A DNA stretch of 61,744 bases, filler included. It is 11 parts of 11 records of this genome, joined end to end, with 100 filler letters (N's around TTAATTAATTAA, not from the genome) between each part and the next. Parts side by side here need not be neighbours in the genome. Positions count along the whole stretch, not along the records: positions 54,523 to 58,256 come from SRR7504441_7480; 10 more parts are not named here. One strand, 5' to 3'. The notes beneath the pieces are model-generated. The model saw nothing but the letters and a program-made list of their open reading frames with translations. It was not told the DNA's origin and did no database searches. Positions within the stretch are counted from its first letter, which is position 1. Every line of letters begins with the position of its first letter. The translations under genes and the position numbers were made by a program. Shown in pieces: positions 1 through 61,744 of this stretch.

Positions 1-192
1 TGGGGACGGACGCTCATGAGAAATTCTTTTGTCGCGCGCCTACGTAATTTATTTTGTTAGACTTATACAGTTTTACAGTAGTAAATACAGTAGTACTGGT
101 AGGTCTGGGCAATGTGCTACCTCTCACGAAGATGCGCAAAGGGTCAGAGGCTTGGTTAGGGGCTTAGGGCAAGGAGCGCAGCTAGGCGGGCA

Positions 193-3100
193 ATGGCGGA
201 TTATGAGGACCTGAGCAAGGACGAGGCGGCTCTCAACAAGATCGAGAAGAAAGTACTCGAGGCGTACAGGGACCGCAACTCGTCGGGGATCAACCTGACC
301 CGACACCCGCTCCAGAATCTGGAACAATTCTTTCACGAGTGCGACCTGCAGGAGCTGGACCGCCGGTGCAAGATGGTCGCCGAGCGCAACCTGCACATGC
401 CCACCCTGGCCTGGGTGTCCGATTCGAATGTCCGGCTGCACATCTCTGCGCTGCACATCCTGGCCGAGCTGACAAACTTCGTCAACAAGCCGCAGCCAGA
501 CCGGCAGCTGGGCTGGGCCGGTCGCGTGTGCGACGCAGTGATCAAGCTCGGGGGCGTGGCGCCGGTGATGAACAAGCTGAACGCCACGGGCGAGCAGGTG
601 GCCACTCGGTACTCAGCCACCATCCTGACCAATCTTGCCAAGCACGACCCAGAACAAACCTCGCGCACGATCACCAAGGATCCGCAGCTGGTGGTACAAG
701 CGGTTCGCGTGATCCAGAATTTCAACCCGGGTGACGATGACGAGCTCCCAATCGCGTGCTCTGGGCTGCTCGTGGTCGTTTCATCCGAGGAGGACAACTG
801 CTCGGACCTCACCAACCAGCACCAGCTGCTCAGGGACCTGGTAGTCTGCATGAAGTGCCAGGTGGCCGCTCGAGCCGGCCATTCGGCGAGGAGGTGAGCA
901 GGTCTCTGGCGTCCAGCAGAACATTTATGAGACGTTGGCAAACCTGTCTCTCAACACCCATATGAAGGCTCGGATGAGCCAGAAGCAAGAGGATGGCTCC
1001 ATCTCGGTAGTGCAAACGATGGTGCGTGAACTTAACAAGGGAAATGTCCTCAAGGACGAAATGCTCGTGCCACTGGTGCTGAGCCCTGCCTAGACCACTG
1101 TTCTAGGCCAGGGCCAGGTGCGGCTGGTGGCAAACGTGTCTGTAGACGTGACCTCGCACGAGCACTTGGTGGCACCCAGGCACTTACAGGATGATTCGGA
1201 CGGCAAAGGCCAGAAGGAGGCCTGGAAGATATTTATAGAGAATGTGGTGCGGCTGTTGGGCACGACGCAGAACGCACCGCTTCAGCTCCAATTAGTCCGG
1301 TTGCTCAGGAACCTTGCTGCAACCGAACTGTGCAGGGAGCGGATCGTCAACCACGGCGCCACAGGCCCGCTGTTCCAGGCTGCCTGGCACTCTGTCCGGA
1401 CTGAGCAGGCGGTCAGGTGATCAGAGACACCGATGTGCATGACAAACAAGTGCACTACTGGGCGGCGGCGGCCATTGCCTCCATTGCACGCGAGCCCAGA
1501 CTGCATCCGAGACTGATGCGGGAGAAGGGCCTCAGGCCACTGGTTGCGTTCGCTGGGCTGCAGAACTCTGGTAGCGATGGTTGCGACCTTCGCACGAGGC
1601 TCTACGCGGCCAAGACTCTGGCAGAACTAGCCAAGAACGACGACAACAAGTCACAGATCATAGCAGAGGGTGGACTGGTCCCGCTGATTGTGTGGGCTCG
1701 CGGTTTTGGCAACATTGAGGTGCAGGAGGCCGCATGTGAGGCTCTCAAGCGACTCGGGGTGGACGCCTCTCTACTGGCCTCGAAGGAGGACGTCCAAGAG
1801 GTGACAGGGCTAGCTGGTCGGGCTGATTCCCTTCAGGCCAATCAAGACGAGAATCTAGTGACCAACTCGATCGGGATTCCTGAGATGGTCCAGTTGGCTG
1901 AATCGGACTTCATCGAGGTGCAAAGATGAATCTGGGCTGGTGCTGATGCAACCGACAGGTGCAGCTGTTCGCTGCAGGAGAACTGGCCAACACAGCGCTC
2001 AACCACGAGTCAATTGAGCAGGTACTTCGATACAGCGGGCTGCTGCCTCTGCTCAAGCTAGCTGAGTCTGCCAATGAGACAGTCCAGGCCCAGGCGACTC
2101 GAGCGCTTTTAAATCTCTCGTCAGATGATGACGGGCTGGATGTAGCCCACCTGACACGACTCAAGGAGCAGCGCGAGTGTCAGATTGATAAGAACACGAA
2201 GGGAGGAGGGCGGCGGATGAAGGACAAGCTGCTGCATGAGTATGAGCAGAAGATTTTACTGAAGGAGCGCAAGGTGGAGACCTACTCTAGTGCACTCGAT
2301 AAGCTACACAAGCTGGTGCACACTTCGTCAATGTATGTTCAGCGGAATGTGGCTGCGATGCTGGCTAATCTAGCAATCAAAGAGCAGATCCAGATGAAAA
2401 TGCTCATGCTCGAGCAGTCTGGCGAGGGTCGTTTTGCCCCTCTGCTTGGCGTGACGGTGATGCCTGCAGGTGGGATTTTTAATATGATGCAGATGTTGCA
2501 CTCGTCACCGAGTCTTGATATGAAGATCCACTCTGCACGCGCTCTGTTTAACCTGTCAGTCAACGAAGCGTGCAGGGAGAAGATTGTGGAGCTGCGAGGG
2601 GTCAAAATTTGTTTCGATCTTCTCTCGCATAAGAACGTGCAAATCAAAAGGCTAGTCATTGGCACTATTGCGCACATCGCCTCGTCAGCAGCAATGAGAA
2701 TCGAGCTCGCTGGTGCTTGCACAGATCTGGCCACGTTTTTCACTGTGGGATGCGTGCAGGTAAGACAATCGATGGGCTAGAGAGGTTGATAAGTCTTGCT
2801 CAGGAGACGCATGTCTCTATTGTCCAAGAACAGCTGGCCCGTGCTTTGGCTCTGCTCGCGATCAATGACGACAACAAGAAGAAGATTGTGGACCTCGGAG
2901 GATCCAAGATCATCATACGTTGGGCTGGCTCTAATAGAATAGGAGTCCAGATCCAGTCAGCCAAGGCGCTGTGCAACCTTCTTGAAGACAAACATCACTC
3001 CAACGACTACATTCGGCACCAGATCTTCAACGAGGGGGCTCTCCAGGTTTTGTTCATGCTCGCACAGATTGGCGACTCGCAGACAAAGCTTCAAGTGATC

Positions 3101-4771
3101 CGGATCATGCGCTCGCTGCGAACGTACAAAGGTGGCGACAAGTGGCTGCTAATTTTCGAGTTTTTCAAGGATGGCGGAATCACCCCACTCTGCCATTTGG
3201 TCACGAACCCACCACCAGGCAGTCTCCGGCTTCGGGTAAAGAGTGATGCAGCCACTGAGCTGATTGAGCTTCTTAAGCCTGCAGAGGGTGAGTCTGACTT
3301 GCAGGAGTTGTTAGGCAAGGTTCAGGCTACCGGTTCTGGGGCGCTGAATCAGCTGGGCAGGTGCTTCCGTGCCTGGTGCCGCTTATTGTGGTGTGGCCGC
3401 CACCTCAAGTGTCGGAGCAACAGGAGTCCACCCCAGAACTGCGCCGCAAGACATTGAGCTTGCTGCACAATCTGATTCAGGACAAGAAGCATCAGACTGA
3501 GGTGGCCAAGCTGTTGTCGGAGGGCTACATCGGACTCGAGCTGCTGGGGTTGATGCAGAAGGTGGCTGGCTGAGCTGCCAGGCTGGATAATGGCTGCAGG
3601 TGAACAACGCCAAACGGAACAAGAAGACCGGAAGCAAGCCCAACGCTGATATGCTGGAGACGGTGCGCGGTTCATATTGCTGCTGGGTGAGGGGTTTCAG
3701 GACTTTGACGCGTTGGATGAAGAAGTCTCGCGATTTGTACGGTCTCTTGTCGACCTCTGCAGGCTTCAGAAGGTGCGCAGCTGCAGACTGTGGTATATGC
3801 GGATGCTGGGGCTGTAGTGTGCTGGGTTTGAGCGGCAAGCTCCAGACGAGGACAAGGCTGATCAGGTCGATGTGGACCAGAACTTGGATAGGGCAGTCAG
3901 GGAGCGGCTCGAAGCGGTGATCTGGCCGTTGGCACGTCAGTGAACATCTGCTTCACAGGGTGCAACAGCAGCTGAAAACCAGGAGAAGATGGAGAATGCT
4001 TACGAGCAGATGCAGAACCAGTTGGGCTACATAGAAGCTGATCAGCTGCAGCGCTCTGGGGGCGCCAATGAGAAGAGAGTGTTCAAGGTGGTGGTGGTAG
4101 GCGATGCAGGTGTTGGAAAATCGAGCCTAATTCATCGGTGCCCAGCTGCACTGTGTTTGTTGAACCGACAAGAGCTGGTTAGGTACATAGAGCAGAAGCC
4201 CCCCCCAAAGGTAATGACGCCTACCATGGGATGCGAGTATAACTCAAAGAGAATCGAACGACCGGGCGTGACAGTCTTGCTACAGCTATTTGATATTCAG
4301 GGCCTGGAGAATTTCCGTAAAGCGGCGCCCCGTGCTTTCTTCAAGAAAGCGCATGGGTGCATTGTCGTGTTTGATTCAGATACAAAGCGCACCACCTCGT
4401 TCTATGGGGCACAAGAGTGGAAGAGGACTGTGGACTTTCATTTCGAGGAGGGCAACAGGAAGGGTGCGCCTGCTATCCTGATCGCTAACAAGTCTGACCT
4501 CCCCAATAACGAGAAGAACCCGTTTGTACGATCAGCAGCCAAGATGGACCGTTGTGTGCACGAGCATGGGTTCATCTCATGGCACGCATGTTCTGCACGC
4601 GATGGCAAAGGGCTCAAGACCGCCAATGGGGCAGCCACAGCGATCGATAGCTTAATTGACAGTTTGCTCATGTGGGAAAAGCAAGGCAAGTTTGTGTCCT
4701 CGGATCGTGACGAGGATGTGGCGGATCTCGACGCTAAGGCTGACACAAAAACGAGTGGATGTGGGTGTTAG
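193..4771 (+). CDS. Armadillo-repeat protein fused to a C-terminal Rab32/38/29-like GTPase (1359 aa, 13 exons)
   Basis: Removing 12 introns (862-901, 1076-1117, 1379-1416 GC-AG, 1918-1958, 2428-2469, 2713-2759, 3320-3360, 3562-3599, 3663-3700, 3773-3817, 3917-3958, 4138-4182; 499 nt total) leaves one open 4080-nt frame. ARM motifs include AAKTLAELA..NKSQIIAEGGLVPLI, ARALFNLS and AKALCNL. The G domain has GDAGVGKS, PTMG, DIQGLE, NKSD and SAR, and the protein ends in CGC. Confidence 0.85.
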
Positions 4772-4886
4772 ATCACCGGTCAATCATTTAAGTTTTAATC
4801 GATTAGGGCTTCGATCGATCTTAAGCTGTTAGTAACCTCACTCTAACATATACGAGTACGAAAACACTGTAAAAACACTGTAAATG

Positions 4887-4986
4887 NNNNNNNNNNNNNN
4901 NNNNNNNNNNNNNNNNNNNNNNNNNNNNNNTTAATTAATTAANNNNNNNNNNNNNNNNNNNNNNNNNNNNNNNNNNNNNNNNNNNN
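4887..4986. other. Artificial contig spacer (N44-TTAATTAATTAA-N44)
   Basis: The same 100-nt spacer with stops in all frames recurs at 17305-17404, 20548-20647, 23677-23776, 29626-29725, 37349-37448, 44753-44852, 50791-50890, 54423-54522 and 58257-58356. Confidence 0.99.
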
Positions 4987-5379
4987 TTGCGATTGTTTAA
5001 GTTTCTTTGCCGCTCGAATTATGTCATCTTGATTGCCCATGAGTGCAGCCTTCCACTCATCGGTCTGCTCTCTTTGTAATTGTTGTTGTAAGTAATCATA
5101 GAAGAAGCGCTCACCGTTGTCGGGCCTCGGATGGTGAGGTTGTGGCAGTTTTCATTGAAGAAGTCCTGTGCATTCCCATGCATTTCCTTGATGGTCTTCA
5201 TTGGCAAATTGTCGAGAGTCGATATGCTGGCTTGGACCCCTCTGTTCCCTCATCGTCGTCCTTTTCTCCCGTGGACGTATTGTGGACGGTGTCCCTGCGG
5301 TCAATGCGGTGTCCGTCAGTCCGGTCAGCTGCCGATCAACTGATCAACTGAATCTGAAGAGACAGCTGATCTGGTGGCA

Positions 5380-6543
5380 ATGGGGAGTTGGAGATGGGGT
5401 CTGGTGCTGCTCTGCTGGACGGTGGGGGCGCATTCCACCGGCGGTCCGGCCGGGCTGCACGCCAAGGTGGTGACCCTGCTCCGCGGGCCCAACGCCACCA
5501 ACGCCACCGGCCCCAAGCTCACGCCGAAGATGAGCCGAGACGAGCTGAAGGCCAGTAAATGGGTTATAAAGGGCGGCGACTTCTCCCAGTGCGTGAGCGA
5601 GGGCGGGCAAGCCGAGGTGCCCGGCCGGTCAGAGACCGGCTCAGGGCTGGGGCAGTGCGCGCGGTGTGACACCGACTGCGGGAAGGACGGCGCTTGTGGG
5701 GCTCTGCCGTGTAGTCAGGTGGGCGGTGCGGTGGCCGCGGCGGCGATTGGAGGCCGGCAGGTGGCGGAGGGGACTGTTGACGCGGACCCGATGGGCGCGT
5801 ACGGTAAGCGGCACTCGCCGCCCTGTCGTTCGAACGAGTGGTGGATGCAAAGCCCTGAAGACGGGAAGGGCTACTGCCGCAAGTACAACTACGAGACTTT
5901 TGTGACGAGCTCAACTAAATTCCCGGGTCTGGACCACGACTCGACCCAAGCGGTTGTTGTCACCAAGCACATGATGGGTAAAGTGGATGGGGCCGACTTG
6001 ACAACAGGCTATGTCGGATGGAAAAGGGTGGTTACCCATACAGGGCCCAACGGTCAACAGCTCGCGGACGAGTCAAAGGCTGCCATCTGCATCACCGGCT
6101 GCATGGTTGGAGTACAGACTCTCATAAAGTGCATGCTCAGTCCCCATAGTAAGATATGGTGGTGGAAGGAAATGCTGAACAACCCCAACATCACAGACAT
6201 AGCCATCAAATCCGGGGTCCTGTCTGCCGACAAGAAGAAATTGGCCCCGTTTTATGCTCAACAGGCGGCGAAAGCCTCTTGTCCCGAAAAGCATGCTTTC
6301 ATGGCAGATTGTTACCCGAAAGCGTTTGATTCCAAGGGCGAATTGAAGAAGGAGCATCAGTGCACCAATGCCTTCCGTAAAGGGTACGATAACGATGCTA
6401 TGCCCACAGCATTTCCCATCACAAAGATGTCCCCTGCAGAGGGTGTGGTCATGCCGATTCCTCCAATGTTGCTCAAAACAATGTCATGGAAAGCTGTGGG
6501 CTCCCCGGCTCAACAGTTCAAACTTGAAGTTGTAGCGTCCTAG
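5380..6543 (+). CDS. Secreted Cys-rich hypothetical protein
   Basis: Single long ORF with a signal-peptide-like N-terminus (MGSWRWGLVLLCWTVGA), NAT glycosylation sequons and many Cys/Trp residues. No family recognised. Confidence 0.7.
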   Translation: MGSWRWGLVLLCWTVGAHSTGGPAGLHAKVVTLLRGPNATNATGPKLTPKMSRDELKASKWVIKGGDFSQCVSEGGQAEVPGRSETGSGLGQCARCDTDCGKDGACGALPCSQVGGAVAAAAIGGRQVAEGTVDADPMGAYGKRHSPPCRSNEWWMQSPEDGKGYCRKYNYETFVTSSTKFPGLDHDSTQAVVVTKHMMGKVDGADLTTGYVGWKRVVTHTGPNGQQLADESKAAICITGCMVGVQTLIKCMLSPHSKIWWWKEMLNNPNITDIAIKSGVLSADKKKLAPFYAQQAAKASCPEKHAFMADCYPKAFDSKGELKKEHQCTNAFRKGYDNDAMPTAFPITKMSPAEGVVMPIPPMLLKTMSWKAVGSPAQQFKLEVVAS

Positions 6544-6926
6544 ACTCCTAGTTAGCTGAGCTGTGCCGTATATACACTACAGTGATAGCGGCTCCATCGC
6601 GATGTAACTACCATATCGAAGCACACACACGGCGTATTCCACATCATACCACTAGATGAGCTAGACCATAGCGGAACCCGTAACTGGACTGTCGGACTGT
6701 GGTGAGTGTGGTCGGCTGGAAGAGTGCATTGAATGGAGCCCGGGCTGCCCCGTGTGCTCGCCAGCCCGTGCTCCTCGCAACGCCGCACGCCAGTTGCAGC
6801 CGCTTGCCGGCCCGGGCGGTGAAGCGTAGGTGAACGAGTTGAAGTGCTGATTTCAAGCCAACCTCATGACAGTCTACTCCTCTACTCTTACTCTGGGTAC
6901 CGGTCCCGTTGTATAACGGAAGCCGC

Positions 6927-7594
6927 ATGTCTGAGGCCAACCTGCTGCTCATCGGGGAGGCCCCGCCGTTCGGCGCGCTCTGTGCCCCGGCCGCTCCCCG
7001 CCGGCCCGAGCCCGAACACAGGGGACGACGGTGCCGAGCGGATCCGGGCAGCCATCCCCCCCGAGCTGCTGGGCATGCTGCGCACCGAGCCTATCGACGT
7101 CGGCACCCCGTACCGCCACAGCGCCCGGCCAGCCCCAGCCGGCCGGCCGGTGGTGCACTCCCACCCGCCCAGCCACGGGCCCGTCCAGCTGCTCTCGCGC
7201 CCGGCGCCCGAGCCGCGGCACCGGGCTGATCTGCACTCGGTGGGACTGCACTAGGTGGTGGCGGTAACCGGTTTTTCGGACAGGGGCTGCGGGAGCGGCG
7301 GGAGCAGCAGGAGAGGGTGTATCAGGCGCGGGCCAGCGTATCGAGCCGGACCGGTGGGCTCCCGTAGACATCCTATCGACCGGCTGAGCGCGGCCGGGCA
7401 GCGGCGCTGGTGGCGCGGGCCGGACCGCCGGTGCTCCAGGAGGTTCGGTTCCGAAGGCTCTGCATGCCGTATCCGCGGTCGGCCGCCTCGTTCGACGCAC
7501 GAGATACGTATTTCCACCAGGTGAAAGCGCTGGCCTGCGGGGTTTGAGGCGGGCGCAGAGGAGAAGTCTGGTGCCTCACGCAGCACGCGAATGA
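6927..7594 (+). CDS. Hypothetical protein with several short introns (approximate model)
   Basis: ATG at 6927; coding-like segments (ERIRAAIPPELLGMLR; LRERREQQERVYQ; VLQEVRFRRLCMPYP) can be joined by about 40-50 nt GC/GT-AG introns. The 3' end is uncertain (7547 or 7594). Confidence 0.45.
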
Positions 7595-7821
7595 GGGCCC
7601 GGAGCTGGCTTGATGGCCTAGAGCTCTTGGATGTTTGTAGGCCGATACTACTAGAATTATTTATAGACCAAATGTCAAAAACGTGTGCGTATGCAAGTCA
7701 ACTTTTATTGACAATCGATCGATCGACACAAGTCCTCGTAGGTTTGCCTGAATTAGTTAATTGATTTAAATATTTATCAAACTTATCCGGCTTATGCCGC
7801 ATGATGTATAACTTAGTGGGT

Positions 7822-8726
7822 TCAGTCTGCAAGGTCGACGAGCTTCACCACTCGTGCGCATTGTGCAGCTCGGACTGATGCACAAACAGCGGCTCCAACG
7901 ACAACTGGTGCCTCACAAATCTGTGTGAAGACTGCAAATCTGCACACACCACCACTTAACCCCCCTCCACCGGCCCGCACCGGACAGTATGTGCTGCTGC
8001 CGCCTGTACAGCTCGCCCTCAGCCTCCCGAGCCGCTCTCCAGTGCATTGGAAACCCCCTCGGAGCCAGCGGCAGCTCCATAGACTTCGGCACTCGCACCA
8101 CGCACCCGGAGGGCAGCCGGAGCAGATCAGATTCGGCCGCTCGCTCCGACTCGGCCGGCTCCGGCTCCGGCTGGGCTGCCCAGCTTGCCCGCAGCTCCTC
8201 TTGCTCGGCCCTAAACCTGCCCCCCAGTAACAGCCGAACTGAGGGCGGCGCACTCAGTCCGCGACTCCCTGTCTGGGCCTGATGGGTGATCCCACTGGCG
8301 GTGCCCGTCCTCACGCCTGCCCCGGGCCGCTGCCCCCGGCCGCTGCAGCCCGGGAGCACCAGTAGTAGCCGTCGTGCGGCCCTTCAGGAGCAAAGTGCCA
8401 TCCGGAGGGTAAACTATGCGGAAACTCCCACTGGCTCCGGCCGTCCGGGTGCCTGCCCCCGCGGTATCCCCAACGCCCGCCCCCAGCCCGCACCAGAAGT
8501 ATCCGCCGCCGTCCTTGCACCAGTGCCAGCCGTCGGGGAGGAAGGCGTGCAGCGAACTGGCGCGGGCGGCCAGCAGCGGGGGCTCGTCGGGCTCGGTTGG
8601 AGTGCTCGGCTGGTGGCGAGGGCTGGCCTCCTGCTGCTGCTGCCGCTGTATGGCCCACTCCACGGCCGCCTCTTCCTCCAGCTCCTCGTCGCTGTCGGCG
8701 TACGGTGACTTTGGCAGTGCTGCCAT
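7822..8726 (-). CDS. Tandem WW-domain protein
   Basis: After removing introns 8453-8493 and 8317-8359 the product reads LPDGWHWCKDGGGYFWHPDGRSQWEFP then LPSGWHFAPEGPHDGYYWREDGHRQWDHP, two WW-like domains. ATG at 8726 (MAALPKSPY). Confidence 0.75.
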
Positions 8727-8808
8727 GGCTGAACAAAAAACAACCGTTGCCAGCAGCGGCACCAACCGACTTCCCGCCAGGCACGCGAGGCCGCCCCTTG
8801 CAGCGGCG

Positions 8809-11800
8809 ATGCCGCAAAGCGAGTGCTTCGGTGCGGGTCGGCGGGAGCGCCACTGACCGGCCGTGTGCCAGATGCCATCCGGAACGAAGCTCACCACGAC
8901 TTTTGGGTGGTGCGTACCGGCCTAACCAGCGGGGGCTGACTGGCCGGCCAGTGGTCGGCGGGCTACCTTGGGGTGTACCTCGGGCTGGCGGTGGTGTCCA
9001 CCGTCGTGCTCTGGTACTCCGGATCCACCCGGCCCACCCGGCTGTTCACCTGGATCTCCACCTGGCGTTGTATGAGATGCTGCTTCCAAACTATTATGTG
9101 CCGCGCCCCCCGCGGCGACCGTCTGACCGGCCGGGCCAGCATAGAGGCATTCACGATGATACTCTGGGTGGCCACGCTCTCCCCGGTGGCCACGATCGTA
9201 TTCTGGACGGTCAAGACCTTTTCTTTCGAGTTTACGGCCAGCGGAGTAGAGTATACCAACTGCAAGACGCTCACTTGCCTGGTCCTCTTCCTCGGCCTGG
9301 CCATGGAGGTACCGCCGGCCGGCTGGCCGCTCCAACCGCCGGCCAGACTACCCGTATTTCTGTGCTGATGTGGTATTTCAGAGGGTGGAGCCTACCCAGC
9401 ACGACGTCGAGCATCATGGTCGGGAGTCGGGCGAGTGCCGGCGCTCACGAGGCTTTAGGTGATGGCTGCGATCTGCTTCCTGGCGTACACCTTCCTGCTC
9501 ACCCTGACCGTCGCCACCAACGACGATTTGCTGGCCGCTATCACCTTCCTCACGCTGTCCGCCGCGCCTCTGCTCCGATTAGTGCACAGTTACTATGATG
9601 ATTTGGCCATAGACCTGAACGACTACCTCTACGGCGCCCAGACTCAGGTGGCGCGTGCCCGGCCCGCCGGTCGAGCCCCGGCAGGTGCTGGCCAAGGCCG
9701 CCAAGCCGACCAAGTTTGGAAGCGGGATTGAGGCTCGATGGGGGTTTGGAACCTACATGTTGCACTGGATGATTTCAGTAGCCGGTCACGCGGCCTACGC
9801 CTGTGCAGGCGCCCGCGCTGGCTGGCACACGGGCTGAGTGCTGCTGTGCAGCGAGTTACCTGACCACTCGCAGTAGCTCACCGGGTTATGTTGTGCCTTT
9901 CGTGTTCATCACAGACCTCGGGGTGCTGTTCATGCTGCAGGTTAACTCTGATTTAATTAAGCCATCGCTGACCGGGCGCAGTACCACCGGCTGCGTCATA
10001 TCGCCGAGTTGGTGCTCTCGCTCAGCTTGATCGTGCTTGTGAGAGTTATGGTGATTTACCTCGGTTGGTGTGACCGAGCCTCCAGCAAGCCAGGCGCCCC
10101 GATTCTTGCAATTCTATCAAGCCTGACCGTAAGCCAGGCGCGTGGGAGCTGGTGGAGCCGGCCATATACTTGGTGGTGTGCGCGGTGGGCTCCAAGCTCC
10201 TCTCGGATATGTTCTGGGTAATCCCTGACAAGAATCCAGAGAAGGTAGTCATCTCTGATCGGTGACCACCCCGAGCTTAAATAGCCATCCAGGCCTCTAA
10301 TGCTGGAGGTAGGTATAACGAGTGGCTCCGGAAGCAGCGCGCGATGGTGTATGAGCAACGGGACATTGTGTCCGACCAGATGGGATGCTGCTGCAAGATC
10401 TTTTACAAACTTGTGCTGTGCATGTACCGCATGATTGGTTGTCTGATGTGTCTGAGCACTTCGGCGGGGCAAGACCAGCCCAGCCCGTCCGAGCGGCTCG
10501 AGCAGGAGATCTCGCAGCTGCACCTGCGGGTTGTCGACTGCCAGGACGTTATCCTGGACTGTGAGCAAGAGCTCATATCTTCATTGTGTGTGCTGGCGCT
10601 CGATGGCAAGCCGCAAAAGCGGTACCAGCCCGTCCAGGAGGGCCAGGACGATCCGCGGACGGTTTGGAAGATTTCTCAGTATCCTCTGAGCAAAGACCTT
10701 GGCAGAAAGCTTGAGGAGCAGCGTGAACCTCTCGTCTCCAGAGGGGGGAGATGGGTGCAGAAATGCCCCAAAGGCTCCGAGCTGTCTCCAGAGGATCTGG
10801 CCCTGGCGCAGGAAGTGCTGGACGAGATGACTGCCGAACGGAACAGAGCACTGCGCATTATCTGGTGCAAGTCGCTGCTCCGGTCGCTGTATCTGTACCG
10901 ACAGCTGACAATTCTGGTGGTGCTGCATGCAGTGTTTGCTGTAGTCATGTGGTACAAAAGAGATCCAATCGAGCGTCAAGTGTTCCCGTTTGGGAGAACC
11001 ACCACAAACAATTTCTACTTTGAGGCAATGGTGTACGCTGGCGGCATATCCATTTGGACATTTGTGTACGGCGCATTGACTGCCTTCAGAGCTATGACGG
11101 AAGATATGGACGACGAAAGAGCGAATGTGCGTGCAGCCCTCCAAGCAGAGGACTCTAAATGGCCGATCAAGGCCAGAACCACGTTTGCGAATTGGCGGCC
11201 TTCTCCACTCACGTTTCATCATGATCTGGCACTCAAGGCAAGTGATCAGATGACTGACGTTGAGGAGGCTGTGAGCGCTGCATTGAAATCGGGCAACGGG
11301 ATGCTTGATTCTGAGATGACAAAGGTTGTGGGCGAAGTGACCGCTAGAGCCCACCTGCGTCAGTGGGCGCCCCTGCTGCAAGAGCTCAAGGTGCAGAAGA
11401 ACAAGCGTGCGGGGTTGGGCCCTTCAAAGTTTGCAGAATACTGTACTCCGATTCAGACATGCGCCTCTGATGACATCCAAGCTCAGTATGAGAGGTTGTT
11501 GCTGAGTCATGAAGTCAAGCAGAGCGAAGATCAGTCCAACCAAAACAAGGAGCGCATTGTGTCAATCCGATTAATTGCTCATCTGTGTGGCAATGCCATC
11601 GAACAAATTGCTGCCAGCTCTGTTACTGAGGCTCGGGGCTATGACAGAGACCGCGTCGCGCTGGTTGCCGTTGCAGTAAAATCTGCATCAATAGCGCATG
11701 CCTACTTTGAGGTAATGGGTGTGGGGCTCAGGCCTGTGGAAGATCACTGTGAAGCGGCAGCCCTGGCTGCTGCAGAGCGTGTGAATCTCCAGCTTACTAC

Positions 11801-14800
11801 AAAGAACCTGGCCAATGCACGGAACGGTGAAGCAGCTTTCCTCGGAAACAAGCGACTCAAGGAGATCCACCAAATTGCCAACGATCAGATCCGATGGCCC
11901 AGATTTGGTGGCATCAGCAGCAAGTATGGAAAAAAGATTCAGAAGTATCAGGCATGTCAGCAGTGCTAATAGACATGGCTGAGCGAGGTATCCAGGTACG
12001 GGCAAAATCTGCTTTGATTTGGGCAATTACTGCCATCATATTCGGTGGGTTTGGACTGGTGACATTTCTTGGGATTGTGATGCGACGAAACAAAGAGCTG
12101 TATGGCCCTGATAAAATATACTTCTTTGGGAACTATGAAGGTGACAGCGTTTGATGCCTTGATTGCCATTGAGCTAGCACCCTGTGCAGACAACAAGCGT
12201 AACTTCATCTACTCAATCTTTGCCCCTTTGATAGTCATTCCTTTCTTTGTTGTGGGCCGTTCTTGGTCAAGGAACAGTTGGTATTTCTTCACCAGTTCGG
12301 CCGAGACTTTTGCTTCGCTTTACCAGGAGTACCGTGCTGGGATCTTACCACAGCGTGATCTGATGAATGTTACTTTTACGCTCCTTGGCATTTTGTTCCT
12401 GATCGCCTGGTCAACTACTGTTGGTTGTGTCTTGAACGTTGCTGAAGGTTTCATTATTGCAATTGTGACACTTGTCCTTGTCACGACAGTACCACCAATC
12501 CTGCGAGCCATACAACATAGAAGCGCCAAATCTTTCCTCAGTGGGATGTTCCTGACTGGCTTTTTTACTGTTGCAGTGCTGAACATCATTTACTACGCAA
12601 TTGAAGGCATTTATACAATGGGCATTGTGTGCGCAGCTGTGTATACTGGGGCTGTCCTGGTCATCCTGTTCACGCGAGACTGTATGAATGGATGGCAGCA
12701 CAGCACTTTCCTGGCCACTGCGTCATTCACATGGACGATACCCTTCTTATTGACCATGATATGTATTTACAAGGAATATACCCATGTGCATGGTGAAAAC
12801 AACAAAGGCTGGATCTTTGCAGTGCTGTGCGCAGGCGCTTTAGTTATTGGCATGCTGGCACTTTTCTTCTTCCTGGCACGGCGGCTAACTTTAAGGGATG
12901 TGGAGTGGCGCTCTTTGCAGAGTGATAACAAAGGGCTTCATAATGACGATAGTGAAGAGCTGGCTATGATTCAGGAAGGGCGGACTGCCAGTGAACTTTC
13001 CATGGAGGTTCACAGCGAACTGATACCTAAAATGATACCGTCACACAGGGAGGAGCGTGATGCAGTCGACAACATGGGTTGCTGCTATCACTGTTGTTCA
13101 TTCCTAGGCGACAACATCGAGCCCATCATAATGGGCTGCATCGCTCTGGTCCTGATGGCAGCTGCTGTCACAGGCATGGCTGTGCTTTTGTGGAGCCAAG
13201 ATGAGGACTATACCTCAAGCATGAAAGTCTTCGCATACGGCACAGCATTTCTGGCTGTCTGCTACATTCTCGTGCTTGGCTACGGCGTGCTAGGCCAGGC
13301 AGATACCTGGGTGGCAACCTCCGGATTGCTGTTGCCTGCAATCATCCCCTCCAGAGACAAGAGTGGCTCGACTCACGACTTTACCAAACCAGTCATGACC
13401 CACAATAACCCATTTGGAGCGCTTGTGCTTGCTGCGGGTATCCTGATAACCTGGGGAATGGTGGCTACCATTTGCCCTGATGTGGACTTTCTATTTGGCC
13501 ACGAGCAGATGGCAGTGGGCATAGCAGCTGTGAACTTGAGCATTCTTTCATGCTTGGTTTATCCGTCGTACAAGAAGCTATGGTTGACCTACCAAGTCCA
13601 TGCTAACTTCCAGCATTTTGTCACGAAGCCAACAATTCAAACACCTCTCGAGGCCATTCAAACAATCTGTCTGAGGTGCTTCGAGGAAAGGGTCCTGGAA
13701 CCTTACGAAGCCGAGTCCACAACTGCAATGAAAACCCAAGAGGTATACGCGGTGGCATCAATGGCCTTTCGCAAAGTTTATAATAAGCAAGACTTTCCGC
13801 TGAACAGCCAGACCACGCCTCAGGAATACTACAATGCCAACAAGGACTTGTACTATGCAGAAGGGCAAGTCACAGAGGTGTTTGCCACGATGCTCAGGCG
13901 GCACTTTGGCACCACTGCTGATGACGACTACACGTTCGAGCAGTTCATGAGCTTCTTCAAGGCATATGTGCTAAGCTTGGGTGAGCTCAAGTACGAGGAT
14001 GCATTCATGGCCGAGAAGCGAGATCAGTCAATCACAGAGCTCAAGTATTTTCGGCATCAAGTCACAACGGTGTCGGCAAACAAGACTGTGGATGGGGCTG
14101 GGTTTACAGCACCAAGCCTTCGTGTCATTCTCGAGGAGGATCTCTACCCCAGGGCTATGTCGACTATGATGCCTTGTGCTTTCTTATGGAAGTGCAATTG
14201 TAAGAGTTACAATGGCGACACCAGCCGCCACCAGAGACTGTCGTACTTTCATGAGATCTATGACAAAGAAATGCTCTATGTCCGTTTAGGTCAAGAAAAG
14301 ATCAAGTTTGAATCGCACTTCGCGCTTGCTGTGGGGGTCACAGCTTACATGTCGAGCAAGATCGAAGATATTGCCTTCCATGCTCTGAGGAGTGGGTATG
14401 CTGAAGGTTTGCGGGACCAGATCAGCGATTCTGCAGAGGAAGAGGATGCACTTGCGCAGCTCAATCCCAACGAGGCTCCGCACCGCGGTCAATTCACTGA
14501 GCTGTTGGCCATCACTGTAATGGACACATCAACTCTTGCTTCTGGAGAGAACGAAGTCGAATGGTCATTTGGTACGAAGTCTGAGCCAAAACTGTTTATG
14601 GAGGCTGGGTTTGAACGTGAGGGCGATTACGGCGAGAGAGTCACACAAGCATGGGGGAAGTTGAACACTTGTAGTGGCGGAATTGTGACAGCATTCAAGC
14701 AGCTTGAATTGCTCTCTGAATATCTTGCCAAGCCATCCCAACCAGTCGAGCTTAAAGCTAGAGTGACCAGCACAGATCAAGAATTGGCTTCTGTCGAGCT

Positions 14801-17180
14801 CATCACACCCACCAAATGGAAGGAAATCTTTGGCTGCCTTGGGCCCTCGACACATGGCAGCGCTACAGAGCCCAGTGAGTCAGTGATTGACCTCTACAGT
14901 AAAGCAAAGCAGCTCCAGGAAGCTTGGAGCAAGCTCAGGAACCCGGAATGCTTCAAAAGGTGACATTGCCTGCTTATGAGTCCAACTGAATCGTGTCCTT
15001 GACTCAGGATGGAAGCACCTCTTGTATATTCTGCAGCGCTGCTGCTACAGTTCTACGATCTTGAGCTGTTCGTCGCGTGGTTTGCTTCCGGGGAAGACCG
15101 GTAGCACGGCCCAGGCAAGCAATCCCGGGTTTACTTGTGGCTCAGGTTCAATGCGTATGACGCATTGCGCGATTCTTCAGTCCCATGGCGAGTCTTCACT
15201 GACAAGATCATGAAAGAGGCGGACGACAATGGCAACAGCTTCGCAAATGAGAAGCCAAGAAAAGCTTTCACACAGCTCATCAATCCTGCAATCGTAATTA
15301 CCGATGGATTAATGGATGCCTCTCATGAGATTGTGGGCGACGCAAAGCCGGAGCTCGGCCCAGCTGTCCTGCGCGAGGCTTATCTGTTGGTCAAGGCATG
15401 CGTCTCACGCGGCTCAAGCTGACAAGTCCTGTGCAGGCCGAAGCGGTGTATGAGGTGGTGTATGAGCATGCAGCAGCAATAGGGTTCGATGAATGGTGCG
15501 TTGCTGCCATCATAAACGCTGAGCCTGGCTGACTGTGTCCACAGGGCGAAAGAACTCGAAATCTTGGCTCAAAAAGAAGGCATCATCGACCTCTGGACGC
15601 CGCACTCTGGCGATCGGAAGAAGGTGTTTACCAAGGGTCCCATTCCTCAAGCAGAGTTCCCCAAAATGCACACCAAGCTTTGCTTTTACCCTAAAGATTA
15701 TGTAGCGGGTTCGCTCTGTGTAAAGGGTCGGTCTTGGACCATGTTTGTGCAACTACTGGAGCTGGTCAAGAAGCATTATATCCAGAGTGTCGGACCACAA
15801 GCGTTCCTGCGGAATATTAAGCAGACCAGTCAAGCCAAGATGCACGAGTGGCTGCGCAAGACCACAGAGCAGGTCATCCAACCCTAGCCTGTGATCCCTC
15901 GACCTAGGGTGCACGACTGAATATGCGCTGGCTAGGTGGAAGAGATCTTTAACTCAGGTTTCTATTTTCGGAACTCGAGCTACTTATGGCATTTCAGTCA
16001 GCCTGAGGACGCAATACAGCAGCAGCCGCCAGCCGAGATGTACCAGCAGTACGAGAATCAGCTGCAGGAACTGATGAGCGACCCAATGATGCAACAAGCA
16101 ATCAACGCCGGATACGTGGATTCCAAAAAGGGGAAAGGATACCTCAACGATCTGGTCAGCTTGTTTGGCCAACCGCAGGAGGTCCGGAGAGACTACGCAG
16201 CTCTGTACAGGGTGGCCAGGATTGTCGGTATGAGTCAGGCTGAGGCCGACCACTCAACGTTCAGTCGTAAGAACGCACAGACGCTCAAACAGACCATGAT
16301 GGAGCACCTCGGCGGTGCGCTGGCCAATGACGACTTGGAGGGCCAGCTGATCCGCAGCGCCGCTCGGATTGTCTACCCGAAAGAGACGGTACAGCCCCAA
16401 CGGAAGCAAGTGCTGCATATTCTCGAAGGCTCAGACCTGCACCATCAAATCCATGAGCGTGACCACGCCAGCAGGAGGGCCGGTGGGACAGCAGCGAGTG
16501 GTGGTAGTGGGATAGAGCTTGGTGGCGTCAGTGGGGCCGGATCAGGTATCGCTTATCAGCCGCGGAAGGTGCGAGCCCTGGCCTGTATTTGGTGAGCCGT
16601 GTGTGGCCAGGGCCGGTTTGATCAACGGTTTGAAATGATCAACCTCTACGTGCTCGATAACATCTTGGTGGGCACCCGCAAGCTGGACGTCAACTTTGGC
16701 GCCAAACACGAGCAGCCTGAGGAAGTCGATTTCAACCCTATGGCTGACCCGGATCCCACCAAAGCCGAGGACGACGAGGACGAGCCCGCCCCTGACGAGG
16801 TCGGGCTGGACATGCCCGAGGCCGACTCGGTGTCTGGGTGCAACCTCTCGCTGGACGTAGTGCGGACATCGATGATCTTGCCGCTGGACACAGTGAACGA
16901 CATCAGTTTGCGAGACTTGCCCGATCTCCAGCTGCCGGTGCCGTCGGTGCTTGTGATTCGAGGCGAGAGGCTGATCAACGGCGAGCGGGTCAAGCAGAAA
17001 TGCTACATCTCGGCGCTGACCGTTGAAGACCACCAAGAGCTGCTGCTTACCCTGAGTGAGATGTCCGTGCCGAGTGCCACGAGCATCGAGATCGACTCGC
17101 CGGCCGAAAAGTACGACCCGCGCACCACCATGGATGAGCCTGCCAAAGCCGTCCCCCAGATGGGCAACGTGATGATTTAG
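8809..17180 (+). CDS. Very large multi-pass membrane protein (roughly 2,500 aa) of unknown function
   Basis: Starts MPQSECF|DAIRNEAHHDFWV|WSAGYLGVYLG. ORFs 8973, 9459, 10344, 11894, 12102, 15135, 15564, 15936 and 16599 can be linked by more than 15 short GT/GC-AG introns (e.g. 11952-11995, 15396-15436, 15873-15935). Many hydrophobic helices in two clusters are followed by a long soluble C-terminus. Confidence 0.7.
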
Positions 17181-17461
17181 ATTATGAGCGCTCGAGTGGT
17201 GATTTTGAGGGTCAATATTTGAGTATAATAGGATGACAAGAATTAGGTATTGTACTCGTATGAGTCTGATAATTGTCGTATGATGTGCTAATTGCAAGAG
17301 AAGGNNNNNNNNNNNNNNNNNNNNNNNNNNNNNNNNNNNNNNNNNNNNTTAATTAATTAANNNNNNNNNNNNNNNNNNNNNNNNNNNNNNNNNNNNNNNN
17401 NNNNTCCGGACTAAATGCTGGTTATTATAAATACCGGTTTAATTTTTAAAGGAGCGAAAGG

Positions 17462-18943
17462 ATGTCTTGCCCGCAGCTGCCGTGGCTGGTAGAGACCGTG
17501 CTGCGGCTGGACATGGACGACTCCAAGCTCCCGGTGTGTCCACTGTGCCCTTAGCCCAGCCCACAGCTGGCCAGGCCAAGCTGGCGGCGGTGCGGTCGAT
17601 CAAGCTTCCGGGACTCAAATTCACCAAGCTTGGTACTGCGCTCAGCGGACTTAGTGGTGCCCCTCCTGGGTTCGGCGTCATCGCTTGGAGCCAGGCCTGA
17701 CGTCGCTTGATATCTCGCGCAACGCAATTCAGAGCTTAGCTGGGCTGGCAGCGCTTAGTCAACTGCGAAGCCTCAACGCATACTACAATGCCATCGAGGT
17801 CCAGTGCTTTATACACATAGTAATAGCATATCCCTGTTGGTCGCGTACTTAATTAGTTACGTTGATTGCTATGGTAGCGGATAAGCAGAAGAGCTGGGGC
17901 AGGATCTGGCCGGATTAGGCGAGTTGCAGAGGATCGAGAGTTTGGAGGCTGTGGACCTGCGGCTCAACCCAGTTACTCGGGAGCCGCAGTACCGTATGCG
18001 GATGCTGCAGATGCTCCCAGGCCTGCGGCAGCTCGGTGTGTGCCAAGCGTTTCGGCCGCCGGAGCCAAGTCTGGCAGACGAACGCGAGGTACGCCAGTCT
18101 GAGCGACTTAAAATGGATGAGCTGGACCCTCTAGAGCTGAATGGGCTCGAGCTGGGCACCCCTTCGGGGCAGCTGGTGGCTTGACGGGAGCTCGGCTGAA
18201 CCGTTGGCCAGGAGGCGCCGGGGATGGGTGACTCGCTCGAGTTGTCGAGGGACGAGCAAGGCCCGCCGGGCAACAACGGGGAGCTGCCGTTGTTGCTGGA
18301 CAGCCTGCTGTCCGACGAGGGGCTTGAGGACGGCTGCACAGTGCAGGAGCAGATTGGGCGGGCATGCCTGCTGCCACCGCGGCAGGCAGAGCAGCTGATC
18401 AGCCAGATTGTGCCGGGCTGGTCTGGGTTGTTGGTGAGGGGTGAGGCCTAGGTGAGTCAGGTGAGCGCGGGGCTCCAAGACCAGCTAGAGGCACCCACCC
18501 CGCTAAGCTGCTGCAAGCCCAGCCCTGGGGGCAGAGCGCTCATCAGGCCAGGGACGCCGCAGTCAAAAGTGCTGAGCTAGCAGAGCAGCGGGCGTCGCAG
18601 CAGGCAGCCAGGGCAAAGACGGCAAGCAGTAGGTCAGCCAGCTCGCTAAGGCAGGCCCCAGGCAGAGGCGGAATTGGCGGAACTGCGGACGAGGCTGGCA
18701 GAGCGCAGACCGGCGGATGAGATGCGGTGCGAGGCGGAGGTGTTCAACATGCTACGAGAGTCACACCAGTCATTGATTGGGTCCAACCAGTTCTTGCTCG
18801 AGCAAGTCGACGAGCTGCGGGCCCAACAAACTCGGGTGCGCCCGAGCAGTTAGTGGGCCTAGTGTAGCTAGGCTGACCAACTATTGCAGGATGCTCTTCA
18901 ATGGCAAAAGAACTATGTGGCGCTTCGAAATCAAATGATATGA
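17462..18943 (+). CDS. CEP72: Centrosomal protein CEP72/LRRC36-like (LRR + LRRcap + C-terminal coiled coil)
   Basis: Spliced product has LTSLDISRNAIQSLAGL..LRSLNAYYNAIE..VDLRLNPVTREPQYR..LPGLRQLDEREVRQSER and a C-terminal MLRESHQSLIGSNQFLLEQVDELRAQ. Both ends match the CEP72 sequence as I recall it. Middle exon boundaries are approximate. Confidence 0.8.
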
Positions 18944-19157
18944 AGACATAAATTTTTTCAAGAGTACAGTACGACCGGTATAACATTAATCCACCGCCTA
19001 GGCTCGACGAGACCAGCCTCGCAAACCAACTGAGCAAGTAGGCAGTGTTAGATGCCCGGAGGTCTTGTTGACCTGTTCACCCTGTAGCACCGCATTGAGC
19101 ATCGCTGATCATGAGCACCGTACTCTGGTACAGCCCGCCAGTAATATCCGCGAATGG

Positions 19158-20225
19158 ATGGCGGAGAATAGCTGGCTGGCGGCAGGGGTGCTGCCGTATG
19201 TGATCGAGCCGGGCCCGGACGGGAGCCCGCGGCTGAGCTTTCTGATAGGTAAGGAGCTCGACGTGGAGCGCAACACCTATTTCTGGTCCGACTTCGGCGG
19301 CCGGAGGGAGCAGCAGGACCGGAGCCCGGAGGAGACCGCTGCCCGCGAGTTCGCCGAGGAAACGTTGGGGATTGTGGGCGGGGAGGGGATGGACCTGCTC
19401 CAACGGATCGATCAGAGCGCCCGGCAGATAGGCCGGATGCTCTGCCAGCCGGAGCCGGGAGCGCTGGTGGTCACGATCAAAGGCAAGGCGTACACCATGT
19501 TCGTGGTCCGGCTAAAGCGGCTGCCGGACCCGCTCATCCTGCAGATCGCGCGGGACGAAAACGACGTGAACACGCTCGAGAAGAGCAGCGGGGAGAAGCG
19601 GGACTTTGTGAAGGTCGAGGGCGGCCGGCTGCTCGAGTGCGCCATGGGCAACCAGAGCGGGCCGGGTCAGGCCAGCCAGGCCAGCCCGATCAATGACGGC
19701 GATGGCCAGCACATCCAGCTGCTGCCCGGTTTTGCCAGGAACCTCCGCCGGTGCCTGGGGCAGGCGATGGAGGCAATCACGAAGCACAGTGCACAGAAGC
19801 ACAGGCAGCCACTGGCTCCGTGTTCGCCTTCACGGCATGAGCCGGCGCCCATACGGCTAGTGCTGGTACCCACCGACAAGTCGCGATGCTTGCACGTCTC
19901 TAAGCTGACAACGGTCAATCTGGAGCAAGTGCGGACCCGTTTGGAGCAGTTTGGGGAACTTGAATCGTGCTCAATCTGCCCGGGCCGATCCTTTGGGTTC
20001 GTCACCTTTGTGTCGCAAGAGAGTGCAGACAGGGTCTGCCGGGAGTGGCCGATGCAGGACGGCATGCCGTCAGGAATGAGGATAGGCTTCGCGAGGAGGG
20101 ATGGCCCAATCTTGCCCCGTTCTTGCGCGCACAGAGCAAGCGTAGGAAAGGTGCACACCAAGCTTCGGCGAAAGAGGCGGAAGCTGGGGGTCGGCGAACC
20201 GGTGGCTGTTAGGTATAGGAGTTGA
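19158..20225 (+). CDS. Nudix hydrolase fused to a C-terminal RRM domain
   Basis: AAGVLPY..WSDFGGRRE..ETAAREFAEETLG is a Nudix box. RNP2-like LHVSKL and RNP1-like RSFGFVTF mark an RRM, followed by a basic KLRRKRRK tail. No intron is required. Confidence 0.8.
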   Translation: MAENSWLAAGVLPYVIEPGPDGSPRLSFLIGKELDVERNTYFWSDFGGRREQQDRSPEETAAREFAEETLGIVGGEGMDLLQRIDQSARQIGRMLCQPEPGALVVTIKGKAYTMFVVRLKRLPDPLILQIARDENDVNTLEKSSGEKRDFVKVEGGRLLECAMGNQSGPGQASQASPINDGDGQHIQLLPGFARNLRRCLGQAMEAITKHSAQKHRQPLAPCSPSRHEPAPIRLVLVPTDKSRCLHVSKLTTVNLEQVRTRLEQFGELESCSICPGRSFGFVTFVSQESADRVCREWPMQDGMPSGMRIGFARRDGPILPRSCAHRASVGKVHTKLRRKRRKLGVGEPVAVRYRS

Positions 20226-20647
20226 GTCGTGCAGTTTCCTCGTGAATCATTATCGAATCACATATATAGAATAGATGAATTTATATATATGATACTATAC
20301 CGTACGGTGCAAAAGTCCCCAGGGTCAGCGGGTCAGTTTTTGCATGTTGGGAAGCGCCCTAAGGCTTTACCTTAGAGTGCTGGCAATGCAGTTCTCAGCA
20401 TCAGGCGGGTCCACCGCTGTCAATTTCCACGCATTGATAATTATGGTGCCTTATGGTGCTGTACCAGGGGTGCTCAAAGGCATTATCAGAAACTCTCTCC
20501 TGCCTCTAAGGGATACAGTAGTTCACTGGACCCGGTATAACGAAGAGNNNNNNNNNNNNNNNNNNNNNNNNNNNNNNNNNNNNNNNNNNNNTTAATTAAT
20601 TAANNNNNNNNNNNNNNNNNNNNNNNNNNNNNNNNNNNNNNNNNNNN

Positions 20648-23570
20648 CAGCTTTGGTGTTGTGGATCTGGTTTTTCATCAGGTTTGCCACCACCTTCTCC
20701 CGGATTGTTTTGATTGACATGAGCTTCTCCAGCTCTAGCTTAGTCTGTGTCTTCTTGAACTCATCAGCAGGTGCAGCCTCCAAAAAATTGAGGAAAGCTG
20801 GGACACCCTCTGCTGCGTTTTGAGGCTCGTCAGGAACAGGAGCTTCACGTGGTGGTGCAATTGCCTTCAAAGCTGCCACAGGCTGCCTGCCTGCCTTGGC
20901 ATGTCGTTCCAAGTATTGATCAAAGGTTTCTTGCGGTGTGATCCTTCTGCCATGCCGATTATGCGGTACGTGAGCAGATTGAAGCAGGCTCGCATCACCT
21001 TGTTCAACGAGGCTCGCGTGTTTGCAAATCACCTTGTCATCGCCGAACAGGGTATTGCCATTGCCAACCACGGGGTTCGGGTTGAAGTGCCCGGCCATAT
21101 TCCCTTGGTGTTCAAAGCAGCCCGAGGGCCGCCTATCCCGGGGGGCGTTTCCGCCCCAGAGGCCAGCAGGAACCAAATCCCCAAATGCCTCCTCGCAATC
21201 GTCGACAGTGTCGATCTCAACATACCCAGGTGGGCAGCATTCGTTAGCCTCGTACGACCCCGAGGGCAAGCATGTGCCAAAGCTGTAAGGCGCCTGCCAG
21301 CCACACGTGCCATGCGTGTTGCCACAGCTCGCATCACAACTACAGCCAGCATGTAGACTGCACTGCCTTGAATGCAGACACAATAATCGGCCTTGGTCAG
21401 AATTGCCATCGCCATCGACACTGAAGTCTTCGCTGCCACTTGCTGCACTCCATGTTGAGCCCAAATCATCGCCTTGCCTCCACTGTGTGCCGCTGGCGCT
21501 GCAGGCAACAGGGAGCATTGGCTGCAGTAGTTCAAGCTGGCCTTCCGGATACCACATTATGCTACCACTCCAGGCACTGAAAACAAACCAGCAGGAGTTA
21601 GATCAAAACCAGGCACAAAAGCACTTACTCGACGTTGCCTTGGCTAGACACTTCGAAAGTTGAACAGCGGTCAAAGCACTTTTCTAGCACTGTACTGCCT
21701 TGGGCATAGTGCCCCTCTGTTTCTGGTATGCCATTGACCTTAAAGTAAATGTATCCATCATTGTAAGTGTTAGTGCCAGTCGTGATTTTCACACAGGTCC
21801 TTGTATTGTTTGTTGCTGGCGACGCCTCATGAGGCGTTACACATACCTGTTTACATGCATTTTGCTGTCTTTGAGTCCCCCCACAACAACTACAGGTATC
21901 GGCAGTGTTTTGATTCTCCTGATACCAGTTATAGCCACACGCGTTACAACCAAGAACACATGTGACTGGCTTCACATGGCACTCAACATCATGAACTGAA
22001 TGGTTGGAGGAACCAGAATAAGCTGGTTCGTCAGTCAGAATCAATTTACATTTGGAACCTGATAGTGGCTGCTCAGAATACCACTCAAACGCGGAGCAAG
22101 TCTCCCCATTTTGGACGCACAGCTCCTGACACGCAGCTTTGTCACTATCGCCATCTGGGTAATCAGTCTCTGCTAGATCCTGATCCGCTGCATCAGTGCA
22201 GAAGTTGTCAAAGATGTTCCAACCTGTACTGATATTAGAATTACTACTAATCAGTGTTGCAGTGAATTCAGTTTCGGTTTCGGCCTGAGCTTCCTCAGGT
22301 GTGTTGAGTTCGGCTGGAATTTCATTCGAGGCACACTGCTGGTTCTGATCATTGTAGGTACCATTGGTGCCACCTGTGCATACGAGATCCTCGCCACCGT
22401 CATTGCCAAGATGGGCAGTATTAGAATCAGTCGAGTGCGTGGTCACGCCCTCATTGTTGACAGTGTTTGATCCGTTGCCTGTCACTGTGATACTATCTTC
22501 TTGGTCCAATGGTGTCGGGGTAGCCACTTGAAGCAATTCATACGAGTGCTTTCGATGCAGCGTGATGCTTCCATCAGCATGGGGCTCACGACGCACATGC
22601 GTGATCTTCCTGCCGTGTCGATTGTGTTGCACGTGCACAAATTGAAGCAGGTTCTCATTGGTCTCTGCAGCATCATCATGATTCATGACGTTGTCAACCT
22701 GGGGTTGGAGGGGCTCGTCTTCGACGCTTGCTCCCTCTGGCAGTCCTCCACCTGTGTAGTTGGTTACCACATTCATATCAAGCGGGGCTGATGGGAGTGT
22801 GATGGCATCAACACTGCCTACGATCATATTCTGGATACGCTGCCAACACATATGCACTCACGCACCCTGACAAACTGGCATCTACAACCAACTCACCTCA
22901 GCATTCTTTGCTGCCTGTGACGCATTGCCAGCAACGTTTTCACCCTCGATGTAGGATCTGAACCTGACGGGACCCAGCAATTTGGCCTTGAACTCATTAC
23001 TGGAGTCATTGTCGTAGTTTTCGTCGAATTTTATCGCAATGTAACGGGTGCTGATTATGGTGTGCAGATCCCACCGTTCCAGGCATACGACCTCAGTACG
23101 ACCTGTGAGGAGGGTGTCTTCACATCTGATGAATGGGTAGCCAAGTGCCAGATTGGTCTCCGCATCCTCCCCTCGATTGAAAGTCCTGACGTCATTGAAA
23201 GCAATGCCATCAACCGATGTTTGCACTGTGAATTTTTTAGGATTGTATTTGGAATAAACCGGGCCCTGGTTGGTCCAGAACTCAACGTCGCCAATCCTCT
23301 GGATGCTGCCCAGGTCGAAAGCGAATACACGATCGAAATCTCTCAGGTAAGCCGCTCTGTGTTGCAAGCTGGAGCTGCTCACAAGATCGCTGCATCCGTG
23401 CCCAGCATCGCAGGCGCAGTAACGACCTTCATTCTCACCGAAATGCTGCCAGTGCTGCGAAGCACAAAGCAGGTTGTCGCCACCGGACACTTGTTGCATC
23501 AGTGGCGTATCACAGGCCGTCTGTACATCTGGGTACCTGTCGAGATAGCACCGAGAGCTGCACGCATCTG
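20648..23570 (-). CDS. Fragment of a large modular extracellular protein (YLxRYPD..HW..GxxEGR module, F5/8C-like, PAN/apple-like and other Cys-rich modules)
   Basis: ORFs 22882-23580, 21625-22857 and 20592-21557 join through GTGAGT/GTAAGT...CAG introns. Motifs include CYLDRYPDVQ..HWQHFGENEGRYC, FDLGSIQRIGDV..PKKFTVQTSVDG and ACQELCVQNGETCSAFEW. Partial at both ends. Confidence 0.7.
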
Positions 23571-23589
23571 CAGATGACAAAGGAGTTAG

Positions 23590-23676
23590 TGATCAGTGAT
23601 AACAAAGAAGAGTGAGTGATAACAAGGAAGTGATTACAAAGAAAAGTGAGGGAGGGAGGGAGGGAGGGAGGGAGGG
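23590..23676. repeat. Short imperfect repeats (GTGATAACAA-like, three copies) and a (GGGA)n microsatellite inside an intron
   Basis: Repeats are directly visible. On the minus strand they are followed by a CTAAC branch point and a CAG acceptor near 23570, and the contig breaks within the microsatellite. Confidence 0.8.
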
Positions 23677-23776
23677 NNNNNNNNNNNNNNNNNNNNNNNN
23701 NNNNNNNNNNNNNNNNNNNNTTAATTAATTAANNNNNNNNNNNNNNNNNNNNNNNNNNNNNNNNNNNNNNNNNNNN

Positions 23777-25581
23777 TCAGAAAGCCAACGCATGGAGAGT
23801 GCCATCCCCTGCCGCCAATATCAGACCACTCTGATAGGGGCGTCACCTGCTGGGCCTCCGGGAGGAGAGAGGTCTGTGCCCAGCAACACAAAGCTCAGAG
23901 CTGAAAACACACCAGGGCAGCACCACATGCATGTATGCGTGCGACACTCCAGGGAAGACGTGAAGCGCTGCACTTACACTAGGATTATACTTCTGAACCT
24001 GCCGCACAGCTGAGCCAGAACCCCAGGTGCCACCTTGTTAATGAAGCTGATAGAATCGTCTATCAGCGGATCCGCAGACCCGGCATGGATGGCGGTCCGA
24101 GGAAACTCCCGGAAAAGCCACTGCGGACGCGATTGAGGCCGACACGAGCGGCCCGGCCACCTCTGGGGCGTGCACGGGCGATACACGCCAGTCTCTCGGG
24201 GCGGCGCACGGCTGAGTGCCGAGGTAGGCAGTCCCAATGTGCTTCATGTAGGTCATCGGAAGCACGCCGTCCAGCATAAACTGCCCCAATGTAGGTCACC
24301 CGAGCCCGCCAGCCCCGGCACCCGCACAATCGAGGACATGTTCTGCCCTCGTGTCTCGTCTACCAGCCTGCCCCGGCCTCGCGCCAACCCGAGCCGCTGG
24401 CTGCCTGGCTCCTGTGAGCTGTGCCACTGGTCTGGGCCCTTCACTCCACAGCCACATGTCTAGGTTGAGCGCCGGGTATATCATGTGCACCCCAACAGGC
24501 CTGGGGCAGCCCGGGGTCGAGATCGCACGCATGCTCACCGCCGCCGCCAAGTTGCCCCCGGCCGAATCGCCCGCCAGCACCAGATCCAGCTGCTCACTCG
24601 GCGTCCCAAACAGCGGCTGTCCACCAGTGCTCACCAGCTTGTGATACACCTCCCAGCAGTCGTCCAGCCCGGCCGGGAATTTGTGCTCCGGCGCCTTCCG
24701 GTAGTCCACCGCCAGCACCGGCACCTTGAGCTCTGCGGCCCACACTGCACCGCAGCTCAGCCTGTCGGGCTACTGCAGGGTATACCGGACAGGTAGTCTT
24801 CATGGTCGGCCGGGTCCATGGCCACGAACCCGCCGCCCGGGAAGTCGAGCACCAGCTTGCGTCGGCCGCCCGACTCGTCCCGTAGCTCGGCAAGAGGGCC
24901 GTGGTAGAGCAGGAGCGTCGGGATCACCCGGCCGTCCGGAGCTGTGAACTCGACCGGAAGCCTGGTGCCGAGCCGAGGCAGCTCCAGGTCGCGGACTAAC
25001 CGGAGGAGCGGGTTCCGGCCCTTTTGCCAGCAGGCCCGGATCATGTGGTGGTCGATCACCTGCGGAGGGCTGGCGGGCTGCGGGGAGCGGTGGGGGCCTG
25101 CTGGAAGCTGCGCACTTTGATCTCAGCCTTGCGGGTGAAGATCAGGTAGAATCCGGCCATCAGGATGGAGATGGTGTGACGCAGCCAGCCCCAGCTGCCG
25201 CCCAGGCTCGCCCACCTGGCGCCCGCCTGCGCACCGAATCTTGTAGGCAGAGAGCACTCCGGCGTCCAGCGCGGTGAGGATCCAGCGCACGCGGGCGAAT
25301 GAGGCGGAGTATTGGCCGTCCGGCCCCTTGCGGAGAGACGAGTGCGGCGCGTTCAGTCCGAGCAGCAGCGTCAGGTTGCGCATCAAGTATCCGAACCAGA
25401 GAGTGCACAGCACCGCCTTGGCCGGCGCGGTCCGGTCCATCAGCGCCCAGAGCCAGCGGAGCGGCCCAGCCGAAGGGCGGGGGCAGCGGTAGATGAGTCC
25501 CGCGAGCAGCAGCAGCTGCACGCTCACCGAGCCCCGCCGGTAGGCGTTCCGGCCCTGATCAATCCCCAGCAAGTGGAGCAT
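23777..25581 (-). CDS. Hormone-sensitive-lipase-family alpha/beta hydrolase (3' partial)
   Basis: DFPGGGFVAM oxyanion motif, VDYRKAPEHKFP, catalytic GDSAGG, DPLIDDS and GVSHAY, with N-terminal LLGLNAP..WILTALDAG as in fungal-type HSL-like proteins. Several introns of about 40 nt. Confidence 0.9.
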
Positions 25582-25682
25582 GGCGGCTGCTTTTTCAGCC
25601 GAGCCGAGCAACCAACGGCTCGAGACCTGATCAACCGAAAGCTGGCACCGGACAGATATTTTCCCGCCAACGAGGCGGTGGA

Positions 25683-26619
25683 ATGTCGCGGGGCTCGCCA
25701 GTGTCGCATCTGGCGGTCGACTGCAGCCCGTGCAGCAGCCCGGTGGCCAGTCCGTGCGCCAGCCCGGTCACCACCCCTTCCAAGCGCCGTCCGCCGGATC
25801 CGCGCACCCAGGCCCGGGTTGAGCAACTGCTGGGGCTGCTCGAGCTGTTTGACGCCGACCTGGAGGAGCAGGGCCGGCTCACCCACTCCCAGATGCGCGA
25901 GATGGGCAGCGTGCTCGTCAGTCGGTGTCCAGACCACGCCAAGCCCTGGCGGAGCGGTAGCGCCCCGCCCAGCCCCACCCGTGAGTGCCGCAGCCCGGGC
26001 GGCTCGCTAATCGGATTGACCACGATGCGCCCACCCTCCGACTTCATCGATTACTACTACGAGGCGATTGAGCAACTGACTGAGGAGCACTTCCTCCAGT
26101 GCTGCGTCCAGATACGCCGGATCGCCAACGGATCAAACCGACTCGGGCGCGCCCCGGCCGATCTGCTGGTGCGGCCCTGGCCCAGACCCGGGCTAACCGA
26201 CCTGGCAGGAGACTCAGCTAGAAGAGCAGGAGCTCTGCTATCGGCAGGCCTGCGCGAAGAAGAGCTCGCCGCCGTGCAAGGTGCCAGAGAGCAGGGACCC
26301 GGCGCTGGCCTACTCGTCAGTGGCCGCGGCTAGCTCGGATTGGTGGCGCCGGAGCGGGAGCGATCGGCCGCTGGAGACGAGCGGGCAGGACGGCGAACTG
26401 GACGAGCAGCAGTGGCACCTGCGCGATGTAGACAGGGTCCGGGTGCCACTTGCAGCAGCGGCGCTGTCCGAGTTGCGGGCAGCGGATGCAGTCGATGCCA
26501 CCAGCCAACACTACGACTCGTGGCGAGTCCGCGAGGTGTCGGGACCGCAAGCAGCGCTGCAGGCAAAGTTCGACGAGGCGCTCGCCGATCAGGACCACTA
26601 TCTTCGAGCTGACGTATAG
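25683..26619 (+). CDS. Hypothetical protein
   Basis: ORFs 25683 and 26281 join through a short GT-AG intron near 26170-26207. Coding-like helical segments (DFIDYYYEAIEQLTEEHFLQCC). Divergent from the lipase. Confidence 0.6.
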
Positions 26620-26799
26620 GCAATGCGTACAGCCCTATTTGCAATTGAGGTCGATTTTAATGATCCGATTACTGTACATATACGAGTACTGTATGAAATG
26701 GGATTATTATAGGACTATTAGAGCAAGATTGAATCGCACAATCGCTTACAACGGTCTAATTACAATTATGACGAACAGCCGGGACGATGATTGCTGCTC

Positions 26800-27681
26800 T
26801 CACCCGACCCCGGCCTGTGTAACCATGTCTATGAAGCTGGCCACCTCTCGTTGCAGCTCGCCCAAGTTTTGTGAGACCAGCGCCTTGCCGCCTGGTATGG
26901 CTGCGGCCACTGCCACCGCCACCTCGGGGGTGTGCATCCCATCATTCGCGTCCCCGTAGCTGTTTAGCACCAACACAGGGACCCGAATCTCAGCGAGCTG
27001 TTTGGCAGGCATCCCCAGCGCAGGCTCGGACTGAGTCTCAGTATAGAGCCCGCAAGAGCCGCACATTGCCTCACAGAACTGCTCCGGGGTCATCCGAGCC
27101 AGGTTATCCTCGCTCCGACTGTTGTGCCGCAGTCTGGCCTGGTAATACGGGCTGCAGATCACCGCGCGCATCCCGCCTCGCCGGGCGGTCTGGGCGTGGC
27201 AGCCATAGTAGCTCCGTCCCAGCCAGCTAGCTGCGTCTGGGCCGCCGGTCAGGTTGGCCAGCACCGCCGCCCTGACCAACCCGGGCGCTCTGATCATGAG
27301 CATCCCGAAAAGCCGGGCGCCGGACGAGTAGCCCACCAGGATCCAGCCGGCCAGCCCGGTCGACTGCAGCAGCTCGGCCAGCTCCTCCGCCTGGGCCTGA
27401 TTCTCCCCGGCACCGCCCTGAATCCCCGTGTAGTCCACGTCGCTGTCGCCCGTGTTCCGGCGGTCCCAGATCAGCACCGTGTGCTGCGCGTACGCCGCGC
27501 TCTCGGCGCCGTAGAGCTGACAAGCCTCGACCCGTCCCGACTGCCCGCCGCCCTGCACCGCCACGGGAGCAAGCCGGCCGGCCGACAGCTGGTACACGAT
27601 GTGGCAGCCGCTGCTGGTCTTGAACACCTCCACTGGCGCCGCGGCGAACCTGCCCCGGCCGGCCGCCGGCGCGCTGAGCAT
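26800..27681 (-). CDS. Bacterial-type alpha/beta hydrolase, intronless
   Basis: IWDRRNTGDSDV, nucleophile elbow GYSSG, LTGG..AA.WLGRSYY, GGMRAV and catalytic-His region DGMH. First plausible Met is at 27681. Confidence 0.8.
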   Translation of the reverse strand: MLSAPAAGRGRFAAAPVEVFKTSSGCHIVYQLSAGRLAPVAVQGGGQSGRVEACQLYGAESAAYAQHTVLIWDRRNTGDSDVDYTGIQGGAGENQAQAEELAELLQSTGLAGWILVGYSSGARLFGMLMIRAPGLVRAAVLANLTGGPDAASWLGRSYYGCHAQTARRGGMRAVICSPYYQARLRHNSRSEDNLARMTPEQFCEAMCGSCGLYTETQSEPALGMPAKQLAEIRVPVLVLNSYGDANDGMHTPEVAVAVAAAIPGGKALVSQNLGELQREVASFIDMVTQAGVG

Positions 27682-27699
27682 CGTCGGCGATTTTGCCCG

Positions 27700-28721
27700 A
27701 TGGATGGCGGGGCACCCGAGGAAGGGAGCAAGAGCGCGGTCGGAGCAGAAGCCGAGCAGTCGGCGAGTAGAAAGCGCAAGCGCCCGGCCGTCCCAGGGGG
27801 GTCGCGGCCGGTGTTTGCGCACGGGAACTACGACCGGTACTACGGGTACCGCACAGCGGGAGCCGCCGATCCCCGGCTGGAGCTGCTGCGGCCAGAGTGG
27901 TTCAAGGCCAAGGACTGGCTGGACATCGGGTGTGAGCACCCGCCGCCTGGCTGACCCGGGGCGCAGCTGCAACGCGGGGGAAGTCACTCTGGCGGTGCAT
28001 CGGGGGTTTGGACCCAGGCGGACGGTGGGGCTGGACATCGATCCAGCGCTGATCGCCGCAGCGGACAAGGCGCGCGACGAGCTGCTCGGGCCGGCAAAGA
28101 GCTACCCAAAGTCGTTTGGAATGATGTGAGGCTCCGGCCGTGACTCGGCTGATCGGCGGGCAGGTTCGGCGGACGGCCCGGGGCTGAGTTTCAGTGCGCC
28201 GACTTCGCAGACTGGGATCCCGGCCGGTAGCTGCGCACCACGGCGGCAGCTGGAGTGGCCGGGCAGGGCGCGGTTCGACGCGGTGGTCTGTCTGAGCGTG
28301 ACCAAGTGGGTGCATTTCAACAGGGGCGACGAGGGCGTGCAGCAGCTGTTCCACAAGGTAGCCAGCCAGCTGCCGCTCAGTGAGCCGGGCCGCAGGTGCA
28401 CAGAATTCTAAACCAAGGCGGCGTGTTCGTGCTCGAGGCCCAGCCTTGGCGCTCGTATCAGAAGAAGGCAGCCAGACTGACGGACGAGATCCGCGAGAGG
28501 TGCCGCAGCCGGTGGTATGGTGTGACCTTTGTAGGTGTCGGTCGATTGAGCTACGGCCGAGCATGTTTGCCGACTACCTGTGCTCGACGGTGCCAGGGTG
28601 CGGCGCTCGGCCTGATTCGGGCGCGCAGGTCGGGTTCAGAGAGAAGCTGGAGCTCGGGCAGCCGCAGAGCGCGCCGGGAGGTGGGTTCAAAAACCGGTCG
28701 ATGGTGGCGTTCTTCAAGTAA
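27700..28721 (+). CDS. MEPCE: Bin3/MePCE-family RNA 5'-phosphate methyltransferase
   Basis: Spliced motifs HGNYDRYYGYR, DPRL, LDIGC|NAG, GLDIDPALI, CLSVTKWVHFNRGDEG, GGVFVLEAQPWRSY and GFKNR are diagnostic of Bin3/MePCE. Confidence 0.92.
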
Positions 28722-28860
28722 TTCGAGCAAACTTATCGCATCGGCGGGTGTCTGGTATCAACGCAAGTGGTATTATCAAAAGTATTCGATAAATTTGCAA
28801 TTGAATTGTTTAGACTTGCTCCGTTTAATACGTACAGACCGGCAGCTCATTAACGGCACC

Positions 28861-29625
28861 ATGCCCGGGATGGCTCACATCGAGTGGGACGAGTTGGACA
28901 AGACCCGGTTGTACACGATCGGGCCCACGCTGCTGCTCGGGGTCCGGGTGATCACCTATCCCCCGGCCATGGTCAAGACCCGGCTTCAGTCCGACCCTGC
29001 TGGCCAGAGCAGCACGCTGGCCGCCTTCAGGCACATCGTCCGCAACGAGGGCTTCAGCGCGCTGTGGCGAGGCTTCCTGCCCAAGACGGTAGGGCTGGCG
29101 GCCAGCACGCTGTATATCACCTGCTTTGAGCTCTCGCGCACCCGGCTGCTCCACCAGGCAGGCTGCGGCCAGGGCACGGCCGACCTGCTCGCCGGCGGGC
29201 TGGCCTCGCTGGTCAGTCAGACAGTAATTGTCCCTACCGATCTGGTCTCCCAGAAGGCGGCGGTGGACCGGTCGCACAAGTCGTCGCTGGTGCATGCGCG
29301 CCTGATCTGGCGGGCTGACGGACCGGTCGGCTTCTACAGAGGCTACGTGCCAAGCGTGCTGACCTACACTCCCGCCTCAGCGATCTGGTGGGCGACATAC
29401 GGCCAGTGCAAGCGGCTGTCGGCCGGGCCGGTGCTGTCGGTCGGGGGTGGGCTGGTGCGCAGTGGGCGGATGAGCCAGTGGGGGGTCGACCGCTGGACAG
29501 AGTCTCTGTGCGGGGCGGTGGCCGGTGCGACTGCAGCAGTCATCACTACTCCGATGGATGTGGTCAAGGCGAGTCGGCCGATTGGGCGCGGCTGAGGATG
29601 TGGCAGGTGAGGCGGCAGCTGGACG
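28861..29625 (+). CDS. SLC25A44: Mitochondrial carrier, SLC25A44-like (3' partial)
   Basis: N-terminal IEWDELDK and three carrier signatures (PPAMVKTRLQ, PTDLVSQK, PMDVVK|VRRQ). GC-AG intron at 29569-29606. Confidence 0.85.
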
Positions 29626-29977
29626 NNNNNNNNNNNNNNNNNNNNNNNNNNNNNNNNNNNNNNNNNNNNTTAATTAATTAANNNNNNNNNNNNNNNNNNN
29701 NNNNNNNNNNNNNNNNNNNNNNNNNATCCGGGCCCGGCCCATCCGGATGGCCTCGAGCGGCCCGGCCCCAGACGGCGGCATCCCCGGGTGACCGGTGAAC
29801 TCGGCGCTGGCAGTGAGAAACGCCTCACGCGCCGCACTCTCGGTGGGCGCGCTGCGCTTTGAAACCCTCTGAGAATGAGATTTGCTCCGCATCACCAGGG
29901 CTGAGCGTTGGATATTCTTTCTATCAAAGCCAGGAGGAACGGGAGCGAGGCCTCTGAGGGGGAAAGCTCTAGAAGTC

Positions 29978-32900
29978 ATGCCTCCTGGAGCCAGGCGACG
30001 GCCCGGGGTCGGCGGGCTCTGGGTGGTTGTGCTCGCGTGCGCGGGGTGCTGGGGGCTGGGCACCGCGGACCAAGGTGCCGGTCGGAGGGCCGACGGGGCG
30101 GCTGAGCCGGGGGCGGCGGCAGGAGATGGTAATGGCGAGTCTCTGGGGGAGGCGCTCACGGACCGGGCCCCGGTGGATCTGGTGCCGGCCGGTCGGATCC
30201 GGTCGCGGCTTCTAGACGGGCTGCCGACCGGCCGGGGACGGGGGGCGGAGGACGAGTCGCTGGACCAGCTAGTGTCGGGGCTGATCGGGGCGATGGAGAA
30301 GGCGGACCGCAAGGGGCCTCAGCCGGCCAAAGTGCTCGGGCCGGAGGGGGCCGGGCAATACGACGTGCCGAGCAGGTACGACGAAAGCAAGGGGAACACC
30401 GCCTGGCTGCCGCCGTTCCCGTGCCGATGCGACAAGCCGCGCAACCACGGCCGGCTCAGCTGCCACCTGGAGTCGCTGCTGTTTAAAGATAAGCGCCGCT
30501 GGTGCCGGGTGGTCCAATCTACAGACTGCCCGCACCCGTTCCGTTACTGCGACCGACGAGCGTGGCACGAGACTGAAAAGTATGATGCAGACGAGGAGGA
30601 CCGGCTGTCCGCTGCCGACCATCAGGCGCGCCTAGCGGCCCGGCCGGACCGGAAGCCGCACGAGTTGGCGGCCAAGGCGCGCGAGGAGTTTCAGCTGCAG
30701 GCGGTGGCCTCAGCCTCCGAGCTGCGTGTTGAGCTCGAGAGAGTCTCTAGAATGGTCAGAAAGCACCGCGCGTACCTGGCGCGGCTGAGGAAAGAGGCGG
30801 CGGCGCATCATCTGATCGTCGCGGCGGAGGCGATGCTGGAGGCGGGCGAGCGGCGGGTGATCCGGCTTAGACGGCAGCAGCAGGCGATGAGAGGCCGAGT
30901 GGTGGTTGGGCTGACTCAGTATGCGCACAATCGGACCCTGTTCCGAGGCGACGCGCTGACTGCGGAGGAGATCAACCGGAGGGCGCTGGCAAAGGCGGCC
31001 GAGGAGTGGTGGAAGCTGGCAAAGGCCAAGAACATTAGCGAGGAGCGGATCAGCAAGAGCCAGAAGCGGCGAGTCGCCTCGATGGAGGCTGCAGTCAAGG
31101 CAGCCGAGAGCAACCACACAAACTCGGAGAAGGCGCACGACGAGCTGCTCGGCCGGGTGGAGCGGCTCCAGACCCGGTTGATTGGCCACCTGCGCAAAGA
31201 GCATCGGGATAAGACAAGATTGGCTGAGCAGGCTGTTGCGAACGCGTCACGCACACTCGCTGAGCGGGACTCGAGTCGGAAGGCGGCCGAGGCGAGGCTG
31301 GTGGAGTTCCAGCGGGCTGATGTGTACGTGACCCAGCAGCAGCGGAAGGCCGGGCGGGTCCTGAGGGTCCAGGCGCGCAGGCACGCACGGGAGCTGGTCG
31401 CAGGGTACGACAACGACGTGGCGGCGCAGGCAGTGACCGACGCGGCGATCGAAGTGCAGGGTGCGGCCAAGCTGCTGGTGGAGCGGCAGCAGCAGCTCAA
31501 GGCCGCACTGCTAGACGAGCAGAAGCGGTGGGAGAGCAGGGTCGGGACGGCTGAGGGGGTCAAACAACAGAAGGCCAAGAAAGCGGAGCTGGCCAAACTC
31601 AAAGTTGCGCAGGTGGAGCAGGCGATGGAGCAGGAGCGCAAGCAGAAGAGCAAGCAGGCCGACTTGGCCGAGCGCCGGCGCAAGGAGCAGATCAGGCTCG
31701 ATGCCGAGTTTGAAGAGCGTATCCGGAGCAAGCGGAGGAAACGAGTGGCGCTGGAGGCCCAGCACAAAGCCGACCACAAGTTGAAGCAGGCTGAGCTGGC
31801 CCGGGAGAAGGCCAAGAAGGAGGCTGAAGAGGGCCAGTTCAAGGACAGACAGGAGCGCAGGCTGAAGAAAGCCAAGGCTGAACGGCTGGAGAGGAGGGAT
31901 AAGCGGGCCGATGAGTTCGACACGAAGCAGAAGCAGACACTGCGATCGTCGGAGCTGGGCGGCAAAAGGGCCGAGGCCAAGTCCAAGCGCGAGAACGAGA
32001 GTCATGAGAAAGAGGTGCGCAAGAAAGCAGTCACAGAGCGGGCTGCCAAGGAGAAGCAAGCAAAGGCTGCCGAGGAGGAAGCAGAAATAAGTCTCAAGAA
32101 GGCTGAAGCCAACGCTGAGAAGAAAGAGAAGGCCCAGGCCAAGGAATTCGCCGAGAGGATGGCCAAAGAGAAGGAGGAAGCAGAGCAGCAGTTGATGGAT
32201 GTCCATGGACCCAAGCTGAGGCTGCACAAGGAGATGGACTGGGCAGACGCTCAGCACCCTGTCCTCACCGAAAAGAAGGACGGGGCCTGCCACGCGATGT
32301 TTAAGGCGGGAGTTGGATACTGCAATCGTACCAACCCAGGAGAGCCTGAAGATGGCTCTCAACTTAAATGTGGCTGTAAGCGTGGGCTGCAGGCAGTTTA
32401 TCAGTCAGTGACCAAATTGACTGAGTGCAGTGCGAGTGGCTGTGGAGCCTGGTACGGCAAGCGAAATCTGGAGCAGCAGGCCAAGATTATTGACACGTTT
32501 GTGGCTCAAGCTGGCCAGATGGAAGGCTGGGGCCATAAGTGCATGGTTACCTCCCCATCAGCTGAGCCATACACCAGTGTCAAAATGACGGGCCCTGACA
32601 AGTGGCTGCACGATCCCAAGCGGCATCCCAACTTTGACTGGGTATTTGACCCAATCGCGGTGAGGAAGCAGCAGGGCAGCGCGGCGCTGCCAGGCTGTGT
32701 ATCAATGTTCTATGTTGGTGTGGCAGCCTGTAGCGTGGGCAGCATCTTCACTGCCAAGTTCGCCGACCCAACTAGCAATGTGACTAGAACTGCTAAGGTC
32801 GGGGATGGATGTAAAGGGAAGCTCCTATATGCTGGCTGGTATGGCCAGCTGCTGTCGATGAGGAGTCAGGAAGAGGAATTACAGAAAAGTTGCATCTCAG

Positions 32901-35900
32901 CACATGTCAAGTGGAGCGTCGAGGTAGCAGCGATGCTCAAAGGAGCGCCTATCCGGGCTGTCATGAGCGCAGTCCAGGCAGCATCCATAGAGCTGCTTCA
33001 GAATAGGCTGGAGCTGCCGCCGTTGAAGGCCCCGGACGGATTTAGGCTAGTGCCTGCAACTGTGGAGCAGAAAGACATGCGGTCCGACTCTGGCTGCTTT
33101 GCTAAGCTGGCGATCGCACACGCCCACTGCCAGACTGCTCCTGAGAAAGCGCCAGGGTACTTTTGTGGTTGCAAAGGCGGCAAGGGGGTGGTAGTAGTTA
33201 CAACCAGTGCCCTTGCTAGAGACAGCCGCCAGTGCATTGCGTGGTACCGAAAGGTGATTCAAGCTGTGCGCCTCGCTGAGCAAAGCAAGATCGCAGGGCA
33301 GAGTGAGTACATGACTGGTTGGGCCCAAGCATGTGTCGTGGGCAACCCACTCGAGACAGCGTATCGTCAGCAGCTGCCAGCGCCTGACCAGTGGCTACAC
33401 CAGACGCGCAAGCAGCCACAGATGGGATGGATCAATGAGCCACTTCGACTGCCATACACCCACAACCTGGGTGGAAAGTTGGCTTGCAGATCCGAGTTTG
33501 TTCTGGGAATTGCTGCATGCAAAGCGAAGCAGATTCCGAGTGACAATAGCACGCAGGGGACTGGCAACTTGACCAAGCTGTCTGTTGGCTGCAAGGGTAA
33601 CCTTATGATATCTGAACTATATGGACAGATCACCTACATGCAAAATCAACAGTTACAGACCCAGCGGCTCTGTGTGGGCAAGCATGTCGAATGGAGTGTC
33701 AAGGCTATGAGTATCATGACTACAGGTCGACTTTCTAAGGAAATGGGCGTTCTTGTTCAAAATAATGCTGTTCCACTGAGTGTGAACAGCTCTGACTGCA
33801 TGAAGGGAACGCATAGCCAATGGGAACGAAAGTCAAAGGAGAAAGAGACCAAACACGAACTCAGGATGAAGCACCGGCAGAAACAGAGTGAAGCCAAGAT
33901 TAAAGATACTGAAAAAGCAGCTGAAAAGAAAATCAAGCGCGATAAGCAGAGGGTCGCAGATGAGCTTCGGAAAAAGCAGAGCGCTCGCAAAGAACAGACT
34001 GCAAAAGCGAAGGCACAGACTAAGGAGGGCATAATAAAGTTGGACCAAAAGCATGAATTAGAGCATAAAGCCCGGCAAACGGCAGACGAGGTTAAGCTAA
34101 AAGAGGCGGACAGGAAGATGAAAGTTGTAGTAGAGCTGCAACAAAAGAAACAAATGAAGACCGAGCAGGCATTAGAAAAAGCTGAAAAATCTCGAGAAAT
34201 GTCATCCAAGCGCGATGCAGATGCCCAAAGGCGAGCTTCTGAAGCAGAGAACGAAGACAAGGCCACAAAGAAGAGGGTTATTGTCGAGCAAGCCAACGAA
34301 AAGAAGACAAAGGCTAAAGCCGATGAGCTGCACCACAAGGCCATCGACAAGCACAAAGAGGAAAGCAAAAAATCCAAGGACAGGCGGCTTGGTGCAGAGC
34401 TTGCAGACAAGAAAGAGATCTCTACCAAGGCCCAGATGAAGCTGGAGAGGGCACGTGAGAAGGAGTCCAAGATCCACAGCGCTATGGACAGGGATCGTGA
34501 AGACCATCAAACAAAGGTACTAGTGCTCCAAGATGATATCAAATTATCTTCAGCAAAGGCCAAAGAAGCTCTCTCAGAGTGGAATCAGCTGCTGCTGAGG
34601 AGAGAAACCTTGTCCAAACAAATTGCTCAGGAGAAGGAAGAGCACGGCAGGATATCGCGCGACAGCTTGGCGAGTTCCAAGGAGCTTGAATCCAAAATTG
34701 TCGCTGCAAAGAAGAAAGTGGACAAGTACGCACTACAAGAGCGAACGCTGCGAGACTCAGAGAAGCAGGAAAAGGCACTTCTTGCTGTGGCTGAGCGCGA
34801 AGCACAAGAGCATGCAAAGAAACGGGATGAGCATAACGAAAAGGAAGCCAAAGCCAAGGAGGCTGCTAAAAAGCTAGCGCTGTCAAACAAGGAAAAGATG
34901 GCAAAGCAGGAAGCTGAGCATGTGACTGCACAAGAGCGGGTTGCAGAGGCTGCCCGAGAGCAGCGCAGCAAAGCGGAGGTGCAAGCAGCAGACAAAGTGC
35001 AAGAGGCCAAGGAGCAATCTCGAAAGGCAAGGGTGAAGGTCGAGTCGGCCGAGTCAGAGGGAAAGGAACTTAAGGCAAAGGCGGAGGCAGATGCCAAGAA
35101 ACTTGAATTGGCTTCGAAAGCGCGTGAAACAGAACATGAAGCAGGCCAAAAGCGTTCCAGAGAAGCAGCTAAGTTGAAGGCAGACTTGGAAAGGGCGGCA
35201 GAGAGGGAGAGGGCGACCAAAGCTCAGGAGGCTGAGGCTAAGCGGCTGGCAGAAATAGAGCAGGCTAAAGAGAAGCTCAGAGAGGCGCAAGAGAAGGCAG
35301 AAAAGCAGCGGGTGAGGGAGCTGCAGAAAAAGAAGAATGCGGAGGCACTTAAGAAAGCGCAGGAGCGAGAGCGAAAGCGTGAATTGGCTCTGAAACGCAT
35401 TGCAGAGAAAGAGAAGAAGGTAAAAGAGAAGGAAGAAAAGCTGAGAGAGAAGCAGGCCAAACGAGAGGCTTCACAAAAGGAGATGAAGAATAAAGAACGT
35501 GCAGCTAAGGAAAGTGAACGCAAAACTAAAGAGAAGTTGGCTAAGGAAGAAGCTCTACAGGAGGCTGCCAACAAAAAGGCAAAGCTAGCCAAGCTGCAAG
35601 AACGTGAGGCAAAGGAGAAAGAAGCACGCAGAAAGCGTCAGGAAAAGCGACGTAAGGAAGAAGAGCGTGCAGCTAAGGAGAAGGAAGCGAAACGAGAAAG
35701 GTCGCTCAAAGAAGTCGATGCAAAGGAGAAGGTCAAGAAGGAAAAGCAGCAAAAGTTGGAGCTGAAGAGGAAAGCTCTCGAGCGAAAGAAGAAAGAGCAA
35801 GCACGTAAGGAAACAATCATGAAGGAAAAAGATAAGAAAAAGATAGAGAGGCTCGAACGAGAGCGCAAGGCCACCAAAGAAAGGCAGGAGAAGGGAGAAC

Positions 35901-37348
35901 AGAGAGCCAAGGAGATTGCGAAGAAGATTAAGGAGAAGAAAGAAAAGGTTAGGAAGCTGCGCGAACGCAAATTGAAGCGAGCTGAGGAAAAGCGAAGTAA
36001 GGTCAAGGCTGCCGAGATCAAGAAGAAAGAGGAAGCTGCTGCTAAGGAAAAAGCAGCCAAATTGAAGGCGGCCGAGGTCAAGAAGAAAGCCAAGGAAGCT
36101 GCTGCTAAAAAGTTGTCGGCTGAACAGGCAATGAAAGCTGAGCAGGCTGCCAAAAAGGAGAAGAAAACTAAGCAACGAGTCGAAGAACTTGCAGCAAAGG
36201 GCAGAGAGGCCAAGGCTAAAGCAAACCAAGGCAGGATTCGAAAAGCAGAGAATGCTGACAAGGAAAAGATTCGAAAAGAGAAAGCTGCCAAGGAAAAGAC
36301 GCGCAAAAAGGAACAGAACGCAAAGAAGGAAGCTGTCGAAAAGGAAGGAAGAAAAAAGCAGGCTGAACGAGATGCTAAGGAGCGTGCTCGCAAGCGAGAG
36401 CAGGCTGAAAAGAAGAGACAACAAGAGCTTCAAAGGAAGCAGCAGGAACAAGAAAAGAAAGAAAAAGCGAAGGCAGCTGAGAAGGCAAAGAAGGCTCGTG
36501 TCCAGGAGCAGGAGCAGAAAGCAGCTCAAGCGGCTGCCGAAATATCGAGGCGCAAATATGAGAAAGCACTTAAAGAAAAGCAAGCAAAGGATGAGAGACG
36601 CTTGAAGCAGCTGGAGCTCAAGCGTAAGGCTGAAAAGGAGAAGAGCGATAAAGCTGAGCAGGCCAAAGATCAGGAAAAGGAGCGCAAGGCAAAAGAGAAG
36701 ATGCGCAAGATTAAGCGCAAGGAACTTGAAGAAAAACGCAAGAAGGAGACTCTGGACAAAACTAGAGCAAAATTGCGCCTGCAAGAGCGTGAAGATAAGC
36801 GGATCAAGATCCAGAAGGAGAAGAACGCAAAGAAGCTAGAGGCGCTTGAAGTTGCACGTAAGCGGTAAGCATCGTATTGTGCCATGATGCTGGGCTAACT
36901 ATTGTGTTGCAGTTCTGAAGAGCAAAGTCAGAAGGCTGAGCAGAAGGTGAAAGAGAATGCACAAAAGATGAAAGAGAAGCAGGAGAAATTCCAGAAGCTA
37001 CTCAAGCGAAAGGAGCAACAAAAGAAGAAAGAGGCAAAGCAGAAGGCTGAAGAACGAGTGCCAAAGAAGGAGGGGGAGGGCAAGGCAGAAGGAAAGAAGA
37101 AACGGGCAATCGCGGAGGCTGCTGCAAAGAAAGAGGCATCGCTTGAAAAGAAGAGCAAGGAGGATAAGCAAAAAGAGATTGAGGGAGTCGAGAAGGAAAA
37201 GAAGGCCAAGGAGAAGGTTGCAAAGGCTAGGGAGAAGCAGAAGAAGGAAAAGCAGAAGAAGGAGAAGGATCAGAAGCGGCTGAAGATGCTCGAGAGGAAG
37301 CGCAAGTTCGCTAGGGAAAGCGCTGACAAAGCCCAGCAGAAGCTGGAG
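29978..37348 (+). CDS. Giant secreted Lys/Glu-rich coiled-coil protein with a duplicated Cys/Trp-rich domain (over 2,400 aa, 3' partial)
   Basis: A 6.9-kb first exon begins with a signal-peptide-like MPPGARRRPGVGGLWVVVLACAGCWG. Intron 36865-36912 (GTAAGC..GCTAAC..CAG) continues the frame to the contig end. Confidence 0.85.
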
Positions 37349-37651
37349 NNNNNNNNNNNNNNNNNNNNNNNNNNNNNNNNNNNNNNNNNNNNTTAATTAA
37401 TTAANNNNNNNNNNNNNNNNNNNNNNNNNNNNNNNNNNNNNNNNNNNNGGTTTGTCGTAGGTCTGCGACGCCATTTTATAATAATAGCCTCTACAATGTC
37501 ATATATACTCCGTGACCAACTTAGAACACGAGAACAAATGAACAGATCACGACTTTGTGCGATCGAATGTGCGATGCTTCTCATGACCACAGCAATCTGT
37601 ATGACCACAGCTTGATGGAGTGGCCAAGCCTCAAAAGCAACTTTTATGCGC

Positions 37652-40600
37652 TTACCATGTGCTTATACCGGGTCGTTTCTTGCCTGTGCGTCGGCAGGTT
37701 GGCGCAGGATTACAGTCGAGACCCATCATGAGCCATTGCCTAGTGTCAGCAGGATCAATAGTGTCATCAAGCTCTCCATTGACCGTGTTGTTCAGCGCCT
37801 TTCCATGCTGGTACATAGTATCTAGAATGCTGTCAAACAAATTCTTCTCTGCTGCAGCACCACCATCTGCTCGCGCCTCAGCTAGCTGCTTTGAGAACCC
37901 CAGCTTGACGGCTCCTTCGAGCCCCATTGGCCCAAACTCCCCAGACGGCCAGGACACGCAAAAGTGCTCATTCCCCATCAGCATCCCGCCAGCCATTGCC
38001 TGTGCACCTAGGCCATATGCCTTCCTTGTGACTACCACAAATCGGGGCACTGTGAGCGAGGCAGCTACAACAAACAGCCTACTGAACTTCCTCACGGTAG
38101 CTTGCTGCTCAGAGTCGACCCCGACCATGAACCCGGGTGTGTCAACCAGTGAGAGCACTGCCAACTCAAAGGCATCACACAGCTCGAGGAACCGCGCCGC
38201 TTTGAGTGCAGCATCACTGTCAATGGCACCGCCCTTGTGTTGAGGATTGTTGGCAATCACCTGCAAATATAAGCACGCTCGTCAACAAGGGCGGTAGAAA
38301 TTATTAGGCAGGTAGATACTTACCCCCATCGGGCGACCGGCGATTCGGATCTGCCGCGCAGCTATCAGTGTGATACGGCACCAGTGGCAGATATTACACA
38401 CCAGGGCTGTGACGATGCCAACCCCGTAGCCTTCCCGAATATAGAGGACAGAGTCAGTGTCAGCGATGAGCTCGATGGCGGTCTTGATCGAATACACACG
38501 CAGCCGATTCTCTGGTACACACCCACGCAGCAGCTTCTGATCGGCACAGTTGCCTCGATGATCAGCTCTTGAGAGCGAGCCTTGGAAATAAGACAGGTAC
38601 TTCTTGGCTGCAACAACGCCGTCCGCCTCGGTCTCTACCACAATGTCCACTACCCCGTTCGAGACCTGCGCAACGCTGTGACCGCCTCTAGTTCTATACT
38701 GCTCCCACCTGGGTTGATAAAGGACCAATTTGCGTTGGACGCACCACTCCGAGGCCTCCGCCTGCAAAGAACAGTAAAGGGCCTGCGATGCTCAAATTGC
38801 CTTCAATCATCGATGGGCCACCCATCCCTATGTTTGCACCCTTAGTGGCAATAATGAGATCACAAGTTCCAAGCATTGCTGCATTTCCAGCAAAGCAAAA
38901 CCCGCTCGCCAATCCTACTAGAGGCACCAGTCCGCTCAATCGTGCCAGGGTGGCAAATGTGGGCACCTGTTGCCCTGGTTCAGCACGCGGGTTAGCAGCG
39001 AGAGCGCACCGCCAGCCCAGCGCCCATCGGCCCTGGCGCCTCGGTGTCTCCTGGGCGACCCCCTCCGCCTTCGCACCACCACACGACCGGCAGCTGCGCC
39101 CGCTCGACGATTTCGAGGATTCTGTCGGTCTTGTGGTGACTGTGGCCTCCTTGAGTGCCAGCTAGCACCGTGTAGTCGTAACTCAGTACTGCCACTCTGG
39201 TCCGCTCTCGAGCATACTCTCCAAACAGGGAACCGTTCACACAGCCGACCCCAGTCACAATGCCATCAGCTGGCGTATTCATAATCAAATCGTCCAAATC
39301 TCTTCGCTTCCGCTGCCCTGCCACCCGAAGCCTCCCATACTCCACAAAGCTCCCGGGATCCACCAAATCAGCAATGTTCTCGCGCGCTGTGCGATAGCCA
39401 ACAGCTCGCCTCCTGGCAACCCTCCGCACAAACGCCGGATCGCGCTGGATCCTAGCGTCGTCCAGGGGAATAGCTTGCCTTTCTAGTACCTCTTGCAGAT
39501 CGGGTCGGACGGCTGTGAGCGCTGCTTGGTGGTCAGCAGACTGCGTGCTTCCCACTTGCTCCGAATGCTGTACCAGTGCGACGGCGGAGTCTGGGTCAAT
39601 CAGCTGGCCTGTGGTGACCCGAATATCAACGACTATGCCGGCCGCCTCCGATGAGATCACGTGCTCCATTTTCATGGACAAGACGACCACTAGCGGCTGC
39701 CCAGCTTGCACATGGTCTCCGACTTTAACCTCCACGGCTGCCACCTGGCCTTGTATCGCCGAAGCTACCCAGAAGTGCCCCTCCGGTGCAGGTTCTAATG
39801 GCTGTGCGGTGGACGTAGCCAGGCCAGTGTCTGCGCCACGCAATCTGCTACTCGCCTCCTCGAGCAGCTCAAGCATGGCTGCGCTGGCAGGCTCCCGATT
39901 CTCGGTGCTGCCGAGCTCTTCGAGAAAGTTTGTCCTTGCATTCCCTAGTGCAAGCTCAGGACGAGATACGAGCTGTAAGAGCAGGGGTAGATTGGTCGGA
40001 GCTCCGGTCAGATGAAACTGACGCAGTGCAGACTGGGCGCGTAGCAGCGCCTCCTCAAAGCTGCCCGCTGTGCAGATCACTTTGGCAATTAAAGGATCGA
40101 AAAATTGCACTGGCTTGTACCCTAGGAACCCACAGCTGTCTACCCTCACCCCGATGCCAGATGGCTCTCTGTAGCCGGTGAGGCCTTGTGCAGAAGAACA
40201 AGGGCCACTGAGCGATACTGCACGCCACAGGTCAGATAAAGCAACTCCAGCTGAGGGTGCAACCTCGGCACTGCACTGCACACCCCGAGAGCTTGACGTC
40301 GCGCTGTGAGTTTAGACCAAGTTGGGCCAGTGAGGCTCCGGAGGCAATCCGGAACTGTGCCTGGACGAGATCGATCCCAGTGACCTGCTCAGTAACTGTA
40401 TGCTCGACCTGAACCGATGGGTTAGTATGAGCAATTAGTACTAGTCGACGATTACTAACCATCATATAGTAGTCAATTACTACAAGTATAATACTACGTG
40501 TATGATGCTTGACCTGAATCCTCGGGTTACACTCCATAAACCAGTACTCGTCCCCCGACACCAGAAACTCGACGGTCCCTGCGTTGCAGTAGCCAGCCGC

Positions 40601-41473
40601 AGCCATCAACCGGACAGCGTCGCTGGCCATCCGCTCTCGAAGGTGTGAGGCCAGCCCTGGTGCTGGCGCTAATTCGACCAACTTTTGGTGGTTGAGCTGA
40701 ACGCTGCAGTCTCTATCAAACAAGTGGACGCAGCCCCCGTGCTCGTCCGCAAGCACCTGCACTTCCACGTGCCGGGGCCGGTCAACCATCTTTTCGACAA
40801 ACACAGCCGAACTGCCGAATGCCGCCTCAGCCTCCCGAGAGCAGCTCACGAATGCTGCCACGAGCTGGTCTGCTGCCCTGACCACCCGAATCCCCTTGCC
40901 GCCACCGCCGGCTGACGCCTTGACCATCAACGGATACCCGATCTGCCGCTCCGCCACCAGCCGTTCTGCCTCCAACGGGCTGGCGACGGGCCCCGTCCCG
41001 GGTAGCACTGGTACCCCAGCCTCGGCCGCTAGGCCCCTCGCGGCGACCTTATCTCCAAAGAGGCGGATCGCCGCAACTGGCGGACCGATGAACTTGATCC
41101 CGGCCGCGGCACACGCGCCAGCCAGCGCCGCGCTCTCAGAGAGAAGTCCGTACCCGGGGTGGATGCAGTCGCACCCAGCCTCCTGTGCGGCCGATACGAT
41201 CAAATTCGGCGTGAGATAGCCGGCAGCCGGCGAGCCCGTGGGGTCGCTGGCCTGGAGCAGCACGCTGGTGCGCGCGGTCCGCGTGTGGAGCGCCTGGGCG
41301 TCCTCCGGCACGTGGATGGCCACTGTGTCCACCCCGAGCGTCTGGGCCGCTAAAGCGATGCGCACTGCGATCTCGCCCCGGTTGGCGATTAGCACCCGCC
41401 GGAGCAGCTGGCCGGCAGTGAGCTGGCGGGCCAGCTGGCCGAGGCGCGCGACTCCTCTGTGGTCACGGTCCAT
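37652..41473 (-). CDS. Single-chain biotin-dependent acyl-CoA carboxylase (BC-BCCP-CT order, long-chain acyl-CoA carboxylase type)
   Basis: BC: VLIANRGEIA, IHPGYG, KASAGGGGKG, ECNPRIQ|VEH. BCCP: SMKMEH. CT: DYTVLAGTQG, EGGGGRPGD, GMGGPSMIE|GGGLG, DTPGFMVG, RKAYGLGAQAM. Several introns, including 40409-40513 and GC-AG 38762-38800. Confidence 0.92.
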
Positions 41474-41541
41474 GGACTCGATCAGGAAGGTCGCTCTACC
41501 GGGCCCGAAAATCAACGGATCCTGGCTCCAGCAAAGCGGAT

Positions 41542-41763
41542 ATGCCGGCGGACCCAGGCCGGGATCCGTACGCGGAGATGCTCGAGCAGTTGAACAAGCT
41601 GCAGGAGGAGACGGAGGAGCTCTCGGGGCACGCCGGCCGGCTGCTCCAGGACAACCAGGCCGTCTGCCAGATCACGGCCCAGCTGCATCGGCTACTCGAA
41701 GCCAAGCTCGCTGTCCCGCCGCTCGCCCCAGTCAACCCGCCGGCCACCGCCCCGGAGCGGTAG
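41542..41763 (+). CDS. Small coiled-coil protein (73 aa)
   Basis: ATG-initiated ORF divergent from the carboxylase, with a heptad pattern (MLEQLNKLQEETEELSG) and GC3-rich codons. Confidence 0.6.
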   Translation: MPADPGRDPYAEMLEQLNKLQEETEELSGHAGRLLQDNQAVCQITAQLHRLLEAKLAVPPLAPVNPPATAPER

Positions 41764-42142
41764 CTGGGACGGCCCGGTGGTGCGGGCAAGTGGCGAGCAA
41801 ACCAGGCCGGGTGCGGGCGGCCACTCAGAGGCCAGAGGACCGGGGGAGCGGGGAAGGGGGGGTAGCAGCGGAGGATCATTCAGAGCGGCGGGGTGGGTGG
41901 TCGCTGCATGCCGGCGCGGAGAGGGCGCAAGGTGGGCGCAAGGCGGGCACGAGGGCGGCGCGGAGCTGGCGCGGGATGCGACCTCGGAATGCGCTGGATG
42001 GATAGGGCGCACATGTTTGAAAATTTGAATTAAAGTAAGTATTCGGTTCGTGGGGAGCCGAACACGTGGCGACTGTCGCCGACGCACAGGTGGGGGCTTG
42101 TCAGCACGAGACTACCGACGCGCCTCCGCTAGGATATATTAG

Positions 42143-43138
42143 TCAATCAATCGTTTGCGGCTCACTAGAAGTGTCCAGCCTAGTAATCTCGCTCACTACC
42201 CGTGCTTGCACCCAGTCCTGCCAAGCATCGGTGTGGCTCCCCCCGAGCCCGGCCGGCAAGCACTCCAACGGCACCAGCTCGTGCAGCTCGGCCAGTTTCG
42301 GCATGATCACCACCCTCTCTTGCAGCTTTGGCTTGAGAGAGCTGATGATAGTCGACAGCGCAAACCGCATCAGCATCCCTGCCCGCACCACGCACACCCG
42401 CTTGATCTTGCACGGGAAGGTGTCCTGCATTGTCTTGATAACCCCCTGCAGCGCCAGCGCCTCTCCGGCCGCCGTGTCCTTGAGGTCGAGCAGCACACTC
42501 AGTCCGCTCTCCTGCATCGCTCGGCTCGGGAGCACTAGCTGCTCGAACACGTAGTGCGCCGCCTTGATGTACGCCTCCACCGGCCGCGCCCGCAGATCCA
42601 GCCGCCGGCCGCTCACCATAACCAGGCCCCGGCCCTCTCTATCCCGCCCGGGCAGCGCCACACACACTCCCGCCTCCAGCCCCGGCCGGCAATCGGCCGC
42701 CCTAAGACGGAGCGGCCAGCCCATTCCCTCCCGGTAGAGCGAAAAGTGCCGGGCCAACCGGAACGCCTTGTCAGCGTCGTCCGAGCGGGCCCGGGCGATG
42801 GCGGTGAGCAGCCGGCAGTTATGCTCCCGCCACTCCGGCTGCGCCCCGGCCAGGTGGGCCAGCCAGCCAGAGACCCGGTCCCAGAGCTCAGCCGTTGGGT
42901 CGGGCGCCGCCTCTGGCTCTGTCGGACCCCGTCCAGCCCGCCAGGCCTGCCCGCGCTGCCGTGCCCGGGCGGAGCGGGCGGTGGCGGGGGAGCCGCAGCG
43001 GGGGCAGGCCTGGTCGCGCTCGCCCAACCCCCAGCTGCACTGCGGGCACACCGCTGCCTGCCGCTCCGGCCGCTCGGGCGGGTGCAGCGCCACCGTCGCC
43101 ACGTGCGAGGGCTGGCCAAACCCTGGCGGCGAGGCCAT
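42143..43138 (-). CDS. CRAL-TRIO/Sec14 lipid-binding protein with an N-terminal zinc ribbon
   Basis: LPGRDREGRGL, MQESGLSVLLDL, MQDTFPCKIK, LKPKLQERV and LPAGLGG, plus N-terminal CPQC..CPRCG. Alternative start at 43174. Confidence 0.85.
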   Translation of the reverse strand: MASPPGFGQPSHVATVALHPPERPERQAAVCPQCSWGLGERDQACPRCGSPATARSARARQRGQAWRAGRGPTEPEAAPDPTAELWDRVSGWLAHLAGAQPEWREHNCRLLTAIARARSDDADKAFRLARHFSLYREGMGWPLRLRAADCRPGLEAGVCVALPGRDREGRGLVMVSGRRLDLRARPVEAYIKAAHYVFEQLVLPSRAMQESGLSVLLDLKDTAAGEALALQGVIKTMQDTFPCKIKRVCVVRAGMLMRFALSTIISSLKPKLQERVVIMPKLAELHELVPLECLPAGLGGSHTDAWQDWVQARVVSEITRLDTSSEPQTID

Positions 43139-43172
43139 CTTGCTGCTAACGGCAACTTCGATAAAAAGAGCC

Positions 43173-43466
43173 ATGGGGTCTCCCGCGCAAGCGCCGCTGG
43201 GGGCTGAGCGGCCGTGCCGCAGGTGCGGCGCGTCGACCGATCCAGTTTCGAGCAGTGAGAAGGCTGAGACTACTCCACCGCTGGCTCAGCCAGCCGCCAC
43301 GCCGGCCGCTGCGCCCCCGGCAGCCGCGAGCAACGGCTCCGAGGTGAAGGATGTGCGTTACTATGTCATCGAAGCAGAATCGGGCAAGGTGCTAAGCACC
43401 AGTTCGCTCGCCCCTTTCAACATTGATGAGAAGGCAGCTTCGATGAAGGCGGCTTTGGGCAACTAG
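43173..43466 (+). CDS. Small protein with predicted N-terminal MGCGAS dual-acylation motif (about 82 aa)
   Basis: Removing the in-frame 45-nt intron 43178-43222 (GT..CAG) converts the N-terminus to MGCGASTDPVSS. Confidence 0.65.
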   Translation: MGSPAQAPLGAERPCRRCGASTDPVSSSEKAETTPPLAQPAATPAAAPPAAASNGSEVKDVRYYVIEAESGKVLSTSSLAPFNIDEKAASMKAALGN

Positions 43467-43644
43467 AAGCGTACCAAGTATTGAATGCAGACAAACCATT
43501 TCCTAGGGATTTCAAAGGAAACGATTAGGAAATGACCACACCACTTTCAACATTTTAAATTATTATGAGTATCACGTTGGTGTTGGGAGCACTAGTGCAG
43601 CTAGCTAGGTCCTTTCGCACCACTAGCCGTTCTTCATTAGTCCC

Positions 43645-44523
43645 TCACGCGGTGTCCTTTGGCACCACTACTCGAGACAAAAACGGCTTAGTCGTCTCCT
43701 TTGTGATCGGTACAAAATCACCTTTCGCTATTTGGGCAAACTCCTCGCGCTGCAGCTTCCCATCACTGCTTTTATCATATCTCCTGAAGAGATCGGCAAC
43801 GATCTGGTCCACTAGCTGCTGCCTGGACTCCTCCGCCTCCGCGCCTACCCGATCCAACTTCCTCGTCTGCTCGATAGCCTCCCTGTACCCCTCGGCGAAC
43901 GCGGCTTGGTCAGGACCCTCAGCCGCATACCGCTCATCCCGCGCCGCCAGCAGCAGCTGGGCCTGAATCCACAGACCGACCTCACCCGCGTCCAGCAACC
44001 CGTCCCCATCCGCGTCCAGCGCCGCGAACGATGCGGCCAGCTTATCCTCGTGCGAGGCCAGCGCGCTGACCGTCATTAGCAGGAACTCGGCGCAAGATAG
44101 CTTGCCGTCCCCGTCCCGGTCTATTGCGCGCCAGACTAGCTCCACGCACGGGCCCAGCGAAGCGTCGGCCGGCTGCTCGAGCACTTTTGCCTTGGACAGC
44201 ATGCCCGAGTCGTCCTGCACGGCGGCGAAATACTGCCGGAGCTGGAGGATGAGAGACTCGATCTCCCGGTCTACCAGGGCGCGAGGCGCCACCGGCTCGG
44301 GTCCGGCGTGGAAGTGCTTTAGCAGGATGGACCGGACGAGGGCCGCGTCGGTGGACGAGAGCGGCGAGGCTCTGAGCACCCGCCGCCGCTCCTGCTCGGC
44401 TTGGCGATCCTGCTGGCGGGCCGCCGCGGCAGCGGGGAAGCACGCACTCGGCTGCTGAGGGAGAAGCGCCGCGCTGAGCGCTGCTGCCCCGACTCTCCAG
44501 GTCGTCCAGTTGACCCGGGGCAT
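43645..44523 (-). CDS. EF-hand calcium-binding protein (NCS/calcineurin-B-like spacing)
   Basis: EF loops DRDGDGKLSCAEF, DADGDGLLDAGEV and DKSSDGKLQREEF. The Arg/Ala-rich N-terminus may be a targeting peptide. Confidence 0.85.
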   Translation of the reverse strand: MPRVNWTTWRVGAAALSAALLPQQPSACFPAAAAARQQDRQAEQERRRVLRASPLSSTDAALVRSILLKHFHAGPEPVAPRALVDREIESLILQLRQYFAAVQDDSGMLSKAKVLEQPADASLGPCVELVWRAIDRDGDGKLSCAEFLLMTVSALASHEDKLAASFAALDADGDGLLDAGEVGLWIQAQLLLAARDERYAAEGPDQAAFAEGYREAIEQTRKLDRVGAEAEESRQQLVDQIVADLFRRYDKSSDGKLQREEFAQIAKGDFVPITKETTKPFLSRVVVPKDTA

Positions 44524-44629
44524 TGCTCTGGCAGTCTGCTCAAAGTCCGTTGTGAGTGTTCTGGTTGGGCGTGGGTTGCCTGCCTGGTGGCCTCCTGGGT
44601 TGTGTGATGAGGACGGCGGGGCGGTGAGC

Positions 44630-44752
44630 ATGGGGGAGCCGCACGTGGTGGTGTATGGCTCGACGGTGTACTTCAAGGACTTTGTGCACAACGGGTTCCT
44701 GACCTGCAAGAAGCGCAAGGTGTGCATGGCGGTGGTGGAGCAACTGGGCGCC
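44630..44752 (+). CDS. 5' fragment of an unidentified gene
   Basis: MGEPHVVVYGSTVYFKDFVHNGFLTCKKRK with GC3-rich codons, divergent from the EF-hand gene and cut by the contig end. Confidence 0.45.
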
Positions 44753-44960
44753 NNNNNNNNNNNNNNNNNNNNNNNNNNNNNNNNNNNNNNNNNNNNTTAA
44801 TTAATTAANNNNNNNNNNNNNNNNNNNNNNNNNNNNNNNNNNNNNNNNNNNNGGGGCAAGGCATCCTCTAGTGTTCCGAACGGGTGGACCGTAGTCTATC
44901 AGTATGTTTCCGTTGTTAAACCCACGTGGCCCCGTCGAGTCGTCCAGAACAAGGAGACAG

Positions 44961-46571
44961 ATGCCGCCTCTGGACCCGAGCCAGTACACCCCGCTGGACC
45001 AGATCGAGCCAGGCTACGCCCGGCTGCGCACGGCGCTCGCCGCCGGGCGGATCCTGCCTCTGGCCAAGCGGAAGCAGCAGCTGCGGGCGCTGATGGCCTT
45101 GCTCAAGGAGAACGAGGACGCGCTGTGCGCCGCGGTCAAAGCGGACTTGGGCAAGCCGGAGGGCGAGACCTACGGGTTCGAGCTGCTTGTGGTGAGCAAC
45201 GAGTGCGCCCACATGCTAGAGAACATTGACCAGTGGTCTCGCCCTACCAACCCGCCGGTGCCGTTGCTCAACAAGATGGACGGCTGTCAGATCCGACCAG
45301 AGCCGTTGGGGGCGGTGCTGATCGTCGGGGCGTTTAACTACCCGGTGCAACTGACCCTGATGCCCATCGCCGGGGCGATCGCGGCTGGAAATGTGGTGAT
45401 GGTCACCCCTTCGGAGGCCTCCGGCGCGTCGGCGGCGCTGATGGGTGAGCTTGTGGGTCGGTACCTTGATCCTGAGGTGGTAATGATGGTGAACGGCGCA
45501 GTCGAGCACAAACAGGCGCTGCTGGCGCTCCGATGGGATCATATCCTGTACACGGGCGGCTCTGCGGTTGGGAAGATCGTTATGAAGGCAGCAGCGGAGA
45601 ATCTAACGCCCGTAACGCTGGAACTGGGGGGCAAGTCGCCGGCCATAGTGGACAGCAAGGCGGATCTGAAGGTCACCGCCCAGCGGATCGCCTGGGGCAG
45701 GTTCATCAACGCCGGTCAGACTTGTATCGCGCCTGACTACATCATTTGTGAGACCGGGCTCCAGGCTAGACTCGCAGATGAGTTGGCTGCGGCAGTGGCC
45801 AAGTTCTTCGGGACGGACCCTGAGACCTCGCCCGACTACTGCCGGATCGTGAACGGGTCGCACACCAAGCGCGTGCTCAGTCTTGTCGAGCAGACGCAGC
45901 AGGCGAATCCGAAGGCAGTCGTGCGTGTGTGCAGTACCGGGCGGCAGTCGGACGCAGGGACTCATTACATCGCTCCGATGGTGATTGAGTCGTGCAGCAT
46001 GCGGGACGCGATCATGAGCCAGGAGATCTTCGGGCCTGTCCTCCCGATTGTGCCTGTAGACAATCTGAACGAAGCGGTGCCGATCATCAACAGCCGTGAG
46101 AAGCCATTGGCGCTTTACGTCTTCTCCAACGACAGTGCCTTGATCGAGGATGTGCTCGCGCATACGTCGTCGGGCGCAGTGGTGGCCAACGATGTGTTGA
46201 TGCACGCCGCCGTGGACGCTCTCCCGTTTGGCGGTGTGGGCAACTCCGGGATGGGTGCATACCACGGCAAGCACAGCTTTGACTTGTTTTCGCACAAGAA
46301 AGCCGTTATGATCAAGGACCAACGGCTCGAGGCCATCAACACGGCCGTCCGTTACCCGCCCTACTCGCCCGCCAAGCGCAGCCTGCTCACGTTTCTAATC
46401 GGGAAATCGGCTCCTTCGGACACTGGCGGTGTGATTCGGATGATCGTGATAGTGCTGGCTTTCGTGGGCGGGCTGCTGCTGGCGCACTTTGAGAGCCAGG
46501 TCGGCGGCGCGCTCAAGTCGTCGCTGCTGCACGTGTCTGATGGGGCGCGCTGGGCAGCTGACAAGTTCTGA
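44961..46571 (+). CDS. ALDH3: Class 3 (fatty) aldehyde dehydrogenase with a C-terminal membrane anchor
   Basis: EPLGAVLIVGAFNYP, YTGGSAVGK, LELGGKSP, NAGQTCIAPDY, EIFGP, PFGGVGNSGMGAYHG, RYPPY and a hydrophobic tail. Intronless. Confidence 0.95.
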   Translation: MPPLDPSQYTPLDQIEPGYARLRTALAAGRILPLAKRKQQLRALMALLKENEDALCAAVKADLGKPEGETYGFELLVVSNECAHMLENIDQWSRPTNPPVPLLNKMDGCQIRPEPLGAVLIVGAFNYPVQLTLMPIAGAIAAGNVVMVTPSEASGASAALMGELVGRYLDPEVVMMVNGAVEHKQALLALRWDHILYTGGSAVGKIVMKAAAENLTPVTLELGGKSPAIVDSKADLKVTAQRIAWGRFINAGQTCIAPDYIICETGLQARLADELAAAVAKFFGTDPETSPDYCRIVNGSHTKRVLSLVEQTQQANPKAVVRVCSTGRQSDAGTHYIAPMVIESCSMRDAIMSQEIFGPVLPIVPVDNLNEAVPIINSREKPLALYVFSNDSALIEDVLAHTSSGAVVANDVLMHAAVDALPFGGVGNSGMGAYHGKHSFDLFSHKKAVMIKDQRLEAINTAVRYPPYSPAKRSLLTFLIGKSAPSDTGGVIRMIVIVLAFVGGLLLAHFESQVGGALKSSLLHVSDGARWAADKF

Positions 46572-46775
46572 GCTAGCGCATCAATTCTCGAGGTGAGCTC
46601 AGTCTACTGGTGCTATTATCAGTAGGTGATTTCAAGTGTGCGGCAGCACCTAGAGTATTTTTCATTTCATTAAACAGCCGTTGAATGTACATCCCCGGAC
46701 TGCGTTACTAGACTCGCATCACGAGTCCTTAAATCACATTAAATTAGCGCCCGCGTGAGTCCCAATCACTCTTAG

Positions 46776-47766
46776 TCAGTCAAGCTCCCACACGTCCACA
46801 CTCGCGCCAGCTGCCGGCGCCAGCTCGCGAGGCTCCGGCCCAAAATAGACCGGGGCATCAGTGGGCGGGCCGCAGTCATAGTCTAAGCTCCAGACTTGAT
46901 CAAACCGCTCCATTGCCTCCTCCAGCAGCTGACTGATCTCCCTATGCTCCGCCCCCGGGATCATTAGCTCCGACAGCCGCCCGATCTGTGCCCGGTCCGC
47001 AAACTCGCAGTGGTCCAGCATCAGCTCGACCAGCACCGCCCGGCCCAGCCCCACCGCCAGCTCGATCGGGCTTAGCTGCTCAGCCCCGCCCGCCCCGCCC
47101 AGGCCCGGACCGGCTTGCATCGGCTCCGCCCTCGCCCTGCGCCCAATCGGCCCACTGGCAGCCGCGGCCGCACCGCAGCAGCAGTCGGCAGGTCTCCGCA
47201 CAGCCGGCCTGGGCGGCAACAGTCAGCGCCGGGGTTGAGAACAGCACGGCCGCGTGTAGATGCTCTAAGGTCCTGCCGGCCAAGTCACTCAGCAGCCGCG
47301 GCGGCAGCTACAGCTGTGGCTCGGGCTCGGAGAGCGCTGCGGGTGGCGGGCAGCAGCCGGGCGCCAGGGCCATGAAGTGCACCGGTGGGAGGCACGAATC
47401 GGCCCCGGCTCGGATGGCCGCGGCGGCCTCGTGCGGCAGGCCGGCCGAGCAGGCCCGGTGGAGTCTCACTTGGACAGCAACCTGCGCCGCCAGCAACGGA
47501 CACCCTGGGAGCGGCTCGGGCAGCCGGGCGGCGGCCGCCTGGTGCTGTATGGCTGCCACCCGGCTTGGGCCGAGCAGCAGGCCGGCCGAGGCCCATCGAG
47601 CCATTGCCCGGGCTGGGAGGGCGCCGGCGACGTGCAGCAGCAGATCGCGGGGCAGCCCGGCCAGCCCGTGGGCGGGCGGCTCGGGCGGCAGCACCAGCCG
47701 GGCCGACACCCGCCCCCCGACCCCGACGCAGATCAGACAGTGCACCGCCGGGTCTCCCGACCGCAT
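46776..47766 (-). CDS. Putative F-box plus ankyrin-like repeat protein
   Basis: F-box-like LAGLPRDLLLHVAGALP, and ankyrin-like LHRACSAG..AIRAGAD, PALTVAAQAGCAETCRLLL and SPIELAVGLGRAVLVELML. Needs about two short introns, one ending at the TAG at 47308-47310. Confidence 0.55.
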
Positions 47767-47940
47767 CGCGGAAAACGGAACCGGGTTTTGACACTTCTGA
47801 AGATGCATCACAGAGGTGTGGCACACAGAAATCGCAAGGTGATTGTAACCCCCAACTACATCCACCGCCTGCCATTGTACTGATGCCAAGTTTATAGTAC
47901 ATGTAAACTAACTTACGAGTCCTGATAGAGTTATAGCTAA

Positions 47941-50790
47941 CTAACCAAGCATGAGCGTGTAGCGGAACCGCAGGTTGGCATCCTTGCATGCACGCGGGCT
48001 TGAGCAATATCGAGCGTCTGCATACGGGTACCACAAAGGGTAATTGGTGTTCCATAGATTATTGTGGATCTGGCTTGCCATGCCGAAAACTGACCCCTTG
48101 GCCAACGGCTTGAGTCCTTGCACCTCCTCACCCGGAGGAAAGGCTGGTCCATACCCAGCCGGCAGGGCGTTCCCCTCCGGGAATTCTGCTGTCATTGGGC
48201 CCACAATGGGCGCATCCAGCGGGATCATGCGGAAAGGCCCATGGATGGTCTGCGCCTGCACCCCTCCCCAGACTGCGTGGTTCCACTGTGCACCGCCGTC
48301 CATTACATCCTCGGGTGAGACTGAGCTATTGAGCTTCATTAAGGTCCAACCTCCAGCGGCCAGCGCGGGTGCAGCAGAGAAGAGCATCTGTGAGGATTCG
48401 CCGATCATTGTAGGGCGCTTACCGATCCAAATGAACTCGATATGCACGCTGAGCCCAGCCTCGTCGCCGCGTGAGAAAGTCAGATTGAGATATACCTCCA
48501 ATGGGCTGCCATAGTTGGTGGCAGGCTCTGGCATAACCATTGATACCACCACAGTGGAAGTGTGCACATCCGCATGCACCGCTGTGACCGTTGGAGCGAA
48601 CGACTCACTCACAGAGTAGTTGTTGCTGCCAGGTTTGCACAAATTCTCAGCACCGCTCGATTCATAATCGCACAGGTGCCGCCCAATGGTGAACTGCTCT
48701 GTAAATGCACCCCAATCAGAGCCGTTGTAGACCCGATACACATACTGTGCCAATGGAGTGGACCGAGACCCCCAATCCACCCCTGTGGCTTCATCGATCA
48801 AGGTCACAACTCCACCTGAGGGTGCGATCACAAGCGTGGCACCACACTCGAGGTGGAGCATCGTGCCACTGGGGACTACAACCATCTGAGAAGTGTCTGG
48901 TGGTGCCACCTCAGTCATTGCATCCACGGCGCTTCTGACGGGACCAGCTAGGCGGTGTGATCCATGCTCGAGTGCGGCAATCGCTAGCTCGTTGAAGAAA
49001 CGCTGCTCCGCATACGAGGCAGCCGCGTGGTGCATCGGTGGCGTGAGAAGCACCTCCTCGGTCAAGTCGTCGTAACGATCCCACCAGTATGGCGCAAATG
49101 CAGCTTCCTTACCCCAGCCTAGGCTGGGATTACCTTGACCGGGCGTAAAGTGGCGGCCTGGCATCCCCCAGGTATGCTCCGGAGCTTTCATCAGGAATCG
49201 CGTCATATTGCGTATCACTAGATGGTCAATGGCACACTCGGCGATCCCAGCCTCAAGGCATGCGATCCATTGGCGTTGTATCTCTCGGTGCTGCATCATT
49301 TTGAGTGGGTCGGAGGCAGCACCATACACCTGCAAGAGAACCAATCAATCATGTTACTTGTGAAGGGCGTGCACCCAATTATCCCCCGCCTCTGCTGTCA
49401 CGAGCGGGAGCTGGGCTTTCACAGGGGCTATGTCTGCAATGAAGCGGTCGAATGACGAGGCGAAAACAGTGGCGCCCGGATACTCATCTCTTACAGCCTT
49501 GAGTGCACCTGCAACCTCGGCTGCAGATTGGGGTGGCCCTTGGTTGTCCACTCGAAATTCAGTACAAAGTGCCACGCCATTGGGAGCCTCGGCGCAGTCT
49601 CCGCACCTAGAGTTGGGATCATTACACTCGCTTTTCGAATAGCCTCCATATCCAAAGGGATGATACACAACAATCAGATCCTCTCCCGTCTCCTCATCCA
49701 GCCAACGGTGCAATTTGGGAGCTTGCGGCCAGTAGTTGCCCCCGTTGCTGCCAACTGTGACGGCTTCAACCCCGTGCTTCTTGAAAATCGGGATTGCCGC
49801 CCGACTGATGTAGACCACGTCGCGGATGTTGACAGTAGTTGTGCGGTTGCCCTCATGGAATTGTTCATCAAATTGGCGGGAGAGATCTAGAGAGGCCTCA
49901 AGCAACTGCGGCGACATATTCTCAACCTGAAGATTAAACGGTGCCGCGTGCCAAACGATGTCGCCCCTAACAATGCTGTCAGTGAAATTCGCAAGCTCCT
50001 GTTCGGTGGGGCACACGAGCGGTACGCCGTATGAATTGTTCAGTGTGAGTGCAGGGCAGTGTGTGCTGTTGGTTGCGGTGCACGGGCAATCTAGGAAGAA
50101 ACTCATCAGCCACGGGTGCGTTGTGTAGACCAGCCTGTCGCCGCTGCCATCTAGGTCAGCTGCCACTTTGCGAACCAGCGGATAGTAATCATGGAAGTAC
50201 TGGTTACTGATCAGCTGAAGGTCTTCCGTGTAACCTACGTCCAGGTGGTTCATGAATACCATATGCACAGTGTGGATCGGGTTGTCTAACGAGGGCAGCG
50301 CCTGATTGGCCCGTTTCCTCCAGCCTAACAGCCCTCCAGTGTCCACTCTGCTCCAGCCGGCATCCAGCGTACCATTGACTGCCTCATTGATTGCCTCCTG
50401 CTGAGGGCCGCTCCAGTGAAGCGTCAGGCTGAGCTGCCGGCCGGCGAGCTGCCCTGCTCCCCAGCTCCAGCGATCGGCGGGTGAGGAGTACCGCGCATCC
50501 CACAGGACCCGGACCGCGCCTGTGCTTCCGTCGTGAGACACGATGTAGACCTCCTTGCCCGCCCCTCCAAGGGGGCTCCACAGGCCGCTCATCGGTCCAG
50601 TACTCCGCTGCCAGCTCTCCATACCCGCAGGAGTCTGCACATCCACCCGCGCACCGTCCCCGAACACACTCCCGCGGAGCGCTCCCTCTCGGCCTAGGTA
50701 GGTACACTGTAGGCTCTGTGGGCGGACCCCGCGCGAGCTCAGTTGGCACACCGCCTGGTGCCAGTGCCGGCAGCCGGTCGCATTGGCGGT
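47941..50790 (-). CDS. DUF5054-family, GH38-like putative glycoside hydrolase (5' partial)
   Basis: VHMVFMNHLDVGYT, IVWHAAPF, DNQGPP, GDNW|VYGAASDP (45-nt intron), PEHTWG and NNLWNTNYPLWYP. Confidence 0.8.
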
Positions 50791-51011
50791 NNNNNNNNNN
50801 NNNNNNNNNNNNNNNNNNNNNNNNNNNNNNNNNNTTAATTAATTAANNNNNNNNNNNNNNNNNNNNNNNNNNNNNNNNNNNNNNNNNNNNCGACTTCGAT
50901 ACTTACCTATAGCATTGGTGGCGTTTGATTTTGTGACTCATCAGCTCGGCGGCTCCGACGGCGAAACGTGCTAGCCGTGCGCAGCCGGCCGGCACAGCTC
51001 AGCTGCGCGCC

Positions 51012-52406
51012 ATGGGGAGCTGCACGACCCACTGGGTGGCGTTGCTGTCGATGCTCACGCTGTCCGGGTGCAGCCCTGTGCGGTACGAGACCCGATACCA
51101 CGAGCAACCGCTCGACCACTTTGGTTTCTCGGCCAGCGCGCCGGTGCTCCGCCAGCGGTACTTGATCAACTCGGAGCACTGGGATCGGCACCGGGGCCCG
51201 ATCCTGTTCTACGCCGGCAATGAGGCCGACATAGAGCAGTTTGCCAACAACACCGGCTGGATATGGGAGCAAGCCCCCAAGCTGCGGGCGCTAGTCGTCT
51301 TCTCCGAGGAGCGGTACTACGGCCAGAGCCTGCCGAGAGGCCCCGGCTACCGGCATCTCTCCAGCCAGCAGGTGCTGGCAGACCACGTCGGGCTGCTCGC
51401 GGCACTCAGATCAGAGCTGGGCGCCTGGGACTGCGTGGCGGTGGCGGTGGGTGGCTCGTACGGTGGGATGCTGGCGGCCTGGCTCCGATATCAATTTCCG
51501 CACCAATTCGACGGCGCGCTGGCCGCATCGGCGCCGCTAGCCGGGTTCACCCAGACGGGCGTCTACGACGTGATGAGCGCCGCGCTCCCGTGTGCGCGGG
51601 GGCTCCGGGCGGCCTTCCGAGAGGTGTGGTCAATGAGGGGGAGCCAGGCCTTGCGGAGTCGGGTAGAGCACGCCCTTGGGTTTTGTGACGGCACGCTGCA
51701 CTCGGAACAGCGGATGGAGGTGGCGGTCGGGGTCCTGCAACAGCAGGTGTTCGTCCTGGCTGAGCTTGATTACCCGACCGCTTCCCGTTTCATAGGCTCG
51801 CTCCCAGCCCATCCGGCTGAGGTCGCGTGTGAGCGTTTTGACGCCCGTGTAAATGCCACCGGCGACCTGCTCGAAGCGCTCTCGGCTGCAGTTAGCGTTG
51901 TCACGGGCAATCACAGCAGCTGCCTGCCTCTGAGGGAACAGTCGTTCATGGAGACACTGCCTGGCTTCATCCCAGGGGCTTGGACATTCCAACGATGCTC
52001 ACAGCTTATCATTCCATACGCTGCCGGTCCGGACAGCACCGCATTCATGCCGTGCAGCGAGTTTGGGCCCAACTGCTGGGACCTTCGAGCGTTCTCGGAT
52101 TGGTGTCTTAAGAACTATAATGTCACCCCGGCCGACGAAGCCGGGTACTTTGGTGGCGCCAATCTGACTGGCGCAACCAACATTATTCTGTCCAACGGAA
52201 ACCTGGACCCGTGGAGCGCTGGTGGGTTGTACACCACTAGCCCTTCGAGCTCGATCAGTGTGATCAATATCAGCGGCGGGGCTCATCATGTGGATCTGCG
52301 CTTTTCCGATCCGAGGGACCCACCGAGTGTGACTGAGGCGAGGGCGCGGGAGGCTAGCATTGTTGGGGGGTGGGTCCGGGCCGGTCGTAAGAAACTGGGG
52401 CTTTAA
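51012..52406 (+). CDS. PRCP: Lysosomal Pro-X carboxypeptidase / DPP-II (peptidase S28)
   Basis: Signal peptide, QPLDHF, PILFYAGNE, ERYYGQS, GGSYGGMLAAW, SNGNLDPW and AHHVDL. Confidence 0.92.
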   Translation: MGSCTTHWVALLSMLTLSGCSPVRYETRYHEQPLDHFGFSASAPVLRQRYLINSEHWDRHRGPILFYAGNEADIEQFANNTGWIWEQAPKLRALVVFSEERYYGQSLPRGPGYRHLSSQQVLADHVGLLAALRSELGAWDCVAVAVGGSYGGMLAAWLRYQFPHQFDGALAASAPLAGFTQTGVYDVMSAALPCARGLRAAFREVWSMRGSQALRSRVEHALGFCDGTLHSEQRMEVAVGVLQQQVFVLAELDYPTASRFIGSLPAHPAEVACERFDARVNATGDLLEALSAAVSVVTGNHSSCLPLREQSFMETLPGFIPGAWTFQRCSQLIIPYAAGPDSTAFMPCSEFGPNCWDLRAFSDWCLKNYNVTPADEAGYFGGANLTGATNIILSNGNLDPWSAGGLYTTSPSSSISVINISGGAHHVDLRFSDPRDPPSVTEARAREASIVGGWVRAGRKKLGL

Positions 52407-52583
52407 TATGGCAGATTCATAGATGGACAGGAATCCAAAGTGTCCGAGTATTGTACGTACTCATTGTATTGTAGACTTATTGTATATAGATACTGTGTAG
52501 ATAGTATACTCGTACTCGTACGTACTCGTACGCATGCGCAGTACTCGTAAACTCGAAGGTGACAAAGCGCGTTGCCGGTTGCA

Positions 52584-53171
52584 TCAGCCGGGCGTGGATG
52601 GCACGAGGCCGATGTAGGTGGCTAGTACCCCGTGGGCCGCCCCCAACAGCGCCACCGTCACAGGGGTCTGATAGTAGGTGTAGCTGACCGCGTACACGGC
52701 GTGAAGCCAAAGCCCCAGCGGCACGGTCATCCGGACCAGCAACATATTAGGGTAATGAACCAGCGCGTACGCGGCCGTGGATAGTACTACCGCGACCGCC
52801 GCCGGGACCCCGGCCTGGAGCAGGCTGAGTTGGAAGAAGGAGCAGTACAGGAGCTGCTGTAGCGTGCCCCACACCACGTACGCCAGCAGCCGGACAGAGC
52901 GCAGATTGTGCCAGCTCGGCCGCATCCCCCCGAGCCCGAGCCCAAGCCCCAGCATCGCCAGCCCCAGCGGCCCGGCCAGTGCGGCGAGCACGGCTGGGCT
53001 GGTGCCGTCCCAACTCAGCGGGTTATGCTCCCGTCGAGCCAGCGCGTGACGAATGAGCCAAAGCACTGCGACCACCAGCACCAGATCGGCCCGAGCCGAA
53101 CGGATCGAGCGGCTGCAGAAGTACAGCTGCACCGACACCACCACCGCGGTGCTCAGAGCCACCTCCTCCAT
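52584..53171 (-). CDS. CPBP/Abi (CAAX protease-like) membrane protein
   Basis: Hydrophobic 195-aa ORF with WGTLQQ (at the usual EE position), YALVHYPN and AHGVL motifs. Intronless. Confidence 0.7.
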   Translation of the reverse strand: MEEVALSTAVVVSVQLYFCSRSIRSARADLVLVVAVLWLIRHALARREHNPLSWDGTSPAVLAALAGPLGLAMLGLGLGLGGMRPSWHNLRSVRLLAYVVWGTLQQLLYCSFFQLSLLQAGVPAAVAVVLSTAAYALVHYPNMLLVRMTVPLGLWLHAVYAVSYTYYQTPVTVALLGAAHGVLATYIGLVPSTPG

Positions 53172-53245
53172 CTACGGTATAGATCTACACGAGCCCTCTC
53201 GGCGGGCACTCGGAAGAAAAACGCCAGCAGCCGTTGCGCAACAAA

Positions 53246-54208
53246 ATGTCTGCACCAGGCCTCGGGGAAGGTAACAGGGCGGCCGCCAGGCCGCGGGGCG
53301 AGCCGGGGGACAGAGATCGACCGGCTCCGCTCGCTCGGGCGGCACAGCGAGGCCGAGATGCTCTCCGGGGTGCTCGAAGAAGTCAGACGGGCCGACCAGC
53401 CCGGCGAGTTTGTCCCCAAGAGCCGGGCTGGCCCGCCCGACACGTCCTACGATCGGATCCTGGCGCTGCAGGACCAGATCACAAAGGTCCAGTTCGAGGC
53501 AGGGCCCCCGCCCGGGAGCACTGGGCCGCCGGCCGCCTTGCTGGAGGAGGTGCACGGCAAGCCGCACCCCGGGAGTGTGGACGAGGCCGCCCGCCGAGTC
53601 TACGAGATGGCCATGGCGGCGGTGGACCAAGAGGAAGCGAACCCGTCCACTCAGGCGGCGAGGCGGGCCCAGAAGGCCGAACGGCTCAAAGGCATCAATG
53701 ACGAGGTGGATGCGGCGCGAGGGGCCAGTCCGTCGCGCGGCCGGCCGTGAGTTCCCGGTGCCGACGCTGGGCTCACCCGCGGGCAGTGCCGGCGTGGACC
53801 AGATGCTGGCGAACAAATACTCGCGTGACTACATACCCAGCAAGAGGTGCGTGCCCGGCCCGGCCCGGCTGACCGGTCAGTAGCTCAAGTTCCGTGGTGC
53901 TGGCGTCGGCTTTTGTCAAGAAGCTCGGGTACAAGGATAGCCTCTCTGTGGACGAGGCGCGCCGGATGGAGCACGCGCAGAAGATCCACCAGCTAAAGAC
54001 ACTCCTGGCCGCCACGCAGGGCCCCGGTGAGAATGCGATGGTCGGGTCGAGCATATCTCACGTCCTCCCTGTGGCTGAGAGCTGCCCGGCAATGTACCAT
54101 CCCACGTCGGCGGTGCGGATTGGAGAACTCAAGCGTAACATGCACGAGATCGGGCTCGGCTCGTCCAGGATGTGCTGGTCGGATCTGGACATCCGGAACG
54201 CACAGTGA
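53246..54208 (+). CDS. Hypothetical protein
   Basis: MSAPGLGE|GTEIDRLRSLGRHSEAEML; ORFs 52908, 53410 and 53894 can be linked by short introns. Divergent from the CPBP gene. Confidence 0.6.
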
Positions 54209-54832
54209 GTGCCTGGCTTGGCTTGGGCCGCTAAGGGGTGGGCCAGCCCTCGGCACGATGTGCGCGCGAGCAGCTTAGACGTGACTCAGCTATCAGCGGC
54301 CACCCTCAGTCATGGGTACCGCGCAAGGTAGATGGCCCGAGCCTGCGATCACAACAATCACACATCTCGAGCGCTACATCGTCCATTGTGGTGTTAGTTA
54401 GTTAGTTAGTTACCGAGCATTTNNNNNNNNNNNNNNNNNNNNNNNNNNNNNNNNNNNNNNNNNNNNTTAATTAATTAANNNNNNNNNNNNNNNNNNNNNN
54501 NNNNNNNNNNNNNNNNNNNNNNGCCAGCGGCTCGGCCTGCGCGTCGGCCCCGGCCCGGAGCAAGGCCCCGGTCGGCCGCACGCGCCAGAGCGCGAGGACT
54601 GCGAACCGGTGGCCAGAACCGGCCCGCCAGACCCGCTCCAGCGCCGGCCCGGCCCGGTCGCCCACCACCGCCGCCCCCCTCGTCCTCGCCTGACAGGCCT
54701 TGACACAGGGATGCCCGAGAGCGCCCCGAAATCGAAAATCCACGGAAATAAAATTGGACGAGTCTTCAAATTGGCAAAGTCTCGCTCGCCGCGGAACCTC
54801 TGACCCTATCGCCGCCACGCAGCCCTCCGAGT

Positions 54833-57713
54833 ATGGCTGCTGACGGTGGGGCCGACGGCTGGCAAACCGTGCCGACCAAATCAAAGAAGCAACAGGACGA
54901 CAACAGGAACCGACCCCGCCGCCGCTCCAAGCCGAACGCCGGTGACGACGGACCGCGGAAGGGCCGAGGCAAGGGCGCCGACAAGCCGAACGGGAGGACG
55001 GGCCCGCCCGCCAGCACGGTGCCTTGCCGGAACTGGGCGCAAGACGGCAAGTGCCCCCACGGCGCCAAGTGCCGTTTCGATCACGGTCCGAACGTCTTCC
55101 AGCCCACTGGCAACAACTGCGCCGCGGCCGGCCCCCAACGCCCTCGGCCGGAGGTGCCCAACGGCGTCGAGGCCGCGGCCGGCGAGGGCGCCAACCAGAG
55201 GCCGCCCGAGTCGGAGGGCAAAGGCGGCAAGAGCAAGCCGGCCGGGCCCAACGGCGCCAGCCTACCCGAACCGCGCAACGGCGGGGAGCCCGTCCGGGAG
55301 GCCCCGAACGGCAAGCCAGGGCCGCTCCGGAGAGACAACTCGGTGGGCCAGCCGGCTGGTGCCGGGAGTGAGGGGTTTGCCAGGTGGAGACCTGGACTTC
55401 CGAGGCGAGTGAGACGCTGCATGAATGCTCAGCCAGGTGACGCTCGGAGGATTGTCTGTTGAGCCGACTGTAACGCAGGTCTTCTCCTGATTGCACTGAC
55501 CTGCCCACGCCAACCACAACGCTCAGCGTCCTCGCTGAGGTGAGATACTTAAGCTCGATGATCAGAGCGGTCATGCCAGTCTAATGCCCTGAGATCGTGC
55601 ATCAGCTGAGCTTGATTGCTGCAGGAGGGACTCCTCAAGAACCAGGCGGACTCCGATCATCCTAGCGCATACGAGGTGCGGCCTGCCACTCCCATTTAGG
55701 CCATTGCGGCCACAGGTCGCATCGCCCACAATCGGGCTGAACGGCGCGCTTCCCCCGTGGCTTGGCCCGGCTTCGCCCGTTGTAACTGTCGCACCCCCTA
55801 ACCAGCTCTGTTATCCCTTTAGCGGCCCACACCGGCTGGTCTTTGCCGGCCCTCGAATGCCTTCCGACCTGCTGGGGTCAGGCGCCTGCTAAGAAAGTGC
55901 GGGAGCCAGCAGCCCCACCTGCGGTTGTGGAGCCACCTGCACCGGCACCTGCGCCTGTGGTGCGACCTGCCCAGCTTGGGCGCGCACCTGACGGCGTTGC
56001 GTGCTGCAGGCGGCACCTGACATCGCAGTCCCACTACCCCGGCCAGCTGGCGAGCAGCCGCCGCGACCAGCGCCGCAGCCAGCCAGCCATCAGACCCGCC
56101 CGCCAGCCAAAACAGAGCCTTCAGGGATCCCAGCCCCGGGGATTCCCAAGCCAGCAGTGTGGCCGGCACGTCAGGCCGCCCAGGTGACGCGCTGCCGGCG
56201 CTGGCCGATGCGCTGACAGCGGACAGGCGCCGGCAGATCCTCTTGAAGTGACAGCCAGGTCGGGCAAAAGACTTAAACTGCAGAATAAGTGGGTGGCCTG
56301 GGAACACCGCAGCACCGGCGGCAGCGCGCTCGACTCGGCTTACCACCACGCGGTCGGGTACGTGTCTGAATTCGACACGATTGCCGGGCTGTGGCAGCTG
56401 CTCAATCACCTGCCGCCACCATCAAAGTTCTTTGGGACCCCAAAGCGCGGCCGGCGCAAGGTTGGCGGACGGATGGTTGAAGGGTGGTCGATCTTCCGCG
56501 AAGGAATCCGGCCTGAATGGGAGTGTAAGAGCGGGGCCAATATCACTGGCGCCGAGTTCCAAGTCGGGTGCGACGAGCTGAGCAGCTGTGACCAGCTGTG
56601 GGAAGTAATGCTGCTGGCCGTGGTTGGTGGGACTGTTCCAACAGCCAGCGAGATCACTGGCGTGAGGGTGGTGGACAAATGTAAAAAGGGCGCCAAGCAG
56701 GTATACCGGCTGGAGCTCTGGTTCACTGCCAAAGCTGACATGAATGCGATCAAAGCTGAGTTGAAGGAGCTGGGTATGGGCGGCAACATCAAGCACAAGA
56801 GGCACTCGAACCAGGCTCCTGTTCAGCAGATGGCGGCCCAAGCAGCCCAGCAACCGAGCGAACCCAACAGCCAGGCCGGAGAAATGAACCTGAATTCAAC
56901 ATCAAGCTTCGGGCACATGCAGGGCGGCCAGGAGAAGGAGGCCAGGGCCATCTGCGCCAAGCTGACTCCGAGCAACTTCGAGCGGCTGGTCCCGCAGCTG
57001 CGCGGATTGTTAGCTGGAGGAGGACCGAGCACGCTCGACGCTGTGGTGGTATGTATTTACCAAGCGATGCGGCAGACCCCAGTGTTTCATGAGATGTACT
57101 CCAAGCTGACGGCAGCGATTCCGCAGCTGATCCCTGGCGTGATTGAAGGCATCATTTGCAACGTGGCAAAATTCCAGCTGGAGGTGGCTGATCATCGTCG
57201 GTGCTTTGACTGAGTTGAGAATGCAGGAGAACCGGCGCGAAGCCAAGACTGCGGCGAGTGGCGCAGCTGCACTGTACGCGGAGGGGCTGCTCAATGCTGC
57301 GGACATCACAGCTCTGGTCGATCAGGTGCTCATTTGATTGATTGTGCTGAGCCTGGTGTCAGTTTGGGCCTGGTGAGACACTCGATGGCCCAGAGCTCGA
57401 GGTCATGTGTCAGTTGCTCAGCCAGCTGCAGGTGCTTGGCTGCTGGTAATGGATCTGAGCCTTGGTTACAGACGCGCGAGGAAGCCAAGAAAGAGGGCAA
57501 GAGAGGAAGGGCGTCCAAATTCAGCTTGTCTGATCAACTGCAGGCGGGTCACTGCATTAGGGGAGCTCTGATTCGGTTGGATGACAGGGCGCTTACGACA
57601 AGCTCCGCAAGTGCCTGGCCGCCGGGCATCTGTCAAACCGGCTCCGGTTCATGGTGGAAGATTTACTCAAGGCGGCCGAGAAAACTGCCAAGTCCCGGGG
57701 GGGCCGCCGCTAA
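54833..57713 (+). CDS. CCCH zinc finger - Pro-rich linker - eIF4E - MIF4G fusion protein
   Basis: C-x8-C-x5-C-x3-H at 55025-55084. eIF4E motifs LQNKWVAW, FDTIAGLW, SIFREGIRPEWE, LWEVMLLAVVG, ITGVRVVDK and RLELW. The same exon continues into MIF4G-like ARAICAKLTPSNFERL and FHEMYSKL, and spliced exons give LEVMCQLL and LSNRLRFMVEDLL. Stop at 57711-57713. Confidence 0.85.
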
Positions 57714-58018
57714 TCATCTTCTGAACATGGATGTCATGCACGAGTAAGCAAATCTCTTATACTTTAATTATAAGTACTAGTGCTTTATGCACAAGGTATG
57801 TAGAATATTTTTATTCATTGTATACAAATACAGATTTTTTGATTTTGAAAGATCCGTGAATCGCTAATAATAATACCAACCGAGTATGGGCACTTGCAAG
57901 TATCACGCTGCATGATACATTGTTTACAAGCTTAGGTTGTGCGTGTGTAGTGCGCGTGTACAAACTGTGTATGCAGCGCTCGATTCACACTTAATAATGT
58001 CATCTGATGACAAGAGAG

Positions 58019-58256
58019 TCAGGTCATCGGAGCGGGGGTGGGCGGGATTGGAACTACGGGCTGGTGCAAGAACTGCTCGAGCAGCAGATCCAGCTGGTCG
58101 CCGCCCGCATTCACAACATCCATCGCGCAGACCTGCCGTGCAGGGAGGCCCTTGTTGTCCTCCTGCCCCCAGCTCGCTCCGGCTGGCTGTCTATACCGCA
58201 CCAAGTAGCTACTATCCGGGTGCCGGCCGTAATCGCGCCCAGCATTCAGCTCGACC
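58019..58256 (-). CDS. 3' end of an unidentified gene
   Basis: An open frame from the contig edge, with a probable 39-nt intron, ends ..LDLLLEQFLHQPVVPIPPTPAPMT*. It converges on the eIF4E gene across an AT-rich spacer. Confidence 0.35.
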
Positions 58257-59075
58257 NNNNNNNNNNNNNNNNNNNNNNNNNNNNNNNNNNNNNNNNNNNN
58301 TTAATTAATTAANNNNNNNNNNNNNNNNNNNNNNNNNNNNNNNNNNNNNNNNNNNNGTGGGTCGGCCCACGTTTGACGTACGAGTATGATACGAGGTTGC
58401 ATGGTGTCAACTGGGCGCAGATTCAGTTACATTATAATCGATGCCCACCGCCTTATACTCTCTCGTGCACAATATTCAATCTCATCTCTAAGACGCCATA
58501 GTATATACTGTAGACTATGCATACAATAAAGCACACTGGCACCACTCTGGCCTGGAGGAGTACAGTAGATCTACAGCTATAGCTGCCCATCTGATTATTC
58601 AGAGCAGAGACGATTTGCAAGACATCTGCCTCTTTCGCCGTTACTTGGACGAGATCATTGAAGCGAGGATTGCACAGATAGGCAAGTGCCACGTCTGCCT
58701 CCCAAAGATGTGCCGGCAGCCGCCCTGATCGGACCAGCACGTAGTAAACACGTAGCCGTCGGATACGGGCCGGCCGGCGTCAGCGGAGTACGCAGCGGTA
58801 TGGGATCATACATTAGGTATGGGACGGAGCGGGCAACGACGCGGACATAGTTTATTGACTTTCAGTTTACTTTCAGTTCGAACTGAAGTTGACGATTGTG
58901 AGAAGATTTGGCCATTAGGGTGTTCAAAAAGATAGATCTGTTTGTATAGACTCAGTACATGTATCTTAATTCAATGCTACGGTATAATATAATAGAAGTA
59001 TGTTGATAGTATGTTGGAACTCGTCATGGGACTTGTAGAATGATCTAAATTCTTGTGTGTGACTTGGTGAGCTAA

Positions 59076-60827
59076 TTATGTAGACAGCTTGGGCTGGTCG
59101 GGCTTCTTGAGGCCTCTTTGCGACTCCCGGGTCTGGATCTGGTCGTACCCAGGGAATCCGAGCTCATCGAACGACCTCATTGGCGGCAAGCCTTCTTCCA
59201 TCTTTGAGCACACCCACAGCTGCAGGTTGGTGCATGCTTCATCAAAAGCCGGGCACATGAGAGAGAGCGGGCCCTTGTCCTCGTAGCTCTCCACGCAGCT
59301 CTGCCACTTCTGACCCCACGGGATGGCCGGGAGCAGTCCAGAGTATTCAGAGTCTCGTCGCTTGCATCGAATTTCAAGCATCTCAGCAATCTCTTGCTCG
59401 GTCATCTTGCCTGAAAAGTCCATGTACCGGCGGGCCAGGAGCGGCCACGCCTTGAGCACCACCCAGACAGCGAAGGTGAACACGTCCAGCCCCTGGAAGA
59501 CCGAGGCCTTCTCGACCGCCCACTGCTCACACTGTTTGCGCTGATGATTGGGTAACTCTCTGTAGTACACTCCCACGTGGTGGTGGTGGGCCATGTGGTC
59601 GTCCTCGCCAAAGTAGTCGTCGTAGCTGCCGACCATTGTGGTGCTGGTCACGTTGCCGTTGTGCTTTTGCTCCTTGTCGAACTCAATGAATCCGTGGAAC
59701 CCGTGGTTGATGATCGACAGGAAGAAGGTCATGCACAGGAGCGGCTGCACTATGATCCAGAAATAGAATGACAGGTCAAACAAGTACAGGCAGACCGCCG
59801 GTGCGGCCACCCAGTAGATCAGGCACCCTTTGGCCAGCTTGCGAAAGCAGACTGTGTTGTCCCTCTTGCGAGGTGAGAGCCCAAACTGTATTAAACCACC
59901 AAACCCGGAGCAGTGGACCAGCCCGCGGACCAGGTAGAGCATCAAGTTGGGGATGCAGCAGCGCGGGTAATCCCAGTTGTACAGCGTGTCGCCGCGGCCG
60001 GCGTCCAGCCTGTGGTGGATAGAGATGTGTGTTGTAGTGAAGTTCCAGGGCACCCCCCCGTAGAAGAGCCCAACCCAGTTCTCGAAGAAGTTGCCCACGC
60101 TGTTCTTAATCCACGGCTGGTACAGGTTGAAGTGGCCCTCCTTGTGAGAGATCGAGTAGGCCGCGCCCATACCCCGGCCACCCACTCCGATCCAGGCATA
60201 GTAGTATCCAATCAGCAGCCACCACGGCAGGCTGCCGTACGATACCTGCCAGTAGAAGACCAGCCCGAGGCTGGCGCCGGCGCCTATCAGGAAGAACAGC
60301 TGCGTGGCGAAGAAGTCGGCATGCTGGGGCTTCTCGTAGATGTGCTTGGCGGCCCAGGCCCGGGCGGACGGCGACTTGTCGATCAAGTCGTAGATCGGCC
60401 GGAGGTAGTCGATCAGAACCAGCTTGAACAGGGCTCCCTGGATCACGATCGGCGGCGCCCAGAACACCAGCCAGTTGGCCATGAACAAAAACCCGCCCGC
60501 GAAGGTGGCCCGGGTGCTCAGGCCGGTGTTCAGCGGCTGGAACAGCAGCGAGAGCAGCCCGCCCACCGCCAGCAGGCCGAGCACCGGCGTGGGAACCACC
60601 TCGGCCAGGCCCGCGAGCCCGCTCTTGGCCAGCTCGCCCCCCCGGGTGAGGTTGAGGCTGGTGCCGATCAGCGCGACCGACAGGACAGCCAGCACCAGCG
60701 CGCCGGCCACCGCGGCCTTGAGGAAGACGTGCTTGCACGAGCCGTCGGTCGAGAGCAGCTTGGCCTGCTGCGCAAAGAAGCGCAGCGCCGACCCGCGCGG
60801 CGGAACGACCGCCGTCTGCTTACACAT
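59076..60827 (-). CDS. Membrane fatty-acid-desaturase-like protein
   Basis: Three His boxes (HKEGH, HISIHH, HMAHHHH) with intervening transmembrane helices. Intronless, 583 aa. Confidence 0.88.
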   Translation of the reverse strand: MCKQTAVVPPRGSALRFFAQQAKLLSTDGSCKHVFLKAAVAGALVLAVLSVALIGTSLNLTRGGELAKSGLAGLAEVVPTPVLGLLAVGGLLSLLFQPLNTGLSTRATFAGGFLFMANWLVFWAPPIVIQGALFKLVLIDYLRPIYDLIDKSPSARAWAAKHIYEKPQHADFFATQLFFLIGAGASLGLVFYWQVSYGSLPWWLLIGYYYAWIGVGGRGMGAAYSISHKEGHFNLYQPWIKNSVGNFFENWVGLFYGGVPWNFTTTHISIHHRLDAGRGDTLYNWDYPRCCIPNLMLYLVRGLVHCSGFGGLIQFGLSPRKRDNTVCFRKLAKGCLIYWVAAPAVCLYLFDLSFYFWIIVQPLLCMTFFLSIINHGFHGFIEFDKEQKHNGNVTSTTMVGSYDDYFGEDDHMAHHHHVGVYYRELPNHQRKQCEQWAVEKASVFQGLDVFTFAVWVVLKAWPLLARRYMDFSGKMTEQEIAEMLEIRCKRRDSEYSGLLPAIPWGQKWQSCVESYEDKGPLSLMCPAFDEACTNLQLWVCSKMEEGLPPMRSFDELGFPGYDQIQTRESQRGLKKPDQPKLST

Positions 60828-61635
60828 GGGCGATGAGGTGCGGACGCCCAGGTCTTCGCTGTTGCGAGCGCCCGTCTTTTCGATAAGTTTGAAGCGAGTC
60901 AGTCAGCACTCCAAGTCGCACATGCACGAGAGCACTGGTGCTCGCCACCATGTTAACCATGGTCCGCTAATGGCCAGCTTTCGGGGCACCCACACCACCG
61001 AGAGCACTGCGCGCTGCGGCGCACGTGCTCCGCCGCCATCAGGGTCTTGTGTAACATCTTGCAAGCCGATCCTGGTGCTGGCGTACATAAACTGGTAAAC
61101 TGGCACGAACTGGCGAACTCACTAGCTGCTGACGATGGATCAAATTGAAGATAAATATGAGAACGAAGTGCTCCACGGATGCATACCGTTGGTAGTCAAC
61201 GGCTTAAGCCAGTTGTTCGGGTTGGCGCACACGGTGCTGTTCAATGCCCAGCTGCTCTTGGTTTATTAAACCTATCGCTTAAGCTTATAAACCGAGCGAA
61301 GAGAGTGAGCTGTTCGAGTATTAAACCCGGGACAAGCATTGGACAAGCGAAAGCGAGTGCCTCTAAGTACTCCTCGGACGCTCTAGATTGACTGAGGTTT
61401 GCGTCGCTACTCAGAGCATTTCAAGATCTAGAACATGAATGCATTCTCAACATTTCCGGGCTAGCTACAATAAAGTTTATAATGATCTTGTGGAAAGTTC
61501 TGCCTTACTGAACTGAATAAGTCCCCGACTAATACCGTACATCGGCCAGCATCTACTGAACAAGTAGACTCGCGCCCACGGCCAGAAGGTTCTTATGTTA
61601 GCAGAACTACGAGCAGAATTCGTTGAATACGCGGC

Positions 61636-61744
61636 CTAGTTTAGGTTGAGCTGGAGCAGGTCTGATTCGAACTTGATTGGCGCCTTGTCCTTGCCGCACT
61701 GCATCTGCATCGTCTCAGCCATCACCTGTGCGAACTCCCTGTAG
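61636..61744 (-). CDS. 3' end of a gene, possibly ending in an EF-hand helix
   Basis: Frame reads YREFAQVMAETMQMQCGKDKAPIKFESDLLQLNLN*; YxEF..M resembles an EF-hand exit helix. Cut by the window edge. Confidence 0.45.
   Translation of the reverse strand, partial: YREFAQVMAETMQMQCGKDKAPIKFESDLLQLNLN

What the first reader, a model, noticed from the sequence alone, without database searches (positions are those of the whole stretch)
193..4771. Giant Rab: about 1,100 aa of armadillo-repeat sequence fused to a prenylatable Rab32/38/29-like GTPase
Seen: 12 introns restore a single 1359-aa frame, and bridging exons 3701-3772 and 3818-3916 keep phase into the GTPase, which ends in the CxC motif CGC. 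The segment FYGAQEWKRTVD..PAILIANKSD resembles the Rab32/38/29 group. Established: described large Rabs (Rab44, RASEF, CRACR2A) carry EF-hand and coiled-coil extensions. ARM proteins act on small GTPases in trans (SmgGDS; the LRRK2 ARM domain binds Rab29/32/38). Inference: a Rab covalently tied to its own ARM scaffold or effector, a large-Rab architecture I do not recognise.
Basis: partly seen in the sequence, partly recalled or inferred. Interest (0 to 1): 0.75.

Follow-up and report, generated by a model that had tools for sequence, protein, structure and literature searches.

The report
Giant armadillo-repeat Rab GTPase of telonemids
This is a real 13-exon gene of a Telonema-like marine protist that joins about 1,000 residues of armadillo repeats to a lipid-anchored Rab32-like GTP switch lacking the usual catalytic glutamine, a Rab design I found described in no paper.

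Summary
Twelve introns of 38-47 nt (11 GT-AG, 1 GC-AG) join 193-4771 into one 1359-aa frame ending in CGC.

The spliced protein is colinear over all 13 exons with a 1340-aa Telonema subtile transcript ORF: 71% identity over 1317 positions. Related contigs carry the repeats, linker and GTPase in one uninterrupted frame. RNA contigs from two metatranscriptome studies splice out 3917-3958 exactly, so the GTPase mRNA reaches upstream of the ATG at 3989.

The N-terminal ~1,026 aa fold as an armadillo solenoid. Its specific relatives are this family only.

The GTPase has intact G1, G2, G4 and G5 motifs. Its best solved matches are Rab32, Rab38 and Rab29, 14-19 bits above any other Rab. All 14 family members have Leu or His in place of the switch II glutamine.

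I read it as a prenylated large Rab that holds an ARM scaffold on a membrane. Binding of the repeats to their own Rab domain is not shown. Eight literature searches, seven of them aimed at the architecture, found no description of it. Novelty: a new variant of a known kind.

The parts
193..4771 (+). Whole coding region: 13 exons, 12 introns, 1359 codons plus the stop TAG at 4769-4771
   Evidence: There is no internal stop after splicing. It is 71.1% identical to P0016 over 1317 positions and 77.3% identical to P0029 over 1123.
193..3561 (+). Exons 1-8: 193-861, 902-1075, 1118-1378, 1417-1917, 1959-2427, 2470-2712, 2760-3319, 3361-3561. They encode the armadillo-repeat solenoid, residues 1 to about 1026.
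   Evidence: Pfam Arm and ARM_ARMC5. In the AF2 model of homologue P0029 the equivalent region is all helical repeats. Foldseek top rows are beta-catenin, designed ARM proteins and an axonemal ARM chain. Exon 1 alone is helical with weak ARM matches.
862..901 (+). Intron 1, 40 nt, GT-AG. It stands for the class of 12 tiny introns. The others are 1076-1117, 1379-1416 (GC-AG), 1918-1958, 2428-2469, 2713-2759, 3320-3360, 3562-3599, 3663-3700, 3773-3817, 3917-3958 and 4138-4182.
   Evidence: Gaps in the tblastn alignment to transcript ORF P0016. Lengths are 38-47 nt. A contig of run X1, filed without a library type and read as DNA, keeps intron 1 (record 3, 777-955).
3600..3916 (+). Linker exons 9-11 (3600-3662, 3701-3772, 3818-3916). 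Exon 10 encodes the conserved helix DFDALDEEVSRFVRSLVDLCRL.
   Evidence: All three are in phase 0 and multiples of 3. They are colinear with P0016 and P0001. In the AF2 model of P0029 the matching helix is 824-839, flanked by residues with pLDDT under 50.
3917..3958 (+). Intron 11, 42 nt, seen spliced out in RNA
   Evidence: table 5. A joint 3915/3916 to 3958/3959 (GT..AG) appears in one contig each of RNA runs X2 and X4, which come from different studies, with 0 mismatches. X4 record 13 covers 3856-3915 plus 3958-4125.
4073..4690 (+). Rab32-like GTPase domain, interrupted by intron 12 at 4138-4182. P-loop GDAGVGKS is at 4100-4123, switch II DIQGLE at 4292-4309 and NKSD at 4487-4498.
   Evidence: Pfam Ras 6.1e-20. 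PDB best hits are Rab32, Rab29 and Rab38. Motif table. Coordinates are derived and read.
4691..4768 (+). Acidic, disordered tail ending in the prenylation motif Cys-Gly-Cys (4760-4768)
   Evidence: Sequence. The tail of the AF2 model has pLDDT under 50 (1107-1126 of P0029). CXC or CC ends 12 of 13 native C-termini.

Best explanation
SHOWN.
- Bases 193-4771 are one gene of a Telonema-like protist. Its mRNA, after removal of 12 tiny introns, encodes a 1359-aa protein.
- The protein is an armadillo-repeat solenoid of about 1,026 aa, then a ~115-aa flexible linker, then a C-terminal GTPase, a disordered tail and a Cys-X-Cys end.
- The linker carries one conserved amphipathic helix and a ~40-residue helix that leads into the GTPase.
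- The GTPase has complete nucleotide-binding motifs.
- The GTPase is most like Rab32/38/29 among solved structures.
- Every family member has Leu or His where Rabs have the switch II glutamine.

INFERRED.
- The CXC end is doubly geranylgeranylated, as in Rabs. The Rab domain therefore acts as a membrane-address and anchor module that holds a very large protein-binding ARM platform on one organelle.
- Without the cis-glutamine, intrinsic GTP hydrolysis should be slow, so the protein should stay in the GTP form for long periods. It could still be switched off by a TBC-type GAP, which supplies its own Arg and Gln fingers.
- Partners are bound by the ARM groove, not recruited in trans as a small Rab would do. 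In effect the effector or scaffold is built in.
- Which organelle is involved is unknown. A lysosome-related or extrusome-type compartment is a guess from the Rab32 likeness only.
For: One gene, one protein.
- The spliced frame has no stop.
- It is colinear over all 13 exons with the Telonema subtile Trinity ORF P0016 (1340 aa, Arm plus Ras).
- P0001 (432 aa) spans the end of the ARM region, the linker and the GTPase.
- All 4 of 4 related loci fetched from metagenome contigs carry the ARM part upstream of the GTPase on the same strand. L002 is a complete 1370-aa ORF with a stop upstream. L001 is a 1221-aa ORF open at its 5' end. L003 is 1177 aa from stop to stop. L004 has one frame shift.
- RNA contigs of two studies splice intron 11 and reach back to 3856.

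Fold.
- AF2 model of P0029: mean pLDDT 76. It shows a helical solenoid at 1-803, a helix at 824-839, a helix at 866-906, an alpha/beta GTPase at 912-1100 and a disordered tail.
- Foldseek gives ARM proteins.

GTPase.
- G1 GDxxVGK[ST] in 12 of 12 sequences that cover it, T[LM]G in 13 of 13, NK[SA]D in 14 of 14, and DIQG[LH][ED] in 14 of 14 (9 Leu, 5 His, 0 Gln).
- PDB phmmer: the top 9 of 199 distinct sequences are Rab32, Rab29 or Rab38 at 76.5-70.5 bits, and the next is Rab1A at 57.5.
- Family profile: the top 9 of 181 are the same three Rabs at 91-73 bits, and the next is Rab27A at 59.

GAP logic. TBC GAPs give Arg and Gln in trans, and the Rab's own G3 Gln does not take part in catalysis (PMC5902221, passages read).
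Against: - No RNA contig of the four runs laid covers 3261-3855. In this species the link from ARM to linker therefore rests on the reading frame and on relatives.
- A shorter Rab-only isoform from an internal start is not excluded.
- No reference Rab phylogeny could be built. The Rab32 placement is by best hit only, and three of the best PDB chains are Q-to-L constructs that share the Leu (alignments).
- The family sits on a long stem: 2.11 changes per column from the only outgroup I had, EF-hand large Rabs and weak hits.
- The positions of the Rab-family motifs as I recall them (IGVDF, KLQIW, YYRGA) are divergent here (MGCEY, LLQLF, FFKKA).
- Prenylation, nucleotide state, membrane location and partners are all untested.
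Confidence: 0.6

Rival explanations
1. Self-binding large Rab. The ARM solenoid is the effector, chaperone or auto-inhibitor of its own Rab domain. It would clasp the switch regions in cis, as the LRRK2 ARM domain binds Rab29/32/38 or SmgGDS binds small GTPases in trans.
For: The fusion is conserved across three subgroups of the family. The flexible ~115-aa linker would allow folding back. The GTPase is nearest to the very Rabs that LRRK2's ARM domain binds (abstracts of PMC9576273 and PMC4216093 seen in search listing 20).
Against: There is no specific likeness of the ARM part to LRRK2's. PF23744 gives no hit at E<=1 in 3 of 3 family proteins. No LRRK2 or SmgGDS chain is among the Foldseek rows listed. 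No contact evidence of any kind was obtained.
Confidence: 0.2
2. The GTPase is not a Rab32-family member. It would be an independently divergent, lineage-specific Rab-like GTPase whose likeness to Rab32/38/29 comes from convergence or a long branch.
For: The stem branch is long. Identity to Rab32 is only about a third (alignments). The switch II Gln is lost. The Rab-family motif positions are divergent. The best named hits in the large protein collection were EF-hand large Rabs at E 3e-11, not Rab32, although that search picks candidates by shared words.
Against: All nine best PDB sequences are Rab32, Rab38 or Rab29 in two searches, 14-19 bits above other Rabs. The D-I-x-G form of G3 is shared with Rab32 and Rab29 in those alignments.
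Confidence: 0.35
3. Two genes. An ARM gene would end near 3573 and a separate small Rab gene would start at the ATG at 3989. The apparent fusion would be an artefact of reading through a short spacer.
For: There is an in-frame TGA at 3571-3573 if intron 8 is not removed. An ATG lies at 3989. No RNA cover was found for 3261-3855.
Against: RNA contigs reach 3856 and splice 3917-3958 exactly as the fused model needs. Four successive 38-45 nt GTG...YAG introns leave exons of 63, 72 and 99 nt in phase 0. The linker exons are conserved in P0016, P0001, P0029, P0004, P0017 and L001-L004, which are single ORFs.
Confidence: 0.03
4. A Roco/LRRK-type protein: ARM repeats plus a Roc GTPase.
For: Pfam Roc PF08477 also matches, at 1.7e-14. 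LRRK2 has an N-terminal ARM domain.
Against: Ras scores higher than Roc in all six proteins scanned (the window piece, P0016, P0018, P0029, P0183 and P0184). There is no COR, kinase or LRR hit at the thresholds used (E<=1, E<=0.001). The GTPase is the last domain and ends in a Rab-type CXC motif.
Confidence: 0.02

Closest known systems
Rab32 subfamily (Rab32, Rab38, Rab29/Rab7L1)
   Same: These are the best sequence matches among all solved structures. They share the D-I-x-G form of the G3 motif, a similar alpha3-beta5 stretch (..GAPAILIANKSD against ..PIPAVLLANKCD) and a C-terminal Cys motif.
   Different: Those are ~200-230-aa stand-alone proteins with a catalytic Gln. This one has ~1,140 extra N-terminal residues and Leu or His at that place. 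Identity is only about one third. No tree was made.
Large Rab GTPases Rab44, Rab45/RASEF and Rab46/CRACR2A
   Same: Both have a C-terminal Rab domain with a prenylation site, preceded by a long helix and a large N-terminal extension (PMC8303950 passages; PMC7645795 abstract in listing 46). The best named hits in the large protein collection were EFCAB4B-like proteins.
   Different: Their extension is an EF-hand plus a coiled coil (plus a proline-rich region). Here it is ~1,000 aa of ARM repeats, with no EF-hand hit. In the tree the family is a separate clade, with 100/99 support.
LRRK2 ARM domain acting on Rab29/32/38 in trans
   Same: An ARM solenoid and a Rab32-type GTPase are functionally paired (abstracts in listing 20).
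   Different: There they are two proteins, here one chain. PF23744 does not match. There is no Roc-COR-kinase part.
SmgGDS (an ARM-repeat chaperone/GEF of prenylated small GTPases) and RJL/DNAJC27 (a Rab-like GTPase with a J domain). Both are recalled, not tested.
   Same: ARM repeats handling prenylated GTPases, and a Rab-like domain fused to another module.
   Different: SmgGDS works in trans and was not among the Foldseek rows listed. RJL carries a C-terminal J domain, not N-terminal ARM repeats.

Membership tests
Ras superfamily / Rab family | G1 GxxxxGK[ST], G2 Thr, G4 NKxD and G5 SA[K/R] nucleotide-binding motifs (as listed in PMC5902221) | tested here: met
   The window has GDAGVGKS, TMG, NKSD and SAR. 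The family has G1 in 12 of 12, T[LM]G in 13 of 13 and NK[SA]D in 14 of 14. Pfam Ras 6.1e-20.
Ras superfamily / Rab family | G3 DxxGQ with the catalytic Gln | tested here: not met
   DIQG[L/H][E/D] in 14 of 14: 9 Leu, 5 His and 0 Gln.
Rab family | C-terminal CC/CXC double-prenylation motif after a variable tail | tested here: met
   The window ends in CGC. 12 of 13 native C-termini end in CXC or CC. P0008 ends in CASCAVQ. P0016's end is lost.
Rab family | Rab-family (RabF) motifs around the switch regions (recalled from Pereira-Leal and Seabra, not from a call) | tested here: inconclusive
   The positions read MGCEY, LLQLF, FFKKAHG and VVFDSD (alignment). This is similar in pattern but divergent. 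No formal Rab classifier was available.
Rab32 subfamily | Groups with Rab32A/B in a phylogeny with a reference Rab set | not tested
   No reference Rab sequences could be obtained. Only best-hit ranking was possible: Rab32/38/29 take ranks 1-9.
Large Rab GTPases (Rab44/45/46) | N-terminal EF-hand domain | tested here: not met
   No EF-hand family appears in the Pfam scans of the window pieces, P0016, P0018, P0029, P0183 or P0184.
Large Rab GTPases (Rab44/45/46) | Coiled coil before a C-terminal prenylated Rab domain | tested here: inconclusive
   AF2 gives one long helix, 866-906, directly before the GTPase of P0029. Self-association was not tested.
Roco proteins (LRRK-like) | COR domain following the Roc GTPase | tested here: not met
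   No COR hit. Only a ~25-residue disordered tail follows the GTPase.
LRRK2-type ARM domain | Match to Pfam ARM_LRRK2 (PF23744) | tested here: not met
   Absent at E<=1 in P0016, P0018 and P0029. The same library does detect it in the unrelated ARM proteins P0037 and P0047.
Armadillo-repeat proteins | Tandem three-helix ARM repeats forming a solenoid | tested here: met
   Pfam Arm 6e-23 and ARM_ARMC5 7.4e-27 in P0016. AF2 gives a helical solenoid. Foldseek E 1e-12 to 1e-13 to beta-catenin and designed ARM proteins.

The most novel reading that the evidence does not exclude
The fusion is a 'Rosetta stone'. An ARM solenoid and a Rab32-type GTPase were already working partners, as in LRRK2 with Rab29/32/38, and telonemids fixed the pair in one chain. 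With the hydrolytic Gln gone, the Rab domain is permanently 'on'. It is then either clasped by its own ARM groove or linker helix (a self-contained, GAP-gated tether) or it pins the solenoid to a lysosome-related or extrusome membrane. That would point to an ancient ARM-Rab32 module older than LRRK2.
Probability: 0.12. Interest if true: 0.7.

Novelty: new variant of a known kind. Interest (0 to 1): 0.45.

Why it matters
Rabs are almost always small, stand-alone switches that recruit effectors in trans. The few known large Rabs carry EF-hands and coiled coils. Klopper et al. 2012 (PMC3425129, passage read) count Rab44 and Rab45 as two of only three Rabs with an additional domain.

A conserved family in which ~1,000 residues of ARM scaffold are welded to a prenylated Rab32-like domain shows another way to build a membrane-addressed scaffold. 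Every member carries at the catalytic position either the Leu used in the laboratory 'GTP-locked' mutation or a His.

It gives a natural test case for how far the cis-glutamine is needed in a Rab. It also gives a marker protein for the cell biology of Telonemia, a deep-branching and little-studied phylum. It is lineage-restricted as far as the searched collections show, so its reach is modest unless the ARM-Rab32 pairing proves ancient.

Tried and rejected
- Whole genome of the window: none is held.
- Rfam scan of the window: 0 matches.
- Shortest-path and longest-frame intron solvers gave biologically wrong models, skipping exons or using 17-23 nt 'introns'. I replaced them with a homology-guided model.
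- Complex prediction, ARM (P0029 60-800) against GTPase (905-1110) with GTP and Mg: score 0.00 in two runs, controls not run. The tool's verdict is no answer either way, and its alignment input was not used.
- The AF2 full-length model has pTM 0.48, so it gives no confident relative placement of the domains. I had no PAE or coordinates, so this says nothing on self-binding.
- ESM Atlas with P0029: no usable hit.
- Search of earlier scan notes: nothing for this genome, and the word search returned only unrelated archaeal Rab-like fusions.
- The search for related loci with the 16-row alignment A2 failed for lack of conserved columns. It was redone with A1.
- No RNA contig covered 3261-3855 or intron 12 in the four runs laid. 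This is absence of cover only.
- Runs with small word shares were not used to name a habitat.
- A Rab reference phylogeny was not possible, because no reference Rab sequences were obtainable through the tools.
They might list telonemid Rab32 candidates.
Full report
WHAT THE WINDOW IS. The 61,744-base window is a chain of 11 contigs joined by N44-TTAATTAATTAA-N44 linkers. The finding fills the first contig, 1-4886. That contig holds this one gene, with 192 bases in front and 115 behind. No whole genome is held for the window. Rfam found nothing in it.

THE OBSERVATION. A stop-to-stop ORF list shows the + strand as a row of open pieces in changing frames. Pfam finds Armadillo repeats in the upstream pieces: 8.4e-15 in 1947-2780 and 1.3e-6 in 2633-3457. 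It finds a Ras-family GTPase in 3944-4768 at 6.1e-20. Three of the seven upstream pieces match no family. My purely mechanical intron solvers gave misleading models.

The right model came from two sources: a list of GTG/GTA...YAG candidates of 34-51 nt, and a tblastn of a full-length relative. It has twelve introns:
- 862-901
- 1076-1117
- 1379-1416 (GC-AG)
- 1918-1958
- 2428-2469
- 2713-2759
- 3320-3360
- 3562-3599
- 3663-3700
- 3773-3817
- 3917-3958
- 4138-4182

They are 38-47 nt long and total 499 nt. What is left is 4080 nt, or 1359 codons, without an internal stop, ending Gly-Cys-Gly-Cys-stop. In one search I had intron 5 one base too far left; the coordinates given here are read.

IS IT ONE GENE? 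Four lines of evidence say yes.

(a) A search with the GTPase part among longer proteins found P0016. It is a 1340-aa Trinity transcript ORF with precomputed Arm and Ras domains. The cluster look-up names it EP00656_Telonema_subtile_P025625. It aligns colinearly with all 13 exons. Gaps fall exactly at each intron, including the two in-frame introns that contain no stop. Identity is 71.1% over 1317 positions. Its last residues look like a translated sequencing adapter (a recalled pattern), so its true C-terminus is missing.

(b) P0001 (432 aa, 77% identical in the GTPase) runs from the last ARM repeats through the linker into the GTPase. P0029 belongs to the same 90% cluster. It is 1126 aa and 77.3% identical to the window protein over 1123 positions.

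(c) A scan of metagenome contigs with the GTPase alignment A1 gave 4 loci, and in all 4 the ARM part lies upstream on the same strand.
- L002 has a complete 1370-aa ORF preceded by a stop.
- L001 has a 1221-aa ORF open at its 5' end.
- L003 has 1177 aa from stop to stop and matches the 3617-nt contig length on record for P0029.
- L004 has the same layout with one frame shift.
Pfam shows Arm plus Ras in L001 and L002. These contigs have none of the window's introns, so they are most simply mRNA-derived. That is my inference, not a record.

(d) For the window's own sequence, contigs of two metatranscriptome runs from different studies, X2 and X4 (X4 is a polyA library), join 3915/3916 to 3958/3959 with 0 mismatches. 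X4 record 13 reaches back to 3856. So the mRNA that carries the GTPase exon starts upstream of the ATG at 3989 and is spliced as the fused model needs. A contig of run X1, filed without a library type and read as DNA, keeps intron 1 (record 3).

One gap remains: none of the four runs covers 3261-3855 or intron 12. A further short isoform therefore cannot be excluded.

ANATOMY. AF2 on P0029 with a 16-row family alignment gave mean pLDDT 76 and pTM 0.48. The model shows:
- a continuous helical-repeat solenoid at 1-803;
- a disordered stretch at 802-822;
- a helix at 824-839, which is the conserved DFDxLDEEVSxYV segment encoded by exon 10;
- residues of low confidence (pLDDT under 50) at 849-885, overlapping the start of the next helix;
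- one long helix at 866-906 leading into the GTPase;
- an alpha/beta GTPase at 912-1100;
- a disordered tail at 1107-1126.

Foldseek of that model finds beta-catenin/plakoglobin, designed ARM proteins and an ARM chain of axonemal doublet complexes, at E 1e-13 to 1e-10. No LRRK2 or SmgGDS chain is in the rows listed. Exon 1, which P0029 lacks, is also all-helical (pLDDT 74), with weak ARM matches at E about 1e-3. In window terms the solenoid is exons 1-8 (residues 1 to ~1026), the linker is residues ~1027-1142, the GTPase starts at Lys1143 (base 4073), and the CGC motif is at 4760-4768.

WHAT THE ARM PART IS RELATED TO. A word-based search with residues 1-1030 of P0016 found only itself and three generic ARM proteins. 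These are a beta-catenin-like protein of Tetraselmis at 7e-10, a Juncus protein, and ARMC3.

An exhaustive phmmer of exon 7 (window:2762-3319) against 1.84 billion representatives gave 297 hits at E<=1e-3 and 39 at <=1e-10. Only 3 reached <=1e-30: P0018, which is a 1250-aa family member, and two fragments. Of the 8 next-best long hits that I scanned, 0 carry a Ras domain. They are generic ARM proteins with kinase, BTB, F-box/SPRY or LRRK2-type ARM domains.

Pfam ARM_LRRK2 does not match P0016, P0018 or P0029 at E<=1. So the solenoid is a family-specific ARM domain with no detectable stand-alone orthologue.

WHAT THE GTPASE IS. The motifs for phosphate, magnesium and guanine binding are intact across the family:
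- G1 in 12 of 12 sequences that cover it;
- T[LM]G in 13 of 13;
- NK[SA]D in 14 of 14;
- S[AS]x in G5.

Against all PDB chains, the single sequence hits 199 distinct sequences at E<=1e-5. The first nine are all Rab32, Rab29/Rab7L1 or Rab38 (76.5-70.5 bits), and the tenth is Rab1A at 57.5. A six-row family profile gives the same nine at 91-73 bits, followed by Rab27A at 59. Three of the best chains are Q-to-L constructs (DIAGLERF in the printed alignments). That inflates their scores by a few bits but cannot explain a 14-19 bit margin.

In the large protein collection the best named hits were EF-hand large Rabs (EFCAB4B-like, 3e-11, about 30% identity). That search picks candidates by shared words.

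In a tree of 14 family GTPase domains with 9 such outgroup sequences, the family is one clade (100/99) on a long stem (2.11). It has three subgroups:
- the window, T. subtile, P0029, P0006 and P0008 (DIQGLENF; 100/98);
- P0017, P0004, P0003 and P0002 (DIQGLERY);
- a His-type group of P0018, P0019, L001, L002 and P0009.

I could not bring reference Rab sequences into the session. Membership of the Rab32 subfamily is therefore a best-hit statement, not a phylogenetic one.

THE MISSING GLUTAMINE. In all 14 of 14 members, switch II reads DIQG[L/H][E/D]: 9 Leu, 5 His and no Gln. The G3 glutamine is the residue needed for GTP hydrolysis. TBC-domain GAPs, however, supply both an Arg and a Gln finger in trans, and in that mechanism the Rab's own Gln does not take part (PMC5902221, passages read). 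Slow intrinsic hydrolysis, with GAP control possibly retained, is therefore the expectation. This is untested.

HOW IT MOST LIKELY WORKS. The architecture, the conservation, the intact nucleotide pocket and the CXC end are shown. The rest is inferred.
- The tail is geranylgeranylated like a Rab's.
- The Rab domain gives membrane address and anchorage.
- The protein dwells in the GTP form.
- The ~1,000-aa ARM groove binds partners, so the 'effector' is built in.

It remains open: the only direct test I could run gave no verdict, and the AF2 model does not fix the domains relative to each other. Two-gene and Roco-type readings are contradicted. For the first, see the RNA joint and the single ORFs in relatives. 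For the second, there is no COR domain, Ras scores above Roc, and the GTPase is terminal and carries a prenyl motif.

COMPARISON AND NOVELTY. The known large Rabs (Rab44, Rab45/RASEF, Rab46/CRACR2A) have an EF-hand, a coiled coil, sometimes a proline-rich region, and a C-terminal prenylated Rab domain (PMC8303950, passages read). Klopper et al. count Rab44 and Rab45 as two of three Rabs with an additional domain (PMC3425129, passage read). The recent survey of the Rab32 family across eukaryotes has no occurrence of 'armadillo', 'Telonem' or 'multidomain' in its main text (PMC11513930, term search).

Full-text searches for Rab with armadillo, Telonema, large Rab, domain-architecture terms and 'ARM-Rab' spellings found no description of this architecture. 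The search for 'ARM-Rab', 'armadillo-Rab' and 'Rab-ARM' found 0 papers. The protein does exist, unremarked, in a public predicted proteome (P0016).

I rate it a new variant of a known kind: large Rabs with a different, much larger extension and a replaced catalytic residue. As far as the searched collections show, it is restricted to Telonema and its unnamed relatives.

VERDICT. Interest is moderate (0.45). The architecture is real, conserved and apparently undescribed. It is lineage-specific, though, and its alluring link to LRRK2-type ARM-Rab pairing has no support yet.

Noticed in passing
window 4887-4986, 17305-17404, 20548-20647 and seven more: The window is not one molecule. It is 11 contigs joined by N44-TTAATTAATTAA-N44 linkers, so neighbourhood across the linkers means nothing.
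   Followed up: yes
window 862-4182 (the 12 introns): All introns are 38-47 nt. Nine of the 12 start GTG, one is GC-AG, and their G+C is 53-72%. This is an unusually tight class of tiny introns for a G+C-rich eukaryote. Whether it holds genome-wide was not checked on the other contigs.
   Followed up: partly
window 72-79 (-), 4866-4873 (+), 4877-4884 (+): The octamer ACTGTAAA occurs only at the two ends of contig 1, in inverted orientation. There are 3 matches against 0.6 expected, and 2 of 100 shuffles reach 3. It may be a promoter or polyadenylation-region motif, or chance. A contig of run X1 diverges from the window before base 13 and after 4820.
   Followed up: partly
window 29879-36868 (+), 12081-14963 (+), 10281-11969 (+), 59076-60902 (-), 49354-50838 (-): These are very long uninterrupted ORFs (2329, 960, 562, 608 and 494 aa) with no Pfam family at E<=1e-5. 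The 2329-aa one fills most of its contig.
   Followed up: no
window 44895-46568 (+), 50937-52403 (+), 40235-41671 (-): Ordinary genes on other contigs: an aldehyde dehydrogenase (6e-83), an S28 serine carboxypeptidase (1e-55) and a biotin carboxylase/ATP-grasp enzyme (8.5e-67).
   Followed up: no
P0016 C-terminus (Telonema subtile record): The last ~14 residues (…LIHISEPTRPY) look like a translated sequencing adapter (a recalled pattern). If so, the public ORF labelled 'complete' lacks its true tail and prenylation motif.
   Followed up: partly
L004 about 1797-1830; L003 1-40: L004 has a frame shift inside the GTPase, between PRAFF and KDAHG. The first ~40 bases of L003 do not match exon 1 and carry a stop. 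These are probably assembly-end or indel artefacts.
   Followed up: partly
P0008 C-terminus: One family member ends in …CASCAVQ instead of CXC or CC. This looks like a CAAX-type box and would imply a different prenylation route.
   Followed up: no

Follow-up and report, generated by a model that had tools for sequence, protein, structure and literature searches.

In the textbook view, cap-dependent translation is rate-limited and regulated at the step in which eIF4E associates with eIF4G, a step that 4E-BPs, TOR signalling, many viruses and drug programmes target. In canonical eIF4F the two are separate proteins, whereas the gene described here encodes an eIF4E and an MIF4G domain that are covalently joined, with eIF4E N-terminal to MIF4G, in the place usually taken in eIF4G by its eIF4E-binding peptide. 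The gene has in common with canonical eIF4F the eIF4E fold, the equivalents of W102, E103, W166 and W73, and an MIF4G domain that is eIF4G-type by profile. It differs in the absence of a conserved YxxxxL-phi peptide (regular-expression matches in one of 14 sequences) and of any PABP, eIF3-linker, MA3 or W2 part (by Pfam), and in the presence of Tyr at the W56 position, an insertion of ~11–13 residues between W73 and W102, and an extra CCCH finger.

An engineered human fusion of eIF4E to a fragment of eIF4G (PMC9635732) is likewise one cap-binding chain holding eIF4E and part of eIF4G. It is artificial, uses the eIF4E-binding fragment of eIF4G and a Gly-Ser linker, and the part of that paper considered here cites no natural counterpart. 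In the giant-virus IF4F (bioRxiv 10.1101/2025.09.30.678621), according to the portion of the preprint used here, the scaffold is also cut to one MIF4G, still forms the IF4F complex and works with eIF4E and eIF4A, but the components are separate proteins linked via a YX3II motif, whereas our gene is fused and cellular (introns, poly(A) RNA). Dinoflagellate eIF4Es (bioRxiv 10.1101/2024.02.20.581179, PMC3388326) resemble the present one in the W56-to-Tyr change and in carrying 11 extra residues between W73 and W102, and the dinoflagellate eIF4G candidates also have the MIF4G/HEAT-1 part only; these are, however, separate proteins, and the only eIF4E fusion named in the sections of the two sources drawn on here is with a 2OG-Fe(II) oxygenase domain. 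Our literature search found no natural eIF4E–MIF4G or eIF4E–eIF4G fusion, though the supplementary tables of these two eIF4E surveys could list some. This agrees with a first-pass annotation of the DNA, which knew of no characterised protein with such an architecture; uncharacterised sequences that have it are present in public collections.

Gene structure and RNA evidence

The window (the whole stretch of DNA analysed, 61,744 nucleotides) consists of 11 contigs joined by N44-TTAATTAATTAA-N44 spacers. The fusion gene is alone on a 3.7-kb eukaryotic contig at window positions 54523–58256, and the other contigs carry ordinary eukaryotic genes (aldehyde dehydrogenase, peptidase S28, biotin carboxylase, mitochondrial carrier, CRAL/TRIO). 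The source of the contig is an uncultured marine protist, and the gene is nuclear, cellular and expressed. As modelled from the sequence, it has ~8 exons and encodes ~706 residues, with a CCCH finger, eIF4E and an eIF4G-type MIF4G on a single chain, the splice of the finger exon being predicted. From the N-terminus, the chain comprises a D-x-W-x-x-V motif, the CCCH finger, a Pro-rich linker (L-P-x-P-K/R-P), eIF4E and MIF4G (HEAT-1), which is followed by the C-terminus. The domains, their order, the splicing of the 3′ half, the presence in poly(A)-selected RNA libraries and the conservation in a family are directly established. The features are as follows.

54833–55408, + strand: exon 1, with ATG at 54833, D-G-W-Q-T-V at 54854–54871, CCCH finger at 55025–55084 and a basic, Pro/Gly-rich tail; 3′ end predicted
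55409–56009, + strand: predicted intron region, either one 601-nt intron or two (55409–55881 and 55957–56009)
56010–56156, + strand: Pro-rich linker exon, V-P-L-P-R-P at 56028–56045; RNA contig X2 record 5
56157–56226, + strand: predicted 70-nt GT-AG intron; no other acceptor brings the phase-0 end at 56156 into the eIF4E frame
56227–57183, + strand: main exon, with eIF4E (Pfam ~56275–56769), a Gln/Ala/Ser-rich linker and the first half of MIF4G (from ~56935)
57184–57226, + strand: 43-nt GT-AG intron; joint in RNA contig X1 record 2 (side 39), one of four runs
57227–57325, + strand: MIF4G exon; RNA contig X1 record 2, aligns with the family
57326–57362, + strand: 37-nt GT-AG intron; joint in X1 record 2 (side 70), one of four runs
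57363–57431, + strand: MIF4G exon; RNA contigs X1 record 2 and X2 record 7
57432–57471, + strand: 40-nt GT-AG intron; joints in X1 and X2, two of four runs, two studies
57472–57543, + strand: MIF4G exon; RNA contigs X1, X2 and X4, and alignment
57544–57587, + strand: 44-nt GC-AG intron; joints in X1, X2 and X4 (side 72), three of four runs, three studies
57588–57713, + strand: last exon, with the end of MIF4G (R-L-R-F-M-V-E-D-L-L at 57639–57668), a short basic tail and TAA at 57711–57713

Parts of the contig are present in 11 metatranscriptome runs from seven studies (marine; poly(A)/oligo-dT libraries). In the four runs compared, RNA contigs at ≥99% identity give four GT/GC-AG joints, and one 364-nt contig spans all four; for the GC-AG intron the computed joint falls three places further right, inside the stated slack of four. 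The spliced 3′ part encodes 440 residues with a single terminal stop and matches the family MIF4G profile at 174 of 175 positions (1–174), which bears out the first-pass proposal that short introns complete the MIF4G domain. Two introns first placed by eye, of 52 nt (57163–57214) and of 156 nt (57432–57587), disagree with the RNA joints and were dropped. The exon at 57472–57543 encodes a basic loop of 14 residues that is inserted in comparison with homologues, the motif at the end of MIF4G is family-wide, and RNA contigs extend past the TAA to 57726 and 57735. Colinear RNA contigs cover the main exon over 56302–56523, 56429–56652, 56779–57148 and 56799–57073; the gap at 56653–56778, which the contigs of the four runs leave uncovered, is bridged by the open frame and by homologues.

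For the Pro-rich linker exon, X2 record 5 matches 56011–56156, with four unmatched letters at each end, and its ends adjoin an AG (56008–56009) and a GT (56157–56158). The linker motif, written as [LIVAM]P[LVAIK]P[KR]P, is found by regular expression in nine of 14 family sequences. The following intron has a CTGAC branch-like site 10 nt ahead of its AG, and its joint is placed from the sequence instead of from RNA. An alternative 5′ model (exon 55882–56183 with a 36-nt intron at 56184–56219) is favoured by GC3 (third-position GC); we rejected it because the RNA contig has its ends precisely at 56011 and 56156 and because VPLPRP occurs only in the other frame. We left unused X2 record 3 (20 + 21 nt with 10 foreign letters between them and loose ends) and X2 record 4 (33 nt, three mismatches, both ends loose), which we judged to be other GC-rich sequence.

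Since the RNA contigs of the four runs leave 54600–55900 uncovered, the finger-exon junction is predicted rather than proven. GC3 is 0.83 in the frame of exon 1 and drops past ~55372; in 55433–55880 the signal is absent in every frame. Position 55409 (cga|GTGAGA) is the sole phase-0 donor with a good consensus for this exon. The two-intron version of the following region includes an optional 75-nt Pro/Ala-rich exon (55882–55956), and the frame is intact in both versions. The N-termini of P0008 (BLASTP E 1e-4), P0011 and P0006, all relatives of the encoded protein, run collinear with the exon 1 region.

The CCCH finger, eIF4E and MIF4G domains

The upstream C-x8-C-x5-C-x3-H finger read in the first-pass annotation is present: the ORF 54752–55462 (ATG 54833) matches Pfam zf-CCCH (PF00642) with E 2.2e-9 and 37.5 bits (cut-off 20.5), and the finger spans residues 65–84. 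In relatives the spacing is C-x7-C-x5-C-x3-H.

As that annotation also held, eIF4E and the start of MIF4G lie in one unbroken exon. The frame 56188–57213 (341 residues) matches Pfam IF4E (PF01652) at residues 30–194 (~56275–56769; E 4.7e-20, 72.4 bits, cut-off 28.7) and part of MIF4G. The earlier reading of the cap-binding positions agrees with the HMMER alignment to yeast eIF4E (1rf8), in which a Tyr (in SAYHH) takes the place of yeast W58/human W56 and PEWE supplies W102–E103. The equivalents of W43 and W46 are kept (K-W-V-A-W-E-H), with only W56 changed, and the Trp of L-E-L-W (W166 equivalent) is invariant in the family alignment. Class II (4EHP-type) eIF4Es combine W43 to Y/F/L with W56 to Y/F, as given in the part of the survey consulted (PMC3388326), and this pattern does not apply here, with W43 retained. 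The dorsal motif reads TIAGLW, as noted earlier, and its Trp aligns with W73; this Trp is retained in every family member aligned, so the dorsal surface may still be usable. The insertion between W73 and W102 is counted relative to yeast 1rf8.

We used an AlphaFold model of P0001, the closest full-length relative, for fold comparison (pLDDT 81.5; pTM 0.44, too low for the model to fix how the two domains lie relative to each other). Its eIF4E domain aligns with 2wmc_A over 162 residues (Z 20.6, rmsd 2.8 Å) and gives a Foldseek TM of 0.83 normalised to the target 4uea_E. The MIF4G domain forms ten helices at residues 317–509 (pLDDT mostly >90) in a five-repeat HEAT fold, and residues 312–500 match MIF4G domains with Z 15–19, namely CWC22 (19.0), eIF4G HEAT-1 (8huj_B, 17.7), UPF2 (17.6), NOT1 (4b89_A, 15.3) and DAP5 (15.1); structure alone does not separate eIF4G from CWC22 or UPF2. 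The viral vIF4E and vIF4G structures score below the cellular ones (Z 15.5 and 13.1).

In profile searches, this MIF4G domain is of the eIF4G type, closer to eIF4G than to other MIF4G proteins. The family MIF4G profile matched eIF4G1 (5.7e-35), eIF4GII (2.5e-32) and DAP5 (1.4e-31) in the PDB, the next being CWC22 (1.6e-7). The core-clade profile (A1) matched eIF4GII (6.9e-13), eIF4G1 (4.4e-12) and CWC22 (~1e-4), with no NOT1, CBP80, UPF2 or PAIP1 at E ≤1. In the unspliced frame the Pfam MIF4G match covers profile positions 1–66 of 203 (~56935–57132) at E 5.4e-5 and 23.5 bits, below the cut-off of 30.8; among 12 full-length relatives, seven are above the cut-off (P0002, P0008, P0009, P0011, P0012, P0014, P0017) and five below it (P0001, P0006, P0007, P0010, P0167). 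The protein ends ~15 residues past MIF4G, and Pfam finds no MA3, W2 or PABP-binding region in the window frames or in the relatives. When the window model and 13 relatives are searched with a regular expression for YxxxxL-phi, P0009 alone matches, and its two matches fall at positions that are not conserved.

A conserved family

Sequence comparison places the gene in a conserved family, in which at least 12 full-length lineages have eIF4E and MIF4G in one ORF. A near-length search gave five matches among 1606 candidates (three with the fusion) and a longer-length search one among 4585, P0006, with CCCH, IF4E and MIF4G; a longer-length search with the finger ORF alone (54833–55390) gave none among 1271. 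A profile search of 1.84 billion representatives returned 34 matches at E ≤1e-30, custom HMMs found both domains in 32 of 168 collected sequences, and a protein atlas search with P0006 gave no usable match. L001, a 2014-nt contig, holds one 654-codon frame with the motif, CCCH, IF4E and MIF4G. The first-pass annotation had proposed an architecture search, and the same order of CCCH, eIF4E and MIF4G does recur in other organisms. Relatives with this domain order occur in independent assemblies, so the fusion is not a chance product. Gene calling can go wrong in this family: the first AUG lies within the finger in at least one lineage, and the finger is cut off as a result.

In a tree of the eIF4E domain (127 rows, after removal of 14 near-identical cluster members or isoforms and of rows covering <75% of the eIF4E profile), 13 of the 14 fusion rows form one clade with SH-aLRT 98. 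P0017, an AT-rich member on a 16-kb contig, lay outside this clade in the quick tree. A separate origin of P0017 is not supported, because the tree uniting all 14 fusion rows is at least as good (log-likelihood 10.8 higher, AU p 0.59).

The same clade (SH-aLRT 98) includes Telonema subtile P0167/P0018 (EukProt), which shares the insertion after W73 and the motif at the end of MIF4G. P0167 (879 aa) carries IF4E, MIF4G, DEAD and Helicase_C in one ORF, a fusion that rests on two Trinity isoforms of one transcriptome; we found no description of this four-domain transcript in the literature. Scored against eIF4A-I, eIF4A-III and DDX6, its helicase reaches 361, 321 and 229 bits, respectively. The Telonema protein thus adds an eIF4A-like helicase and is without the CCCH finger, whereas the window gene stops after MIF4G, with RNA colinear past the stop. 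Complex prediction for the P0001 MIF4G (312–510) with the Telonema helicase part (P0167 495–879) scored 0.74, and one unrelated control scored 0.75; this result carries no weight on binding in either direction.

Readings of the gene and their meaning

The best reading of this expressed protist gene, and in our view a somewhat probable one, is a compact, permanently assembled eIF4F-like factor, for which cap binding, eIF4A docking and a positive role in initiation are predicted. The Tyr at the W56 position and the Trp at the W102 position would sandwich the m7G cap in the eIF4E domain, MIF4G would serve as docking site for an eIF4A-type helicase and RNA, and the covalent link would stand in for the YxxxxL-phi peptide that normally tethers eIF4G to eIF4E. 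The zinc finger and linker motifs may add RNA or partner contacts. Such a factor might be insensitive to 4E-BPs and might select mRNAs. The eIF4G-type profile and the eIF4A-like helicase of the Telonema relative indirectly suggest this eIF4F-like reading.

The main rival, which we consider rather unlikely, is a cap-bound repressor or mRNP-storage factor that would sit on the cap and keep a DEAD-box ATPase on selected mRNAs but bring in no ribosomes, its finger picking the targets, in the manner of 4EHP–GIGYF–TTP or 4E-T/NOT1–DDX6. An RNA-binding-type finger on the same chain suits such a factor, as do the absent eIF3-, PABP-, MA3- and W2-type parts in a chain that ends right past MIF4G, but a MIF4G-only viral IF4G supports translation, going by the part of the preprint considered (bioRxiv 10.1101/2025.09.30.678621). 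The W56-to-Tyr change recalls class II and class III eIF4Es, yet it is also common in protist eIF4Es active in translation (PMC3388326, both from the portion consulted) and for that reason says little either way, while the retained W43 speaks against class II. Although the MIF4G fold of the P0001 model is common to NOT1 (Z 15.3), the profiles match eIF4G and return no NOT1 at E ≤1, and the DDX6 version is weakened because the helicase fused in Telonema is eIF4A-like rather than DDX6-like (361 versus 229 bits).

Other rivals concern the locus itself. A short contig in a binned or concatenated assembly could yield an assembly or gene-prediction artefact or come from a giant virus, but this explanation is close to refuted: eIF4E and the first MIF4G repeats share one unbroken exon, several sources yield the same fusion in independent assemblies, four of the seven proposed spliceosomal-type introns are shown by RNA (three studies, poly(A)/oligo-dT libraries), and none of the matches in pattern scans of viral contigs (seven for P0017, 24 for A1) was confirmed as a relative. 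We infer that the finger exon is joined to the eIF4E–MIF4G part in one gene because start codons are missing downstream and homologues are collinear. The stretch from the finger ORF to the eIF4E domain is free of in-frame ATGs, as is every + frame upstream of eIF4E from ~55590 to 56470; the order motif, finger, LPxPKP, eIF4E is the same in P0006, P0008 and L001, and in five lineages (the window, P0006, P0007, P0008, L001) eIF4E and MIF4G share their ORF with the motif or the finger. It is quite improbable that the CCCH ORF (54833–55462) is instead a separate upstream gene, with eIF4E–MIF4G starting at a non-AUG codon or in an off-contig exon, even though that ORF ends in its own stop (55463–55465) and at least seven family lineages are without the finger, which is therefore not essential to the family. 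The finger region of L001 has no in-frame ATG, so odd starts occur in the family; at this locus, however, the shared strand and order, the good phase-0 donor at 55409 and an in-frame acceptor all suit a single gene, and the GC3 coding signal stops near the proposed donor, well ahead of the ORF stop. The first-pass assignment of the finger to the same gene accordingly has homologue order and the missing start codons in its favour, and against it that an RNA joint between the finger exon and the rest was not found in the four runs compared.

Compact cap-binding or helicase-recruiting modules of this kind may be useful in biotechnology, where the engineered eIF4E–eIF4G fusion already serves capped-RNA purification, as reported in the part of the source used here (PMC9635732). 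By reasoning of the Rosetta-stone type, the fusion also points to the partner of a divergent MIF4G domain. In other eukaryotes, 4E-BPs and TOR control the eIF4E–eIF4G interface. A wider and doubtful reading is that a protist clade including Telonema and the window organism runs cap-dependent initiation through a single-chain eIF4F (in Telonema with eIF4A too), in which the eIF4E–eIF4G interface would not be a switch and control would have moved to N-terminal modules that choose mRNAs or partners, namely the D-x-W-x-x-V motif, CCCH or other zinc fingers, and the LPxPKP motif. A natural, conserved and expressed eIF4E–MIF4G chain, with eIF4A in one relative, is an experiment of nature that would reveal the consequences of a hard-wired switch, which parts of eIF4G are truly needed, and where regulation goes instead.

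Domains and splicing of the fusion gene

Ten N44-TTAATTAATTAA-N44 spacers divide the 61,744-base window into 11 contigs, so that it is not a single molecule, and the fusion gene lies on the contig at 54523-58256 (3,734 bases). The genes on the remaining contigs are ordinary for a eukaryote (aldehyde dehydrogenase, peptidase S28, biotin carboxylase, mitochondrial carrier and CRAL/TRIO), which makes the source a eukaryotic bin or assembly.

The first-pass annotation had placed an eIF4E domain and the first part of a MIF4G domain in one uninterrupted exon, and this holds. The frame at 56188-57213 is open for 341 codons, in which Pfam matches both IF4E (72.4 bits, cut-off 28.7, residues 30-194) and MIF4G (23.5 bits, cut-off 30.8, residues 250-315, covering profile positions 1-66 of 203). 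The predicted upstream CCCH finger was also recovered, with a Pfam zf-CCCH match of 37.5 bits in the ORF at 54752-55462 (ATG at 54833). Aligning the exon to yeast eIF4E (1rf8) with HMMER gave the same cap-binding positions as the earlier reading: a tyrosine replaces yeast W58 (human W56), W102-E103 is present as PEWE, and W73 corresponds to the Trp of TIAGLW, with approximately 11-13 more residues between W73 and W102 than in the yeast protein.

Eleven metatranscriptome runs from seven studies contain 5-12% of the contig's sampled words. Splicing was assessed in four marine runs from four studies (X1-X4), with Logan contigs rather than reads and at 90% likeness, and intron coordinates are given after the shifts of joint position permitted by the tool.

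Introns with RNA joints
57184-57226, + strand: intron of 43 nt, GT-AG, joint in X1
57326-57362, + strand: intron of 37 nt, GT-AG, joint in X1
57432-57471, + strand: intron of 40 nt, GT-AG, joints in X1 and X2
57544-57587, + strand: intron of 44 nt, GC-AG, joints in X1, X2 and X4

3' coding part, joined by coordinates in a script
56227-57183, 57227-57325, 57363-57431, 57472-57543 and 57588-57713, + strand

A single 364-nt RNA contig crosses all four introns, and further colinear RNA contigs lie over 56302-56523, 56429-56652, 56779-57148 and 56799-57073; no RNA contig from X1-X4 covers 56653-56778. Placements of 52-nt and 156-nt introns were rejected, as the RNA joints give other boundaries. The joined part has 440 codons with its sole stop at the terminal TAA (57711-57713), aligns along its whole length with the MIF4G domains of relatives, with one additional basic loop of 14 residues, and covers positions 1-174 of the 175 in the family MIF4G profile. 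Short introns do, as proposed, complete the MIF4G domain.

For the 5' half of the gene model, including the splice from the finger exon, we infer the structure as follows. No RNA contig from X1-X4 covers 54600-55900; two short RNA pieces inside this interval had loose ends and were discarded. A 154-nt RNA contig matches 56011-56156, leaving four letters unmatched at either end, and its ends beside an AG (56008-56009) and a GT (56157-56158) suggest an exon at 56010-56156. In frame, this exon encodes a Pro-rich stretch with V-P-L-P-R-P (56028-56045), and it would be followed by the predicted intron:

56157-56226, + strand: predicted intron of 70 nt, ending at the sole acceptor that restores the eIF4E frame

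Between approximately 55590 and the eIF4E domain every + frame lacks an in-frame ATG, so the start codon must lie upstream. The finger ORF has a GC3 of 0.83 that drops after approximately 55372, and no frame carries a GC3 signal over 55433-55880. The best phase-0 donor, at 55409 (cga/GTGAGA), is in frame with 56010 either directly or via a possible 75-nt exon at 55882-55956, so that the predicted protein has 706 residues if this exon is included and is 25 residues shorter if it is skipped. At its N-terminus, the ORF in the window is collinear with the relatives P0008 (E 1e-4), P0006 (E 6e-4) and P0011 (E 0.012).

Past the fusion stop, an AT-rich 3' UTR region (57750-57990) separates the gene from the end of a convergent neighbour (58019-58256, - strand), a 93-codon open frame that leaves the contig and lies approximately 300 bases beyond the stop. 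On another contig, the biotin-carboxylase gene has a candidate 46-nt intron at a frame switch (40237-40282, - strand; GTTGCA...CTGAC...GTGCAG), similar in style to the RNA-shown tiny introns of the fusion gene, so very short introns may be general in this organism. Elsewhere, a 2,329-codon open frame at 29879-36868 (+ strand), with no Pfam match, lies where the sequence is strongly skewed towards purines (AT skew 0.56 and GC skew 0.28 at 34-36 kb).

A family of fusions and its N-terminal modules

With the exon as query, a near-length search returned five matches among 1606 candidates, and both domains are present in P0001 (510 aa, 55% identity), P0002 (525 aa) and P0003 (322 aa), while a longer-length search returned one match among 4585, P0006 (559 aa), which combines CCCH, IF4E and MIF4G. 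A five-sequence profile run against 1.84 billion representatives gave 2199 matches at E <= 1e-3, 469 at <= 1e-10 and 34 at <= 1e-30. Among the top matches, Pfam identified IF4E and MIF4G together in P0007-P0012, P0014, P0017, P0018 and P0054, with a CCCH finger in P0007 and P0008. Seven of the 12 full-length members score above the Pfam MIF4G cut-off and the other five below it; by the family's own profiles, both domains occur in 32 of the 168 sequences collected, near-identical cluster members counted. Among viral contigs, pattern scans yielded no confirmed family relative.

A metagenome scan added L001, a 2014-nt contig with a 654-codon frame encoding N-D-E-W-T-E-V, a CCCH finger, LPLPKP, eIF4E and MIF4G. 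Given the finger alongside both domains in P0006, P0007, P0008 and L001, and the collinear N-terminus of the window's gene, we count five finger-bearing lineages; the finger is missing from many members. In the P0002 cluster, five proteins begin at the Met inside C-R-F-M-H, so gene calling probably removed their finger. In L001 the motif and finger (1-420) are in frame with eIF4E-MIF4G and no in-frame ATG precedes them: a stop lies at 31-33, no Met comes earlier than that within C-R-F-M-H, and in-frame GTG (88-90) and ATT (91-93) codons sit just ahead of the N-terminal motif. Together, L001 and the P0002 cluster suggest either a non-AUG start or systematic gene-calling truncation.

A D/N-D/G/E-W-Q/S/T-x-V motif, often followed by Pro and Lys/Arg, is conserved near the N-terminus, in members with and without the finger (window 54854-54871, P0006, P0008, P0009, P0011, L001 and, at approximately residue 205, P0014), and no Pfam family matches it. 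P0014 and P0166 lack the CCCH finger and carry C-x3-C-x13-H-x3-C and C-x2-C-x12-C-x3-C clusters ahead of eIF4E-MIF4G, for which Pfam gave no match at E <= 0.01; zinc-binding modules look to have been attached recurrently in the family. Between the finger and eIF4E, the pattern [LIVAM]P[LVAIK]P[KR]P occurs in nine of 14 family sequences, and its LPKP core was seen by eye in three more. A Pro-binding domain may dock on this L/V-P-L/V-P-K/R-P linker motif.

In a quick IQ-TREE phylogeny of 127 eIF4E domains (14 near-identical members and rows with <75% profile cover removed), one clade holds 13 of the 14 fusion rows (SH-aLRT 98), together with a 245-residue eIF4E-only row that is possibly a fragment, and P0001 is the sister of the window's gene. 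The fourteenth fusion, the AT-rich P0017, falls outside. This 453-aa, Asn/Lys-rich protein comes from a 16,446-nt contig, and its domains are far more canonical (IF4E 116 bits, MIF4G 110 bits). Grouping all 14 in one tree raises the log-likelihood by 10.8 (AU p 0.59), and a single origin is therefore not rejected.

MIF4G type, probable helicase partner and possible function

The AlphaFold model of P0001, a relative rather than the window's own chain (pLDDT 81.5, pTM 0.44), matches eIF4E structures (Z 20.6; Foldseek TM 0.83), and its residues 312-500 match MIF4G domains of CWC22 (Z 19.0), eIF4G HEAT-1 (17.7), UPF2 (17.6), NOT1 (15.3) and DAP5 (15.1), confirming the MIF4G fold at the level of this model. 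Only the sequence separates the subtypes, and it places the domain with eIF4G. A 16-sequence family profile matched eIF4G1 (5.7e-35), eIF4GII (2.5e-32), DAP5 (1.4e-31) and yeast eIF4G (3.5e-14), followed by CWC22 (1.6e-7), trypanosome EIF4G5 (5e-7), UPF2 (2.9e-4) and PAIP1 (2.9e-3). A profile of five core-clade sequences gave eIF4GII (6.9e-13), eIF4G1 (4.4e-12), DAP5 (2.4e-7) and CWC22 (~1e-4), with no NOT1, CBP80, UPF2 or PAIP1 chain at E <= 1.

The fusion extends to a helicase in Telonema subtile, a single source represented in EukProt by two Trinity isoforms (P0018 and P0167). P0167 (879 aa) contains IF4E (103-265), MIF4G (302-480), DEAD (528-690) and Helicase_C (730-840), and against solved structures its helicase scores 361 bits with human eIF4A-I, 337 with yeast eIF4A, 321 with eIF4A-III and 229 with DDX6. 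The GKT, DEAD, SAT and HRIGRGGR motifs of the helicase are intact. The MIF4G-helicase junction is a seamless 30-residue linker and the helicase begins at approximately residue 29 of eIF4A-I, which speaks against two transcripts having been joined artificially. If true, this ORF, from one transcriptome source, would be a natural three-in-one eIF4F.

The first-pass annotation had offered a single-chain, mRNA-selective eIF4F or a repressor recruiting DDX6, and this interpretation is borne out in part. Both the eIF4G-type profile and the helicase of Telonema support eIF4A as the partner of MIF4G. The family has no conserved YxxxxL-phi motif, and in the simplest reading the covalent eIF4E-MIF4G link would substitute for the eIF4E-binding peptide of eIF4G, making the fusion a permanently assembled cap-binder and helicase dock. 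We lean, by a little, towards an eIF4F-like factor. Against it, there is no visible route to the 43S complex; no PABP, MA3 or W2 part was found, and the chains end just past MIF4G. On the side of the eIF4F-like factor, passages of bioRxiv 10.1101/2025.09.30.678621 describe a giant-virus IF4G made only of MIF4G that forms a working IF4F. Passages of bioRxiv 10.1101/2024.02.20.581179 give dinoflagellate eIF4G candidates with the MIF4G part only. That the chain is instead a cap-bound repressor we judge unlikely. The W56-to-Tyr change is uninformative on function, since according to passages of PMC3388326 it occurs in protist eIF4Es of several kinds. As the dorsal Trp is kept, 4E-BP-type ligands could still act on the fusion.

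The searched literature, with supplementary tables outside its scope, yielded no natural eIF4E-MIF4G or eIF4E-eIF4G fusion, in line with the earlier statement that no characterised protein of this architecture is known. Two other fusions came closest: a human eIF4E-eIF4G one, described in passages of PMC9635732 as an artificial cap-affinity reagent, and the dinoflagellate eIF4E fusion in passages of bioRxiv 10.1101/2024.02.20.581179, which has a 2OG-Fe(II) oxygenase as its partner. What is new is that domains and a complex already known occur naturally as a single chain, extended by N-terminal modules and belonging to a conserved protist family. It is of high interest to the translation field, because the contact through which initiation is normally regulated is hard-wired in the fusion.
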